From IMG/VR virus record IMGVR_UViG_3300033146_001382, positions 64,001 through 128,000 of that record: a stretch of 64,000 nucleotides of DNA, one strand, 5' to 3'. The notes under the pieces are model-generated. The model worked only from the letters and a program-made list of their open reading frames with translations. It had not been told where the DNA came from and made no database searches. The DNA comes from a virus. Shown piece after piece: positions 1 through 64,000 of this stretch (the stretch's first letter is position 1; each line of letters begins with the position of its first letter). A program made the translations under genes and the position numbers.

Positions 1-2
1 TA

Positions 3-224
3 GATGCTTATATGAGAGCTTTTTATGAGGAAAGGACACGTGAGGACGCTGCAAGGCGAAGTAAAAGTAAGTCACCTGGTAAATTATCAGCATTTGATTC
101 TGAGGAAGTGATAGTGACTGCTTCTAATGAATTGTATCAAGATATAGAGTATGACACCCCAAGAGAAGCTAAAAAGCTTAAAGAAAGAGCGGATATTAAA
201 AAAAGGACAAAGAGGGCTGGATAG
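3..224 (+). CDS. 5'-truncated protein, probably the C-terminus of a tail assembly chaperone
   Basis: Frame is open from the window edge (gat gct tat atg...) to TAG at 222-224. The gene immediately before a tape measure gene is usually a chaperone; this call is positional only. Confidence 0.4.
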   Translation, partial: DAYMRAFYEERTREDAARRSKSKSPGKLSAFDSEEVIVTASNELYQDIEYDTPREAKKLKERADIKKRTKRAG

Positions 225-237
225 GTAATTAAGTAAC
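225..237 (+). promoter_or_regulatory. GTAATTAAGTAAC motif upstream of the giant TMP gene (partial copy of the candidate phage promoter)
   Basis: The same 13-mer occurs at 27967-27979, also intergenic and directly after a stop codon. Confidence 0.3.
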
Positions 238-275
238 TACTAAAGGTTTAAAGGGATTTCTTTCTCAAAAAAACT

Positions 276-281
276 AGGAGG
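276..281 (+). promoter_or_regulatory. Shine-Dalgarno AGGAGG for the TTG start at 290
   Basis: AGGAGG lies 8 nt before TTG. Similar sites precede 27192, 27746, 29671, 34741, 41940 and 63357. Confidence 0.8.
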
Positions 282-289
282 ATACTAAC

Positions 290-3200
290 TTGGGAGAACA
301 TATAGTAAGTCATGATATAAAAGACTCTAGAACATCAAGTAAAAGCGGAAATACACAAGGTGTTTCTGTTGTAGAATTATCTAAAACGGATAAAGCGAGT
401 CAAAAGAAACTTAATGACGGTATAAAAGAAATTAGGTCTATTATTAAGAAACAGGCCAATGACACCGTAACTTCAAAATTATTAAGTTTAATAGAGAAAT
501 TGATTAGTGCCACTAATCAAGGATCTAAAATAAGTAGTTCTGAATTAAAAACACTATTAAATTCTATTGTTAAGAATCAGTTTAAAGGGGGACAAGGTTC
601 CCAGACTAAAGCTACATCTACAGCTTCTGGTGCTTTAAAGATAGACACTACTTCTATTATAAAACTTCTTACAGATAATACTAATTCAATAACTAGTGCA
701 GTTATAAAAGCTCTAGAATCTAAGGGTATTTCTATAGATGATGCTTCTATAAAACAATTTCATAATACTATGACGTCTACTGTTAAAGATATTATACCCG
801 CTAAATTATATTCTATAATAGGTGAACTTAATTCTACATTAGATGGAGTAGTTAAGTCCAATCAGGTAGTTGTTCAAGCCTTTAAGTCTATGAAGAAATT
901 ACGTGCTAGTGGTGGTGAGTTAGGTGTGAGTGAAGTAATACCATTCATGAGAAATCTTGAGAAAGGATTTGTAGAAGTTAAGTCCTTAGTGTCCAAAGTA
1001 AATGGGCTTAGTTCTAGTATATCAGCTATTCCTAAAGAACTTAAAGGGGCTATGGATGGTATTAAAGATGAACTTTCTAAAATGAAAAAAAGAACCCAAA
1101 ATAGAACATATAGCGTAATTAAAGAGGTTTCAGATAGTCCAGCAAGTGCTACACAGGCTGTGGTTAAACAAGTTGCTAAGGAGTTAAGTAAGGTAGGAGA
1201 AAAAGCATCTGACCCTCAAATTAAGAAATTGATCACTAAAATAGATAAATTTTCAGGTTCTTTGGATGATTTTCCTAAATTTATAGATGCCTTAGATAAT
1301 TTTGCTAAGGCTGTGACTAATGCTAAAAGTTTAGATCCAAAAACTATTCAAAATATTTTGGCTCCTTTACAGCAAGTTTCAAAATTTGCTCCAAAGGGGC
1401 TAAAAGACGATGTATTAAGTAGTAAGCCATATAAACTTCTAATGTCTCAAATGAATAAGCTTATAGAAGTAACTAAACAAATAACTATTAAGTTTAATGT
1501 AAAAACTAATAATTTAGACAAACAAATAGATAAGGTTATTACTAAAAAAGAACGTTCTGTAGATATTACTTTAAAATCTAAGAACTCTGATACTGTTGTT
1601 AAAGAGTTAGAAGATATTTCTAAACCTAGAGAAGTTATAATTACACCTGTCATAGCTACTAAAAAAGTAGTACAATCTAGTGTTACACCTTCTAGGGCAA
1701 ATTCAAATAAAAATGTGCCTCAAAATGTATTACAGGCTAATAAAAGACAATTAGCCTGCAAAGAAAAATCAAATATATATAGTCCTGACGAAGTTAAACA
1801 ATGGTCTAATACACTGAATAGTAAAGTGGATGTATTAATAGGATCTTTAACTAAAGCAGCTAATAGCAGAGGCGCAGCAATTAATGATGCAGATTTTGTT
1901 CTACCTCCTGTAGTGGAAAGTTCAATAATTAAATTGATAGCTATCATAGATGGTATATCTAGTAGAAGAGAGAATCCTTCTGAACTTAGAAAATATATGG
2001 ATAATTTATCTGCTAATTCACGGTATACCCCCTGCATCTCCACTCAGTCAAAACGGGACATTAAAGAGGTTTATGATGTATTACACTCTGTAACTACTGA
2101 CGCTTTTAGTGACATAGTAAAGGCTTCTGAAGAGGTAGTTAAAAATTTTGAGAAACTTAAAAAATTTCCAGATCCTGTTACAAATGTAACTAAAGATACT
2201 AAACTTAGTGTTGCTAAGACTACTGAACCAGTTAAATCAATTCAACAAACTAAACCAGTTAAGTCTACAGAACCTAGTAAACCTAGTAAACCTATAAAAA
2301 CTACTAAAACTACTAAATCTACTGAGTCTAATAAAGATGCTATAGACAGTACAGCAAAGCGTAATTTAGCTCAAACAAATGGTTCTGTTATACCACGTAA
2401 ACCAGGAGCAAATGAAAATCGAGGTATACCTAGTTCTACACAACAAGATATTTATCAATATACTGAACGTAATATAGATCCTGGAACCACTACATTTACT
2501 AGTGGAGCTGATATAGGGGTAGGTGAAAAGACTAAACAAATAGTACTTGATCATGTGGCAGATTTATCAAAATCTCTTTTAGATTTACAACAATATATAG
2601 TAACTACACTTGATGAAGAATTTACTAAAGTACGAGACAAGTCTAATAAGAAGAACTGGAAGATTGTAGGTAAGACTGATACAAATCCTATTTCAGACTA
2701 TTTTAAATTAACTGAAGGGTATAATAGGAAAAAGTCTGGGAAGCAATATAGTTTTAAAATAGCTAATATTAAAGCTTTACAAGGTAAAACTGGTAGTGAT
2801 TTAGAAGATCCGACTTCTTTAATAAATAAGTTTAAAGAAGATGTATCTAAAGAGTTATTAAACGCTAATAAATTTAATTTAGCAGAATCAGTGGGTAAGT
2901 GGCTTAAACGTTTCTCTACGTCTGATATATCTAACTGGAAGGGGTTAGGCACTGATACTTCACGTAGATTAGTAGGTATCAAAACTAAACATGATTTAGG
3001 TAAAGGAACTTCCCCTTCTAAGGGTATGGTTAAGGCACTAAAAGGACTTGGTAACGATAGATTAATAAATATATTTGAAAAGACTATTAGTGAGATAGAG
3101 TCAGACCGTAGGCTTAGCGAAGAGAAATTTAAAAGGTCTCCATTACTCAGAACTATTGCTATACCTGCGGCACGTTTGACTTCCACAGGTGCTACAACTT

Positions 3201-6200
3201 TTGATACTGCTTCAGGGAGTAAACGTGTAATACCTAAATTTGCGACATATAAGACTGGTTTTGAAAATATTTTTGAGTCCTTACAAAAAACTAAATCTCT
3301 AGATATAGACAAAAGCTATGCTTCAAAGATACGTAAATTAGGAATTAGGCCTTCTGGTTCTAATTTTGAAGAAGCTAATAAGTTATCTAAATCAATGTTA
3401 ATAGATTTATCTAGTGTTAAAGATGTAGTAGATCCTGACGGTAAAAAAAGCGTAAATGCTGATGATGTGAGAGCTGACTTAGCTAAAAAGTTAGAGGCCT
3501 CGGTAGTAATAAAAGCAGGAAAATTAGCTAAAGCTAAACATGTAAATAGCCCAGAAGATATATTAAGTAAAATAGATACTAGTATTTATACTGAATTTGC
3601 TAATGGTACTAAAACTATGGAAGAATTTATAGCTGCCACTAGTGCTGCTGGGGTAGCTGCTTATGATTTAGTTAAAGGGATGGAGAGCGTTGAATTTAAA
3701 AATATTTACCAAATAATTAAAAAGTTACTGGAAGGCTCAGCAGACACCAGCACTCCTTTAAGAACATTAGGTAATAATCCCGTTTATTCTAAAAATATTC
3801 GTGATTTTGATTCAACTATTGGAAAACTTATTGGTACAATACCTATCGCTGAGGCTGCTAGGCCTAGACGGTCAACGCACCAAGAAAAAATAATAAACTT
3901 GATGAGTATGAGTACGCCTATATATAGAGAAAAAGGTGCTATAGGTCTGCAAGGTACAGAGGCTGAAGGCCAAAAACAGTTTCTTAGAGACTTAAATCTG
4001 AATCTTGCTGAGTTTGTGTCCAATACAAAAATATTAACAACTGCAGGTATGGGCAAAGATAGACTACCTTCAGATGTAAAAACTTTTTCTAGTTTAGGTA
4101 TACCTGATGGACAGGCTGGTACTATTTTAGAGTATAGGAAAGATTTTAGACATGAAGATTCAAAGTATTTAGCACCTCTTAATGCTACTAATGTAAAGCT
4201 GTATTCAGATTCATTAGCTGAGTTGTCTCCAGCAGGTGCTCAGTTTACACAGTTAGGTAGAAATACTGCTAATGTTAATAATGCTTTAGCATATAGAAGT
4301 GGAGGTGTCGGAACTGATTTTCCTAGTTTACGTTCCAATAGAGAGTCAGAGTTAATTGCTGGGGGAAGGTATGGTACTCAAGGATATGGCTTTAATGTTA
4401 CAGCTGAATTACGTAATACACCTAATACGTTCGAAGATCAAATAGTTGTATCAGGTAAATTAGCTGATGTCCTTACATCCATAACTAAAACTATAATGCA
4501 GCCAGATAAACTAGGTAGATTAGCTCTAATAGGGAGTGATGGACAAATAGCTGATACACCAGAAGGCTCTGTTAGTGATATTGTACCACAACAATTAGTA
4601 AGTGTAATTGAACAGGCTAATAGGGTATTTCAAGATGTATTAGGAATAAAACAAGAGTATAAAGGACGTGCTGAGGATGCACTAATAAAAGAGGTTACAA
4701 GCGTATTAACTACTGTAAGAGGAAAGGATGTACAGGTTCAATCAGCTAAATTAGCGGAAGTATTTTTTAATTACTATGGTAGGAAATTTACTACTAGATA
4801 TGGCTCTAAAGGTGTATCTATAACGGCTCAAGGGGGAAAAGAAGAATTAACTGGGAAGCAGCTCAATGATTTATTTGCAAATAAGAAAGTAAAAGTATTA
4901 AACCGAGAAGAGCGAGCTACTGCTGGCTTAGGAACAGCTGCACTACCTAAGAGTATGGGCCAGCTTGTGCAAGAAATATATAAAGAATACGCACAAGAGT
5001 TAGAACTTTCAAAGTCAGATTTAAAGCTTTCAAGTCAAGCACTTGTAAATAGTGGTAATAAATTTATGTTAAGTATGTTCTCTGATGCCTCTTATGGGGT
5101 TGTGTCTGATGAATTAGATCTTACAGAGCAAAATAGTTTATTTGAGGAAACAAAAAAAGCCCTAGCTAAATTAGATTTAGATTTAGCTAAGGATATTAAA
5201 GGTATAGAGGGATTAAAAGAATTTTATTCTAATATGTCTGGGGCGCAGTTGTACACTGAAAAACCTATAGACATTAGAATTAGTTCACATGGTATTGCTA
5301 AACGTGGGCTTCAAGGTGAGAACATCGAAGCCATTATGAATAATGTTATTAATTCTGGTGAAGAAGAACATACTTCTTTAGTAACTAAATTCTCACCTAC
5401 TGCATATAGGCATTTGTTAGGTACATCTACTGATACCTCTGGCAAGTTCCCAAGTTTAAATGAGTTGAGTAAGGCTCTAGGTTTTGAGAGTCAGGCAAAA
5501 GGTAAAGACAGGGCTACAGTTGTAGAAGATATGATGAAGCTACTTAAATCTAGGCATATTAAAGGTTCTTCTGAGGAACTAACAACACAAGCTAATAAGT
5601 TGGCAGATTTAGAAATAAATTCTAATTTTTATAGTAGTATACGGGATGAGTTTGGTGAAAGTAGAAAAAGTTTGGTGGGCTCAAAATTTGTAGAACTAAT
5701 AGAAGAGCCTCATGCAAATCCAGCATGGAGTGAGACTGATATAAAGAAGCAGGTAGCAGGCCAACGTTTAAATATACCTGCATTTGGGGCTTATGCTACA
5801 GTATTTGGAGAGCAATCAAAGTTTATAAAGCAGTTAACTTCGGATGTACCATTAGAGGCTAAAAAACATTGGGAGTATTTAAAAGCCCTTCAAGTGTTAA
5901 ATACTGACAGTTCAGATATGGTAGATAGCCTTATGGCATCTGCACAGGTAGTAGATGTGTCAGATTTACGTAGTTTTACTAAGTCTACAGGTAAATTTAT
6001 ACCAGCATCACAGATGGTTAATATTGATTCAATGTCAGAAGAGGAAGCAGGTAGGGTGATGAATAACTCCATCTTAGACACTGCTAAATATCCTGGCCCG
6101 ATGAATTTACAAATTCCAAATACTAAAGACCCATCTAAACGTGAGTCATTTTACGTCCCTGGGGCTCTTGCTAGAGTTACTTATCCAGAACCTAATATAG

Positions 6201-9200
6201 CAGGAGAGCGTGGACTAGATGTAGTAGCTAGACGATTGCAGTCTATTGTAAATGCAGCAAATAAGGTAGATAGTGTTAAGGGGAAGACTGGAGAAGATGG
6301 CAGTACTAAACGTTGGGATACTATAGCTAGAATAAAGGCTAAATTAAATGATTATAGATCAAGAGTTACTGAGATAGTAGGGCCTGACCCACAAACTAAA
6401 AATTTATCTTCTAATGAGGTTGGTCAACTTGAAGGGATTCTACAGAAACTATTAAAAGTATTAGACCAAGCTCCTGCTGATAATAGAATGCTTTATAGTA
6501 ATCAGAAGTATTTAAGTGGTAGTACAAGGGGTGAGGTTGTTAGGGATATTTATAAGACTAGAGGAGCAGATCAATCTCAAGCTAAAGTATACCAAACTAC
6601 TATAAATAGTGCTGTGGATCAACTTATAGGACCAGATGGAGCCCCAAACCCTAAAATGCCTCAATTTGCACAAAGATATGAACCTGATGCTAATTTATTA
6701 GGAGCTAAAGATGCATTAGGTGTCACTTCACTATCTAATTTTGCACTTAGTTTGGATGTAAAACCTGCTTCTGGAGAGGACAAACTAAAGGACGCATTAA
6801 AATCATTAGAACGCGCAAAAATTGAATATTATAATACATTAGCTAAGTCAGTTCTTGGCAAAACTGGTTCTGTACAGGAATTTTTATTTAATAGAAAACT
6901 GCCCGCTGTTATGGGTAAAGCTATAAATGCTACAGTAGATAAAACTAAAGATTTAGAAACTTTTAGTAAAGAACTTCTTTCTATAAGTAATTCTTCAGGT
7001 GATATAGGTGTAGATTTAAGTTCTTTAAGTGAAGCAGCTAGTACTATAGATGAAATAAAGATAAGTCACGCTAAGAATGTAGAAAAATCTAAAGCTAAAG
7101 GTCTACCCGTCTTGCAACAGCATGAGATAGGGATACCAGAAAATTATGCAGCTAAGCTTCCAACATCTTTTGTAAAGAGATATGATATTAATGAAGGAAG
7201 AGTAAAGGAATTACCAAAACCTATTTTTGAAAAGTCCAACTTAGCGAAAATGTTAACATATAGAGAAGAAGTAAAAGCTGCAATGCCCAGTACTGCTCCA
7301 GATATGCAGACAAAGATGAAAGCTTATCTTTCTTCTGAGTTATCTCCTTATATAGAAAGTTTACGTTTTCCGGTCACTGGGGTCTCTTCTATTCAACCTT
7401 ATGAGGCTAAATTACTTAAACCAAATGAGGACGGTACACGTCAGATGGCTAAGCACTCTTTGATGGTACCAGGAGTACCAGATTTCGATACTAGTAAATT
7501 TGATACTATAAAGGTTAAAGTAGAAGCCGTGATAGAAGGCTTAGTAGAAGATAGGGAAGCAGAATACAATAAAGACACTCCTGATTTGAGTAGAGTAGAC
7601 AAATTAACTACTACTATTTCAAGTTTAGATAAAGCATTATTTGATGTACTACCAAAATATACTGCTGCGCAACAAAATCTAGATTTTGATGGTGATCAAA
7701 TTCAATTACATGCAGCCAAAAAATCATTAGCTAGACAAGAAATAACACAGCATTTTAAAACTATAACAGATTATGATAGCCAAAAAGATACTACTGCTCA
7801 AGCTTTGAGATCTGATTTTACTTATGATGCTTTGATCCCATCTACAGGTAATTATACATTAGCAGAACAACAACTAGCTTTTGAAAAGAAATTTCCATCA
7901 GAAGAAGGTTTTGGTTTCATGACCAAACCTTTCTTAACAAAAGATTTAGAGTATTTGAAACCTGCAGAGCAGCTAGACATTTTAAGTAATTATCCAGGAA
8001 CTGAAGGTGCAGAAGTAACTCCATTAACTGTACTAGATAATTTATTACCAGAGTTATTTAGAAATGCAAAGCAGATGAGTAAAATAATGGAAACTTTAGA
8101 AGCAGTAGTACCAGGTGTAGATGATGAGGGTAAGTCTACTTATAGTAAGGACCTCCTAACTGCTTTAAGCAATATGAAATCTCCAGATGGTAAGACTAAT
8201 GGTACACAGGTTGATGTATTTAAAGAAGGTATAAAAAATAAGTTATACGACACTAAAATGACTAATGCTATTAATGCTAACTTCTTTAAGTTAAATACTG
8301 GACAAGATACTGAGGCACTTAATAGGCAATTAAAACTATTTGAAAGAAATTTAGGTTATGGTGGTGGCCTTATAAGACAAGGTGCAAAATATAATCCAAC
8401 TGAAAACCTAGCTCAAAGGTTTCCATTAGACTTAAAATCAATGGGAAATATTATAGGTGAAGAATTACATACTATGGTTAATGAGTTTGTTCGTTTTGGT
8501 GAACAGAAAGGGCTAGATGTAAAACATGCTGGATCTTTACCAGTAGCTACTGAGATGGCACAATTAATATCACAAGGAAGCTCTGGAGTAAAAAAGTTGA
8601 TTGATAAAATAAATACTAAGGGTGGTTCTTATGGAGAGCTAGCTGATTTTAAGGATGCTAACTATAAAGTTTTAAATCATAGGTTAGGCGCTATGTCTAC
8701 TGAAGATTTATACACAGATGCTACCAAAATTGCAAGTGGTAGAGGAGAACCAACAGCTAAACTTGATTCTAGTAGTAGAGACCAACTAAAAGAGTATATC
8801 ATTAGCTCTATTGGTTTTGAAGGTTTTTTATATGAATTAAGTAATCAAGTTATAGAAGGAGCACAGGAGGGATTAAAAGCAGCTATTAGTACTTGGTCAG
8901 AGTCCAAAAAACAGAAAGAATTTAAAGGTATGAATGAGGATAATTATGTAAAGTCTATTATTAGAAAACAACTTAAAGGTGGTGGGGTAAATATATCAGG
9001 CACCGCTGAAAATCCTTTAATGCCTTTATACAAAATGAGGACTTCTTCAGCTTCAGGGTATGGCCAAAGAAAATTACATATGGATAAGTATGGCGATCCT
9101 GAAGTACCAGAATTAGATGGTATTTTTGAAGGAGATGAAGCCAAAGCTTATGTATCTAAACTTAAAGAGGCAAAAGCTGTGGCAAAGAATATTCAAGATG

Positions 9201-12200
9201 CTTTAACTGATTTTAGTGCTAATAAACTAGGTAATCGTAGAGGCAGCTATAATATGCTTTTAGCTAGTGATATAGACAATATTTACAATGATCAACGTAT
9301 AATCCAAGAGTTAGTAAAATCACTTGAAGGTAAAGAAGATACTATAGAATCTAGTGTAGCGGATAGGTTAAGTGGTAATAGCCCTATGAGTAATTTAGCT
9401 ATTGAGGCATTAAGTAAGCCAAATAACACAGTTAGAAAAGAATTTCTAGAGATTAAGGGTAGAGCTGTATCAGTCCCTAGTATAGGTCAAGAGTCAGCAG
9501 CTATTTCGAACGAGGAGTATATTACCACTGCTTCTATGTTAGCTGAAAGGGATCTACCTATGCCTGTACAAGGTGATACTACTAATAAAGAGTATGCTGC
9601 CATTCTTATCGAGCATGAAAAAGCTGTAGATAAATTAAAAGATAAATACTTAGCTGATGCACTGGTTATAGCTCAAACTGATACAATATTGAAAGCTGCA
9701 ATGAGTAGGGCAGAAGAAATAGGTTTTGTAACTAGATTATTACCCGAGGATGCTAGATCCTACAATGACCGTAGGCAGAGGGTTACTCAAGCAGCTCAGG
9801 AAAGTGCTAATAATGCTAATCAGAGTACTAACACTAATAGTAACTTAGGGGTGGATATACTTCAAAGGTCTATGCCAGCTGGAGGTGCTGGTACTCCAGA
9901 AGGTAGTTTAGTTAAATTTAGTGGAGGCCCGGCAGTTGACGTACGTATTGTAGCTGTAGCTGAGGGAGTAGGTATTTTCTTAGGTAAAACTGCTGGTATA
10001 GCACAGACTACTGAAGAACAACAACCTAGATTTAGTATTTCCTCCGAGTTGGAAGAAAAAATAAAAAAAGCAGAAAATATAGTTAAAGACATAACTGGAG
10101 GGTTGAATAACGCAAAAGGCGATAGTTTTGCTAATAAGTATAGAGCTAGTGGCCTAAAAGGTGGGTATGGTAATCGTCAAATTTCTGAAATAAAAAAACA
10201 AATGCAGGGTTTTCAAGCTAACGAAGACATTTTGGACTCTACCTCTTTATTAGGTACAGGTATTCATGCTAAATTAGAGGGAGGCTACCAGAGTAAGGGG
10301 TATGCTACTGAAAAGCCTGTGAGATACGACTCACCAGAAGGGGAAATTTCAGGCACTGTAGACGCTATTAAATATGAAAATGGTAAAGCCAAACATATAG
10401 TTGATATTAAAACTACTAGTGCTCTTAATTATGAGGATTTACATAGAGGAGTGGCTCGATTCCAAGAGAAGACTGGTAAAAAAACACCTACCTTAGAAGA
10501 GATTAAACCTTATGTAGGGAAAGCCCTGAGTAGTACTAAATTGGATGATGTAGCTTCTCAGTTAAATTTGTATCTCAGAGCTACTAATACTAATGCTAAA
10601 GCATCAGCACATTTCTATAGTAGGGAAGATCCAGACCTAGAACCTATAAAACTAGATCAATTTTTTGATGCAGATAGATTGAAAGCAGATGTTACGGCTA
10701 TAGGACAAGCTAGAAAGGAGATTAAACGTGAAGGTGGTACGTTTGCACCTACAGCTTCTTATGAAGAAGCTAAAATTATAGCTAAAGAAACTAAACCAGT
10801 AACACCAGAAAGAATAGAAGAATTAATTTCTATAGCTACTGAATACTATAATTCAGTTAAGCAGGGGCAACATACACAGAAGAATATGCCAGCTTCTGGT
10901 GGGTTAAGGGATAATGAACTATATACTATAGGTATAAGGGCTAGGGAATACCAAAGCCAATCTAAAGCTTTTGATGATATGGTAAGAGCTACACCTGTAG
11001 TAGAGGGTAAAGAAACTTATAATGTACACCAGAATTTAACAACTTTGCATGAAAGAGCCAGAATTACACAACAAAAAAGAGGTGTAGAGACTTCAGGGCC
11101 TCAATTTAATAAATTCAATGAGGAAGTGCAGAGTAAAATAACCGAAGCCTCAAAAAAAGGACCTGCAGGTGCCGAATTTAGTGCTTTAATAACACATCTT
11201 AAAGATACCTCACAAATTGATGGTAGCAAGATAAATGCAGCATGGAAAGCTTATCGTGTGGCAGTAGGGGATTATTTTGTAAAAGAAATGGCAGAGGCAA
11301 GAAGGCAGCTAACTAATGACTCTGCTAATGATGATAACATTGTACCTCGTTTTGGCGAGTATAGTAAGGTAGTAAAGAATTTCCAACGGTTTGTAAAGCA
11401 AGGTATTGGTAAAAAAACTGATATATACACAGCTAATTCTCAGTATTTTAATCCTGAGTCAGCTAGAGGCGCAGGTGTATATATGGATACTGATGATTTG
11501 ATAAAAAAATCTTCTAAGCCTTTGGGTGAAGACACTAAATTAATTAGTCTTTTTAAACGTATAACCTCATTGGAAGAAAATGAAGTACCTATACCTAGGG
11601 ATGCAATTAGGGATGTACTAGAAGATTTAATGGATATGGATCATGCATTAATTAGCTTGTATACTGATGCTGAATTAGTAGCTAAAATAGGTCCTAAAAT
11701 AAAGAATGGTTGGAGGTTTGACAGACTTAAAGGTGGTTTGTCAAAAATGCGAGCAGCACTTGAGTTACAACTAAATCAACCTGTAAAAGAGTTATATGAT
11801 GAAGACCAAATAGCTTATTTGAAACAGGTATTAAAAGAGTTGAAAAGTCTAGAGACTGTTTATATCGACTTAGATTTAGATACTGACTCATTTGAAAATA
11901 CCCTTGGTGAATATAAATTTCCTACATTAATACCAGTTCCTAAACAATTACCTAGGAATCAGCAATTGGCTTCTCACTATAAGAACGTTGAGGGTTTAAA
12001 ATCTCATTATAGAACTCCAGAAGCTCAAGGTGGTGCAAAAACTGGAGATTCCTTTGTTTATCCTATTAAAACCTATGGTCCAAGTGGTAAACTTATGGAT
12101 AACCAGAGATTTGTTATTTCTAAGTGGGGAGAAACTATTAATTCTGCAGGAGATTCTATACCTGTTTTAAAAAGTAGACTAGATGATTTAAATAAATCAC

Positions 12201-15200
12201 TGGTTGATGGTAATAGAACATTTAGTGTGGCTATAGAAAGGGTAGTTAAGTGGGGAGCTGCTGCTACTTTAGTATATGGTGGGATGAGTTATATTAAAGA
12301 TGCAGTTAACCATATGGCAGATGTAGAGACAGCTATGGCTAGGTTGAGAATGGTGATGAATCCATTAACTACTGATTTTGATGCTCTACAGAAATCAGCA
12401 TTAGGGTTTGCTCAGCAATATGGTGTAGAGACAACAGATGTTTTAGGTAGTATGAAGGTATTTGCTCAGCAGGGGTTATCACAAGGTGAGGTACAAGATA
12501 GGACTCAGACTTCTACATTAGCTGCTAATGTTACTACTTTAAGTGCTACAGATGCTACTGAAGCATTAACTGCTTCTATGAAAGTGTTCAGGTCTGAGGG
12601 CGAAAATTCTATGAGATTTCTAGATTCTTGGAGCCAAGTAGAGGCTAGAGCAGCAATTACAGCTGGAGATCTTGCTGACGCTATAAAAAAATCAGCATCA
12701 GCTGGTAAAAATGCAGGATTTACTTTTGATGAACTAAATGGTATGATAGCTGCTATAGGTTCAGTAACTCGTAAATCAGGTAAAGAGATTGGTACTTCTT
12801 TGAGATTCATTTTTAGACGTATTTCAGCTGATAAAGCTCCTAAAGCTCTTAAAAATGTAGGGGTAAGCACTACTACAGATAAAGGGGAACTTAGGTCTGG
12901 TTTTGCTGTTTTAGGCGACTTAGCTAGTGAGTGGGATAACTTAGCTCAAGCACAAAAATTAAGTATTGCCCAAGCAATAGGTGGTACTCGTCAATATAAT
13001 CAAGTACTAGTTTTAATGGATAATTGGGATCAGGTAGTTAAAAGTTTAGGGGATAGTTTAGACGCCAAAGGTTCAGCCGAGAGACGTAATCTTCAGTTAA
13101 TGAAGACTTATACTAAACAGTTAGAACAAACTAAGGCAGTTTTTTCAGCTTTAAAGATAGAGGTAGGTAAAGTAGTACTACCTAGTTTTAAAGTAGCTAT
13201 GAGTGGTATAAGAGGCCTCATTGAAGTAGTAAATAATGTACCTGAGTCTATAAAACTAGCTGGTGCTGGTATAGTTTTATTCGTAGGTTATATTACTAAG
13301 GGAGCTTCTGCTCTTAATTATATTATAAACATGGTGGATAGAACTAAATTATCGTTTGCTGCCTTAAAGGATGATTTTGCTAAAGGACTTGGGCAAGGTC
13401 TGTTTGAATCTTTTGGTAAAGGTAGTCCTGAGCTAGATTCTAATTTATTTGGATTGTCTAGTTTGGGGGATTCTGGTACTAGGAATATTAATGATATGAC
13501 TAGTTCAATGGGTAAGTTAGCCTTTGGTGTATTAGCAGCAGGGCAAGCTTTTAATAAATTTTCTGGTATAGTAGTTAAAGATACTGGAGGAGCTTCTAAG
13601 GTAGTTGCAAAATACCTAAAGACAGCAGGTAAGTTAGTTTCAGCTGTAGGCACTGGAGCACTTTTAGCGCCAATACCTGGTCCAGTTGATGATATTATAG
13701 GAGGTGCCACTGAGTTCGCTGGGGAAGCTTTAAAAGGGACTGCAGGAACTTTTGATTTCCTAGGTGATACTATGGGTAAAGGGGCCCAAGCATGGATAGA
13801 GAATTTTGCGTCTAGTAACTCTTCTGCCGTAAAGTCAGTAATGCCATTAATGGCAACTCTTGGAGGATTAGCAGCAATGGCACCTATAGTCAGTACTGCT
13901 TTTAAAAATTTAACTCAGACCGCTAAAGATTATAAAGATGAGCAACTGAATAGACTTGAAGTAGATGCTAAAGAAATAGATTCTATACAAGGGCTTATTA
14001 CTTCATATAAAGACCTTCAGTCTCAAAAACAAAGAATCGCAAAATTGTCTACCCCAGAGGAGCAGGCAAAGAATATTAAACAAGGTGACTACAAAAGTCC
14101 GGTGTTTGAAGAAATAGATAGTTTAAAGACTACTAGAAAATTTAATGCTTCCTTAAGTGGTTTAGATTCCAATATGGTTGATGGCTTTGATGAGTTTGGG
14201 CGAGTTATAATTAATAACAAAGGTAATTTAAAGGAATACTTAGAAGAATTAAAACGGGCTAAAACGATTTCTTTGGCCTTGTCAAAAATTAAAATTACTT
14301 CTAGATTTACAGAAGACTTGACTAAGACAGATGGTAATCAAGAGTGGAAGTACCAAGTTCAACAGCTTGCTAAGGAATTCCCTTTAATAGGTGATATGCT
14401 AGCTAAGGGTATATCAGTAGGGCCTAAGAAAGCTTTGGAAGTGTTACAAACTGAGCTAACTCAGCTTTTAGACGCAAAAGCTGAAAATCCTATGTCCACA
14501 GCGTTTGATCAAGATATAAAGACAGCACTTACTGCTCATTCTAAAATACTGAAAACATTTGCTTCTGAATACTCTGAAATTTCTAAAACTTTAAGTGGTA
14601 TTAGTATTAGTGGTACTACTTTATCTGATGTAACTAATTTATTTAATTCAGGGGATGCCTTGGCTACTTTTGATTTACAAGCAGCATATGAAGATAAATA
14701 CAATATTGCTAGTGTGAAAGGTACTGTTAGTGGTAAGGATATAGCGGCATCCAAAATACTATCTACCCAAGCAGGTGGAAATTCATCATATGTAGAGGCT
14801 TCTCGCTTATTAACAGAGAATAATTTATTTAGTGCAGGTAGGCTACCTAGAGCTCCAGATGCTACTGGAAATATTTCAGTAGAGAATAATGATTTTGTAA
14901 CACTCAATAAGGATTTTGCTAAAGCGCATAATATAGCTACCGAACAAGCTATTTTAATAATAGATAAAAATAACCATACGTTTCTGCAGTATATAGATTC
15001 TATTTCTGGTGCACCTAAGACTAAAAAGATTTCTAAATGGGATCTAGCGAGAGCTGCCAGGGGATTTTTTCCAGCAGAGGCTATCTTACGAAAAACTAAA
15101 GCAGATATAACTAAATTAAATACATTCATCTCTGGGGCTTCAGCAGGCTTAATAGGAATTTCTGATAAGGGGTTAAAAAAACGTCAATTTAGTTTAGGAG

Positions 15201-18200
15201 AGAAATTTTTTGACCAGGTGTCTACTGATACTTTGTTACAATCTAATAAGGGTTTTGATATTACTAATAGAACTTTTGGTGAACCTAAGTATAAAGAAAA
15301 TCAGTCAAAAGATTTTATAAAGAAATACTATGATCCATTACAAGAGTACAACTCACTTAAATCAAGGCTAGGTGGGGAGGAGTCAACTCCGAAGGATGGG
15401 GATCGTTTGGGCAGTACTGCTAAAAGGTTTAAAGAGCTACAGGATATACTTAAAAATAACTCTGTTGCATTTCAATATAAAGCTGCAATAGAAGATTTAT
15501 CGAAAACACTTTATGCTGGGGAGCGGGCCATACGTAAAAATATTGAGGCAGAGAAGTCTAGACAGACTATAGACAAAGAGACGTCTGGATTCCTACAGGG
15601 TAAGACTAAAGGGATTAGTTCCCTTAATTTAGGTGTTAGGGATTATAAAGACTTAAATCCACAGCAAAAGGCCTCAGTAAAATTCAAAAGTTATGATAGT
15701 GTAGCTAAAAGTATATTAGTACAAGAGACAAATTTAGAGGGGTTACTTAATAACTATAAAGAGTTAGCCAACACATATGCAGATGTAAAGGAGATAAAGT
15801 TAGTATCTAAGGCATTCGGTGCAGTAATGCAGCCAAAAAGACATACAGAGTTATTATCCGCTATGGATAAAGTAGGTGGGGATAAAGGTACTGCTCAGTT
15901 ATATTTAAAGATGTCAGAGTTAAAATCCCCATTAGATGACATTAATATTAATACAGCTAAAACAGTTGATTTGCTAGATAAAGATAGTGCTAAAGTTACT
16001 AAGGCTAAAAATATAGTAAATTTAAATTTAGAAGAGGCTAATAAAAAGAAATTACGTGGTGAGAGGCTGAATACCTTTAAAACCGAGTTTTCACCTGGAG
16101 TAGTCATTATTAAAAATTTAGATATGTTATTAACTAAAAGAGATTCAGCTGCTAAAGTTGGGGACAAAGCTACTGTAAAAATGTTAGATTCTTATTTGAC
16201 TAAGTCATATGGTAAGCTCATAAAAACGTTTGGTGTAGCAAATACAGTTAAATTAGCTAAAGAACTTTATTATAAGGATGAGACTAGGTCACGTACGTCA
16301 AGGGTTTTAAGTTTAGGTCTCCACGGGTTGGGTACAGACCCTACTAGGTTGACACAGGTGATAGAATCAAAAAAACTTTCTGACGCTGCAAGTGTTGGTA
16401 ATAAATTAACTAAATTATTTTCTAAAGATCATCCTTGGAAGTCCTATATAGATAAAAGATTTACTAACTATACACCTAAAAAGACATCAGAGGCTATGAA
16501 TTTAGAATCTACTTATTCAAAGAAAGCTAAGTCTCCTTGGTTTGCGCCAAAAACTTTTGAAAAGGCACTATTGGTGGGTAATATAGTTACGGCATTTAAA
16601 GGAGCCTCACTTAAAGAGAAAAGAGACACTGTATTAGATAATATAGTTAAATTACAAAAAAGAAAGTCTGCACTATCTACTAATGACGAAACTACTAAAT
16701 CTAGAATTGATGAAGAAATAACTACTAATAAGTCACTTTTAAAAAGGGATTTAGATCCTAAAATTTATTTAAATAATATTCTAAAATCAACTGCTAGAGC
16801 TGCGTTTGTGGCTTATGAGGGTGCTGACACTTTTAAAGTGTCAGCAACCAATAAAGAAAATCTAGCAGTTACTGCTGGTGGCATTTTTATGTTGATGAAG
16901 GGGTTAGAGGGAAAGATAGGAAAAGAAAATATGCCAGAGTATTTTAAGAAATTCTCTAAAAAAGTAGGCCCAGCTTTTACAGAAGCAGCAACATCAGGGG
17001 ATTTTTCTAAAGTTACATCCTTAGGCTCTGACACAAAATCGTTTTTGGGTGAATTTACAGGATCTATGAAAGAGCAGTTTAAGGAATTTAAAGATGGTAG
17101 TAAGTCATCCGGCACAGTTAAAGATGATAGGAGTGATTCTGAAAAATTAAGGGAGTTGTCTAAATTAAAAAAGTCAGAGCAGGCGTTAGCCGATCTTAAA
17201 AAGCAACTATCTGCTGGTAATACAGGGGCACTAAGATCTATTGAAGCAGCACTTTATGCTTTTGGTGGTGTAGCTACATTAGGTTGGAAAGCTTCTAAAG
17301 GTGAAACAGCTGCTAAAATTAAAGATGATAAAAAGTTAGCTGAGGCACAATCAAAAGCTATGCTAGAATATACAATTAAAAATGCATCGGAGGTAGATAA
17401 TTATATACTTAATAATGAAAAATCAAAGAAAGAGAAAAAATCAAATATAGCTGCTAAGCCTGCCGGAAAGCCAGATGACATTATTATGGATACCAATAAA
17501 AATTTTATTGATATTGTAGAAACACTAAAGGCTTCTGGAGGCAGTTATCTAGAGGTAATTAAAAAACTACAAGATGTACTAGGAAATGATAAGTCATTTG
17601 CAAATCTTATAGTAGATGTTACTAGGATTCAATCCTCCTTAGAGAACTTTAGAGGTGAACTTATAAAGACATTCAGTACTTTTGATGATAAGAGAATACT
17701 AGCGCCTATTAGGTCTTTAAATGGTAAATTGACTGGGTTTGGTGGTGATATACAACTACCGGTTAGTGAAAGAGAAATGTCCCCACAACAAAGATTTTAT
17801 GCTGGTGGATCAAAAGAGTTACAGAGTATCTTTACACTAATGTCAAAAGCTGCCATGGTACAAGAAACTAATTTAAGAGCTATTGGTTCTGTAAGATCTG
17901 AAATTAGTACTATTACTCAAAATCTTTCTAAAAGTACTGAATCCGGAGCTTCTGAAAAAGATATAGTTTATTGGGAAGAAGAGTTATTACGACTTAATGC
18001 TATATTAAATAAATTAAAGCAAGATACTGGTAAACTTAATGAACAAACACAGACATTAAGTACTACTATGCGTGCAGCTAATAAATATGCTAATGCTATT
18101 TATAAATTAAATGATGCATTAGAAGACATAACGGTAGATCACATTGTTTCAGGTTTAACAGGTTTAAAGACTTATTTTAAGTCGTTTAATAAATTAATGG

Positions 18201-21200
18201 GAGGGTCAGATTCATTAGCAGTACAGCCTATAACTCCAGAGCAACAAAGAATGGGGACTAAAGTAGGGGTACCATTAGAATTTAATATATCTACTAATAA
18301 GGATATAGAGAAGGCACAATTACGTACTGAACTTAAGAACGCTTCTGATACTAAATCTAAAGCGGCCGCTCAACGTAAAATAAATGATTTAGAAGAAAAG
18401 TATAGACGATTGGAGTTGGAGCAGTCACAGAAAGAAGAGAATTCACGATTAACTTCCAATATGCGGCCATATACAGATTTTTACAAAGAGATAACTCGTC
18501 TACAGGTCAGTGGTGGTTTAAATGACAAACAAATTAGTGACATAGAAGAAGTTAAAGTAATAATTAATAAAGCTATAGGTGGTGCTACTAAACCTATACC
18601 AATAGAAGATGCTATAAAACGATTAAAAACTAATGAAGATAGTATGGGTAACACTCAGTTTAAAATGGCTATGAATGAGTTACTTAAATTTAAGGAGACA
18701 GGCACTGAGTTTGTTTACCAGGGTGTCGCTGACTCAAATGAGCTTCAAGATGCTATAAATAGATTACGTATAGCATATGAAGATGAATTAAAGACTATTG
18801 CAGCTGATAATGGGGAAACTACTATATCTACCGCATTAAGAGATGAGGTAGCAGATCCTATAGTTGGAGTTATAAATTTATCTAATAAATTATTAGAAGA
18901 GTTAGTTACTGAGTTTGTGGGGCAAACAGCTACGGATATGGTATTAAAGGAATTTGAGAAAAAACAAGTAGTGCCTAGTTATCTTAAGGCTGTTTCATCT
19001 TCTAAAGAGTTAAGTACATCACCTAAGAGTAAAGTATTTAGAAATAGTTTTACTACCCCAGCTGATGAATTAAAACCATTACCTTCTGTCATAGATACTG
19101 ATTTTAATAAAGTATTTAATGATAAAAAATTCTTGGCTCAATCACCTGTAGAGCGCACCGAGTATAATAATAGAGGGGCAACTCCTAATATGTTTGAAAA
19201 AATTGAAGGGTTTATTAATCCTAATAAGACGATTAAGACATATGAAAAGCCTTCTATTATGGAGAATGTGTATATTCCATCTAGTACGCAAGATAATATA
19301 GAAACTAATGAAATGGCTAATGGTATTCTAATTTCAAAATCACAGGATATTTCTACAATGTCTGGAAACCCTCAAAAAATTATTACTGATCAAGAGACCA
19401 AAGACATTCTAAAAGAGATAGCTGTAAACAGTAAGGCAGTAGACAAAGAACAACCAAAAGAAGCCCTAAAAAAAGCTATAGGTGGTAGAATATTTGGTGA
19501 AGGTGGGCCAAGAGAAGATAAAGTCCCGGCTTATTTAAGTCCTGGGGAATTTGTTATACGTGCTGCTTCTGCACAGCAGATAGGCTATCAGAATCTGGAT
19601 GTAATGAATAAGAAGGGTAGAGTACCATTAAAGTTTAAAGATGGAGGACTAACACCAGAACTTATAGGTAAGGCTCATACATACTTTACTGACCCAGATG
19701 CTGAAGCGCCTATACCTACATTTGATTCAAAGAATGAAGAAAAATTTAATTCTAAGTTAACCAAAAAGTACCTTGATTTATATAGATCATTATTACCTGA
19801 AGAAGCTAGAGAAAATGAGTCTATTAAGTTGGCATCTACTTTTCGTGGTTTTTATAATACTTTAATAGATTTAAATGAGGCTGAGGTTTTTTCAGACGAC
19901 GAACTATTTGCTGTAGATGCTTCTATGATGTTAAATAAGTTTAAAGAGATGCAAAGTAATAAAGGTATATTAGGCTTTATGCAACGTTCATTAAGTAAGA
20001 AGACTGGGGCTACAGCAGGTGCAAGAGCACTCACAGGTTTGGATAAAGTTGATTTGCTAAAGGAAATAAATACTTATGCTGACGGTGGGAAAGCTATTAG
20101 TACTATTACAGGTAAACCTATTCCTACTGCTGAAGAAAAAGAAGTAGGTATGTCAAAGATGCGTGAGGCCTTAGGATTCGTAGCGTCAGTTGCTCATCCT
20201 TATACTTCTATCCCTACCTCTATTTATGGTATGTACCAGGGATTTAAAGAAAGTGGTTTTAATATGAAGTCTATGGTAGAAGGGGCCGGTATTCTAGAGA
20301 TAATGAATTTTATACCACAAGCTAAAAAACTAGGTAAAGTTGGGAAATTTTTAAGTAAAGGAGTAGGTAAATATGTAGATAACGCTGGAGATATTAATGA
20401 TTATTTTAATATTACTGGTAAATTAACTAAAGCCCCAGAAACGTATAAAGTGACAAAACCTATACATAGGGACTTTGGGCCATTAAGTGCATCATTTAAA
20501 GATGGCGGTTCAGTACTTTCTGAAGAAAAACAAAATGAACACGATGCTTTATATTCAAGGTTTCCAAGTAATACTGAATCTAATTATAACTCAAAAAGTA
20601 CTGTTAATTTAAATAAAGTGAGAAGTTTTATAGGTGACTCTACAGGAGTAGCAGAAGTTGACGCTTCATTATTTAATAAGAGGCTTAATACTTCTATTGG
20701 AAGTCGTAGATCTGTAGCTAGACTACTTAAAGATTCTTATATGGCCCCAGATAAAAATAATGAAGTAATGAATACTGATGTTTTAAAGTTAACAGCTAAA
20801 TCTAATAGTAAGCTAATGAATAATAAAGTACGAAATTTTATAGGTGATTCTACTGGTGCAGTAGAGGTAGATGATACTTTATTTAATCGTAGGCTTAATT
20901 CTTCGGATGACTTACAGTCAGTAGCTGATTTACTTAAAAATAATTATAATAAAATTGATACTAATAATGAAAAATTAAATACTGATGTTTTAAAACTTAC
21001 TGAAGAACCAACTAAACCTTTAAATATTAAGAACTTACATGCTAAGTATCCTAAATCAAATAGCAGATTATTAGCTAATAATAAGGAAGCTACTACATCA
21101 TATCATATCCCTATGGGGGATGGAAGTAGTGAGATATCTACTAATGATTGGCCTCCATCCCAAAATCTACTTGACTTAATTAGAAATAACTGGAGTTCGT

Positions 21201-23560
21201 CTGCAAAAGTTAATAATAAGGAAGCTACTACATCATATTATACTCCTACTAGTACTGGTTATAGTCAAGTATCTAAAGAGTACTGGCCCTTTATGAATAA
21301 CAAAGAGCAGATTGAGAAGTTTAATGCGGGTGGTCAACCTAAGAGCTCTTCTACTGAGCAAGAAAAATATAATACTGGTACTATTAATTCTTTACTTAAG
21401 GATGATGAGAAAACCAAGGGGTTAGTAGATGAGGATCAGAATCATATTAAAAAATGGGGGGCAACTACTGCTAAAAAAGTTGGGGATATATTTACTACAG
21501 AGGCTCAAAATTCTGCTGATTTTAGGGGTTTAGATGCTATGTCTAGAAAACAAGATTTTGAGAGGGCCTTAACTGAACAAGGACATGGTAGATCTAGTGT
21601 TTATGAGATATTAAAAAATAATAGTTATATATCTAGAGAGTTACAAAGAAGTTATTTACATACTCCAGATAAACAACGAGGGCTGAATATCTTAAGAGAT
21701 AAGAATTCTGGTGTTACTGGTGGGAGGGTTGCTATTGAGTCATATCGTACACCTGATGAATCTTATAGACCAAAAGGTAAAGATAGTATTAAAACTACTG
21801 TTCATGACCCCTCTGCTTTATACCCTGGCAACGAAACTACAAGGTACCGTAAGTACAAACGTGATATTGATATTAGGGGTAAACAACTTACTAATAAGAT
21901 GGCTACTTTGGACTCAGAGAGTGATTCATATTCTAAGTTGGCCAAGGAATATAAACAAGTTCAAAAAAATTCAAAAGCAGCAGCGACTATATTAGAGGTA
22001 TTAGGAGAAGGAGGTAATATTTATGATGATGCGAGATTACAGCATAGAGTAAAAGATTTTTTACCTGCCTCTGAAACTTGGGGAGTTGGTAAAAATGCAT
22101 TTAAGTTTCAACCTTCTCCTGAAAAAAGGTATACTTCTGATCTAGAAGATGTAAAAAATGCAGCACTTAATGCTAGACAATATCTTGAAGAATCAGTTGG
22201 TGGTGCTAAAGTATCATCTATAAAAACTCTTATGCCTTTATCCAAAAAGTTAGCTAATAAAGGTACTGTTTTACAGGACTACGCTATGCAAGGGGCATCT
22301 AAAAGTGAAGCAGATAAGATTATAGATGAATTTAGCCTTGAAGAGATAAAAAAGTTTCTAGACTCTGGAGATCATAGTTCAGTGTCAAGGGATACTTTAA
22401 GGAAATTAAAACAGAGTATTAATGCGCAGGAGTATAATGTGGGCGGGGTTGCTACTAGATCTATGCCAGTTAAACATTTTGGCGGTGTTATTACTCAGAC
22501 TGGCCCAGTTTTTGCTGAAAAGGGTGAGTACATTATACCTAAAGGGTATAAAGATGGTACTTCTGGGGTGGGGGCACTACCCTCTATGCCAGTAGCTAAA
22601 TCTTTGACTTCTAGTTCTACGGTACTTGATTTGACTGCCCTGTTATCTGATTTAACTAATATAAGACTTAAAGTAGATCCATCAGCATTGAATGGTATAA
22701 GTCTACCAGTAAAAGACACAGTACTAGAAGTAGATAAAACTCCTATTCCTATAGATTCTAGTAGTTTAGATGGGGTAGTACTAAATGTGGATCAGACTCC
22801 AATTACTTTAAATTCTAGTAGTTTAAATGATCTTACTTTATCTGTAGATAAAACTCCTATTCCTATAGATTCTAGTAGTTTAGATGGGGTAGTATTAGAA
22901 GTAGATAAAACTTCTATTCCCATAGATTCTAGTAGTTTAGATGGGGTAGTATTAGAAGTAGATAAAACACCTATATTTGTTGATTCTAGTAGTTTAGATG
23001 GGGTAGTACTAAATGTAGACCAAACACCTATAATAATTGATACGAGCGGGTTATTAGAAAAATTAGCGAGTTTAACATTATCTGTGGATAAAACCCCATT
23101 ACCAATTGATTCTGGTAGTTTGAGCGAATTTAAACTCAACATAGGGGATGCACCTGAAAAATTAGCTGCTGCTATTAATAATAGTTTAAATGCAGCTGTT
23201 GTAAATATCAAGGTTGATTCCTCTGAGGTTGGAGGCTCCGTAGGTGCGGAGAAGTTTAATCAGTTAGCACAAACTGTATCTGATGTAAATGATAAGTTAT
23301 TAAATAGTTCAGTAATTATAGAAGATAGAATTACATTATTAGAGGGTGGTATAGATGTAGTAATAGATAATAGTGTGGAACGTAAACTGGCATCTAAATT
23401 AGTAGGTATAAATGAAGACGTAGCTACTGCTATTAGGGGGGTAGCGTCTTTAACTAATAATGTAACCACTCAAATAGATAGTATAAGAAGAGAGTCAACT
23501 AATGTAAAATATCTAGCACATTTAGCTTTAAATGCTAGAGGTACAGGAAATATAACTTAA
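290..23560 (+). CDS. Giant tail tape measure protein fused to a two-barrel RNA polymerase (beta- and beta-prime-like) and a PD-(D/E)XK nuclease; 7756 aa
   Basis: Uninterrupted 23.3-kb ORF with SD. It contains a TP901-like TMP core, the TMP-type motif GGRIFGEGGPREDKVPAYLSPGEFVIRA, RNAP motifs FED, K-x7-K (GRKFTTRYGSKG) and NLDFDGD, and nuclease motifs GTGIH/GTVDAI/VDIKT/QLNLY. Confidence 0.9.
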   Translation: MGEHIVSHDIKDSRTSSKSGNTQGVSVVELSKTDKASQKKLNDGIKEIRSIIKKQANDTVTSKLLSLIEKLISATNQGSKISSSELKTLLNSIVKNQFKGGQGSQTKATSTASGALKIDTTSIIKLLTDNTNSITSAVIKALESKGISIDDASIKQFHNTMTSTVKDIIPAKLYSIIGELNSTLDGVVKSNQVVVQAFKSMKKLRASGGELGVSEVIPFMRNLEKGFVEVKSLVSKVNGLSSSISAIPKELKGAMDGIKDELSKMKKRTQNRTYSVIKEVSDSPASATQAVVKQVAKELSKVGEKASDPQIKKLITKIDKFSGSLDDFPKFIDALDNFAKAVTNAKSLDPKTIQNILAPLQQVSKFAPKGLKDDVLSSKPYKLLMSQMNKLIEVTKQITIKFNVKTNNLDKQIDKVITKKERSVDITLKSKNSDTVVKELEDISKPREVIITPVIATKKVVQSSVTPSRANSNKNVPQNVLQANKRQLACKEKSNIYSPDEVKQWSNTLNSKVDVLIGSLTKAANSRGAAINDADFVLPPVVESSIIKLIAIIDGISSRRENPSELRKYMDNLSANSRYTPCISTQSKRDIKEVYDVLHSVTTDAFSDIVKASEEVVKNFEKLKKFPDPVTNVTKDTKLSVAKTTEPVKSIQQTKPVKSTEPSKPSKPIKTTKTTKSTESNKDAIDSTAKRNLAQTNGSVIPRKPGANENRGIPSSTQQDIYQYTERNIDPGTTTFTSGADIGVGEKTKQIVLDHVADLSKSLLDLQQYIVTTLDEEFTKVRDKSNKKNWKIVGKTDTNPISDYFKLTEGYNRKKSGKQYSFKIANIKALQGKTGSDLEDPTSLINKFKEDVSKELLNANKFNLAESVGKWLKRFSTSDISNWKGLGTDTSRRLVGIKTKHDLGKGTSPSKGMVKALKGLGNDRLINIFEKTISEIESDRRLSEEKFKRSPLLRTIAIPAARLTSTGATTFDTASGSKRVIPKFATYKTGFENIFESLQKTKSLDIDKSYASKIRKLGIRPSGSNFEEANKLSKSMLIDLSSVKDVVDPDGKKSVNADDVRADLAKKLEASVVIKAGKLAKAKHVNSPEDILSKIDTSIYTEFANGTKTMEEFIAATSAAGVAAYDLVKGMESVEFKNIYQIIKKLLEGSADTSTPLRTLGNNPVYSKNIRDFDSTIGKLIGTIPIAEAARPRRSTHQEKIINLMSMSTPIYREKGAIGLQGTEAEGQKQFLRDLNLNLAEFVSNTKILTTAGMGKDRLPSDVKTFSSLGIPDGQAGTILEYRKDFRHEDSKYLAPLNATNVKLYSDSLAELSPAGAQFTQLGRNTANVNNALAYRSGGVGTDFPSLRSNRESELIAGGRYGTQGYGFNVTAELRNTPNTFEDQIVVSGKLADVLTSITKTIMQPDKLGRLALIGSDGQIADTPEGSVSDIVPQQLVSVIEQANRVFQDVLGIKQEYKGRAEDALIKEVTSVLTTVRGKDVQVQSAKLAEVFFNYYGRKFTTRYGSKGVSITAQGGKEELTGKQLNDLFANKKVKVLNREERATAGLGTAALPKSMGQLVQEIYKEYAQELELSKSDLKLSSQALVNSGNKFMLSMFSDASYGVVSDELDLTEQNSLFEETKKALAKLDLDLAKDIKGIEGLKEFYSNMSGAQLYTEKPIDIRISSHGIAKRGLQGENIEAIMNNVINSGEEEHTSLVTKFSPTAYRHLLGTSTDTSGKFPSLNELSKALGFESQAKGKDRATVVEDMMKLLKSRHIKGSSEELTTQANKLADLEINSNFYSSIRDEFGESRKSLVGSKFVELIEEPHANPAWSETDIKKQVAGQRLNIPAFGAYATVFGEQSKFIKQLTSDVPLEAKKHWEYLKALQVLNTDSSDMVDSLMASAQVVDVSDLRSFTKSTGKFIPASQMVNIDSMSEEEAGRVMNNSILDTAKYPGPMNLQIPNTKDPSKRESFYVPGALARVTYPEPNIAGERGLDVVARRLQSIVNAANKVDSVKGKTGEDGSTKRWDTIARIKAKLNDYRSRVTEIVGPDPQTKNLSSNEVGQLEGILQKLLKVLDQAPADNRMLYSNQKYLSGSTRGEVVRDIYKTRGADQSQAKVYQTTINSAVDQLIGPDGAPNPKMPQFAQRYEPDANLLGAKDALGVTSLSNFALSLDVKPASGEDKLKDALKSLERAKIEYYNTLAKSVLGKTGSVQEFLFNRKLPAVMGKAINATVDKTKDLETFSKELLSISNSSGDIGVDLSSLSEAASTIDEIKISHAKNVEKSKAKGLPVLQQHEIGIPENYAAKLPTSFVKRYDINEGRVKELPKPIFEKSNLAKMLTYREEVKAAMPSTAPDMQTKMKAYLSSELSPYIESLRFPVTGVSSIQPYEAKLLKPNEDGTRQMAKHSLMVPGVPDFDTSKFDTIKVKVEAVIEGLVEDREAEYNKDTPDLSRVDKLTTTISSLDKALFDVLPKYTAAQQNLDFDGDQIQLHAAKKSLARQEITQHFKTITDYDSQKDTTAQALRSDFTYDALIPSTGNYTLAEQQLAFEKKFPSEEGFGFMTKPFLTKDLEYLKPAEQLDILSNYPGTEGAEVTPLTVLDNLLPELFRNAKQMSKIMETLEAVVPGVDDEGKSTYSKDLLTALSNMKSPDGKTNGTQVDVFKEGIKNKLYDTKMTNAINANFFKLNTGQDTEALNRQLKLFERNLGYGGGLIRQGAKYNPTENLAQRFPLDLKSMGNIIGEELHTMVNEFVRFGEQKGLDVKHAGSLPVATEMAQLISQGSSGVKKLIDKINTKGGSYGELADFKDANYKVLNHRLGAMSTEDLYTDATKIASGRGEPTAKLDSSSRDQLKEYIISSIGFEGFLYELSNQVIEGAQEGLKAAISTWSESKKQKEFKGMNEDNYVKSIIRKQLKGGGVNISGTAENPLMPLYKMRTSSASGYGQRKLHMDKYGDPEVPELDGIFEGDEAKAYVSKLKEAKAVAKNIQDALTDFSANKLGNRRGSYNMLLASDIDNIYNDQRIIQELVKSLEGKEDTIESSVADRLSGNSPMSNLAIEALSKPNNTVRKEFLEIKGRAVSVPSIGQESAAISNEEYITTASMLAERDLPMPVQGDTTNKEYAAILIEHEKAVDKLKDKYLADALVIAQTDTILKAAMSRAEEIGFVTRLLPEDARSYNDRRQRVTQAAQESANNANQSTNTNSNLGVDILQRSMPAGGAGTPEGSLVKFSGGPAVDVRIVAVAEGVGIFLGKTAGIAQTTEEQQPRFSISSELEEKIKKAENIVKDITGGLNNAKGDSFANKYRASGLKGGYGNRQISEIKKQMQGFQANEDILDSTSLLGTGIHAKLEGGYQSKGYATEKPVRYDSPEGEISGTVDAIKYENGKAKHIVDIKTTSALNYEDLHRGVARFQEKTGKKTPTLEEIKPYVGKALSSTKLDDVASQLNLYLRATNTNAKASAHFYSREDPDLEPIKLDQFFDADRLKADVTAIGQARKEIKREGGTFAPTASYEEAKIIAKETKPVTPERIEELISIATEYYNSVKQGQHTQKNMPASGGLRDNELYTIGIRAREYQSQSKAFDDMVRATPVVEGKETYNVHQNLTTLHERARITQQKRGVETSGPQFNKFNEEVQSKITEASKKGPAGAEFSALITHLKDTSQIDGSKINAAWKAYRVAVGDYFVKEMAEARRQLTNDSANDDNIVPRFGEYSKVVKNFQRFVKQGIGKKTDIYTANSQYFNPESARGAGVYMDTDDLIKKSSKPLGEDTKLISLFKRITSLEENEVPIPRDAIRDVLEDLMDMDHALISLYTDAELVAKIGPKIKNGWRFDRLKGGLSKMRAALELQLNQPVKELYDEDQIAYLKQVLKELKSLETVYIDLDLDTDSFENTLGEYKFPTLIPVPKQLPRNQQLASHYKNVEGLKSHYRTPEAQGGAKTGDSFVYPIKTYGPSGKLMDNQRFVISKWGETINSAGDSIPVLKSRLDDLNKSLVDGNRTFSVAIERVVKWGAAATLVYGGMSYIKDAVNHMADVETAMARLRMVMNPLTTDFDALQKSALGFAQQYGVETTDVLGSMKVFAQQGLSQGEVQDRTQTSTLAANVTTLSATDATEALTASMKVFRSEGENSMRFLDSWSQVEARAAITAGDLADAIKKSASAGKNAGFTFDELNGMIAAIGSVTRKSGKEIGTSLRFIFRRISADKAPKALKNVGVSTTTDKGELRSGFAVLGDLASEWDNLAQAQKLSIAQAIGGTRQYNQVLVLMDNWDQVVKSLGDSLDAKGSAERRNLQLMKTYTKQLEQTKAVFSALKIEVGKVVLPSFKVAMSGIRGLIEVVNNVPESIKLAGAGIVLFVGYITKGASALNYIINMVDRTKLSFAALKDDFAKGLGQGLFESFGKGSPELDSNLFGLSSLGDSGTRNINDMTSSMGKLAFGVLAAGQAFNKFSGIVVKDTGGASKVVAKYLKTAGKLVSAVGTGALLAPIPGPVDDIIGGATEFAGEALKGTAGTFDFLGDTMGKGAQAWIENFASSNSSAVKSVMPLMATLGGLAAMAPIVSTAFKNLTQTAKDYKDEQLNRLEVDAKEIDSIQGLITSYKDLQSQKQRIAKLSTPEEQAKNIKQGDYKSPVFEEIDSLKTTRKFNASLSGLDSNMVDGFDEFGRVIINNKGNLKEYLEELKRAKTISLALSKIKITSRFTEDLTKTDGNQEWKYQVQQLAKEFPLIGDMLAKGISVGPKKALEVLQTELTQLLDAKAENPMSTAFDQDIKTALTAHSKILKTFASEYSEISKTLSGISISGTTLSDVTNLFNSGDALATFDLQAAYEDKYNIASVKGTVSGKDIAASKILSTQAGGNSSYVEASRLLTENNLFSAGRLPRAPDATGNISVENNDFVTLNKDFAKAHNIATEQAILIIDKNNHTFLQYIDSISGAPKTKKISKWDLARAARGFFPAEAILRKTKADITKLNTFISGASAGLIGISDKGLKKRQFSLGEKFFDQVSTDTLLQSNKGFDITNRTFGEPKYKENQSKDFIKKYYDPLQEYNSLKSRLGGEESTPKDGDRLGSTAKRFKELQDILKNNSVAFQYKAAIEDLSKTLYAGERAIRKNIEAEKSRQTIDKETSGFLQGKTKGISSLNLGVRDYKDLNPQQKASVKFKSYDSVAKSILVQETNLEGLLNNYKELANTYADVKEIKLVSKAFGAVMQPKRHTELLSAMDKVGGDKGTAQLYLKMSELKSPLDDININTAKTVDLLDKDSAKVTKAKNIVNLNLEEANKKKLRGERLNTFKTEFSPGVVIIKNLDMLLTKRDSAAKVGDKATVKMLDSYLTKSYGKLIKTFGVANTVKLAKELYYKDETRSRTSRVLSLGLHGLGTDPTRLTQVIESKKLSDAASVGNKLTKLFSKDHPWKSYIDKRFTNYTPKKTSEAMNLESTYSKKAKSPWFAPKTFEKALLVGNIVTAFKGASLKEKRDTVLDNIVKLQKRKSALSTNDETTKSRIDEEITTNKSLLKRDLDPKIYLNNILKSTARAAFVAYEGADTFKVSATNKENLAVTAGGIFMLMKGLEGKIGKENMPEYFKKFSKKVGPAFTEAATSGDFSKVTSLGSDTKSFLGEFTGSMKEQFKEFKDGSKSSGTVKDDRSDSEKLRELSKLKKSEQALADLKKQLSAGNTGALRSIEAALYAFGGVATLGWKASKGETAAKIKDDKKLAEAQSKAMLEYTIKNASEVDNYILNNEKSKKEKKSNIAAKPAGKPDDIIMDTNKNFIDIVETLKASGGSYLEVIKKLQDVLGNDKSFANLIVDVTRIQSSLENFRGELIKTFSTFDDKRILAPIRSLNGKLTGFGGDIQLPVSEREMSPQQRFYAGGSKELQSIFTLMSKAAMVQETNLRAIGSVRSEISTITQNLSKSTESGASEKDIVYWEEELLRLNAILNKLKQDTGKLNEQTQTLSTTMRAANKYANAIYKLNDALEDITVDHIVSGLTGLKTYFKSFNKLMGGSDSLAVQPITPEQQRMGTKVGVPLEFNISTNKDIEKAQLRTELKNASDTKSKAAAQRKINDLEEKYRRLELEQSQKEENSRLTSNMRPYTDFYKEITRLQVSGGLNDKQISDIEEVKVIINKAIGGATKPIPIEDAIKRLKTNEDSMGNTQFKMAMNELLKFKETGTEFVYQGVADSNELQDAINRLRIAYEDELKTIAADNGETTISTALRDEVADPIVGVINLSNKLLEELVTEFVGQTATDMVLKEFEKKQVVPSYLKAVSSSKELSTSPKSKVFRNSFTTPADELKPLPSVIDTDFNKVFNDKKFLAQSPVERTEYNNRGATPNMFEKIEGFINPNKTIKTYEKPSIMENVYIPSSTQDNIETNEMANGILISKSQDISTMSGNPQKIITDQETKDILKEIAVNSKAVDKEQPKEALKKAIGGRIFGEGGPREDKVPAYLSPGEFVIRAASAQQIGYQNLDVMNKKGRVPLKFKDGGLTPELIGKAHTYFTDPDAEAPIPTFDSKNEEKFNSKLTKKYLDLYRSLLPEEARENESIKLASTFRGFYNTLIDLNEAEVFSDDELFAVDASMMLNKFKEMQSNKGILGFMQRSLSKKTGATAGARALTGLDKVDLLKEINTYADGGKAISTITGKPIPTAEEKEVGMSKMREALGFVASVAHPYTSIPTSIYGMYQGFKESGFNMKSMVEGAGILEIMNFIPQAKKLGKVGKFLSKGVGKYVDNAGDINDYFNITGKLTKAPETYKVTKPIHRDFGPLSASFKDGGSVLSEEKQNEHDALYSRFPSNTESNYNSKSTVNLNKVRSFIGDSTGVAEVDASLFNKRLNTSIGSRRSVARLLKDSYMAPDKNNEVMNTDVLKLTAKSNSKLMNNKVRNFIGDSTGAVEVDDTLFNRRLNSSDDLQSVADLLKNNYNKIDTNNEKLNTDVLKLTEEPTKPLNIKNLHAKYPKSNSRLLANNKEATTSYHIPMGDGSSEISTNDWPPSQNLLDLIRNNWSSSAKVNNKEATTSYYTPTSTGYSQVSKEYWPFMNNKEQIEKFNAGGQPKSSSTEQEKYNTGTINSLLKDDEKTKGLVDEDQNHIKKWGATTAKKVGDIFTTEAQNSADFRGLDAMSRKQDFERALTEQGHGRSSVYEILKNNSYISRELQRSYLHTPDKQRGLNILRDKNSGVTGGRVAIESYRTPDESYRPKGKDSIKTTVHDPSALYPGNETTRYRKYKRDIDIRGKQLTNKMATLDSESDSYSKLAKEYKQVQKNSKAAATILEVLGEGGNIYDDARLQHRVKDFLPASETWGVGKNAFKFQPSPEKRYTSDLEDVKNAALNARQYLEESVGGAKVSSIKTLMPLSKKLANKGTVLQDYAMQGASKSEADKIIDEFSLEEIKKFLDSGDHSSVSRDTLRKLKQSINAQEYNVGGVATRSMPVKHFGGVITQTGPVFAEKGEYIIPKGYKDGTSGVGALPSMPVAKSLTSSSTVLDLTALLSDLTNIRLKVDPSALNGISLPVKDTVLEVDKTPIPIDSSSLDGVVLNVDQTPITLNSSSLNDLTLSVDKTPIPIDSSSLDGVVLEVDKTSIPIDSSSLDGVVLEVDKTPIFVDSSSLDGVVLNVDQTPIIIDTSGLLEKLASLTLSVDKTPLPIDSGSLSEFKLNIGDAPEKLAAAINNSLNAAVVNIKVDSSEVGGSVGAEKFNQLAQTVSDVNDKLLNSSVIIEDRITLLEGGIDVVIDNSVERKLASKLVGINEDVATAIRGVASLTNNVTTQIDSIRRESTNVKYLAHLALNARGTGNIT
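4382..5809 (+). other. RNA polymerase beta (RpoB/Rpb2)-like region within the TMP
   Basis: Collinear matches to RpoB: GYGFNVTAELRNTPNTFEDQIVVS (4382-4453, cf. G.N..VA...GYNFEDSI.VS), GRKFTTRYGSKGVS (4778-4819, cf. GDKMAGRHGNKGVIS), PIDIRISSHGIAKRGLQGENIE (5264-5329, cf. [22 protein letters not shown]), LVGSKFVELI (cf. VGYMYMLKL) and GQRLNIPAFGAYATVFG (5759-5809, cf. GQRFGEMEVWALEAYG). Confidence 0.85.
6143..7711 (+). other. RNA polymerase beta-prime (RpoC/Rpb1)-like catalytic region within the TMP
   Basis: Collinear matches to RpoC: VLGKTGSVQEFLFNRKLPAVMGKAI (6851-6925, cf. [25 protein letters not shown]), HEIGIPENYAAKL (7121-7159, cf. HQCGLPKKMALEL), LRFPVTGVSSIQPYEAKL (7361-7414, cf. NRAPTLHRLGIQAFEP) and AAQQNLDFDGDQIQLH (7664-7711, cf. 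AAYNADFDGDQMAVH). Confidence 0.9.
10130..10710 (+). other. PD-(D/E)XK (RecB/Cas4-like) nuclease domain within the TMP
   Basis: LLGTGIHAKLE (GTGIH at 10253-10267), ISGTVDAI (GTVDAI at 10352-10369), IVDIKT (VDIKT at 10400-10414) and SQLNLY (10556-10573) occur in the canonical order. Confidence 0.8.
12215..13200 (+). other. TP901-family phage tail tape measure core domain
   Basis: RTFSVAIERVVKWGAAATLVYG...DVETAMARLRMV...FAQQG...ANVTTLSATDATEALTA...LDSWSQVEAR...DLADAIKKSASAGK...DELNGMIAAIGSVTRKSGKEIGTSLRFIFRRI matches the well-known TMP repeat core. Confidence 0.9.
20612..21001 (+). repeat. Two diverged about 60-aa repeats (210-nt period) in the TMP C-terminal region
   Basis: NKVRSFIGDSTGVAEVDASLFNKRLN...NTDVLKLT (20612-20794) vs NKVRNFIGDSTGAVEVDDTLFNRRLN...NTDVLKLT (20822-21001). 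Confidence 0.9.
21077..21290 (+). repeat. Two-copy repeat with 135-nt period, NNKEATTSY...WP
   Basis: AATAATAAGGAAGCTACTACATCATAT is identical at 21077 and 21212; the downstream S-x-[IV]-S-x3-W-P pattern is conserved. Confidence 0.85.
22721..23131 (+). repeat. Seven tandem 19-aa (57-nt) repeats, consensus VLEVDKTPIPIDSSSLDGV
   Basis: Units start at 22721, 22778, 22835, 22892, 22949, 23006 (23 aa) and 23075. The nucleotide block gattctagtagtttagatggggtagt recurs. Confidence 0.95.
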
Positions 23561-23579
23561 AAAAGGAATATGTATATAT

Positions 23580-25598
23580 ATGTCGAATCCAGAGTGTGTA
23601 AATAGTTTTTGGGAAGCCTATGGTAATTCAGCCATGCTGGTTGAAATTGAAGCTGAGGGCCCCTCTGGAAGTTTAGCATTGCATGTATTGGATGTTTTTA
23701 ATATAGATGTTGCAGCTTCAACTCGTATAGGTGGTAATTTAAAAGGGCTAGATATAAAGCATATGGATGCAATGGCGGTCATAAATTTATCACTATTAGA
23801 AGAATTAGCTGACCGGTCAGGAGGGATGTTCGAGGCTATTGTAAATCCTGATGGAGAGGTAGAGTTTGTAGAGATAGGTGGGTCTATAGCTAGTTTAAGT
23901 TCTATATATTATCAAGTTCAGTCTTTTACTTACGTTGAAGAGTGTAAAGGTGTTTTACTTCGTGGGGGTAATATTATGCCTTCTTGGAAAGAACTAGATT
24001 GGAAACTAATATGGGGTAATGGAGAAGGTAAAGATATATTTCATACAACTCAAATGGTTACTAATTGTATGTATGATGATTTTAGTACTCATGCTACAAT
24101 TACCTTTAATGATCCTCACTTAGATAGTGAGTATGATGACGGTATAAATAATTTATACGAAATAGACAGTCCTTGGAATAAAATTATAGGCTATGCTAGA
24201 TTTATAGATTGTCCTAATGCCACTGAAGGCACTAAAATAGTATTAAACTCTTCTACTGTTATACCTATAGAGATAGGTGGTAATGGCGGGGCTAATGGTC
24301 CATACATGGGAACTTTAAAATCTAGACCTTCCCACGACCCTGATGCTGCAGACTACGCAGATTGTTGGCAATGGACTGAAGGTGGTGTTATAGGCACTGC
24401 CTCTGAGGGGGTAAGGATTGATTTGCCAAGCTCTTTACGTTTTCAAAATGTATCAGGACAAGTAGTAGATAAATTTGTTAAAGTAGAGGAAATACTTCTT
24501 GTAGGGCAAGAACTTTCAATGGTACACTCTGGAGCACTAAGCGATTCAGTGGCTGCAACCCAGGAGCCCTCAGATATAAATTCTATAGCATTAATCTCTA
24601 TTGACACTAAGAATCAATCTATCTTTAAACTAGAGGGGGGTAAGCATTATGCTATACTTTATGAAGATGAAGACGGCTTTAAACAACCTTATGTACTCTT
24701 TGCAAAAGACGCTAGATCTAATGAGTTTAAAGAATATGGTCAAAATACATCGTATATTATAAGTCAAACAGGGGCAGAGGGGCTAGTTCATGCTGGTGAG
24801 ACTGGTGTAGGCACTATTTTTCCTTTAGCCGATAACAGAGGAGTTTTAGTACAACAGATATTTGCACAAGTTTCTTTGGACACTCCAGCTATTACTGTAT
24901 TTGATCCGGAAATGGATGAACGTCATAACCAGACTAGAGCATTAGATTTAGCAGAAGAACTTAAATTTTGGGTTACACCTCTTATGGTAGAGGAACCTCC
25001 ATCTACCATAGCGTTTAATGGCACGATAATAGATCAACGTCCAGCAGTACAAGATAATGATCCTACAGTACCTCAGAATTTTGAGGACACCCCATTAGAG
25101 TTAGTTTATGATACGTTAGATGGTGGAAGTGGTATGGAACTCACTTTACCATTTTTTAATTCAGTAGAAGACGATGCTAAATTAGCTAGTTTATCTGCAT
25201 CTTTATATGACTTCATGAATTCAGGTACTGGTATTGATACTACCTATGTTTGTGGCCCAGATGTGGATGTGTCTTTAGGAGAAGTTGGTCCGGCAGGTGG
25301 AGTAATAAATAGTATTTCTTACTCATACACTGATTCTGGGTCTTATACTATCTCAGTTAATGAAGGCCCTAGAGTCATTAAAAACTTTTCAGGTGGTGGC
25401 CCAGCAGGTCCATCATTTAAAGCTTCAGAGTCTTTTAGTGCCAGAGGTACTATTATAGCTTCTCTAGGTAATGGTATGTTTTTTAAAGTTAGAATTGATG
25501 GATATGGGGAGAGAGTAGCTATAAATATGGCACCTTCTATTTTAAAAGTAGGTGATGTAGTACAATGTTCTGTACATAATAATCCGGCGGAGGTGTAA
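23580..25598 (+). CDS. Putative tail/baseplate hub-associated structural protein, 672 aa, with a C-terminal OB-fold-like segment
   Basis: First gene after the TMP; acidic and beta-rich. The C-terminus RGTIIASLGNGMFFKVRIDG...LKVGDVVQCSV resembles S1/IF-1 OB folds. Confidence 0.45.
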   Translation: MSNPECVNSFWEAYGNSAMLVEIEAEGPSGSLALHVLDVFNIDVAASTRIGGNLKGLDIKHMDAMAVINLSLLEELADRSGGMFEAIVNPDGEVEFVEIGGSIASLSSIYYQVQSFTYVEECKGVLLRGGNIMPSWKELDWKLIWGNGEGKDIFHTTQMVTNCMYDDFSTHATITFNDPHLDSEYDDGINNLYEIDSPWNKIIGYARFIDCPNATEGTKIVLNSSTVIPIEIGGNGGANGPYMGTLKSRPSHDPDAADYADCWQWTEGGVIGTASEGVRIDLPSSLRFQNVSGQVVDKFVKVEEILLVGQELSMVHSGALSDSVAATQEPSDINSIALISIDTKNQSIFKLEGGKHYAILYEDEDGFKQPYVLFAKDARSNEFKEYGQNTSYIISQTGAEGLVHAGETGVGTIFPLADNRGVLVQQIFAQVSLDTPAITVFDPEMDERHNQTRALDLAEELKFWVTPLMVEEPPSTIAFNGTIIDQRPAVQDNDPTVPQNFEDTPLELVYDTLDGGSGMELTLPFFNSVEDDAKLASLSASLYDFMNSGTGIDTTYVCGPDVDVSLGEVGPAGGVINSISYSYTDSGSYTISVNEGPRVIKNFSGGGPAGPSFKASESFSARGTIIASLGNGMFFKVRIDGYGERVAINMAPSILKVGDVVQCSVHNNPAEV

Positions 25599-25599
25599 A

Positions 25600-26169
25600 A
25601 TGACTATTGAATTAGTTCCAATAAGGGCAGTTATTAAAATAGGGGATTTAGAAGTTAGGACTCCTTTTGTACAATCCTTTAATGTAAGAAAAACTAGAGG
25701 TCAACTTAGTACTTTTGATGCTACTTTAAAAGTAGATCATTCACAGATTTCTAGTAGTAATATTGGTGGTTTTGTAACTATTAGTGCTGGTAGTAATAGG
25801 ATACGAAAAATTTATACAGGTATTTTAAAAAAGTCAACAGTTTCACCTTGTTGGGATGACCCTGGTTATGTTTTATTAAATATTAGTGGTACTGATATTT
25901 TAAGTCATTTACAGGGAAAGAAGTATACTAGAAGATGTAGAGCTACTAAAAGTACATGGATTAGTATAGACTCTGTTACTAGGGAGGGACTAAGAGATGG
26001 TAAATTTAAAAAAGACTATCAAGTCTTAGAGTCACTACCTACTTCTATTGAGAAGGCTAAAGAAGTTATTAAAACACCTATGCCGACACATGTGGCAACG
26101 CCACAAAATTCACCTACAGAAAAAGTAGTTCTTATAAATGTTACTTCAGTAGTTACACCTACTGGATAA
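25600..26169 (+). CDS. Putative baseplate hub/tail-tip protein (late-control-D/XkdQ-like N-terminal fold), 189 aa
   Basis: The pattern VQSFNVRKTRGQLSTFDATL...IYTGILKK...NISGTDILSHL is typical of hub N-terminal domains, and the position fits. Confidence 0.5.
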   Translation: MTIELVPIRAVIKIGDLEVRTPFVQSFNVRKTRGQLSTFDATLKVDHSQISSSNIGGFVTISAGSNRIRKIYTGILKKSTVSPCWDDPGYVLLNISGTDILSHLQGKKYTRRCRATKSTWISIDSVTREGLRDGKFKKDYQVLESLPTSIEKAKEVIKTPMPTHVATPQNSPTEKVVLINVTSVVTPTG

Positions 26170-26185
26170 ATGGGGGATTGAATAA

Positions 26186-26578
26186 ATGGCTAATATAACA
26201 AATATTTCAGTGAATCTTAGTGCAGGACAAACTTATACTATTATGGTGCCTGTTAATATGTCTAATAATATGGGGTATTTCCCAAGACGAGGAAATATTA
26301 CTTTAGAGAATGGAGAAACTATTACCTTTCAACAAGGATTTTATGTAGAAAATGAAGAGGTAGGTGAGATAGTTACAGTACATAGTGATAAAGTAGCCAT
26401 AGATTATAAGTACAAGCTTCCCGAGCAAACCTCTATTTGGTTTGTAGCTCATACAGGTGAACGTGCTAGAATTATTATTTCTAGTATGCAGGTACATGAT
26501 CATGCTTCTATTGTAACTGGCGGTCCTGCATATAGCACATATTTTAGTGATACAGACGCACCAGAGGAGTCAATTTAA
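26186..26578 (+). CDS. Hypothetical virion protein, 130 aa
   Basis: ORF packed in the operon and overlapping the next start; no family recognised. Confidence 0.6.
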   Translation: MANITNISVNLSAGQTYTIMVPVNMSNNMGYFPRRGNITLENGETITFQQGFYVENEEVGEIVTVHSDKVAIDYKYKLPEQTSIWFVAHTGERARIIISSMQVHDHASIVTGGPAYSTYFSDTDAPEESI

Positions 26579-27177
26579 TGAGCGGTTGCTGTAATTTAGT
26601 AGGTAATTTTTTATCAGAAACAGGTTTACAACTTCCAGGTGGTTGTTTTATTTCTGTTAATACTAATATAAACACTGAATATTCAGATCAAGGATGTGAT
26701 TCTATGTTAGGAGGCTACACTGTTGGGTCTATGAATTTATCAGCCTATGTGAGTACTGAAGTGTATACTGGATGTGGAGGGAGGGCTGGAGCTCAGGTAA
26801 TTTGGATACGTAAGTATGATTGTGAATTAGATTTACTTCATTTTATATTTGCTGGTGAAGGTAGGTCATTTTTATCTGACGATATTAGTGGGTTTGGAAC
26901 TATTTCGTTAAATAATACTTATCCAAATCGCACTAGATCTTTAAGTGCCTCTGCTCAATCAGGCCCAACAAGTTTTTATACGGATGTTATTCAAATAGAA
27001 GGTAAAGGTATGGCTTATAGTGGGGGTCCTATTAGTTTTGACACTTCAAACCAGGCTGGATGCACATTAGCAAATATGGGGTTGGGAGTAAGTGATTATT
27101 ATTTACAAAATTTTAGCATAGAATTAGTACCAGGGGCTATCCCTGTAGCTAATTATACATTTGCCTACACCCCTTAA
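26578..27177 (+). CDS. Hypothetical tail structural protein (tube/hub-like beta fold), 199 aa
   Basis: Gly/Ser-rich beta protein ending YYLQNFSIELVPGAIPVANYTFAYTP; the structural call is inference. Confidence 0.45.
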   Translation: MSGCCNLVGNFLSETGLQLPGGCFISVNTNINTEYSDQGCDSMLGGYTVGSMNLSAYVSTEVYTGCGGRAGAQVIWIRKYDCELDLLHFIFAGEGRSFLSDDISGFGTISLNNTYPNRTRSLSASAQSGPTSFYTDVIQIEGKGMAYSGGPISFDTSNQAGCTLANMGLGVSDYYLQNFSIELVPGAIPVANYTFAYTP

Positions 27178-27191
27178 GGAGGAATTTAATA

Positions 27192-27476
27192 ATGGCTGTT
27201 AGTGATATAGGTATTCAATATAAATTAAGAGCAGGTAGTCCTATGCCTACTGCTACTCTAGGTAATTTTGTACTACATTCTTTTATGGCATCAATTTCTG
27301 AAGTTAGGGTAGATAATTGTATAGCAAGCTTACCGTCTAGTAGTGACTTTAGAGGACAAGGTGGGTCATATATGTCAGCTAGTTACTCCAGGCTTCCTTT
27401 GTCAGAAGAGAGATTTAAAGGTAAAATAAATGATAGTGGTGCTTATGTAGATGAACATATGGGAGGTTATAATTAG
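27192..27476 (+). CDS. Hypothetical protein, 94 aa
   Basis: Strong SD (aaggagg) and operon packing. Confidence 0.65.
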   Translation: MAVSDIGIQYKLRAGSPMPTATLGNFVLHSFMASISEVRVDNCIASLPSSSDFRGQGGSYMSASYSRLPLSEERFKGKINDSGAYVDEHMGGYN

Positions 27477-27482
27477 TTAGTT

Positions 27483-27728
27483 ATGCCTACTTTTATAGAG
27501 TGTGAGTCTTTATCAATAAGTTATAATGAAATGGGGATAGCTACTATTAATTATACTTTAATATCCACAGAGGAATCCCCAAGTTTTAATTATAATAGTA
27601 TTGAAGCCGGACAACTTTTATTTACTGGAGTAGTCACTGATGTGTATTCTCAAATTATACCTAATACTGAGAATGCTACTAATGGTCCATGGTTTTCTAT
27701 AAATGTTACATTATTAGCTACTAGTTGA
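27483..27728 (+). CDS. Hypothetical small beta-rich virion protein, 81 aa
   Basis: Operon packing; alternating beta-strand pattern (ESLSISYNEMGIATINYTLI). Confidence 0.6.
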   Translation: MPTFIECESLSISYNEMGIATINYTLISTEESPSFNYNSIEAGQLLFTGVVTDVYSQIIPNTENATNGPWFSINVTLLATS

Positions 27729-27745
27729 TATAGGAGGAATAAATT

Positions 27746-27970
27746 ATGGCATGTGGTGGATGTGGTAGACGAAGAAAAGCTCCTAATACCAGGGCAGTTA
27801 CTCCAGAAGCGTATGATTTAACAGGAGGTATGGATGTTAGGAGTTTAAATAATAGACAAATAAAGGCAAGATTAGAAGTATTTAAGCGTAAATTTTGTAA
27901 AACATGTAGTATTAGGTACTTATGTGATTATACTACTTATTTAGAGTGTAAAGGGCTTAACCCACAGTAA
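27746..27970 (+). CDS. Small basic Cys-rich protein (MACGGC...CKTC...C...C), 74 aa
   Basis: SD taggagg; 6 Cys in two clusters. Confidence 0.7.
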   Translation: MACGGCGRRRKAPNTRAVTPEAYDLTGGMDVRSLNNRQIKARLEVFKRKFCKTCSIRYLCDYTTYLECKGLNPQ

Positions 27971-27972
27971 TT

Positions 27973-27993
27973 AAGTAACCTAATATATTATAG
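27973..27993 (+). promoter_or_regulatory. Candidate phage promoter AAGTAACCTAAT-WWWW-TATAG (copy 1)
   Basis: Matches 37695-37715; the two copies end 16 and 17 nt before ATGs that have an AAGGAG SD. Confidence 0.5.
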
Positions 27994-28009
27994 AAAGGAG
28001 AAATAAAAT

Positions 28010-28690
28010 ATGAGTATTCAAGTTATCATAGGACAAGCTACCAATGTATCTCTGGATGGTACAGTATGTGCCATTTCAGCGAATTGGGGTTTTGAGCCTG
28101 GAAAGCAGGACGCTTTTTGTTTAGGTAGTTGGACACCTAGTACTGAGCATATGATTTTTAAGCCTCAACAAACACTAAGTATCACCTTATATGCCCCCGG
28201 CCCAACACACAGTGTTATACCATCAAATTCTTGTGATATGTCAGATACTATAGCAGCATCAGTGTCCCCTGCTACTTGTAATGGTGTCATAGAGGGATTA
28301 TCTGGAGATTGGATGGTTACTAGTTATAATTATTCTAAAGAAGCTAAAGATCAACCAGCTCAAGAGAGTTGGTCACTTATTAAATATATCGGGGCTAGTG
28401 CATATTTATCTGGTCAAGCAGCATCAAGAGCAGTAGAACCTTCTACTATTTTGAGAGGTATTTCTCAAGGGCAGACTACTGATACTGCAGTAACTGGTAT
28501 AATATTTGATAGTGCAGGGGCTTATGCTACTTCTGTAAATGGTAGTGTATCAGCGGGGGCTATAGGTAAGTCTACTACAATGCAACATGGGGTAGTTGAA
28601 TCTATTGGTGGGGGTTCAAGTAGTGTTTCTGTGCAAGGAACTGGAAGTGCATCTATTCCTTTAAACCCCATTTATTCGGATATAACTTAA
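28010..28690 (+). CDS. Putative tail structural protein, 226 aa
   Basis: SD aaggag; Ser/Gly/Thr-rich beta protein; no family recognised. Confidence 0.55.
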   Translation: MSIQVIIGQATNVSLDGTVCAISANWGFEPGKQDAFCLGSWTPSTEHMIFKPQQTLSITLYAPGPTHSVIPSNSCDMSDTIAASVSPATCNGVIEGLSGDWMVTSYNYSKEAKDQPAQESWSLIKYIGASAYLSGQAASRAVEPSTILRGISQGQTTDTAVTGIIFDSAGAYATSVNGSVSAGAIGKSTTMQHGVVESIGGGSSSVSVQGTGSASIPLNPIYSDIT

Positions 28691-28692
28691 TT

Positions 28693-29127
28693 ATGCGTGA
28701 ATTTTTATTATCAGAGCAGTTTAAGTTAGAACTACATTGGAAAACAGCTATGTATAATCAACCAGGTATATGTGTATTAGATGGAGCCTACTTTATGGGC
28801 CCTGTATTACAAGTAGCTGCTAAGATTGAACCTAATGACTACATGATGTTGGACTTATATTCTCAGTACATAATGTTGGTAAAAGGTGCTTATGTAGTTA
28901 AGTTTTTATGGGATGAAGTTACTTATAATTCAGATAGTTCAAAAGTTTTTTTAACTAATGCTAGATTAGAACATGAGATGGATTTAAATACTACACCTAA
29001 TTTAAAGTCTAGTGACTATTTTGTTATTGATACTAGCGATCATGAAATTAGTGTACATAAGTATCATTTAGTATATAAAACCTTCTTAATTAACCCTGAC
29101 AATACTTTGTATAGGTTTAATAAATGA
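28693..29127 (+). CDS. Hypothetical protein, 144 aa
   Basis: Operon packing; ATGA overlap with the next gene. Confidence 0.65.
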   Translation: MREFLLSEQFKLELHWKTAMYNQPGICVLDGAYFMGPVLQVAAKIEPNDYMMLDLYSQYIMLVKGAYVVKFLWDEVTYNSDSSKVFLTNARLEHEMDLNTTPNLKSSDYFVIDTSDHEISVHKYHLVYKTFLINPDNTLYRFNK

Positions 29128-29618
29128 GTTATAAAGAGAAACTTTGTGCACCTGTATCTGGTATGTCTAATGAAGATATTTGGAGAGAGATACGTGCTTT
29201 AGTTGGGGGCACTACAGTTGATACACCAGACGCTATAGCTAGAATGAATCAAGAAATAGTAGACTATAATATATGGGTAGCTCAGAATGGTGTAGTGCCT
29301 TTTGATAGATGGTTAAGGTGGTTAATAAGGATAGGCACTACTAGATATAATAATTTAGCTACTACTAAAGTAAATGAGGGCAAAGTAGGCCATGGGTATG
29401 CGCCATGTCCCTACTCTTTACAGAGTGGTGAAGTTAGAACTAGACTTATGTTAGGACTTACAGATAGTGATCCTTTACCTGTAAGAACTAATCATATAGA
29501 CTCAGGTATAACTTATTTTTTAAGTACAACATCCAAAGGGAGTAGGTGGGGCCAAGGGTGTACATTTATTGGTTGCCCCTATTATATTTTAAATGGATCA
29601 CAATTTTTTTATGTTTAA
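29124..29618 (+). CDS. Hypothetical protein, 164 aa
   Basis: Translationally coupled to the upstream gene. Confidence 0.65.
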   Translation: MSYKEKLCAPVSGMSNEDIWREIRALVGGTTVDTPDAIARMNQEIVDYNIWVAQNGVVPFDRWLRWLIRIGTTRYNNLATTKVNEGKVGHGYAPCPYSLQSGEVRTRLMLGLTDSDPLPVRTNHIDSGITYFLSTTSKGSRWGQGCTFIGCPYYILNGSQFFYV

Positions 29619-29670
29619 ATACTATCGAATAATAAAGAGTTAAAAACAACTATTAAAGGAGGAATTTAAA

Positions 29671-30651
29671 TTGGCAATTAATATAGACACACAGGACCTA
29701 GAAAATTTTCCTGGCACAACAAAGAGAATTACAATTGATTTAAGTAGCATAGTACCTATAGGTGCAGAGGGGGATGAGAAATTTGTATTAAGTACAGCTA
29801 CTAATTCGTATAGTGATAATGAGGAGCGTACTCGTATACAAGAACTTTATATTACTGATATGGTAGCAGGGTGGTGTAAAAGTTCTGGCTTTGCTGGATC
29901 TGCAGGTAAATTCTATTTGGATGATACCCATAATAGTTTAAAAGTACGTATGGACGCTACAGTAAGTGGTATTGATGGTAGTGGTTTTTATACTATAGCA
30001 TTAACCCCGAATGACGACAACACCCCAGTAGCAGGTGAAGTTGTAGCTGCAGAGTTAGAAATTAAAATAAGGGCTATTAGTGACATACTGGCTCCAGTGG
30101 ATGCAGGATTTTCTATGGCGTATAAAAACGCTTCAGTTGAATTTAAGAATGGTAAGTTTTGGGTAATTTCAGGCAGTATAAGTCATTATTATTCAGGCAA
30201 TTTACGATCTTCAGTAGTCATAATAGATGCCGATACTAATGGGTGCTCTCAGGTCCTAGGCTTTGATTTACCTACTACTAGTTTTGACTTATCAAACGTA
30301 GCTGTTAAAGAAACTTTACTTAACTCAGATTATACATCTGACTCTACGACTTTAAGTGTAAATACTGGAACAGGGGCAACCGCAGGGATGTCTTTTATGA
30401 TTACTGATGGTATTAATACGGAATATTTCACTGCATTGTCTGGAACTACAGATTCAAGTATAAAAGTAGCTACTTTAGGTGTAAATGGGTATACAGGAAT
30501 AACTAACTCATATACGGCTAATAACGCTAAGCTGCAGCTTATGAGGGAACAAGATCCAGAGAGTGTTCCTACCAATTGGTATACTTCTATTGATCAATTA
30601 GTACGTTATGGTATAAAGGTAATGGCAAGTCAGATTGATTATAGTAGTTAA
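29671..30651 (+). CDS. Putative virion structural protein, 326 aa
   Basis: TTG start with SD aaggagg; carries a roughly 100-aa module also seen in 41940 and 50429. Confidence 0.55.
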   Translation: MAINIDTQDLENFPGTTKRITIDLSSIVPIGAEGDEKFVLSTATNSYSDNEERTRIQELYITDMVAGWCKSSGFAGSAGKFYLDDTHNSLKVRMDATVSGIDGSGFYTIALTPNDDNTPVAGEVVAAELEIKIRAISDILAPVDAGFSMAYKNASVEFKNGKFWVISGSISHYYSGNLRSSVVIIDADTNGCSQVLGFDLPTTSFDLSNVAVKETLLNSDYTSDSTTLSVNTGTGATAGMSFMITDGINTEYFTALSGTTDSSIKVATLGVNGYTGITNSYTANNAKLQLMREQDPESVPTNWYTSIDQLVRYGIKVMASQIDYSS

Positions 30652-30670
30652 TTTTTAAGAGGTAATTATT

Positions 30671-31093
30671 ATGAAAGTATATGAATTTTGGAATAGGTTA
30701 TGTATTGACTTAGATTATAGGGTTTTTTCAGGTGTACCAATAAAAGAATTAAAGACTATTTATGAGTCTATGTCCCCAGAATTTTTGCATTTTATTCCTA
30801 CACTAACTGAAGAAATAGCTCTAGGCTTAATTAGTGGCGCAAAAATTACAGGAACTAAGGGTGTAGTTATGGTAGCAGCAGAAGCATTTGATAGTTTTAA
30901 TGCTCAATTTAAGAGATTTAATTGTGCGTTTGAAATTCCGGTGTTATTTATTGTGGAAACTGAGTATAACCCATTGAATTTATACTGTAAAGTGTTAGCA
31001 GATGATCTCAGTGTTATTGATACTTTGATAGATCATATGGATACTACTAATGAGTCTGTTATTTTAGTAGTAAAAGAAGGAGTTTTGGTATGA
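30671..31093 (+). CDS. Sulfopyruvate/phosphonopyruvate decarboxylase alpha-subunit (ComD-like, TPP PYR domain), shortened; 140 aa
   Basis: FSGVP..LK, FIPTLTEEIALGLISGAKITGTKGVVM and FEIPVLFIV align with ComD CSVPC..LK, IPATREEEAFGICAGAYLAGKKTAIL and FQIPTLLII. Confidence 0.75.
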   Translation: MKVYEFWNRLCIDLDYRVFSGVPIKELKTIYESMSPEFLHFIPTLTEEIALGLISGAKITGTKGVVMVAAEAFDSFNAQFKRFNCAFEIPVLFIVETEYNPLNLYCKVLADDLSVIDTLIDHMDTTNESVILVVKEGVLV

Positions 31094-31725
31094 TTATTAC
31101 TAGGAAGAGGGTTTTAACTGGTATAAAAGATTTAGTATCTCAGGATGACATAGTTTTTTGTATTGGTAAGACATTAAGTAAAGAAGCTAGCATTTTTACA
31201 GAACATACTATTTTTATAGATGATAATTTTGTAGATTTTTTGTCGATAATTACGGGTCTGGCTATGACTACTGAGAGACGAGTACTTATTATAATTGAAG
31301 ATCAGTATATGCTTAAATATTTTAATACTATTTTACAGATAGCTGTTAGTAAGTGTACTAATTTATTTATAATTACTATAGTTACCTCATTATATGATGT
31401 AGTTATACCTCAAACTAATTTATTTAATACTTTAAGATCTATTAAGGGGATATTATTTAATTCTGGTATTTTAACCCATGAGTATACTAAATACTTTGAA
31501 ACTAAAGCGTCTGTAAAACAATTAAAAGGTATATATGATAGTACTATTGGTCCAGTTATAGGTTTGGTAGCAATATCTAGTAATAGATTATATAATGTAG
31601 GAGACAATGTGTCCACTTTTAAAGATTTATCTGATTTAGGTGAATATATACAAACAACTCCTACTGCTAATTTATTTTCTAAAGACAAAGTTTCTAGTTT
31701 AGATGATATTATGATGGATAAATAA
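31090..31725 (+). CDS. Sulfopyruvate/phosphonopyruvate decarboxylase beta-subunit (ComE-like, TPP PP domain), degenerate; 211 aa
   Basis: DDIVFCIG..SKE, SIITGLAM..ERRVLIIIEDQYMLKYF...NLFIITIVTSLYD parallel ComE ELVVCNIG..SRE, SIGLGLAL...KVIVIDGDGSILMNL...NYILVIIDNSAYG. Coupled (ATGA) to the ComD-like gene. Confidence 0.65.
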   Translation: MIITRKRVLTGIKDLVSQDDIVFCIGKTLSKEASIFTEHTIFIDDNFVDFLSIITGLAMTTERRVLIIIEDQYMLKYFNTILQIAVSKCTNLFIITIVTSLYDVVIPQTNLFNTLRSIKGILFNSGILTHEYTKYFETKASVKQLKGIYDSTIGPVIGLVAISSNRLYNVGDNVSTFKDLSDLGEYIQTTPTANLFSKDKVSSLDDIMMDK

Positions 31726-32244
31726 ATGGCACATATATTAGTTAAAAATAGTCTAAGTAACTATAAAGCAGCATTAGTAGATATTAATTTTCCAATAGTC
31801 GTTACTACTGATTCAGAAGGGGACCCAAAATGGGTATTAGAGACTGCTTCTACGTACCCATCAGCTAGTGGTACTAAGATTAACCCTGTTTATGCACATA
31901 AGATTACAGCATTTAATAGCTTAGACGATGCGGTAGCCAAGGCTATTTCAGAAATAGCTAAGCAAATAGATTGGGACCCTTTAGTTGTTGATGCTACTTC
32001 GCCTTATGTCACCGATGTAAAGCCTTTAGGTGACTCAGTATCTATAGCATCTAATGTTAGTATAGATATTGTAGATGATATACCTTCTGCTGGAATAGAT
32101 TTATCTGATATACAAGTAACATTGACTACTGAAAATACAGTATTTGATATCACTAATGAATGCACTATTGAAGGTGACCCGTTTTATTATAATGTTCATT
32201 GGGAACCACCAAGTAGAATAACTAGAAATTATAAACAGGAGTAA
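31726..32244 (+). CDS. Virion protein with an Ig-like (SbsA/Big_5-type) domain, 172 aa
   Basis: DATSPYVTDVKP...NVSIDIVD...GIDLSDIQVTL pattern, shared with the C-terminal domains of 34741. Confidence 0.55.
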   Translation: MAHILVKNSLSNYKAALVDINFPIVVTTDSEGDPKWVLETASTYPSASGTKINPVYAHKITAFNSLDDAVAKAISEIAKQIDWDPLVVDATSPYVTDVKPLGDSVSIASNVSIDIVDDIPSAGIDLSDIQVTLTTENTVFDITNECTIEGDPFYYNVHWEPPSRITRNYKQE

Positions 32245-32246
32245 TT

Positions 32247-33506
32247 ATGGCAACAGATAATTTAAAATTTAAAAAACCACATATGACTTTCATTGAGGGT
32301 TATTTTTATATGTTGGATGATGATACTGATATGCTTTTACAAAAAACTGATGATGGTATAACAGCTTTTTCTTATCCTTTTGATACTTTACTTACAGATT
32401 CAGTATTAAGTTTAGAGTATGATGGTATTAATTTTTGGACTTTACAAGATGGTGCAGAAGCGTCAACTTTAAGTATTAAACGTTGGCGTATAGAAAATTA
32501 TATGTGTAAATTACAAGATTCTATAATGTTAAGTCATTCAGGTCATGATTTTAATGGAGAGGCTATGACAGTAGAACACTACCATTGTACTATAAGTGGT
32601 GCATATCTTCCAGGGGATACCATAGTAACTATAGCTTCAGACAGCGGTGAGATGCCTGGAGAGTTACGTAGTGGTATGACTGCTACTATAGGCCCAAACT
32701 ACGCAGGTAGTTATGAAACTATTAATATACAGCATGTATCTGGTAATGTAGTAACTTTTGCTTCCCCCTTAGAGTATGCTTATGTGGAGGGTCAAGAGTT
32801 TAAATTCTTTAATTATTTATGGTTATTTAATAATGCGCATGAGTTAGACACAGATAAAGGAGCACTTTATAAATTGAACGCATATTCAGGCTCTGTTATC
32901 TCTGTATATCCAAGTGGCGGATATAAAGATGTTAAGGCCGCAACTTTCTCCGAGATAGATCATTTCATTGATTTAGGTAAAGTTAATTCATTAATGTATG
33001 TTAAAGCTAGTAATTTATTATTTATAGATATTTCTACAGCTAATTCTGAGTTAAGTTACTATGGTTCTATGGCCATGGATACTATTGAATCAGATGATGT
33101 TAATATAATAGATGTATTTGCGATATCTGTTTATGGTAGAAATGTATATAGGTTACAACTTAAAGCTACATATTTTGGGCATACTTCTGTTTGGGGAACA
33201 CACTATAGTTACCAAGCAGCTACATTTAATCAATTAGTAGCATCTATTTCTATGGTGGCTACACCTAATGTTATAGCAGCCAATGAAATAAGTGTTTCTG
33301 AAGTGACTGCTAAGGTTAGAGATCAATTTCTTCAGCCAATAGTGGGAAGATTGATTTATTTTTCTCTCGGTCTTGATTCACATGGATCAATATTACCAGG
33401 GCAAGAGCACGTTAACACTGATGCTGATGGTATTGCGATTACTACTTATAAGTCAGGTAATGAGGCAGAGTTAGTACAGATAATAGCCAGGGTGCAACAA
33501 GTGTAA
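32247..33506 (+). CDS. Structural protein with a C-terminal Big_1 (invasin/intimin) Ig-like domain; paralog 1 of 3; 419 aa
   Basis: ATPNVIAANEISVSEVTAKVRDQFLQPIVGRLIYF...TDADGIAITTY is a Big_1 signature. Confidence 0.65.
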   Translation: MATDNLKFKKPHMTFIEGYFYMLDDDTDMLLQKTDDGITAFSYPFDTLLTDSVLSLEYDGINFWTLQDGAEASTLSIKRWRIENYMCKLQDSIMLSHSGHDFNGEAMTVEHYHCTISGAYLPGDTIVTIASDSGEMPGELRSGMTATIGPNYAGSYETINIQHVSGNVVTFASPLEYAYVEGQEFKFFNYLWLFNNAHELDTDKGALYKLNAYSGSVISVYPSGGYKDVKAATFSEIDHFIDLGKVNSLMYVKASNLLFIDISTANSELSYYGSMAMDTIESDDVNIIDVFAISVYGRNVYRLQLKATYFGHTSVWGTHYSYQAATFNQLVASISMVATPNVIAANEISVSEVTAKVRDQFLQPIVGRLIYFSLGLDSHGSILPGQEHVNTDADGIAITTYKSGNEAELVQIIARVQQV

Positions 33507-33508
33507 TA

Positions 33509-34726
33509 ATGACTAATGAGAATATTAGATTCACTAAAGCACATTTTGTAGCAAGAAATGGGTACTTTTATTATATAGATGAAGTAAGTAATGTATTATA
33601 TCAAAAAAATTCTAACAGTACAACTGTCTTTACTTTTCCAATTTTAGATTCTATAGGTAAACCAATTAAATGTATGGATTTTGATGGAAGGTACTTTTGG
33701 ACTTTACAAGAAGGAGATACGGATAGAGATATAGTAATTAAAAAATACTATGAATCTAATTATGTGATACATTTAGAAGAGGAATTACCTTTTTATAGTA
33801 ATTTAGATCATTACTTTGATGTAGATACTTTTGCACTTGAATTTTATAACACTACATTATCTGAACCTATATTTAAGGATGATACTTCTTTGTCTATTTT
33901 ACATTACTCTGAAAAGGTAGTGCCAGGCACTGTAGTTACAATAGGTCCTAATAGTGAAGGGGATTATGAAAATGTCACAGTTACTGGAACATTGAATGAT
34001 GATAATCTACTAGGGTTAGATTTTTTTACTATGAAGGATTATGCCATTGGTACAGATATTTATTTTACTACTAATATCTGGCTACTAAATAAATATGCTT
34101 TTCATATAGTAAATGGTGGAGCGTTATACCAAGTAAGGCTACCACAACAAGAGATAGTTTCGGTTACAGTAGATGAAGATTTTGCAGCAATAACTGCTAG
34201 TTGTTTTTATTCTACTTTAACTAATAGCTATATTATTATGGTATGGAATAATAGTTTAAGGTTTTTAAATTCAACCTCTTTAGTGGTTGATAAGACCATG
34301 GTTTTAGATAATATTAAAGTTGATAATGCTACTATAATACCTATAGTTGGTTTACAATTAGATGGGGACACCCTATTTAGATTACAAGCTTCAGCATCAT
34401 ATTTTGGGGAGGATTTTGATTTTGGTACTTTTAACTTTCAAGTGTCACCATTACGTCCTTTTATAGACTCTGTTTCTATTGACGTATTACCTAAAATTCT
34501 TCCTGCAAATGGTATAAATATAGCAGATGTAGAAGCAGTTGTTAAAGATCAGTATGGAGCGCCTATACAGTTAAAGCCGGTAAAATTTATAGACACAGAT
34601 TCTGTAGGCTTTTTAACTATAGCTGAAAGATACACTAATTTAGCTGGTACAGCTAAAACTTATTATAAAGCAGGGATAGTACCAAATACTGTGTTTATCA
34701 CGGCTACTGCCACTCAATATGATTAA
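33509..34726 (+). CDS. Structural protein with a C-terminal Big_1 Ig-like domain; paralog 2 of 3; 405 aa
   Basis: Collinear with 32247 (NIRFTKAHF, DGRYFWTLQEG, TIGPN, GALY, RLQ...YFG); ends PANGINIADVEAVVKDQYGAPI...TNLAGTAKTYY. Confidence 0.65.
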   Translation: MTNENIRFTKAHFVARNGYFYYIDEVSNVLYQKNSNSTTVFTFPILDSIGKPIKCMDFDGRYFWTLQEGDTDRDIVIKKYYESNYVIHLEEELPFYSNLDHYFDVDTFALEFYNTTLSEPIFKDDTSLSILHYSEKVVPGTVVTIGPNSEGDYENVTVTGTLNDDNLLGLDFFTMKDYAIGTDIYFTTNIWLLNKYAFHIVNGGALYQVRLPQQEIVSVTVDEDFAAITASCFYSTLTNSYIIMVWNNSLRFLNSTSLVVDKTMVLDNIKVDNATIIPIVGLQLDGDTLFRLQASASYFGEDFDFGTFNFQVSPLRPFIDSVSIDVLPKILPANGINIADVEAVVKDQYGAPIQLKPVKFIDTDSVGFLTIAERYTNLAGTAKTYYKAGIVPNTVFITATATQYD

Positions 34727-34740
34727 GGAGGCACAAGCTA

Positions 34741-37692
34741 ATGTTTGAAAATATAAGGGTAAATAAGTCTAATTTTTGCATAGGTCCTCAGACAGGTACT
34801 TATTGTTCAGTGGATTATGAGAATGATCCTGTTGTCATGCATGTAGTAAATGATAATGGTGGTCTTATAAGAACTTATGGATTCTATCCACCTAATACTT
34901 TAGAATCAGGCCCTTATGTACATACTAGCAGTGCTCCGGTTAATTCTTCTGGTTACTTTGGTCATGAGTTTGTTACTATTAAGTATATAGGGCCTAGAGA
35001 TCAGGACTCATACTTTGATGGGGCAGTATTTTATACACTAGAGCGTAGAGCTAAGGTATATAGAGAATTTTATACTTTTGAACGTGATATGGAAGTAACG
35101 GGCCATCCATATAAAATAGTACCTTTACTTGTTGGTGAGGAGATAGAATTTCCTAGACCCACACCATATGAGCTATATGGTATAAATGATATAGAAGGAC
35201 ATTTACTTACTTCTAAACACACAGAATATAGTAGCAATATTATACGTAGATGGTTATTAGATGCTGCTAATGATCGGTTAGTTTTACATAGTACAGTAAT
35301 TAAAGATTCCAATGATACTGATTGGTTTGGGGGTGAGACATTTGCTGTAATGCATACTGTTTCACCTATGACTAGTCATACTCCTAAAAGTTCTGGAGAA
35401 ATAACTATTACTACTACTTCAGGACTTAAAAAATATGATACTATAATGTTGGGACCGTCAGCAGATCAGGATAATGTAGGAGAAATAGAGGAAGTATATG
35501 TTCATAAAGTAATAGGAAATAAAGTCATAATTAAAACTTATGGCGGATATATACCTCCTAAATATGATTATATGGAGGGTGATGCAGTAACTACTTTTGG
35601 GGATATTATATTATTTAGTGATGACAGGCCCCTAATAAATGAAGAGGATATAGAATATACCACAGCTACGTCCTCTGGTACATTATTTCACCTAGACCAG
35701 ACTAATTATGGGGAGGTATACCATCGTGAGTACAATGGCGCATTTAGTAATGTTAAAGCTGCAGTATGGAATGTTTATATGCAGACACTTAGTTTTGTAA
35801 AAGCCTCCACATTACTTCATATGGATTTAGATGACTATGAAATAAGCAGGGCTCAAAATATAGGGTTGGAATACCCAATAGAGTCCAAACTAATAAATAT
35901 TTATGATTTAGAGATAAAAGATGTAACTATTTACAAGTTACAGGATGAAGTAATAAAAAAAGATGATAGTGGTATGTATTCTAAACAAAGTTGGAGTACT
36001 TATAATTACCATGCTGATTCTTTATTACCTTACTCGTTTTCTATTGCTTTACAGGCAGATAATAATGTATTGATGGTGGCAGATAGAGCTAATATAATAG
36101 CTACAGTTAGAGATCAATTTGGAGTAGGTTTAATTAATAAAAATGTTTGGTTTACTACTGAAGGGGATGCTGGTGCAATAATAACTCCATTAGATGGTTA
36201 TGGCCAAACGGATGCCGATGGAAAAGTTTATTTAATATATGATAGTGGGTATAATACACAAGAACAGATCCAAATAAAAGCTAAGGCTGATGGTGGTAAT
36301 ATTACTCATGGTACATCTTTACTTAATGGTATTTTGAATCTTACTCAACATAGTTATTTTGAAACTACAAATGCTTTACTTTCTAATCCTGGGATAACAA
36401 GTGAATGTACAATATTTGCAAAAATATATCTAATTACCATAATCCGTGATGGACATATTGTGGATCGTTATGATGGTAGTGTACAGGCTACTAATATGAT
36501 TTCTTTTACATACCCAGGTAATATACTAGAGGAAGAGCCTCTACCAGGAGTTCCTCTAGGTGAAGACTTTATTAATGAGTGGCATGGATTAATTACAGTT
36601 TGTAATGAGCCCTCATTTCATAATGGGGCTAAAGCTAGGCTTAATATTTTTATAGCGGGCCTATTGCTTTGTAATAAGGCGTTAATACGTGGCCATGCAC
36701 TTATTAAAAATAGATTTTCTGAATTGTATTATTATTTACTATTAGTATCTGAAGGAGAATCAAATCATACTATTAGTCAAAATTATATTAGTAGACATTT
36801 ACTATATGGCCATACAGCTACTGTATCGTTAGACCAATTCGTATTTGTTCAAGAGGCCATCCCAGCCATGTGGTCAGAGAAGAATAATATTGATACTGAT
36901 TACTGGATTAGACTTAGACCTTTCGCTAGTGATTTAAATCCACATACTTTAATTATAAAATTTAGAGAAGACTCTTACTTAGGTTTAAGTGATTGGTATA
37001 ATGTTACTCCATTCGGTAATATAACTATGTTTGATGCAGGTGGTGGTCTATTAGGTATAGATTTTCATTATACTCCAGCAACTGTATTCCATCATAATGC
37101 TATAGTGTATGTATATATAGAAGTGTATGATACCTCTAATACCCCTAATAAAATTATATTGGAATACTGGTTTAAATTGATACCTGATTTTAAAGCACCC
37201 CATTTAGCTAACTATTTTCCAGCTATAGAAGAATCATCTGCTAATGTCAATACAGATATTACCTTTGATTGTTTAGATATAGGGGAAGGTGTGGACATCA
37301 ATACTTTAGAGGTGTATGTTAATAATAGATCAACTACGTTTACATATGAAGAGTTTGAACATGGTAATTACCATATTACATGTGAGTTACCATATAATTT
37401 TCACTATGGACAAATAGTTAATGTGGTGGTTAATGTTAGAGATAGATCAGCTAATGCTAATAGGTTATTTGATGGCTGGAAATTTTTTATTACAGATAGT
37501 ACTGAGCCATGGTTTAATATGGACAACACTATACCAGCTAGGTGTCTAGAGGGGTTAAATAGGGACCAAGATGTCTCATTACAAGTATATGGAGTAGATG
37601 ATGCAGGCATTGCTTATGATAGTTTAAGATTAGAGGTAGGTGGTAGGTATAGAAATATTAAAATAACTCCTATAGTTTATAGACTAAATTAA
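34741..37692 (+). CDS. Large structural protein, paralog 3 of 3, with Big_1 and SbsA/Big_5-type Ig domains; 983 aa
   Basis: ENIRVNKSNF, LGPS, GTLFHL, IYKLQ, IIATVRDQFGVGL...TDADGKV, plus DFKAPHLANYFP...GVDINTLEVYVNN. Confidence 0.65.
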   Translation: MFENIRVNKSNFCIGPQTGTYCSVDYENDPVVMHVVNDNGGLIRTYGFYPPNTLESGPYVHTSSAPVNSSGYFGHEFVTIKYIGPRDQDSYFDGAVFYTLERRAKVYREFYTFERDMEVTGHPYKIVPLLVGEEIEFPRPTPYELYGINDIEGHLLTSKHTEYSSNIIRRWLLDAANDRLVLHSTVIKDSNDTDWFGGETFAVMHTVSPMTSHTPKSSGEITITTTSGLKKYDTIMLGPSADQDNVGEIEEVYVHKVIGNKVIIKTYGGYIPPKYDYMEGDAVTTFGDIILFSDDRPLINEEDIEYTTATSSGTLFHLDQTNYGEVYHREYNGAFSNVKAAVWNVYMQTLSFVKASTLLHMDLDDYEISRAQNIGLEYPIESKLINIYDLEIKDVTIYKLQDEVIKKDDSGMYSKQSWSTYNYHADSLLPYSFSIALQADNNVLMVADRANIIATVRDQFGVGLINKNVWFTTEGDAGAIITPLDGYGQTDADGKVYLIYDSGYNTQEQIQIKAKADGGNITHGTSLLNGILNLTQHSYFETTNALLSNPGITSECTIFAKIYLITIIRDGHIVDRYDGSVQATNMISFTYPGNILEEEPLPGVPLGEDFINEWHGLITVCNEPSFHNGAKARLNIFIAGLLLCNKALIRGHALIKNRFSELYYYLLLVSEGESNHTISQNYISRHLLYGHTATVSLDQFVFVQEAIPAMWSEKNNIDTDYWIRLRPFASDLNPHTLIIKFREDSYLGLSDWYNVTPFGNITMFDAGGGLLGIDFHYTPATVFHHNAIVYVYIEVYDTSNTPNKIILEYWFKLIPDFKAPHLANYFPAIEESSANVNTDITFDCLDIGEGVDINTLEVYVNNRSTTFTYEEFEHGNYHITCELPYNFHYGQIVNVVVNVRDRSANANRLFDGWKFFITDSTEPWFNMDNTIPARCLEGLNRDQDVSLQVYGVDDAGIAYDSLRLEVGGRYRNIKITPIVYRLN

Positions 37693-37694
37693 TA

Positions 37695-37715
37695 AAGTAA
37701 CCTAATTATATATAG
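37695..37715 (+). promoter_or_regulatory. Candidate phage promoter AAGTAACCTAAT-WWWW-TATAG (copy 2)
   Basis: 17 of 21 positions are identical to 27973-27993, at nearly the same distance from the start codon. Confidence 0.5.
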
Positions 37716-37732
37716 GAAGATAAGGAGAAATA

Positions 37733-38404
37733 ATGTCAGAACCTGTTTTAACATTTTTGTATAATTATTCAGAAAATGATACACCATACGTAGGTACTGG
37801 ATTACCTAATGGTGACTGGAAAAGTATTTTTTTAACCACTACTTCGGGTGGTAACCCTGACAAAAAAGTATATACTGGTGGGGGAATACATCAATCATTA
37901 GCTACTCCTGTAGCTAGTTATGGTAGTAGAGAGGCTACTCTTAGACCTACTATCGGTACCTACCCTGTCCCTCAAATTTATATAGAGTCAGAAGTTGATA
38001 ATATAATGTATCATGTACCTTTAGCCAGTGGTCAACCAAATACTAATAGGTTTGTATTTGGGGTATACGTCGATGGATTAATTACAAGTGATTTATATTT
38101 AGAGATGTGGGATGATATTACATTTTCAACTACGTCTATACCGACTCTTTCTGGTTCTATTAATTATCCACATTCAGTATTTAATGCTATTAGTACTACT
38201 GAAGTTGCACCTCCAGATTCATGGTCTGGTACTACTACCTCTGGTGCTATTTGTTTAGCTGGATATACAAATAGGTTGAGATTAAAAAATTCAGATGAGA
38301 TTCAGAATGAGTGTTTATATTATAGCATGTATGCAGCTATACCTTGGGATTTAGAGTTTACCCATGATAAACCTATAGAGTCTTATAGATATTTATATAT
38401 TTAA
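37733..38404 (+). CDS. Putative structural protein, 223 aa
   Basis: SD aaggag; shares the L..WDD.T.STT motif with the C-terminus of 38883. Confidence 0.55.
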   Translation: MSEPVLTFLYNYSENDTPYVGTGLPNGDWKSIFLTTTSGGNPDKKVYTGGGIHQSLATPVASYGSREATLRPTIGTYPVPQIYIESEVDNIMYHVPLASGQPNTNRFVFGVYVDGLITSDLYLEMWDDITFSTTSIPTLSGSINYPHSVFNAISTTEVAPPDSWSGTTTSGAICLAGYTNRLRLKNSDEIQNECLYYSMYAAIPWDLEFTHDKPIESYRYLYI

Positions 38405-38416
38405 AGGAAATAATTT

Positions 38417-38869
38417 ATGGACAAGCGTATAGCCCCGGTAACTAACTTAGATGCAGTGTATGGCACCATTTATGGAAGACATAATAAAGCTAAAATGGTC
38501 AATCCATATAAGTCATATTTTATTGTATACTATAATGATGGTACAATAGTAACAGGTAATAATTTATATGATACAGGTTGGAACAAAGTAAAGAATGGTA
38601 TTAAACTTTTACAATATAAGTTATCTACCGGCCACTTAATTACTATACCAAGATTTCAAGGATATTTACCTACTATAGAGGTAAGTGAGTCCGTGGAAGG
38701 ATTTAAGTTATTTCACGCTATTCATGTGAATTGTATAGCTGATAATAAAATAATGGTATATAAAATAATTTTAAAAGAAGATAATATTAGTAAATATAAT
38801 ATTGGAGATATAATCGTATCAACATCTTCTAAACGTATTAAGTCTTTACAATGGAAAATGGCAGGCTAA
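38417..38869 (+). CDS. Hypothetical protein, 150 aa
   Basis: Operon packing; weak similarity to 44108. Confidence 0.6.
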   Translation: MDKRIAPVTNLDAVYGTIYGRHNKAKMVNPYKSYFIVYYNDGTIVTGNNLYDTGWNKVKNGIKLLQYKLSTGHLITIPRFQGYLPTIEVSESVEGFKLFHAIHVNCIADNKIMVYKIILKEDNISKYNIGDIIVSTSSKRIKSLQWKMAG

Positions 38870-38882
38870 AGGAGCGAAATTA

Positions 38883-40547
38883 ATGGCAGTAACTATAATA
38901 AAAAAATTTTGGAACGGCACTGAATATAAAGATATAGCTAAAATTGTGTTTACTAGCCCTAATTTTACTAGCCCATATCAAGCCGGCACAAGGTCTCACA
39001 TGCAACCTGGTGGTCAGTACATGGGGACTTGGTACGAAGCTGTAGATTTTATGTATCGACAAAGGGTTGATCAAGATTATGCTAGTTTACCAGATGAAAT
39101 GGAGAGTTTTTTTGGCCAGGTTACTGTTTCTGGGGGGTTTGATTTTTCTACTGATACTACTTTAACTGTTACACATAAATATGGGAATACTTTTGATTTA
39201 ATAGGCCCTGGTACATATGCTAATATACTATATAGGGATAAAGATAATTATGGAGCTATTAGTGAAAGTACTGCTTCTTCAGGTATTGATGGTGATACTA
39301 TTGTTCAATTGACTTTAACAGATGTAGTAGGTGATGCTATTTTAAACAACTGGTTAAACCAAACTACTAGTGGTACTTTAACGGATACTATAGTAGGTCA
39401 AGCTAGTCCAGTAGGCGAAATTACTACTATTTCTGGAGTGTATAATCCTACTGTTGTAGCTAATGATGAATTTGAGTCCCATTTATCTATAGAGACTACT
39501 ATAGCTGTAAGTGGTGCTTTGACAAGTGAAGCCAATGAGACGGTAAGTGGCACTCTTACTACTCAATTAGATGAGGTATTAGAAGGAGTTTTAGGTGATG
39601 GACTAGGTACACCAGCTTCTAGTACTATTTCTGGCGCTATGTCTGTAATTGCTACAGGGCACGATTACGGCGTTACACTTAGTGGTGTGTTGGGCGTACT
39701 TATATCAGAAACAATGCCACCTATTGGTAGTATTTTTACTACTATAGTTAGTGGTGAGGTAGTAGCTTATACTAATGATTCACGACATGTTACTATTAGC
39801 GGTACGGTTGGTGGACAATTATCAGGTACTGTAACTAGTGGGGCAGTGTATCCTAATGTGGGTGGGACTATCTCTGGTAATATGACAGGTAATTTAGAAG
39901 GTTATTACTTTGAAGAGTTAGTTTCTAGTGATGTTACAGGTACCATGAATGTAGCTCTTTCTGGTAGAGAACATGTAGTGTTTACTACGTTAGGGACCTG
40001 TCCTGTAGATGGTATAGCAGTAGGCCCTATAGACGGTACCATTTACGGTGAGATGGCTGGTAATTTTACGAAACCCAGAGAAAAGATGTACCATCAATAC
40101 TCGGATATAGCGATAAATTCTACTACAGTTATTCCTAGACCTAGGAGACATCATGGTGGTAATTCTATTTTATTTGCGGTTACTTTTGGGGAAGCGTATG
40201 ACTGTAGGTTGACTGCCTGGGATGATGATACTCATTCTACTACTAATAATAAAGTATTAGCAGAAGAACATTATAAAGTAGATGCTATAGCCTATAGATC
40301 TAATATAGAGAATACAGCACATACTCCTACTTTTAGAAAAAACACTAATTTAGTATTTCCTCCCGCAATGGATGCAGTGTTGCGGGGTAATGACAGATAC
40401 TACGGTGATTTTGATTTAATTTTTTCTATTGAAGTAGATGAGTACGGTGAGTACTTAGCATTTATTCCCAGATTAGTAGACATTGATGATTCATTTATTG
40501 CAGGAAGTTATGATTTTATAACCACATTACATTACAAATATACTTAG
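38883..40547 (+). CDS. Putative fibre/spike-like structural protein with a central [TIVL]SG repeat region, 554 aa
   Basis: Twelve x-x-S-G motifs between 39363 and 39965; Thr/Gly/Ser-rich. Confidence 0.55.
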   Translation: MAVTIIKKFWNGTEYKDIAKIVFTSPNFTSPYQAGTRSHMQPGGQYMGTWYEAVDFMYRQRVDQDYASLPDEMESFFGQVTVSGGFDFSTDTTLTVTHKYGNTFDLIGPGTYANILYRDKDNYGAISESTASSGIDGDTIVQLTLTDVVGDAILNNWLNQTTSGTLTDTIVGQASPVGEITTISGVYNPTVVANDEFESHLSIETTIAVSGALTSEANETVSGTLTTQLDEVLEGVLGDGLGTPASSTISGAMSVIATGHDYGVTLSGVLGVLISETMPPIGSIFTTIVSGEVVAYTNDSRHVTISGTVGGQLSGTVTSGAVYPNVGGTISGNMTGNLEGYYFEELVSSDVTGTMNVALSGREHVVFTTLGTCPVDGIAVGPIDGTIYGEMAGNFTKPREKMYHQYSDIAINSTTVIPRPRRHHGGNSILFAVTFGEAYDCRLTAWDDDTHSTTNNKVLAEEHYKVDAIAYRSNIENTAHTPTFRKNTNLVFPPAMDAVLRGNDRYYGDFDLIFSIEVDEYGEYLAFIPRLVDIDDSFIAGSYDFITTLHYKYT

Positions 40548-40558
40548 GGGTATATTTT

Positions 40559-41914
40559 ATGTTTTTACAATCGCATGAACTACCTATAGTAGTGAGAGTA
40601 ACACCAACTGATAGTTTAGAGGTAGATATAGCTTCTAATGTAATTTATAGTACTACTGATAGTGGTACTACTTCTATAGATGTAGATTTTGCAAAGTATA
40701 ATGCTGATTTTGTAGATACCTTTACAATTAATACTGAGTTTACTACAACAGCTACTGGGAGCACATATTTATCTATTTTAGATAGTATGACTACTAATTG
40801 TACACAAGATGATTTAGTTGATATTTTAGATACTATTTTTTTAGCACATAGAAATGAATTTACATATGATCTACCAATTGATTGGTACTTAACTTCTTTT
40901 GTATTTTCAATAGACAACAATACTTTAATGAAGTTTAGAGTTAACTTAGGTACAGTGCCAGTGTCAAATGATGTAGATGTAGATTTATTTTTATCTAATG
41001 TAAGATATTATAATTGGAAGACTGATATATTTTGTTGTACTGCTAATACTTCTAAAGTATTAGAGGTAGACATAGTACAAGGGGATGGTAGAGTGATAGG
41101 TGTACCTACCGATATTTATACTGCTGTATTAGAAGCACCATATTTAAATACGTCTATTTATAATGCTACAATGTCAACTTCTGGGGTACTACAAGTAGAT
41201 CTGATTTCTACTCCTGGAGGTATTACTAGTGTTCCTATAGACATTTACACATCAGTAATGGGACAGTCATTACCGATTTCTACAGAATTTAAGACTAGGA
41301 GTCTTTTTATCGGGGATTTTTTTATAGAGCGTGATAGTTTTGTGACTGCTTCCTCTATAGCTTGGGTAGATATTGTAGATTATTTATATCCTATCGACAT
41401 TGATAATACTTTTTTTTATGTAGAAGGTAATTTAGCTAGTGGTGTTTATTTTGAAGACATTCCTGATGGCAAACGAATGTATTATAATCCTTTAGATGAT
41501 TTTTATTCTGATGGTGTACTTAATTACTCTGTACACACTGAGAACACTATAGGAGAAGTTGCAGAGCAAGAATTTTATTTTCTATATGGGTATGATTTAC
41601 AACTAGACGAGGTAGTTGACTGGGGGCCCAATAGTACAGTATTGATAAGAGGAGAGGCTACTAATTTAGCTTTTTGTCCCAATACTGCTGGAGCAGCCTA
41701 TGATTTTACAACAGTAGACTTAACTTCTTTTAATTTAGGTTGTACTATAGTACCTGTAGGATTTGAAGATTTGAATATAAAAATAATACCGCAAAGTAAG
41801 GTATTCTTTTATGGTAAGACATATGTAATTAAGGTACAAAATGTGAAGGATTTTGCTGGTAATTTAATGCCAGATTTGGAGTATACCTTCACTATAGAAG
41901 ACCCACTAATATAA
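40559..41914 (+). CDS. Acidic structural protein with a C-terminal Ig-like domain, 451 aa
   Basis: The C-terminal YGKTYVIKVQNVKDFAGNLM...YTFTIE is a SbsA/Big_5 signature. Confidence 0.55.
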   Translation: MFLQSHELPIVVRVTPTDSLEVDIASNVIYSTTDSGTTSIDVDFAKYNADFVDTFTINTEFTTTATGSTYLSILDSMTTNCTQDDLVDILDTIFLAHRNEFTYDLPIDWYLTSFVFSIDNNTLMKFRVNLGTVPVSNDVDVDLFLSNVRYYNWKTDIFCCTANTSKVLEVDIVQGDGRVIGVPTDIYTAVLEAPYLNTSIYNATMSTSGVLQVDLISTPGGITSVPIDIYTSVMGQSLPISTEFKTRSLFIGDFFIERDSFVTASSIAWVDIVDYLYPIDIDNTFFYVEGNLASGVYFEDIPDGKRMYYNPLDDFYSDGVLNYSVHTENTIGEVAEQEFYFLYGYDLQLDEVVDWGPNSTVLIRGEATNLAFCPNTAGAAYDFTTVDLTSFNLGCTIVPVGFEDLNIKIIPQSKVFFYGKTYVIKVQNVKDFAGNLMPDLEYTFTIEDPLI

Positions 41915-41939
41915 GTATAATATTAAGGAGGAGTAAAGT

Positions 41940-43514
41940 ATGGTAGCAAAAACACGTTGGGTGGCGTATCCAGTGGATGCTGAAGGACAAGCCACAGATG
42001 GTAATGGTAATTCATACAAAGGTAAAGCAGGGTATAGTAGGGCAACTGCTAGTGTAGCAGATACATTTACAATAGGACCTACATCTAATAGATTGTATAT
42101 ATCTATGGATGGGGATGGTGGTCCTTATATTACTATGTATTCAGGTACTAATTTAGATCCTAGATTTTTGGCTAAGGATATCACAGAGAAAATGCATGAT
42201 TTAGGTAAGAATAATAAGCGGTGGGATGCCGCAAAATGTATTTGGACAAATAATAAAGCGGAAGGTAATTGCTTTGAAATACATTCCGGGACATTGGGCT
42301 CATCTTCTAGTGTTGTTATATCTACAGGTCAAACTAACGATGGCTCAGCTATTTTAGGGTATGCGACTGCTACAGAGCAAGGGGGCTTAGTTAGTAGTAA
42401 TGGTTTTTCAGGAGACATAACAGTTACTGGTGATTATCGTGGTTTTTTAGATGAGATGTATACTATAATGATTACTAATGATTCTTATAGTGAAGCTGGC
42501 TCAGCCCCTAGAGGTATTGGTACTCCAGTTAAAGATGCTGCTAATAGTTATGACGGCACAATGGTAACTGGCGGGGTGTTTAAATATACATCTGATTTAA
42601 CTTATACTATCAGTATTGATGTAACAAATGGGTCCACAATGGGCGGAGGATGGGGAAATGTACCAAGAATATCATGGGTGTCTACTGGAGATGATTCTTC
42701 TACAGTTAGTACGGAGCTTCTATTTCCGGATTATTGGTATAAAGTAGGTGATTATGGTTTAATGGTAAAATTCTCTGATGCCGTATTTAATCAAGTTAGC
42801 CCCGCATGGACAATAGGTTGTAAAAAAGCCGACTATGTAGGAGGCACAAATGCTACAGGACCAGTTGAAACTGCAGAATATGTATGGGCGTCTGACCGTG
42901 GCGAAATGAGCTCTGCTCCAGTAGTAACTTCTTCTGGTGCACCTACTCAATTAGGTACTAGAGGTCTGTCAGTGGTCTTTAATCCAGTAGGGGCAGATAA
43001 TTTTAATGCTGGGGATGAGTTTAGAGTGATATGTACTGCGCCTAAACCTACCAACTATAATATAACTAGTTTAAATTATGGAAATGTTACAGTAAGTACA
43101 GAATCTAGTGTAAAATGTGTAGTATTTGAGATAGAGTCTGGGGCTGTAGAAATGTCTACTGTAAAATTTGGACTACAAAATCATGGTACATTTAGTCATC
43201 ATGATGCTGGGAATAATGATACCGAATTTAGATTTGGTACGGTAGGTCCAGATAATACTTCTGGGGTTAATCCATCCAATGGCATAGAGTGGTGGAAAAA
43301 TGTAACTCCGGGGGATATAGATGATAATACTGCGCCCTCATATTTATATCATACTAAAGCAAATTTATCAGTAGTTTCTACTGCAGATGATAGTGAAAGT
43401 ATAGGTAATATAGGATTAATGTCTGATCCTATATGGTCAGGTATAAGGCTAGGTAGCTCAGAGACTGGAGCAAATAGTACAATTAATATGCGTTTATATT
43501 TTGATTATTCGTAA
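41940..43514 (+). CDS. Putative virion structural protein, 524 aa
   Basis: SD aaggagg; Gly/Ser/Thr-rich beta protein carrying the module shared with 29671 and 50429. Confidence 0.55.
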   Translation: MVAKTRWVAYPVDAEGQATDGNGNSYKGKAGYSRATASVADTFTIGPTSNRLYISMDGDGGPYITMYSGTNLDPRFLAKDITEKMHDLGKNNKRWDAAKCIWTNNKAEGNCFEIHSGTLGSSSSVVISTGQTNDGSAILGYATATEQGGLVSSNGFSGDITVTGDYRGFLDEMYTIMITNDSYSEAGSAPRGIGTPVKDAANSYDGTMVTGGVFKYTSDLTYTISIDVTNGSTMGGGWGNVPRISWVSTGDDSSTVSTELLFPDYWYKVGDYGLMVKFSDAVFNQVSPAWTIGCKKADYVGGTNATGPVETAEYVWASDRGEMSSAPVVTSSGAPTQLGTRGLSVVFNPVGADNFNAGDEFRVICTAPKPTNYNITSLNYGNVTVSTESSVKCVVFEIESGAVEMSTVKFGLQNHGTFSHHDAGNNDTEFRFGTVGPDNTSGVNPSNGIEWWKNVTPGDIDDNTAPSYLYHTKANLSVVSTADDSESIGNIGLMSDPIWSGIRLGSSETGANSTINMRLYFDYS

Positions 43515-43532
43515 GTTATTTCAGTAACTTAC
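43511..43532 (+). terminator. Perfect 8-bp inverted repeat over the stop codon (GTAAGTTA-tttcag-TAACTTAC); possible weak terminator or processing site
   Basis: Seen directly. The stem is AT-rich and has no U-tract, so function is uncertain. Confidence 0.3.
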
Positions 43533-43667
43533 AAAGTACACTAAGACTAAAGAAAAAGTTAATATGGCTTTGTGAGGTAGCATTGAGTTATTAGCGCTAG
43601 GAACAATAGATAATTGTGGCGACGCCAAATTAAACAGAAAATATAGAAATAAAAAGGAACTAATAAA

Positions 43668-43883
43668 ATGAAATCGAAACTCTATTTAGAGGAGATAGTA
43701 GAAAATAAGGATAGGAAGTTTGGGTCAACTTTAAAATATTACCCAGCTAGATTAATTTCAGAAAGCGGTACAACAGTTAACGCGTTGTTTACGAAAAATG
43801 AGTTAGATACTGCCATGAAAAGAGCAGTAACTAACCCAGAGGATATACCAAAGAAAACGTTTTTGGAAGGATTATTTAATTAA
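43668..43883 (+). CDS. Hypothetical protein, 71 aa
   Basis: ORF with aagga SD after the largest intergenic gap. Confidence 0.65.
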   Translation: MKSKLYLEEIVENKDRKFGSTLKYYPARLISESGTTVNALFTKNELDTAMKRAVTNPEDIPKKTFLEGLFN

Positions 43884-43895
43884 GGAGTAATAGCT

Positions 43896-44093
43896 ATGCC
43901 AGTATATGAGTTTGAATGTGACTGTGGGAACGTATCTGAGGAATTAGTACCTATGGGCACCAAGTCTATTGAGTGCCCTAAGTGTAAAGAAAATATGAAA
44001 AAGATTATTTCAAAGTCTAGTTTTATTCTAAAAGGTACAGGGTGGGCATTTGATAACTATGGGTTGAAGAGTACAAAAAAAATTAATCAGTAA
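43896..44093 (+). CDS. FmdB-family zinc-ribbon protein, 65 aa
   Basis: MPVYEFECDCG...ECPKC...MKKIISKSSFILKGTGW matches the FmdB pattern MP.Y.Y.C..CG...CP.C...M.R.IS...F..KG.GW. Confidence 0.85.
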   Translation: MPVYEFECDCGNVSEELVPMGTKSIECPKCKENMKKIISKSSFILKGTGWAFDNYGLKSTKKINQ

Positions 44094-44107
44094 AGGGGAT
44101 ATATTTT

Positions 44108-44413
44108 ATGAGGCGAGGATGGCAGGTTGAGCTGGTTGATGGCTCTATATTAGAAGAGGGGCAGATTGAATGGAGGGAAGTACCTAAGGTTAAAATAAAA
44201 CGTTTATCTTTACTTTATGACGGAAGGCAATGGGATTTATTTGAGAAACAGGCATACTTTATTAAAAATAAAGCGTCTATGGTTCCTGGGATAGCAGAGT
44301 CTTTTCAAATTGAACGTAGATGTATAGGATATTATGAAGGGGCTAAGAAAATTCATTATATAGTGGATGAGTTAACTGGCAAATTTAATATGGAAGTAGT
44401 AGATAATGGATAA
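44108..44413 (+). CDS. Hypothetical protein, 101 aa
   Basis: Operon packing; weak similarity to 38417. Confidence 0.65.
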   Translation: MRRGWQVELVDGSILEEGQIEWREVPKVKIKRLSLLYDGRQWDLFEKQAYFIKNKASMVPGIAESFQIERRCIGYYEGAKKIHYIVDELTGKFNMEVVDNG

Positions 44414-44418
44414 ATTTA

Positions 44419-47400
44419 ATGTCAAATGAACCTATAAACAAATGTCAATATTGGAATAAACATGAGCCTCTTCCGTGTATATATTGGGATGAAGAAACTA
44501 CGGTGTGTAATTATAGGGGCGCCGAAGATCAAAATTCTGTATCATCTACCTATACACCAACTCATTTTCCTTATTGTAATTTAATTGGTACTTCCGTAGG
44601 GTGTTCTAGCTATAAATCTCCTAATCATGGTGCAACTATTGCTAGGTGTATTTTGCCCGATCCTAGAAGACATGTATGTAATAGAGCTACAGGAAGAAAA
44701 TGGGTAACAGCTGAAGAGGATAGTGATACATATAACGAGAGTGGGGCAGTGTTACTTGATTGGCAATTTGATACTATAAATGGATACAATAATGGGGCGT
44801 GTGACGGTGTTGGAACCAATGTAACATGTAGTGGCTACGCTCCATATCATTTAGGCTTTGGAGTACTTACTCCTTCTGATAGTGTAGAATTAGATACTTT
44901 TGCCTTAGGTAGATTTTCAATAGATTCAGAATTTGATTATAGATTACCTACTAATTTTGTTATTTATAATATTAGGGCTGCTTTATCTAAGTGTTATTGG
45001 TGGAGAGTAGATAGTGGTAATTTTATAGTCGAAGAGGATAGTACTATAGCTTTAGAAGGTAATTGGGAGTGTTCTTGCCCTAATGACACTAGTTTTTATA
45101 GTGAGTTTACTTTAGATAATGGTCCCCCATGTAATGGGTGTAAACCTGAATGTCCTAGTTATACTGGTGTTTGCTGGAAATATTGTATAGATGTAAAAAT
45201 GCAGGATGGAGATCCTATTTTAGCTGAGCAGATACATGAATTACGTTATTACCATAGAGAATCAAATTGGACTACTGAAGCCATTCAATCTATATTTATA
45301 GATGAAGGTGATATTTTTACATGGCATGGGTCTATAGATCCTGCAAGATGTGCTGAGGGTAGTCTTGGTCAACAGTTAGACTCTGAGTGTGTAGATGGTG
45401 GTGCTACTTTAAAAGGGGCACTATCTACTACTATAGGTATAAATGGTATGATTGAAGATTATCGGATACCTGCAGTTAAAGTTACAATGCCATCTTTTGA
45501 AGAGTTTACTATTGAAACTGAGGATGTAGAGTTAACTCAAGGTACAACAGTAACGTCAGCATTATCAGATTTTCCTACATTAGTTAGATCAATTCAATTA
45601 CTTCCTTTATCTCCGATAATTCAAACAGAATTTACTAAACATACTACTGTCAATAATGAAAATTTATTATTGTTTGAGACACCATTTTTAGCTAAAGATA
45701 TTAGTGTTTTGATTTATGGTAAATTATTTTATTCTAAAACAGCTTATGCTATAAATATTAGTGATAGTAAAGTACGAGCAATTATACCTAGGGAGTTATA
45801 TCATTTTGATGATATATATTTATTAGAGACTACTTTAGGTCCAGAAGACTATGATATTTTTAAAGCTAGGTTAGTATCTGCTTTTAGAGCACTAAAGGCG
45901 TTAGATCCAGATAAGGTAATAGTTAATTCTTTAGCTAATGAGGATTTAACTTTTTTAATGGATGTTCCGGTACTATCTAAAGATAAGACTTATAATGGTT
46001 CTAGTGAAAATACTATTTTGGTATTTCAAGAAGTTAATGATACTTTTACTTTTGATAAGATTAGTTTTATTAAGAGAGTAGTAGGTGGTATGATGTTTCA
46101 AGATGATTTTAAAATTATAGGAGATAGAAAACTAGTACGTCACCCCATTCCTAATTTTGAAAAGTCATTTATGACAAATTTAAATCATAACGGAAGTATA
46201 TCATTCCATTTTTCTCCGTTTATAGATGCGGGGATAGAAACTACACCAGCATATACATATAATGATGTTAAGCATATAGACCCATTGACTGGAGATCTAT
46301 TTATAGGGAGTAAGAAATACAAAATTACGATAGTAACTTATTTGCTTGAAGTAACTTCTACTGTTGAATACGAACGAGAGTTTAAACCTATAGGCTCTAA
46401 TGGGTATGCATTAATAAAATTGAACGACTTGTATATTAATAATATTATAGAAAATTGGAAAGCAGAAAAGATTGTAGTAACTTATGAGAATGAGGTATTA
46501 GCTCCAAATGGTACTACTAGTATAGAATACTCTGAATGTGAAATGGAAATAGTACATCATGGTGGAGACCATAAAATGCCTAGTAGATGTGTACTGGTTA
46601 AACCAAGAAATATAGCTAATTATGGCTCAATTTGTGGAAGAGTATCAACTGTAAAAATAATTAATCTCACTTATATAGAAAAAAGAAGTTTTGAGCAACT
46701 ACCAGAGTTAAATTTAGGTACATATGAAGAGGTTATTGAGGAATCTGATGAGGTGCATATACTTAGTGCAGGCACACTTGAAGGGTCAGAGTCTAATTTT
46801 ATTATTGTAGATTATAAATTTGTGCTTACTTTAGCTACTATTATGAAAGATAGTACTGGTAGATATTTTACAATGTCTAGAACTAAACCTATAGGAATGG
46901 TTAAACAAGTAGCATGCCCAGATGTGGAGATTTTTTATAGTTGGGAAGGTAAGTATACAGAGTATCAAAATTTCCCTCATTGTAGATGTTGTGGTCCTTG
47001 GACAGAGACTCATATGTCAGATGATAACATTAGGAGGAACTCTCCATTTTGTGGAGACCATTTTGAATGTGCAGGTTGTTTGATTGGGCCCATGTGGTGG
47101 CCATATAATAAATGCCGGGATTACTCTGGTTACAGACAAGTAACTAATTTGGATAATTGGGATCTAGAGATGAGAGGCCTTTTTCAAATGAGGGATGACG
47201 ATGGTCAATGGGTACATGGTGCGCACGATATGAGAATGCTTGGACCGGATAAGAGGGATGGACGTACTGGTTTGTATTGTCCCCCTAGAGCTTGTACATG
47301 TCCAATGCTGACATACAATTATTACTTAAGGGGTGAGGCCTACTTTGTGGGATATGGTAGAGTAAGAGCTGGAGTTAGTCAAAGTCAGATAAGTATTTGG

Positions 47401-50016
47401 TTTGCTACTGGAAGTGATCCTATTTTACCTTTTGGTAATGAGCGTAGATCTGTTTTAAGGTCATATAGGACAATGGATCAAGCCCCGTATATTAGAACCG
47501 ATATAGACCCATTAACTAAAATATCTATACCCAGGACTGATTGGAAACTAATGCCTGCAATACAAATGTTTTCTCGCTCTGATATAACTCAAAATGATGA
47601 TGAAATGTGGGATTATTTTTGTGGTTCTAAGGGCGCAAATGTAATAAATCCATTGGGCTTTTATTTAGCTGATGAGTTCGATGGTTTAGCTATTGATGAG
47701 ACTGTAGATTATCATAATAGATTTAGGTTTGAAGATATAATAATAGCACGAAATGAGTTTAATCTAGGTTATCCTAAGACTGCAGGAAGTTATGTAGTGG
47801 CGGTAGGTAATAGTATAGTTTCTCCTTGGTACGACTTTAAAGAGTACTTAGTTAGTGGTTTATATATACAATGGGCTTGGCAAGAAGTGTGGAAACCTTT
47901 AGAGAGGAATAGTAATGAGTCGTTAGAGTGTTCATATGAAGAGTTTGTAGAGGAGTTTGTTACTAGGGGTGTAGTGGGTAATATAAAAGGTACTTATTTA
48001 GCGCTTGGTAATATAGTGGCTGGGTTACATCAAATGATAAAACCTACTTATCCTAAGTATGAGTATGACTGGCAGAATAAAGAATTTAGACTAGTAGGAG
48101 ATGAATCATCTGAGGCAAGAATAAAGTTTATTGCTCCAACTAGTAAAGATCAGGCTACCGGTGAATATATCGGCTACCCAGCTCTACAACTTAATAATGG
48201 GCCAAAGAGGGGTATTAACTGGCAGGGGGAGTGGCTCACAGCAGATAATGCGGATGGTACACTACCAGATGGTGAAACTCTAGATGAAGATTATAATGTT
48301 TTACTATATGAAACATGTATAGGAAATTATTCATTAGACACTTCTATTTCTACAGCTACTACATGGTCAAACCAAGTTACACTATTTGATAGTGGATACG
48401 ATGATATATCTACATCTTCTGCGGAAGATGATGATAGGATGGTTTTAACTATAGCTCCAATAACTGGGGATAAAGTTAAGACTTATTTTCAGAGAGGTTT
48501 AAATGTAGAACTATTTTTAAATAGACTAGGTAGCGCTCCTTTAAAGGTACAGCTATTAACTCAGTTGTTACAATTAGATCCATTTATGGAGGTGGTGTGT
48601 GGATTTACTGAATCACTACCTATAGGATTTAAATTTGATAATATAATGCGTACTATAGGTAGAGTTAGTTTTAGTTACGAATATGGTCCAAATCTTATCT
48701 CTCCGGCTGTGATATCAGCTAATAATACTCAAGTAACTCAAGCTGTTTATAGCTATTCTCATATGCCTGAGATATCTATATATAAGTCATCTACTGGTAC
48801 TGCTACTGGGGCAACTTTATTATATAAATCTAGTGGTATGAAACTATATGATGGCCCTCCAGAAGGAGTAATAGAGGTTAAATCTGAGACTGTAGAATGG
48901 GAAAATTCTTGGGATTATGTGGCTGGAGGCGAAGTAGGTTTATACGTAGTATTTAGAACTACCCCTACTGTTGAAGAAATATCTAAATTAAATACAACTT
49001 TATTAGACTCTGGAAGGTATAATAGTAGTTTAAATTTAGTAAATGTACTAAATACTCAATTATATAAAGAGGAGTTAACTGATGCGCAAGAAAATATAAA
49101 AATATGGGAAAGAAAATATTATGTTTCTTATGGGCACTCAGCAGATGGACCTCCTCAAGGCACTGGCGAAGTTAAGACTTTAACTGATCTACCAATGACC
49201 CCTCATAGTGTTTGGCAAGTTGATTCAGTTGAAGGTGTTAATGGTATAGCAGGATCAAATGGACAACACGCATATATAAATAAATGTAGAGGAAGATTTG
49301 TATTTGATATACATGAAGATGAAGAATTACTTGATACTGGATCAATAGCAGCTATGGAAAATTTACAGTATGAATTATACAATCAAGCTGCTAACAAAGC
49401 CACCACCCTTTCAGCTATGCAAGGGATAATGCCTCCAGGATTACAAAAACTTCTCACTGATAATGGAGTTATTTTTGGTGGTGCAGAATCATTAAGTTTG
49501 GAGAACTCGTTAATATCTACACTAGCGGAGATAAATAATTTCCCACTTATGCAAGCAGAAGGTCATTCTTATATTCCTAGTTCGCCTTGGACTGAGGGTT
49601 GTGGAGGATCATATACTCATTCAGCTTTAACTAGATGTTATGGTGGTGATACTTTTCAGTGGAGGTATACTAATTTTGATGGTGACTATGATACTGATAT
49701 ATTTGAAGACTCTCATTATGCTTGGGAGTCATTAACTCAATTTAATATGGGAACTTATTGGATGTTGCAGCGCAGAGAGGCTGATTTTTATTTAGCTGAC
49801 ACTGTTTTTCCTAGACTTTATTCTAGGAACACAAAAAATAGAATTTTTAGGGCTGACGAAGCTGAGTTTTCTGATATGACCTATCCACTTATGGATATTA
49901 GATATCCTACAGCTGGAAGTTTCTCAGTGCATGTACCAGCTAGACGTCCTCCCCCTGTCATTACTCATTGGGGTGGTATGTTTCCAATTACAATAGGACA
50001 AACATGGAATCAATAA
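44419..50016 (+). CDS. Large Cys-rich protein of unknown function, probably a virion component; 1865 aa
   Basis: Long ORF with two dense Cys clusters; no family recognised. Confidence 0.6.
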   Translation: MSNEPINKCQYWNKHEPLPCIYWDEETTVCNYRGAEDQNSVSSTYTPTHFPYCNLIGTSVGCSSYKSPNHGATIARCILPDPRRHVCNRATGRKWVTAEEDSDTYNESGAVLLDWQFDTINGYNNGACDGVGTNVTCSGYAPYHLGFGVLTPSDSVELDTFALGRFSIDSEFDYRLPTNFVIYNIRAALSKCYWWRVDSGNFIVEEDSTIALEGNWECSCPNDTSFYSEFTLDNGPPCNGCKPECPSYTGVCWKYCIDVKMQDGDPILAEQIHELRYYHRESNWTTEAIQSIFIDEGDIFTWHGSIDPARCAEGSLGQQLDSECVDGGATLKGALSTTIGINGMIEDYRIPAVKVTMPSFEEFTIETEDVELTQGTTVTSALSDFPTLVRSIQLLPLSPIIQTEFTKHTTVNNENLLLFETPFLAKDISVLIYGKLFYSKTAYAINISDSKVRAIIPRELYHFDDIYLLETTLGPEDYDIFKARLVSAFRALKALDPDKVIVNSLANEDLTFLMDVPVLSKDKTYNGSSENTILVFQEVNDTFTFDKISFIKRVVGGMMFQDDFKIIGDRKLVRHPIPNFEKSFMTNLNHNGSISFHFSPFIDAGIETTPAYTYNDVKHIDPLTGDLFIGSKKYKITIVTYLLEVTSTVEYEREFKPIGSNGYALIKLNDLYINNIIENWKAEKIVVTYENEVLAPNGTTSIEYSECEMEIVHHGGDHKMPSRCVLVKPRNIANYGSICGRVSTVKIINLTYIEKRSFEQLPELNLGTYEEVIEESDEVHILSAGTLEGSESNFIIVDYKFVLTLATIMKDSTGRYFTMSRTKPIGMVKQVACPDVEIFYSWEGKYTEYQNFPHCRCCGPWTETHMSDDNIRRNSPFCGDHFECAGCLIGPMWWPYNKCRDYSGYRQVTNLDNWDLEMRGLFQMRDDDGQWVHGAHDMRMLGPDKRDGRTGLYCPPRACTCPMLTYNYYLRGEAYFVGYGRVRAGVSQSQISIWFATGSDPILPFGNERRSVLRSYRTMDQAPYIRTDIDPLTKISIPRTDWKLMPAIQMFSRSDITQNDDEMWDYFCGSKGANVINPLGFYLADEFDGLAIDETVDYHNRFRFEDIIIARNEFNLGYPKTAGSYVVAVGNSIVSPWYDFKEYLVSGLYIQWAWQEVWKPLERNSNESLECSYEEFVEEFVTRGVVGNIKGTYLALGNIVAGLHQMIKPTYPKYEYDWQNKEFRLVGDESSEARIKFIAPTSKDQATGEYIGYPALQLNNGPKRGINWQGEWLTADNADGTLPDGETLDEDYNVLLYETCIGNYSLDTSISTATTWSNQVTLFDSGYDDISTSSAEDDDRMVLTIAPITGDKVKTYFQRGLNVELFLNRLGSAPLKVQLLTQLLQLDPFMEVVCGFTESLPIGFKFDNIMRTIGRVSFSYEYGPNLISPAVISANNTQVTQAVYSYSHMPEISIYKSSTGTATGATLLYKSSGMKLYDGPPEGVIEVKSETVEWENSWDYVAGGEVGLYVVFRTTPTVEEISKLNTTLLDSGRYNSSLNLVNVLNTQLYKEELTDAQENIKIWERKYYVSYGHSADGPPQGTGEVKTLTDLPMTPHSVWQVDSVEGVNGIAGSNGQHAYINKCRGRFVFDIHEDEELLDTGSIAAMENLQYELYNQAANKATTLSAMQGIMPPGLQKLLTDNGVIFGGAESLSLENSLISTLAEINNFPLMQAEGHSYIPSSPWTEGCGGSYTHSALTRCYGGDTFQWRYTNFDGDYDTDIFEDSHYAWESLTQFNMGTYWMLQRREADFYLADTVFPRLYSRNTKNRIFRADEAEFSDMTYPLMDIRYPTAGSFSVHVPARRPPPVITHWGGMFPITIGQTWNQ

Positions 50017-50034
50017 CTTAAAAGGAGTATAGGT

Positions 50035-50445
50035 ATGGAACATTTAGTTTGTAAAAAATGTGGAGAGCTAATGTATGAAAGTGCGCTGGCTACAACATTT
50101 GCGTATCATGATGAGTTAGATATAATAATGACTAACGACGGGAAGCTAGATATTGATTCAGCTCCTAAATATATGGTATACTCTTGTGTAAAATGTAAAA
50201 GTACACATAAAGTTTATTTTGAGGATTATTTTAGAGCTAGACAAGAATTAGCGCTAACTACTCTAGGTAAAATGCGCTCAGACACTTGTATTACATCGTT
50301 AGATAATTCTATAACTTATAGTGAGGATAGTGGTGTAGAGTTTTGTGGTATATGCCCCGGCATATTTGATGGTGACGGTGTATGTACTATGGATGTAATA
50401 AAAAATTGCACTATAAGGAGTTTTATACTTGAAAACAACTTATAA
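50035..50445 (+). CDS. Zinc-finger-like protein (CxxC x3), 136 aa
   Basis: CKKC, CVKC and CGIC pairs plus further Cys; SD aaggag. Confidence 0.7.
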   Translation: MEHLVCKKCGELMYESALATTFAYHDELDIIMTNDGKLDIDSAPKYMVYSCVKCKSTHKVYFEDYFRARQELALTTLGKMRSDTCITSLDNSITYSEDSGVEFCGICPGIFDGDGVCTMDVIKNCTIRSFILENNL

Positions 50446-53400
50446 TCTATTAAAAGATGCTTTTAGTATAAGGAATACCTCTACTTGTCAATATGATTCT
50501 TTACATGGGTATATAAGTAATTTTAGTAGAAATGGTGATGTAGATGGATGGGATATATACTCTAATATTTGTTTATATGGAGTATGGGATACAGTATTAT
50601 TTGGTACCTCTTTAGAAAGGGAGTGTTATATAAGTAGGACTAATATTTTTATACCCATACCAGCTGAAGAGTACCATATATTAAAAGTTACTATGAAATT
50701 AACACCTCCTGATGGTTTTTTAGATGAGCACCTTCCTACTAAGGGTAGGATAATGTGGCAAACGGTAGCAGATCCTTCTTGGAATGAAGATAAATCAATA
50801 GATTTCGATCTCGTTGTTAATGACCAATGGTACTCGTATATACTTAACACCGGTGAGTCTCAATATTGGCAAGGTGATATAGATAATATTAGAATATACC
50901 CATTTATAGATGGTAAACCTGATATTCGTTTTACTATAAAGACTATTAATGTAGATTCAACCAATTATTTTAGATGTATAAATACGCAATGCTCATTTTA
51001 TTCAAATTTCAGACACCCATGTGAAGGTATAGGTAAGCGTGCTTCTATAACTTCTGGAATTCCTAAAGAGTTTTTTACTACAGTATCAGGTGTCAATGAT
51101 AAATTAATTCTAAATATAGATGATTATGGAAGTCAGCAAATAAATATAGGTAATTTTACTAATGTGACTGGCAGTGACATGGCAAAAATACTAGTTAATA
51201 GAATAAGTTTAGTAGATGTAGGACAATACACTTATGTGGAAGCTACATTTGATACTACTAAAAATAAATTTACCATTTATTCCGGCTCTTCCGTTGATGG
51301 TGGGGTTATACATATCAGCGGCCCTGCCGCCAAAGAATTGGGATTTACTGATGAGTTAGGGAATGAGGTTGTTACAAAAACTATAGGTTGTGAGCCTGCT
51401 TCTGGTTTTGATTATGCTGCCTCTCGTAGATTAAAAGGATTTGAAATAAATGCTCTAATTGATGCCGATACAGAACATACTGCGTATTACCATAATCCAA
51501 ATCAATATACAGTAGAAGCAGGTAGGCCTGATTTTATAGATTCTATGAGTTCTTCTCATGCTCCCCGCCCTATAGATATAGATTATTATAAAGAGATAGA
51601 TGGTAATAATAAATTAATAATTGATGGCTCTCACCCTGTTAATGACTCTGGAAGATTAACTCATATAAAAGTAAATGGAACTAGATGTAAGGATGCAGAT
51701 GATAATATATATGCGTCTTCTAGGTTTAGTGAATCTTTCAGTAAAGTGGTTTTATTACGTCCATATAGAGTAGATAATATTAATGAGTCTTATGTAAAAA
51801 TTATCCATACAGCAATTTTAGGAGATCCAGAAAAAGGTGCTGTGCATACATCGTCTGATGTAACATATAGTGTGGATGTAAATTGGTTAGTTAATAAAGG
51901 TGATTTAATAGGGTTTTATAATTTTAATGTCTTGTGTCCACATTCTTTAAATCAACATACCCCAAATGCTGTCTATTTCGAGGTAAATGGTCTGCCAGAT
52001 GGAAGATTTTATATAGGTAAGCCTGCTGCTAAGGGAGTAATAGGGTTATCATTTTATGCTAGAAGTAGTAGAATACAAGAAAATATACAATTAGAAATTG
52101 ATCTAGGACGTAGAATTAATATTGAGGAATTAACTGTTCACGGTAAGGAACTAAAAACTAATTATGAATATAATGTAGCGTCATGTTTGGATGTTACATG
52201 GCAGGTAGATTTACATAATGAAACTCATTGGCATAAGGTTGGTCATTGTTATTATGGTACTCTACGTAGAGTAGAACATAGAAATAAAGCTTATGGATTA
52301 GAATGTCTAGACGATTGTGTTACTACCCCAGATAACGGACAGCAAGGAAGTTCATATACTAGTAGACCATTAGGAGGTAGTTTACATTTAGATGGGACTA
52401 ATTGGATTCAAAATGATGATCCGGATACTTATAGTGGTTTAGTTACTATAGGTGAGCATTCATATTTCTATGTTAATGGTGATGGGGAATGGAATAATGC
52501 TGGTTGTGGTACTCCTTCTCCATACAATCCTGACGCAGCTTACCATACAATGGAATTCCAAAGTCCATGGAGTGCAGGCCCTCCTTATGATTATGAATTT
52601 GATCCAATTACATTCACTTTATTATTTCCACCAGGAAGGCAAGTTCCAATACATAGATCAGCTATTTATTTTAAAGAGTCTAATAATTTTAAACACATCT
52701 CGTTATCGTACTATTTAGGGGAATTTGGACCAAATGGTAATGCTGAAGAGTTACATTGGGAGTTTGTACCAAAATTTAATTCAGTAGAATTAGATGGCAC
52801 TATGTTATATGAAGGGGTTACAGATGGCTCTCGTAGCAGTGAAAAGTATGATTCTATTTACTTCTCTAACCCATGGCCCATGGCAAAACCCAAATATGTA
52901 AATGGTAGATGTGTAAATTGGAATATTTATCAAACCATGATGAATGAGCGTATGAATACACTTAAACATTATTTTACCCCTATTCCATGTTATGGCTTTA
53001 GATATCATAATGAATGGCATTTAAGTACTAAGATTACAGAGATAGAAGTATTTAGTGGTTTATATATGAAACCGTCTTTGTTAGATAATGTTAGTATTTA
53101 CACCTCCTTATATGGGGAAGAATGGAATGAATTAGTATTTACAGCAGATGAGATGGACGATGAAAGGATAAATTCGCATGTTACAGGTAGTCCGAGATAT
53201 TTTTATTTAGAAATACAATCTCAAGATATATTTAAGCTAAAAGAATTGAATGCTACTATATCTACTGAGCATATTAGGGATCTAGAATGTTATGATACGA
53301 TAGATCCCGATATTGCTCCTAAAGGGGTTGTTACTACTTCTAAAGAATTAATTATAGAAAATACATACAATATACCATTGAATTTAATTGTGGATATTCC

Positions 53401-56400
53401 AACAAATCTATTTAAACAGAGGGATATTTTATCTTGGATTAAATTAGATTCTGAGGATTCAACACTTAATGCAGAAATAGGACCAGGTGCTATTGTACGT
53501 AAAAATCAAGATTACCAAATATATCTATCTTCCGGCCAAGTAGCTAATAATTGTAATGCTTACTATTTAAATAATTTAGTAGAAAATAAATTATCGTATC
53601 AATTATTAAATAATCATAAGTGGAGTAGTTACAAAACATTACATCATAATGAGGATGTAGCGTTCACTAATGAGCTTATAGGAAAACAGTACTCTGCCTC
53701 GTTTGAGAAAGTATCAAGTAAATATTGGAAGTTAGCAGTATTTGATACTGGAAGATATTTATTAAATAGTTTTAAATTATATAATGGTTTAATTTTATTA
53801 GATAATTATAATATTTATATTCAAGCTAAATCTGATTTTTTTAGTGGTAAATTTAAAACATCAATTGATCCTGACACAGGTAACATCCTCCCAGTTGCGG
53901 TAGTGGAAGATGACTTTTCTAATCATACTTATTTAGATTATTGGGAGTATTATTTTGGATTAAATTCTGTGAATAGTAACCTTATAGAGGCACATAATTG
54001 TCTATACCCTTATTTAGACGCTTGGGGAATAGCTGAAATTAGTAAGTCTTTTTTACCTGGAGTATTAAGTTTTAGTTTAGATGTAATATTTAGATTTGAT
54101 TTACCAAATAACTTAAAATATAGTATAGAACTTATAGATAGTAATAATAGAGTGTTATTTACTATGAGTTTGACAGGGCAATGTGATTCTACAATTACTT
54201 TAGATATATGGGCTTCTTTTCCCATGGCCCAAGAAATAAAACACTCTAGTCATTATGACTTAAACCCTATGTTATATGCTGGTGGACAAACATTAGCAGA
54301 CTACAGGTATGATGAGCTTACTTTTAGTGTAGAAAAAGTAGGAAATACATTTTCTTATATTAAATTAACGACTGAAAGTGGTGATATTCTTTTTAGTACT
54401 GAATCCCAAATTTCTTTTCCAGATAGAGTAAGTAAGTTAGCTATCAGGTACACTAATGAGGAAGCTAATGAGTACTACATACAAACTACTAAAATAAGTA
54501 CTATTGATGTTAGTTTTAAAGCACTCCCTTATCTAAGTGCACAAGAATCTATAGCATTTGACTTTAGGGATAGCGAGCCTGTAACTAAATTTGAAATAGT
54601 TCATACACAATCAGAACTTCTAAAACCTGCTATATTAATAAGTAATTTGGACCAGGACGACTACATATTTTGGGCTTTAAATTTCACTGAGACCGGTGAT
54701 TTAGCACCAGTAAGCTACAGTGTTTATACTGATAATGGGTATAGAAATCAGTCTGGGGCCTCTATACTAGATTCAAAACCATGGAATCTCTTTTTAAATA
54801 GAACTAGCTCCTATAATTATTTTTCTTTTAAAGCGCCTTCTTGTTTTGTAAAGTATGATTTTGGTGTGGGGAATGAGCGAGTAATAAATTATATATGTTA
54901 TACTGCGTATAATAGTACTAGTTACCAAACACCAGATATAGTTAAAATTTATGGTACCAACAAGTATGGTGATGCTTTTATACCTGAAGATACTACTAAT
55001 AAGTTATTAGTAGAATTTAATATTAATAAATATAATAGTGGTGTGAATCCTATTAATGAAGAATACTTTAATAATAATGCATATTTTAGATATATAGTAG
55101 TATATTGGCCCAAAAAAGGTGATACAGTACACTCACTTGTATTGGCAAAAAAGATTATATTTGGAAGAAGATTAGAAACATACAATCCATATAATACTAG
55201 AACTAATGAGTACGAAGTACTATTAATACATTCTAATAGTACTGTTGAAAATAGTAATTTCATTGATTCTTCATTCTATAACCATTTAATTATACCTTTA
55301 TATGCAAATAATACAGTCCACTCACTTGATGAAGTTAAATTTGGTAATTCTTCTATTTATTTTGCTGGTAGATACTCACCTTTAATTATAGGAGAAGACA
55401 CTTCTGAGTCAAAGGAGTATTTTAACTTCTCTGATAATGATTTTACTATAGATACATGGCTTTATATTGATACACGTGGTAATCATAGACGTATTTGTTC
55501 TACCCGATCATTAAGTGGTGTACAATCTGGAATGACAATATCACTTTTATCAAATGGGACTGTAAGGTTTAGAGATATATCAGCTGGTACTGTTATTTCT
55601 TCTTTTATAGTACCTGTAGCTGAATGGGTACACATTGCTATAGTAGGTTTTAACGGGGTAATTAAATTATATTTGAATGGAGTGGCTGATAATAATGTTT
55701 TAAATCAAAATACTTTATCATACCCAGGCACTAGATTTATTATAGGCAGGTTAATGGAACAAACTACTTATGCATTTTCGGGCTATATGGATGAATTTAG
55801 GGTTAATAATGGAGTAGCTTTGTGGGTAGAGGACTTTAGTCCTCCTGAATTCATTAATACTTTCGGTAATAGCCAACTAGTGTCTACTATTGAAGAGGAT
55901 TACATAAATTATTTAGCTATAGATTTACAACATTTACATGATATTGATTTTTTAAGAAACTCAGGGCCTAGTGACGATTTATATAATGTTTGGAATAATT
56001 CTGATATAGATTTTTCATCATCTAACACTGATAATATTGAGTATGTAGATTGGAGTGGGACAGCTGCAGCACTACTTTTAAATTTTGAACACTTTATAGA
56101 TAGTTCGGACTCATTACATGAGTTGGTAGTAAATGGGGATGTAAGTATTTCTACTATTGATAGCCCTGTACTTCCTAATGGTCACGCAATATTTAATGGG
56201 GGAACTATTTCAATAGCAACCTCAGATGATTTTAATTTTTATGCTATGGAATTTACAATTGATTTTAGAATAAGTAAAACATTAGATGGGCATGAAGGTA
56301 TAATATCTAAAATATCTGACGTAAACACTCGATCCTCATTTTCAATTTATTTTGGTGATAACAACTACTTAGAGGCCGCATTATATATAAATAGTAGTGT

Positions 56401-59400
56401 AATACTTTTAAAGTCTCAGTTTGCTTTTACTTTGTTTACCTGGTATCATGTAGCGTTAGTAAGATCTAGTGGTACAATTGGACTATATGTAAATGGTGAG
56501 GTACAAAGTAGTAATTATATTGGTACCTATAGTGAAATAAATTCATCCATTTGTCCATTAATTATTGGTGGCTTAGATGGATCAAATTTTATAGGTAGTA
56601 TGGATGAAGTAAGGATTATAAAAGATGGGGCTTATTGGAATCATAATTTTACTCCTTTAAATGAAGCATATACTAATAATACTGTAGGAGATAAAACTAA
56701 CGCTCGTTGGATCAAAATACCTATGGTTTGTGGAGACAATATAAAAAAACATTTACAGTATTTAGATGTATATCCAAATATAATAACTCCCTATATGCGT
56801 GATGGAGGCTATAATTGTGATTGGACTCCTTTTCCTGTTGCTAGTAGATTAACTGATTACTCTACAAGTGCACGCAATTTAGCCCCTTTTAGTACTATAT
56901 TAAACATAGAGCAGTCTTACTATGATTTTGATTCTTCAGAATTAGATGATTGGAACGATTTAGTTTACCCTGTAACTATTGCTTCTGGAGTTACACAAAC
57001 TAATTTTTCAGGAGAATTTTTAGATTCTATTTGGGAGGTTTATAGTGAGGAATTTACAGATGTTAGATCTAGTTTAGAACAAAGTAACAAAGCTTTAAGG
57101 ATAAATTTTTATGAAACTGATGACGGTTTATGTAGTTTTAGAACTAAAGATATAGTAGGTGATTGCACTTTAGAGTTGGAACTGGATTTTAGTATATCAC
57201 ATAAACAAGCTGGTGATTTTTTAACATTTTTAAATATATATAGTCAGAATAGTGCACATAAAGTTAGTTTAGTTCGTAGAAATACTACTGTTGATTCTAG
57301 TCCGGCACTTCAGTTATGGAAAGATGATAGTAAATTAAGTACTATTATGTTTCCAGATGAGACTATTAATGAAGTGACTAAGCTTAGATTGGAAAAACGA
57401 GGTTACACTTTTATTGCGTCATATTTTAACTATAAACAGAATACTTGGATTTTTTTCAGTGATCATATTAATTATGAGTTAGGATATGATTATCCAGTAT
57501 ATTTTGAATTACTTGTAGATAAGTACACTGACTTTCCAGCTGAGACGCTAAAGGTCACAAATGCATCTTTAACAATAGAAAACGACACTTCGATTGGAAT
57601 AGGTAAGTGGGGAACAGATATGGTAGATGATGATATTGATCAGTTATGTTTAACATATCTAACTCCTAATATTCTTATGGATATAGGACCTAAGCTTACA
57701 CTTGATGACTTAATAATAGGTAGACAAATCCAGAATTTTGAATTCAGTTATTATAACCAAGGTCCAAATGGGGCAGGGTTCGCTATATTAGATAGTGAGG
57801 GTGACGAGATATTAGGGGTAGCTACTAATTCTCCTGAATGGATGGTTAATTCTAAGAATGGTTGGAAGATAATAAAGTGCGAAATTACTTTAGGTAATAA
57901 TGATTGGTACAGAGTTAATATAACATTTAATTGGGTAGATTACTCAGTTACTATTACGTGGGCTAGTATTAATTCCACAGATTTTATATCTTATACAACG
58001 TATTTAATGAAACAGACAAATGTGGCTTCATTCCAAATAAGGGCAATGGCAGGACGTTCATGGGGGTTAAGTTATCAAGATATTAGATTTGATAATATCA
58101 GTGTTATTCCTACAGCTCATTGGCTCTATGATTGGATTCCATATAATTGTCTTACAGGGGAAGATGCTGCTGAAGGATATGATAATTCTTGGGGTTTCCC
58201 AGCATCCGATCCTAAACCTACATTAGTATTAGATTTAGGTGGGTTATTTCCTATCAATAATTTTGTACTACATCATACCCCTACTTCAGAAGATACCGAT
58301 TGGATGAACACGGATTATACTATATCATATGCTATAACTAGTTCAGGTATATTCACACCACTAATAGATATAACAGGTAATACTGATGCAGTAAGACATC
58401 ATACTTTGGAGCCCACAGTAGAGTGTGCTTTTATAAAGTTGGAAATAAATTCCTATACTAAACCAGCAATACCTCCGGTTATAACTACTACTACACAGGA
58501 AGATGTAATTGAAACTACTATAATAGATGGCGGGTTTTTAAGAGAATTTGAAATATGGCAAGCAGAGGGTAATGAAGCTATAAATTCTAAAGATCATCCT
58601 ATAGTGTGTATAGACCTAAAAGATCAATTTAATGTAAATAGTCATATCTTGGGGGTAGTGGGTAGGTCTAATAGAACACTTAAAAGATCTAATAGTTCTT
58701 CAAGTCCAGATTGGTATAATGACGAAGAATTTTTTCAGTATTCTGATGATTTTACTACTGATCCTAATAAAGTAGCATTCTCTTTACCAGCCCAATCTGC
58801 CGTATTATTTTCTTACCCTAATGATTATATAGATGTTAATGGTATAGGAGGCCCAGTGATATTGAGTAATTCTACTTTTTTAGCTAGAGGCCATTATGAA
58901 ATAAGTTGGCAATTATATAGACCAGATAGTGCTGAATTAATAAAAATGGATATTATAGGTATAAATTCTTATACTATTACAACAGATGAAATAGCTTCAA
59001 GTTGGATTTATCAAACTAATTTATTATATGTAGAGGAATCTGGATATTATTCTATACAAGTAAGAGCCACAGCTTCAGAATTGACTGGTTCATGGGGAGT
59101 AAGAGGTATAAACTTTCTGAATAGCACCTCTACTACTAGATGGGTAGCAGTCCGTAGAATAACTGCTGAAAATTTTACATATGACACTAGAGACCCAAAT
59201 GCTCTTGAGCCAGAACTTAGAGGGGTAGCCCCAGGTATAGATTTTTTACCAAAAATACTCATATATACTGGAGATGATGTTAGGCCTACTGAGTATAGCT
59301 GGTGGTGGTCATCCATTATTAGTGAATTGTCTAATGATTCTATAAATACTAAAGTAGGTAAAAGATCACTTAAAATAAGTTATCCAGCGTCTAAGTTAGT

Positions 59401-60658
59401 AGATTATGTACGATTCAGAGAAGGGGACCATTTTGGGACAGACTCTGATTATTCGTTTAAAGATGCTTTAAGTATGTGGTTATATATTAGTGATATTGAT
59501 AAATTAGATATAGAGAATGGTGGTATAGCTTTTGGTTGTTTTGATGGTTGGGAGAGTACTAGTACTGTTTTTAAATATGAGCATGACTTTACTGGTACTA
59601 CTATACAGAAAACTATTGTAACTTGGAATTTTATAGATATGAATTTAGATACTGGATGGAATAAAGTTATTCTTAGATTTGATAAGTATAGTAGTATATA
59701 TCCAGAATTTGATACTGAATTTGCTAGATTAAGTTCATTGTTAAATTTTAGGTATAATAGTACATCATCTTTTGGTATGGTATTTAGTGGTAAAGATGCA
59801 GAGTTTTATATGCTTTTAGATGGCATTCATATTGAACGTAATTACTTTTATGATGAAGTTGTTTATGGTAATAAAGGACTTTGTTTAACTTGGGGAGAAT
59901 TTGCAGAGATACCATTAAGTGGTACTAGTCTTAGAAGAGGTTCAATAGAGATGTGGTTAAAATTGTATACTGCTAGTAATGGTATTGATATCTATGGGAA
60001 TGTAGCTTCAAGAACTATTTTTACTTTAATTAATAACAATGATGAATGTATAACTTTAAGTATACGGGGTTCGCACTGGTTTGAAATAGGCATAGGTAAT
60101 GTAAAGGCTTCTTTTTCTTCTTTATATGTTGATTCTAATAAGGTTGATTTAAGTAACTTTGTTTTTAGTATAGGGGATAAATTACATTTAGCATTAACTT
60201 GGAGCCATGATGGCTCTGAAATGTCCAATGTAAACACTTTACGTTTATTTGTAAATGGTATAGAATGTCTCTCTTCTAATTCTACTTGGGATATATCAGA
60301 TAATAAAGGAGTACTGTTAAGACTAGGTGGTGGTAACTCATACCTATCTACTAATGATAATGATGACGGTAGTGCAATTTTTAGTAATGTAAAGATATAT
60401 AATTATTGTAAGGAGGAGTTTAATCTAGCAGAACATACTCCAATCATTTATGATGCGTTGTCTGCTAATAATTTTGTACGTTTATCTGCAGATGATATTA
60501 CTTTTTACAATAATACAGCATTAGAACTACCTTTACTATTTGAATCAGTACAACCAGGAGAGAAAATAAAAGTATATACTAAAGTAGATAAAACTAAACC
60601 AGAATTATATAATCAATTTACTGGTACTATTTCTGTAGATTGGGAAGTACCAGTCTAA
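50429..60658 (+). CDS. Giant receptor-binding/tail-fibre-like protein with LamG (concanavalin-like) and discoidin (F5/8C)-like domains, 3409 aa
   Basis: TTG start with aaggag SD. LamG signatures at about 55214-55849, 56069-56656 and 59934-60416 (FTIDTW...WVHIAIV...LYLNG...GYMDEFRV). F5/8C-like segments at about 54800-55110 and 58140-58460. Confidence 0.7.
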   Translation: MKTTYNLLKDAFSIRNTSTCQYDSLHGYISNFSRNGDVDGWDIYSNICLYGVWDTVLFGTSLERECYISRTNIFIPIPAEEYHILKVTMKLTPPDGFLDEHLPTKGRIMWQTVADPSWNEDKSIDFDLVVNDQWYSYILNTGESQYWQGDIDNIRIYPFIDGKPDIRFTIKTINVDSTNYFRCINTQCSFYSNFRHPCEGIGKRASITSGIPKEFFTTVSGVNDKLILNIDDYGSQQINIGNFTNVTGSDMAKILVNRISLVDVGQYTYVEATFDTTKNKFTIYSGSSVDGGVIHISGPAAKELGFTDELGNEVVTKTIGCEPASGFDYAASRRLKGFEINALIDADTEHTAYYHNPNQYTVEAGRPDFIDSMSSSHAPRPIDIDYYKEIDGNNKLIIDGSHPVNDSGRLTHIKVNGTRCKDADDNIYASSRFSESFSKVVLLRPYRVDNINESYVKIIHTAILGDPEKGAVHTSSDVTYSVDVNWLVNKGDLIGFYNFNVLCPHSLNQHTPNAVYFEVNGLPDGRFYIGKPAAKGVIGLSFYARSSRIQENIQLEIDLGRRINIEELTVHGKELKTNYEYNVASCLDVTWQVDLHNETHWHKVGHCYYGTLRRVEHRNKAYGLECLDDCVTTPDNGQQGSSYTSRPLGGSLHLDGTNWIQNDDPDTYSGLVTIGEHSYFYVNGDGEWNNAGCGTPSPYNPDAAYHTMEFQSPWSAGPPYDYEFDPITFTLLFPPGRQVPIHRSAIYFKESNNFKHISLSYYLGEFGPNGNAEELHWEFVPKFNSVELDGTMLYEGVTDGSRSSEKYDSIYFSNPWPMAKPKYVNGRCVNWNIYQTMMNERMNTLKHYFTPIPCYGFRYHNEWHLSTKITEIEVFSGLYMKPSLLDNVSIYTSLYGEEWNELVFTADEMDDERINSHVTGSPRYFYLEIQSQDIFKLKELNATISTEHIRDLECYDTIDPDIAPKGVVTTSKELIIENTYNIPLNLIVDIPTNLFKQRDILSWIKLDSEDSTLNAEIGPGAIVRKNQDYQIYLSSGQVANNCNAYYLNNLVENKLSYQLLNNHKWSSYKTLHHNEDVAFTNELIGKQYSASFEKVSSKYWKLAVFDTGRYLLNSFKLYNGLILLDNYNIYIQAKSDFFSGKFKTSIDPDTGNILPVAVVEDDFSNHTYLDYWEYYFGLNSVNSNLIEAHNCLYPYLDAWGIAEISKSFLPGVLSFSLDVIFRFDLPNNLKYSIELIDSNNRVLFTMSLTGQCDSTITLDIWASFPMAQEIKHSSHYDLNPMLYAGGQTLADYRYDELTFSVEKVGNTFSYIKLTTESGDILFSTESQISFPDRVSKLAIRYTNEEANEYYIQTTKISTIDVSFKALPYLSAQESIAFDFRDSEPVTKFEIVHTQSELLKPAILISNLDQDDYIFWALNFTETGDLAPVSYSVYTDNGYRNQSGASILDSKPWNLFLNRTSSYNYFSFKAPSCFVKYDFGVGNERVINYICYTAYNSTSYQTPDIVKIYGTNKYGDAFIPEDTTNKLLVEFNINKYNSGVNPINEEYFNNNAYFRYIVVYWPKKGDTVHSLVLAKKIIFGRRLETYNPYNTRTNEYEVLLIHSNSTVENSNFIDSSFYNHLIIPLYANNTVHSLDEVKFGNSSIYFAGRYSPLIIGEDTSESKEYFNFSDNDFTIDTWLYIDTRGNHRRICSTRSLSGVQSGMTISLLSNGTVRFRDISAGTVISSFIVPVAEWVHIAIVGFNGVIKLYLNGVADNNVLNQNTLSYPGTRFIIGRLMEQTTYAFSGYMDEFRVNNGVALWVEDFSPPEFINTFGNSQLVSTIEEDYINYLAIDLQHLHDIDFLRNSGPSDDLYNVWNNSDIDFSSSNTDNIEYVDWSGTAAALLLNFEHFIDSSDSLHELVVNGDVSISTIDSPVLPNGHAIFNGGTISIATSDDFNFYAMEFTIDFRISKTLDGHEGIISKISDVNTRSSFSIYFGDNNYLEAALYINSSVILLKSQFAFTLFTWYHVALVRSSGTIGLYVNGEVQSSNYIGTYSEINSSICPLIIGGLDGSNFIGSMDEVRIIKDGAYWNHNFTPLNEAYTNNTVGDKTNARWIKIPMVCGDNIKKHLQYLDVYPNIITPYMRDGGYNCDWTPFPVASRLTDYSTSARNLAPFSTILNIEQSYYDFDSSELDDWNDLVYPVTIASGVTQTNFSGEFLDSIWEVYSEEFTDVRSSLEQSNKALRINFYETDDGLCSFRTKDIVGDCTLELELDFSISHKQAGDFLTFLNIYSQNSAHKVSLVRRNTTVDSSPALQLWKDDSKLSTIMFPDETINEVTKLRLEKRGYTFIASYFNYKQNTWIFFSDHINYELGYDYPVYFELLVDKYTDFPAETLKVTNASLTIENDTSIGIGKWGTDMVDDDIDQLCLTYLTPNILMDIGPKLTLDDLIIGRQIQNFEFSYYNQGPNGAGFAILDSEGDEILGVATNSPEWMVNSKNGWKIIKCEITLGNNDWYRVNITFNWVDYSVTITWASINSTDFISYTTYLMKQTNVASFQIRAMAGRSWGLSYQDIRFDNISVIPTAHWLYDWIPYNCLTGEDAAEGYDNSWGFPASDPKPTLVLDLGGLFPINNFVLHHTPTSEDTDWMNTDYTISYAITSSGIFTPLIDITGNTDAVRHHTLEPTVECAFIKLEINSYTKPAIPPVITTTTQEDVIETTIIDGGFLREFEIWQAEGNEAINSKDHPIVCIDLKDQFNVNSHILGVVGRSNRTLKRSNSSSSPDWYNDEEFFQYSDDFTTDPNKVAFSLPAQSAVLFSYPNDYIDVNGIGGPVILSNSTFLARGHYEISWQLYRPDSAELIKMDIIGINSYTITTDEIASSWIYQTNLLYVEESGYYSIQVRATASELTGSWGVRGINFLNSTSTTRWVAVRRITAENFTYDTRDPNALEPELRGVAPGIDFLPKILIYTGDDVRPTEYSWWWSSIISELSNDSINTKVGKRSLKISYPASKLVDYVRFREGDHFGTDSDYSFKDALSMWLYISDIDKLDIENGGIAFGCFDGWESTSTVFKYEHDFTGTTIQKTIVTWNFIDMNLDTGWNKVILRFDKYSSIYPEFDTEFARLSSLLNFRYNSTSSFGMVFSGKDAEFYMLLDGIHIERNYFYDEVVYGNKGLCLTWGEFAEIPLSGTSLRRGSIEMWLKLYTASNGIDIYGNVASRTIFTLINNNDECITLSIRGSHWFEIGIGNVKASFSSLYVDSNKVDLSNFVFSIGDKLHLALTWSHDGSEMSNVNTLRLFVNGIECLSSNSTWDISDNKGVLLRLGGGNSYLSTNDNDDGSAIFSNVKIYNYCKEEFNLAEHTPIIYDALSANNFVRLSADDITFYNNTALELPLLFESVQPGEKIKVYTKVDKTKPELYNQFTGTISVDWEVPV

Positions 60659-60675
60659 GGAGCTTAGGTATAAAT

Positions 60676-63354
60676 ATGTCAAATTATAATTTAATAAAAA
60701 GTGGATTGATTAATACTAACAATTTAGGTACTAAATATTTAAACTCTACTCAACTTAGTTTTTTGTATGATGGTAATACTACTACTTCTGGTATAGATTT
60801 AATTGTTACAGATACTTTATATCTAGATATAGATTTATATAATAGAATAGATGTAAAAGAGTTTAAATTATATATTGATGTGCCTGATAGACCAGCGGCG
60901 CTAACAAAAGTTAATTTTTATTATAAAAATTTAGTTGAAGAAAATTATATTTTATGCTCAAAGGGCCAAGATGAATTTACATTCTACCCTGTAGGGCTAC
61001 CAGAGTTATTTGCTCCTAGGTTTTGTAGAATTACTATAGATTTATTAGAATGTACTATATTTGAAGTAGTATTACTTAATTCATCAGATCAGGTCGCCTT
61101 CGGTGCGGATGGTAATGAATCATCCATAGTTATGGATTATACTTATGATAATTATACTACTTTGCCTATTTTTAATAATGCAACAACAGGATCTGTACCA
61201 GTAAATGCATATGTAATGGTAGATTACCAAGAAAAGGAGTCTGATTTTTATCTTACTTTAAGTAGCTCTATAGATGGAGAGTATAAAGGTTTAGAGGACG
61301 GAGCACTTATAAAAACAGATGATTCATCTTTTAAATACACATGGTCTAAAGGTAAATTTAACGGGACCATGGTTGTGGGGGATAACATTCAGGTTGACCC
61401 TAATAATTATGGCACTTCTTATTATTATTATACTACGCCTGTGGTTTCTCTAGGGGACCCATTAATGTCTTCTTTTTTAATTACTAGGCGAACTACAAAT
61501 AGTGGTACTAGTATTACTTGGGGGAACCCAGAGGATGCTTCTTTAGTAAAAATACGTAGTTTTAATACTGCACCAGTATCATTTACTAAATTTTTTATTT
61601 CTAATACTTTGGTTGATAAACAAGTACTTATATATGAGGGTGATTTAGCTACTGGTGAGTTTGATAATAATATTACTATTTATTCTACATCAGTTGAAAA
61701 TAATTCTATTATATTTGATCAGCATTCTGGTACTTTTGTTATGTTGTTGGCAAATGATAAAGTGGTAAGACTTAAATATCATGTTCGTGGAGATACAAGT
61801 ATATTAGCCTCTTCTAGTTCAGATAGTAATAATAAATTTAATGAGCAATGGGGACTAGATGGGGTAGGTAATGTTTGGGGGTATGTTAGTAATTCTGGGT
61901 ATAAATTGAGATTTTTAACTAGTGATACATTAGTAGCTTCTACAGTATTAATTGATGAAGCCATCTCATTTGTTACTGATTTATCACCTAATATATTGTA
62001 CCCTAGCTGTTGGTTTACTGACTCAAGTGTGCGGATGTTAAAACAAGTAGATCCTAGTGGTGAACTATTAGTTAGCAAACCTATGAATAATCCTACTTAT
62101 GTTACTTCATTGTACGATGGTGGCTGTTTAGTGGTAGATGAAGGGCTTTCAACTATATTTCGTGTTAACTATAGTGGAGAAACTATTTTTGAAATACATT
62201 ATCCATCAATTTATGAAATTATAGATATAGAATATAATTTATTCTATGATGACATCTCTTCGTTACATGAAAGATTTTGGGTATTAACGTCTGATGGTCA
62301 TGTTTTTCAATCTACATTAGAAGGTGTAGGTATATCTGACACTAGATATACATTAGCTACTAGTATACATGCTTTTTTAGGAGGTTGTTTAGTACATTGC
62401 TCTGCTTCAAATCGTACTTATCAATTAAACTCTGATGGGATACAAACTAGAATTTGGGATTATTCTGGGCTTAGTACTATGGGTTTAGTTCCTTGCCCTG
62501 TTAGTTTATCCTATGATAAATACTTAGATAAATATAAATTTGATACCCTTTTACCTTTACCTTCTGACCCTTTATGGGAAAATGTTACTGAGCAGGGATG
62601 GCAAGAGGTAAAGGATGATGGGTATTTACTCCCATTTGCACAATATCATCAATTGAAATACAAATTTAATCCTATAATTTTAGAGGTTCCAATAACCAAT
62701 AGCGATTTTGAAACTGGTGATCTTACAGGGTGGCAAACGTCAGGTACTGGTTGGTACGCTTCTGGTGATAATGTTTATCAGGGTGCTTATAAGGCGAGGT
62801 TAATTCACACTTCATGGGCTACTGGTTATCTTTACCAGACACTTTCTTTAGATACAATTAATTCTATAGATTTTGACTTATTAGATTTTGATGTACAAGG
62901 CTACATATTTAATTTAAATTTTTGGTTTTATTGGACTATTGCTACTGATTGGAGCTATTATGCTAAAATTTCCTTATATTTTTATAGTCAGGCTATGCAA
63001 GAAATAGTTGATACTTCGGTGTCTGTTAAATATGGGGCCCCAGGGGGAGATAATAGATGGTATAATAAGTTTATTCAGGCTAAATTACCTAGTGGTACAA
63101 GATATGTTAAAATAGAGGTATTTAATAGTAAATATAGGTATGATAGTACTTATGACGCATTTGATTCATTTAGAGCACATTTAGTGCATTCCCCTGTACT
63201 ATCTATTGTAGGAGTACCTGAGCCTGTTAAATTACAGGATATCGCACCACAGACTTCGAAAAATGTATATCTTAAAACAAATTTTCCAGTAAATACTGTA
63301 GATAAGGATTATAAAACTAGATTAAAATGTTGGTGGGGCACTAAGGAGGAATAA
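60676..63354 (+). CDS. Structural/adsorption protein with beta-propeller-like and carbohydrate-binding-module-like regions (about 892 aa; ATG 60676 preferred over 60640)
   Basis: N-terminus MSNYNLIK resembles MKTTYNLLK of 50429. Propeller-like blades (CWFTDSSVRMLKQVDPSGELL, CLVVDEGLSTIFRVNYSGETI); CBM-like ITNSDFETGDLTGW. The 60640 start overlaps the upstream gene. Confidence 0.6.
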   Translation: MSNYNLIKSGLINTNNLGTKYLNSTQLSFLYDGNTTTSGIDLIVTDTLYLDIDLYNRIDVKEFKLYIDVPDRPAALTKVNFYYKNLVEENYILCSKGQDEFTFYPVGLPELFAPRFCRITIDLLECTIFEVVLLNSSDQVAFGADGNESSIVMDYTYDNYTTLPIFNNATTGSVPVNAYVMVDYQEKESDFYLTLSSSIDGEYKGLEDGALIKTDDSSFKYTWSKGKFNGTMVVGDNIQVDPNNYGTSYYYYTTPVVSLGDPLMSSFLITRRTTNSGTSITWGNPEDASLVKIRSFNTAPVSFTKFFISNTLVDKQVLIYEGDLATGEFDNNITIYSTSVENNSIIFDQHSGTFVMLLANDKVVRLKYHVRGDTSILASSSSDSNNKFNEQWGLDGVGNVWGYVSNSGYKLRFLTSDTLVASTVLIDEAISFVTDLSPNILYPSCWFTDSSVRMLKQVDPSGELLVSKPMNNPTYVTSLYDGGCLVVDEGLSTIFRVNYSGETIFEIHYPSIYEIIDIEYNLFYDDISSLHERFWVLTSDGHVFQSTLEGVGISDTRYTLATSIHAFLGGCLVHCSASNRTYQLNSDGIQTRIWDYSGLSTMGLVPCPVSLSYDKYLDKYKFDTLLPLPSDPLWENVTEQGWQEVKDDGYLLPFAQYHQLKYKFNPIILEVPITNSDFETGDLTGWQTSGTGWYASGDNVYQGAYKARLIHTSWATGYLYQTLSLDTINSIDFDLLDFDVQGYIFNLNFWFYWTIATDWSYYAKISLYFYSQAMQEIVDTSVSVKYGAPGGDNRWYNKFIQAKLPSGTRYVKIEVFNSKYRYDSTYDAFDSFRAHLVHSPVLSIVGVPEPVKLQDIAPQTSKNVYLKTNFPVNTVDKDYKTRLKCWWGTKEE

Positions 63355-63356
63355 TA

Positions 63357-64000
63357 ATGGAAGCAACTTTTAGTAGTAATAATTCATTTAAGGTTGTAGA
63401 TAATAGAACTGATGAGTTTTTACCCAATAGACGAATTAAATTAGATTGTGGTATTGATGGTATAAGGTATTCTTTAATTATTTCTTCTGTATTTACACTA
63501 GTTTCTAATGATACTTTAGTTGTTATAGAAGAATCAGTTGTGACGCCTAATATTTTGGAAGTATGGTATAGTGTGGTAAAACCAGGTATAAAAGGTAATT
63601 TGCCAGTGCACTACCATTCATCTATAGAAGGTGATGGAGGTTTTATAGAGCCTTCACCAGTTACTTTTATAGATTTAACAGATACTCCTTCTACCTATTC
63701 TGGAACAGGAGGTATGGTACTTACATCTACAGGATCTGGTACTGTATGGACTAATTCAGATGGTACTACCTCTTCTTTTATAGATTTAACAGATACTCCT
63801 TCTACCTATTCTGGAACAGGAGGTATGGTACTTACATCTACAGGATCTGGAATTAGTTGGGCATCAGGCAGTGAAGGTTCATCTTGGCATTATGGAGATG
63901 GTATCCCATTAACATCACTAGGTGATATGAATGATTTCTATATTGATAACGCCAGTGATACTAAGAATTATTACCATAAAGTACCTGGCTCTAATATCAG
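63357..64000 (+). CDS. 3'-truncated tail fibre-like protein
   Basis: ATG 63357 after SD aaggagg, open to the window end: MEATFSSNNSF...FIDLTDTPSTYSGTGGMVLTSTGSG (twice)...SSWHYGDGIP. The F.DLTDTP.sY.G repeat is common in phage fibres. Confidence 0.7.
   Translation, partial: MEATFSSNNSFKVVDNRTDEFLPNRRIKLDCGIDGIRYSLIISSVFTLVSNDTLVVIEESVVTPNILEVWYSVVKPGIKGNLPVHYHSSIEGDGGFIEPSPVTFIDLTDTPSTYSGTGGMVLTSTGSGTVWTNSDGTTSSFIDLTDTPSTYSGTGGMVLTSTGSGISWASGSEGSSWHYGDGIPLTSLGDMNDFYIDNASDTKNYYHKVPGSNI
63664..63850 (+). repeat. Exact 76-bp direct repeat, two copies (111-nt period)
   Basis: 63664-63739 is identical to 63775-63850; both encode FIDLTDTPSTYSGTGGMVLTSTGSG. Confidence 0.95.

Follow-up and report, generated by a model that had tools for sequence, protein, structure and literature searches.

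A predicted single-chain, multisubunit-type RNA polymerase within the giant tail tape measure protein of an uncultured large-phage lineage

Why would the gene for a phage tail ruler carry what look like the catalytic residues of a multisubunit RNA polymerase? The window analyzed here, a 64,000-nt stretch of viral DNA (positions 64,001 to 128,000 of IMG/VR record IMGVR_UViG_3300033146_001382), contains a giant open reading frame that begins with TTG, 8 nt downstream of an AGGAGG, and encodes a phage tail tape measure protein (TMP). Its product matches PHROG tape-measure families (E 3.9e-66), and its central PhageMin_Tail core (98.9 bits against a cut-off of 33.2) is the best-conserved block of the entire protein in a profile over 29 full-length homologues. 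Farther downstream lie a gene for a giant lectin-domain protein and, at 60640-63354, a gene with a weak PHROG tail-fibre match (E 6.1e-5). A sequence-only reading had singled out 4382-5809, which corresponds to aa 1365-1840, as a beta-subunit half that keeps its catalytic residues and is joined head to tail to beta-prime. All polymerase motifs (aa 1381-2469) are N-terminal to the tape core, with zero stop codons in between, and fall in a block that is common to all giant homologues; weakly conserved linkers (aa 400-700 and 3000-3300) separate the conserved blocks of the 29 full-length proteins, and the motif blocks are the best-conserved part of the polymerase module. The whole protein has just two cysteines and thus lacks zinc sites like those of the cellular enzymes. 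Feature coordinates are collected in Table 1.

Table 1. Coordinates of the tape measure gene and of the polymerase-like features within it (window positions)
Feature	Residues (aa)	Position	Strand	Remark
Giant TMP ORF with polymerase module		290-23560	+	7,756 aa, single uninterrupted frame
Conserved block, polymerase module and flanks	~800-3000	2687-9289	+	Profile over 29 full-length homologues, BLAST colinearity
Predicted beta/Rpb2-like double-psi beta-barrel region	1340-1810	4307-5719	+	Structurally alignable part of the model
FED	1381-1383	4430-4438	+	E1382/D1383, proposed equivalents of E. coli beta E813/D814
GRKFTTRYGSKG	1497-1508	4778-4813	+	K1499/K1507, proposed equivalents of beta K1065/K1073
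Lineage-specific insertion, ~145 aa, mostly helical		4823-5251	+	Between barrel strands beta4 and beta5, pLDDT ~96
PIDIRISSHGIAKRGLQGENIE	1659-1680	5264-5329	+	R1672, proposed equivalent of beta R1106 (PSR motif)
AKR	1670-1672	5297-5305	+	
GSKFVELIEEPH, last barrel strand	1797-1808	5678-5713	+	Long strand, model residues 452-466
GQR	1824-1826	5759-5767	+	Possible, weakly supported counterpart of beta GGQR
Possible beta-prime N-terminal clamp-like region	~1870-2206	5897-6907	+	Suggestive, low-quality model 1
YVPGALAR...ARRLQ conserved block		6152-6241	+	P1957 in 77/77, R1981 in 74/77
RFPVTGVSSIQPYE	2359-2372	7364-7405	+	R2359 and P2361 in 76/77
NLDFDGDQIQLHAA	2463-2476	7676-7717	+	Putative beta-prime-type Mg-binding aspartate triad
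NLDFDGD	2463-2469	7676-7696	+	
Tape measure core, PhageMin_Tail (PF10145)	4034-4232	12389-12985	+	Pfam E 4.5e-28

The catalytic residues named in the sequence-only reading are indeed all there. In E. coli, beta E813/D814, K1065, K1073 and R1106 contact the NTP and the RNA 3′ end; their proposed equivalents, assigned from motif-level alignments and not by residue-by-residue superposition, are the Glu-Asp pair of FED, two lysines 8 residues apart in GRKFTTRYGSKG, and the arginine of AKR. In local alignments with E. coli beta, FEDQIVVS pairs with the segment starting at 812, PIDIRISSHGIAKRGLQGENIE with 1093-1115, and KKQVAGQR with KAQFGGQR at 1262-1269. Among 77 homologous giant TMPs, which defined all conservation counts, E1382, D1383, K1499, K1507, G1508, R1672 and E1680 are each kept in 76, K1671 in 75 and R1503 in 73. 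The cellular RHG reads RYG, as had been noticed, and 42 of the 77 homologues have Y, and 31 have F, as its middle residue; the active non-virion polymerase of phage AR9 likewise reads RYGNKG. The GQR motif is also present, but its equivalence to beta GGQR is possible at best: only its Gly is conserved (76/77), Q being variable and position 1826 being K in 38 and R in 30 homologues, and the segment has pLDDT < 50 and lies outside the structural alignment described below. Given the composition of the protein, GxKxxxRxGxKG would be expected 9e-4 times and DFDGD, the putative beta-prime-type metal site, 4.5e-3 times per protein, and the two occurred together in 1 of 20,000 shuffles. Profile comparisons by hhalign aligned the FED block with AR9 beta 156-192 (E 0.0023), while the single best RpoB match, GRKFTTRYGSKGVS against beta 1063-1076, had an E of 0.27 and is not significant alone. 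The Pfam RNA_pol_Rpb2_6 profile (PF00562) found no match at E ≤ 1 in 27 family members and none at E ≤ 10 in the contig, a level at which it matched 14 of 14 control genomes.

Does this half fold as the motifs suggest? An AlphaFold2 model of aa 1340-1860 built from a 61-row alignment (pLDDT 80.9, pTM 0.78) places strands and helices around the motifs in double-psi barrel order. VIA-align matched it to second-largest subunits at Z 9.6-12.8 over 163-186 residues with an rmsd of ~3 Å. Against 48,161 PDB representatives, its top nine matches (Z 9.6-12.6) were all RNA polymerase second-largest subunits: those of African swine fever virus (ASFV; Z 12.6, 2.9 Å, 168 aa), Pol I, Pol III, Pol IV, vaccinia, plastid PEP and the phiKZ and AR9 non-virion polymerases, and Xanthomonas beta; the next, unrelated match had a Z of 5.3. 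All of the Foldseek top 50 were beta-type chains, 49 cellular and one from the phiKZ non-virion polymerase, and upon re-comparison of Foldseek's top chains, 400 had Z of at least 8, the best 50 of these 400 being all of the beta/Rpb2 type. E. coli beta aligns with the model over 693-1243. P23-45 gp96 and gp64, phi14:2 gp66 and QDE-1 are absent from the structural match lists, an absence that does not exclude relatedness, and a search of BFVD gave weak matches (E at least 6e-3). A larger, first model (aa 1340-2539, 27 sequences; pLDDT 70, pTM 0.38) did not build the barrels and left all conserved motif segments at pLDDT < 50; with it, Foldseek retrieved only helical-repeat proteins (E at least 0.045), and we take it as uninformative, not as a refutation. 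The confident model thus gives the beta-like half the double-psi beta-barrel of the beta/Rpb2 type, and the two PDB structure searches matched it to second-largest subunits alone. With its catalytic residues kept in 76 of 77 homologous TMPs, this half also withstands the refuting conditions set in the sequence-only reading.

Beta-prime-like sequence does follow the GQR motif, although not quite as first described: instead of ~110 aa, the first conserved block, YVPGALAR, begins ~130 aa past GQR at aa 1955, and DFDGD comes 639 aa after GQR on the same chain. In this DFDGD site, D2465, D2467, G2468 and D2469 are present in 76/77 homologues, and hhalign aligned its region in the family profile with E. 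coli beta-prime 457-479 (E 0.015). The Pfam profile RNA_pol_Rpb1_2 (PF00623) found 17 of 27 members with a best E of 2.7e-5, below its cut-off, scoring 20.6-22.4 bits on the 7,756-aa protein where 25.3 are required. Upstream of this site is RFPVTGVSSIQPYE, which may resemble the RAPTLHRLGIQAFE strand of E. coli beta-prime. Searches of PDB sequences with the single sequence and with a 6-sequence profile gave no match, and deeper sub-profiles reached sub-significant values (Rpb1 480-503, E 0.077; AR9 beta, E 0.11). Between the two halves, the segment at aa ~1870-2206 in the low-quality model 1 resembled an archaeal RNAP clamp (3qqc_A, Z 8.8), the N-terminal half of AR9 beta-prime (7s00_d, Z 8.0) and Rpb1 19-516, among helical-bundle matches of equal Z; a clamp-like region here is suggestive.

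In every full-length homologue, the two parts follow each other as rpoB and then rpoC without a break in the frame, which upholds the proposed single-chain beta::beta-prime arrangement. The retention of the catalytic residues against heavy divergence elsewhere, earlier read as selection for activity, is borne out across proteins of 25-70% identity. For less diverged pairs among the homologues, the dN/dS of the module is 0.02-0.27, and the polymerase module is thus under purifying selection. The ratio for the closest pair, the window and L001, was discarded as unreliable because synonymous sites are saturated (dS 1.7-2.2). The family comprises about 100 clusters at 50% identity, on contigs of up to ~325 kb, and an uncultured large-phage lineage carrying the polymerase-TMP fusion is widespread in metagenomes. 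A tblastn search of 50,697 phage records, P23-45 included, returned no match, and with it no cultured member of the family. Matches in metagenome-assembled genomes were confined to three short contigs with discordant labels (Woesearchaeota, Gammaproteobacteria and Fermentibacteria), which are probably mis-binned phage DNA.

A precedent for such a protein exists. P23-45 gp96 is a tape-measure-fused virion RNA polymerase (Chaban et al. 2024, PMC10770324; PDB 8H2M, 8H2N) of a type present in Thermus phages P23-45, P74-26, G20c and TSP4, and its authors described the association of a polymerase with a TMP as previously unsuspected (PMC10770324). We posit, with a probability of roughly 0.7, that the giant TMP contains a single-chain RNA polymerase of the multisubunit lineage, delivered by the tail for pre-early transcription. 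In this scheme, aa ~1340-1810 would be the beta (Rpb2)-type catalytic barrel, a beta-prime-type part with the DFDGD magnesium site would follow on the same polypeptide, and the whole module would be built into the front half of the TMP. By analogy with gp96, the TMP would reside in the tail and, on ejection, reach the host envelope before the DNA does; the polymerase part would transcribe the first genes to enter (pre-early) with no need of the host enzyme, possibly helping to draw in the long genome. Since the beta-like half is real, correctly folded in the model and conserved, the phage probably delivers a polymerase of its own along with its DNA, something demonstrated to date for a single, unrelated Thermus phage. 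Several observations were counted against this explanation: all sequence statistics against known polymerases are sub-threshold (E 0.08-0.1 for PDB profiles), the 50,697 phage records hold no match, the larger model did not build the beta-prime barrel, the ~72% complete contig gives an incomplete view of the transcription strategy of the phage, and an enzyme cargo of ~3,900 residues has to be accommodated in, or traverse, the tail tube.

The same data could be accommodated in other ways. The frame might encode a polyprotein that is cleaved after translation, freeing the polymerase to act inside or outside the virion, for example packed in the head like the cargo proteins of crAss-like phages, and leaving only the C-terminal ~3,800 aa as the ruler. 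The central, rather than near-N-terminal, position of the tape core would suit this, as would the poorly conserved linkers that split the conserved blocks and the remote homologue P0117 (L043), in which the polymerase-like part is a gene of its own and a second, giant gene starts after it in another frame. Yet practically every full-length homologue retains the fusion, neither a protease domain nor a cleavage motif was identified, and the P23-45 polymerase remains fused to its TMP in virions (PMC10770324), making cleavage an unlikely explanation.

An active nucleotidyl transferase with another job, be it priming of DNA replication, QDE-1-like RNA-templated synthesis or transcription mainly as a genome-pulling motor, is conceivable given that RNA-dependent polymerases and PolD also have a two-barrel fold (PMC10770324), but we judge it improbable: it is DNA-dependent multisubunit polymerases, and not QDE-1 or PolD, that share the motif set and provide the nearest structures, and a family A DNA polymerase is encoded on the contig itself. 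That the module is a relic without catalysis, retained in the ejection apparatus to bind DNA or for structural reasons, is very improbable; every database profile match is below threshold and large lineage-specific insertions interrupt the barrel, as a relic might have it, but a relic would be expected to lose its catalytic residues, and each one tested persists in 76 of 77 homologues, within motif blocks that are the best conserved of the module.

If tail-delivered pre-early transcription is indeed the role of this TMP, what would follow? In the searchable literature, we found no description of a TMP-fused virion RNA polymerase other than P23-45 gp96. An active enzyme here would offer a natural, cysteine-poor single-chain beta-beta-prime protein in which to examine the two-barrel core at its minimum, another case of a large enzyme stored in the tail tube and threaded through it, and a way to ask whether fusions of polymerase and ruler arose more than once. 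We lean, by a little over even odds, toward a fusion independent of the Thermus-phage case, in which a beta plus beta-prime enzyme of the multisubunit lineage, nearest to those of the jumbo phages AR9 and phiKZ and of cells, retaining the cellular active-site motifs and perhaps a clamp, became a single chain within a TMP of ~7,000-8,000 aa in a widespread, uncultured large-phage lineage. Delivery of transcription by the tail would in that case recur among long-tailed phages and not be the curiosity of one genus.

How does this protein compare with known polymerases? With second-largest subunits, from bacterial beta and Rpb2 to those of ASFV, poxviruses, phiKZ and AR9, it shares Glu-Asp, Lys, Lys and Arg in the same order, and with AR9 also the RYGxKG variant and 24% identity over structurally aligned residues. 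Unlike them, it scores below Pfam thresholds, and unlike the multisubunit enzymes, it has the beta-like half fused to a beta-prime-like part and a TMP in one chain. Between FED and the lysine motif, ~115 helical residues take the place of the flap-sized region, and where the insertion of ~145 aa sits, cellular beta has only ~15 residues (Tth beta alignment, PMC10770324 Suppl. Fig. 8); GSKFVELIEEPH would be the counterpart of Tth beta GQMFIMKL (motif comparison; PMC10770324). Having both barrels on one chain, the second one putative here, is a trait of crAss-like phi14:2 gp66, QDE-1 and P23-45 gp64, and gp66 is likewise an enzyme that the virion delivers as part of a much larger protein, but the beta-like barrels of these three lack the cellular motifs kept in the present family; gp64 gave no hhalign match to the family profile.

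The closest parallel is gp96, although homology to it was not detected: a 27-sequence profile aligned with gp96 1-1200 only at an irrelevant segment (hhalign E 0.13), and tblastn found nothing. FED, RHGNKG and PSRMN are missing from the beta-like barrel of gp96 (PMC10770324 Suppl. Fig. 8), whereas the present family has cellular-type versions of all three, and gp96 has no clamp, whereas the low-quality model hints at a clamp-like region here. The present module begins after ~800-1,300 extra residues, with ~1,000 more before the tape core, in a protein of 7,756 aa as opposed to 5,002 aa. A further difference from P23-45 is that no second two-barrel polymerase or paralogue was found in the present contig, which is ~72% complete; a T7-like polymerase (PF00940) had no contig match either, a result made uninformative by 0 of 14 control genomes matching. 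What the two proteins have in common is a two-barrel polymerase N-terminal to a giant TMP on one polypeptide, with DFDGD pointing to the second barrel here, the order of a beta-like and then a beta-prime-like barrel, and the DFDGD metal site; ejection and transcription of the first genes would be expected of both. To judge from its motifs, the arrangement seen in gp96 would recur here in a sequence-unrelated, much larger protein whose polymerase appears to be of the cellular type and not of the highly derived phage type.

Window positions 290-23560 (+) form one open reading frame (ORF) of 7,756 residues with a TTG start and an AGGAGG 8 nt upstream, and the β-subunit-like half observed in the sequence-only reading at 4382-5809 lies inside it, as residues 1365-1840. 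That observation is confirmed: FED, two lysines eight residues apart, AKR, and GQR are all found where they had been placed, and the proposed residue pairings to E. coli RpoB are reproduced in local alignments, in which FEDQIVVS pairs with β from residue 812, PIDIRISSHGIAKRGLQGENIE with the PSR-containing β 1093-1115, and KKQVAGQR with β 1262-1269. Given the amino-acid composition of the protein, chance would yield GxKxxxRxGxKG 9e-4 times and DFDGD 4.5e-3 times; the two occur together in 1 of 20,000 shuffles. When the family profile was compared by hhalign with RpoB and RpoC, the best matches were the lysine motif (β 1063-1076, E 0.27) and the DFDGD loop (β′ 457-479, E 0.015), values that mean little alone.

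Polymerase-like motifs in the giant ORF
Motif	Residues (aa)	Strand	Description
FED	1381-1383	+	motif in giant ORF
GRKFTTRYGSKG	1497-1508	+	lysine motif; K1499 and K1507 8 residues apart
AKR	1670-1672	+	motif in giant ORF
GQR	1824-1826	+	motif in giant ORF
NLDFDGD	2463-2469	+	motif in giant ORF

The same ORF matches PHROG tape-measure families (down to E 3.9e-66) and, at aa 4034-4232, Pfam PhageMin_Tail (E 4.5e-28). Just 2 of its 7,756 residues are cysteines, and the zinc-binding elements of cellular β′ must therefore be absent. A stretch containing KHIVDIKT (window 10135-10720, aa ~3280-3480), located after the polymerase and before the tape core, gave no match in a Pfam search. The C-terminal third holds two longer duplicated segments, upstream of ~8 tandem copies of a ~19-residue unit with a consensus like DKTPIPIDSSSLDGVVLEV (window 22700-23050, aa ~7480-7600, close to the C-terminal end of the tape measure protein, TMP).

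Relatives of the polymerase module form a closed family: 28 proteins of 4,530-7,930 aa, 26 of them at least 6,555 aa long, came from a word-indexed search, with 33-70% identity over aa 1300-2700, and HMMER run exhaustively on 1.84 billion cluster representatives gave 111 matches, nearly all giant TMPs or TMP fragments, on contigs reaching ~325 kb. No relative was detectable in any cultured phage (50,697 records). Three loci with relatives of the module (L082, L083, and L084) lie on 16-25 kb contigs in MAGs labelled Woesearchaeota, Gammaproteobacteria, and Fermentibacteria, and are most likely phage DNA mis-binned into these genomes. Along the full-length alignment, aa ~800-3000 form a conserved block that peaks at aa 1301-1400, the FED region, which only the tape core exceeds in conservation. 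Among the 77 members spanning the whole module, the proposed catalytic residues are conserved, contrary to the refuting condition of the sequence-only reading (motifs not conserved in homologous TMPs): E1382, D1383, K1499, K1507, R1672, D2465, D2467, and D2469 are each retained in 76, and R1503 in 73. The position of the His in the cellular RHG is Tyr in 42/77 and Phe in 31/77. The proposed comparison of substitution rates between related loci (Nei-Gojobori) yielded dN/dS of 0.02-0.27, for example 0.11 at dS 0.58 and 0.17 at dS 0.66.

A model of aa 1340-2539 built from 27 sequences left all motif segments at pLDDT < 50, and its structure matches are meaningless. A second model, of aa 1340-1860, was built from a 61-row alignment in which two remote homologues were included; it had pLDDT 80.9 and pTM 0.78, with strands and helices around the motifs in the order of a double-psi barrel. 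In a Foldseek search of 350,542 PDB chains, the best 50 rows were all β-type (49 cellular β and one phiKZ non-virion polymerase subunit), led by E. coli 6n61_C (E 4.5e-4), with Taq 1ynj_C at probability 0.91. An independent VIA-align search of 48,161 representatives placed nine second-largest polymerase subunits on top (ASFV, Pol I, plastid PEP, Xanthomonas β, the phiKZ and AR9 non-virion enzymes, Pol IV, vaccinia, and Pol III) at Z 9.6-12.6 over 163-183 aligned residues and 2.9-4.8 Å (~3 Å for all except vaccinia), after which Z drops to 5.3. Upon re-alignment of Foldseek's top chains, 400 had Z ≥ 8, and the best 50 of the 400 were all second-largest subunits. E. coli β aligned over 693-1243, a range covering E813/D814, K1065/K1073, and R1106. 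Lineage-specific insertions, modelled with confidence, split the barrel in two places: ~115 helical residues at the position of the bacterial β flap and ~145 residues between strands 4 and 5.

No structural alignment extends past model residue 471 (aa 1810), and the model has low confidence across GQR, so that only sequence resemblance links GQR to its proposed β counterpart. In the family, its Gly alone is conserved, the Gln is variable, and position 1826 is Lys or Arg in 68/77; the assignment is weak. The order of GQR followed by β′-like sequence stands, but the suggested spacing of about 110 aa is only approximate: the next conserved block, YVPGALAR...ARRLQ, begins ~130 aa downstream of GQR. 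With these reservations, the interpretation as a single-chain β::β′ enzyme is supported overall, both halves sharing one frame in every full-length homologue. On the β′ side, DFDGD is nearly invariant, a sub-profile matches Rpb1 480-503 (E 0.077), and Pfam RNA_pol_Rpb1_2 matches 17/27 members below its cut-off. In the poor first model, aa ~1870-2206 resemble an archaeal clamp (Z 8.8), the AR9 β′ N-terminal half (Z 8.0), and Rpb1 19-516, a hint of a clamp-like region, but unrelated helical bundles equal these Z scores. A remote homologue, P0117 at locus L043, is 20% identical over the β-like half and has DFDGD; its separate gene (L043:2-6712) is truncated by the contig start and shares 19 nt, in a different frame, with the giant gene that follows (L043:6694-16712, at least 3,339 aa), which encodes LigD 3′-phosphoesterase and RNase H domains and has no tape-measure match in the part seen. 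A split form or a frameshift would account for this arrangement.

The source IMG/VR record (189,441 bp, 33% G+C, estimated 72% complete) has nearly all genes on one strand, among them a ribonucleotide reductase and a family A DNA polymerase (G000:C1:165407-168619) interrupted by an intein with a LAGLIDADG homing endonuclease domain, as is a 1,015-aa protein (G000:C1:30986-34033). Downstream of the tape measure, giant ORFs of 3,409 aa (window 50429-60658; Laminin_G_3 and F5/8 type C lectin-like domains) and 1,865 aa (44419-50016; no family match) probably encode tail fibre or adhesin proteins. Outside the window, a 947-aa hybrid sensor (G000:C1:8716-11559) with periplasmic solute-binding, PAS, histidine kinase, and receiver domains is unusual phage cargo.

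The closest precedent is gp96 of Thermus phage P23-45, a 5,002-aa TMP in which the first ~1,100 residues make up an active two-barrel polymerase; gp96 is present in virions and transcribes the pre-early genes (PMC10770324). By analogy, the giant protein would be a tail component that is ejected before the DNA, and its polymerase would start phage transcription without the host enzyme; no second such polymerase was found in the contig (~72% complete). By the comparisons made here, the giant ORF is not a gp96 homologue: neither profile nor tblastn searches detected similarity to gp96 or its paralogue gp64, and the gp96 β-like barrel lacks the motifs kept here. In a structure-based alignment, FED, RHGNKG, and PSRMN are all present in Thermus β and missing from the β-like barrels of gp96, gp64, QDE-1, and crAss-like gp66 (PMC10770324), whereas the giant ORF has each of them in a cellular-type form. 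Of the solved structures, the closest to it in sequence is that of the phage AR9 non-virion polymerase, in the β C-terminal half: the structurally aligned residues are 24% identical, hhalign gives E 0.0023 for the FED block, and both proteins have the RYGxKG variant. The most economical reading is a multisubunit-lineage polymerase that was joined into one chain and became part of a tape measure, probably in an event separate from that in the Thermus phages. We found no description of this family in the searchable literature; the kind of system is already known from one published case, of which the giant ORF, at 7,756 versus 5,002 aa, and its family represent a distinct, larger, and widespread variant.
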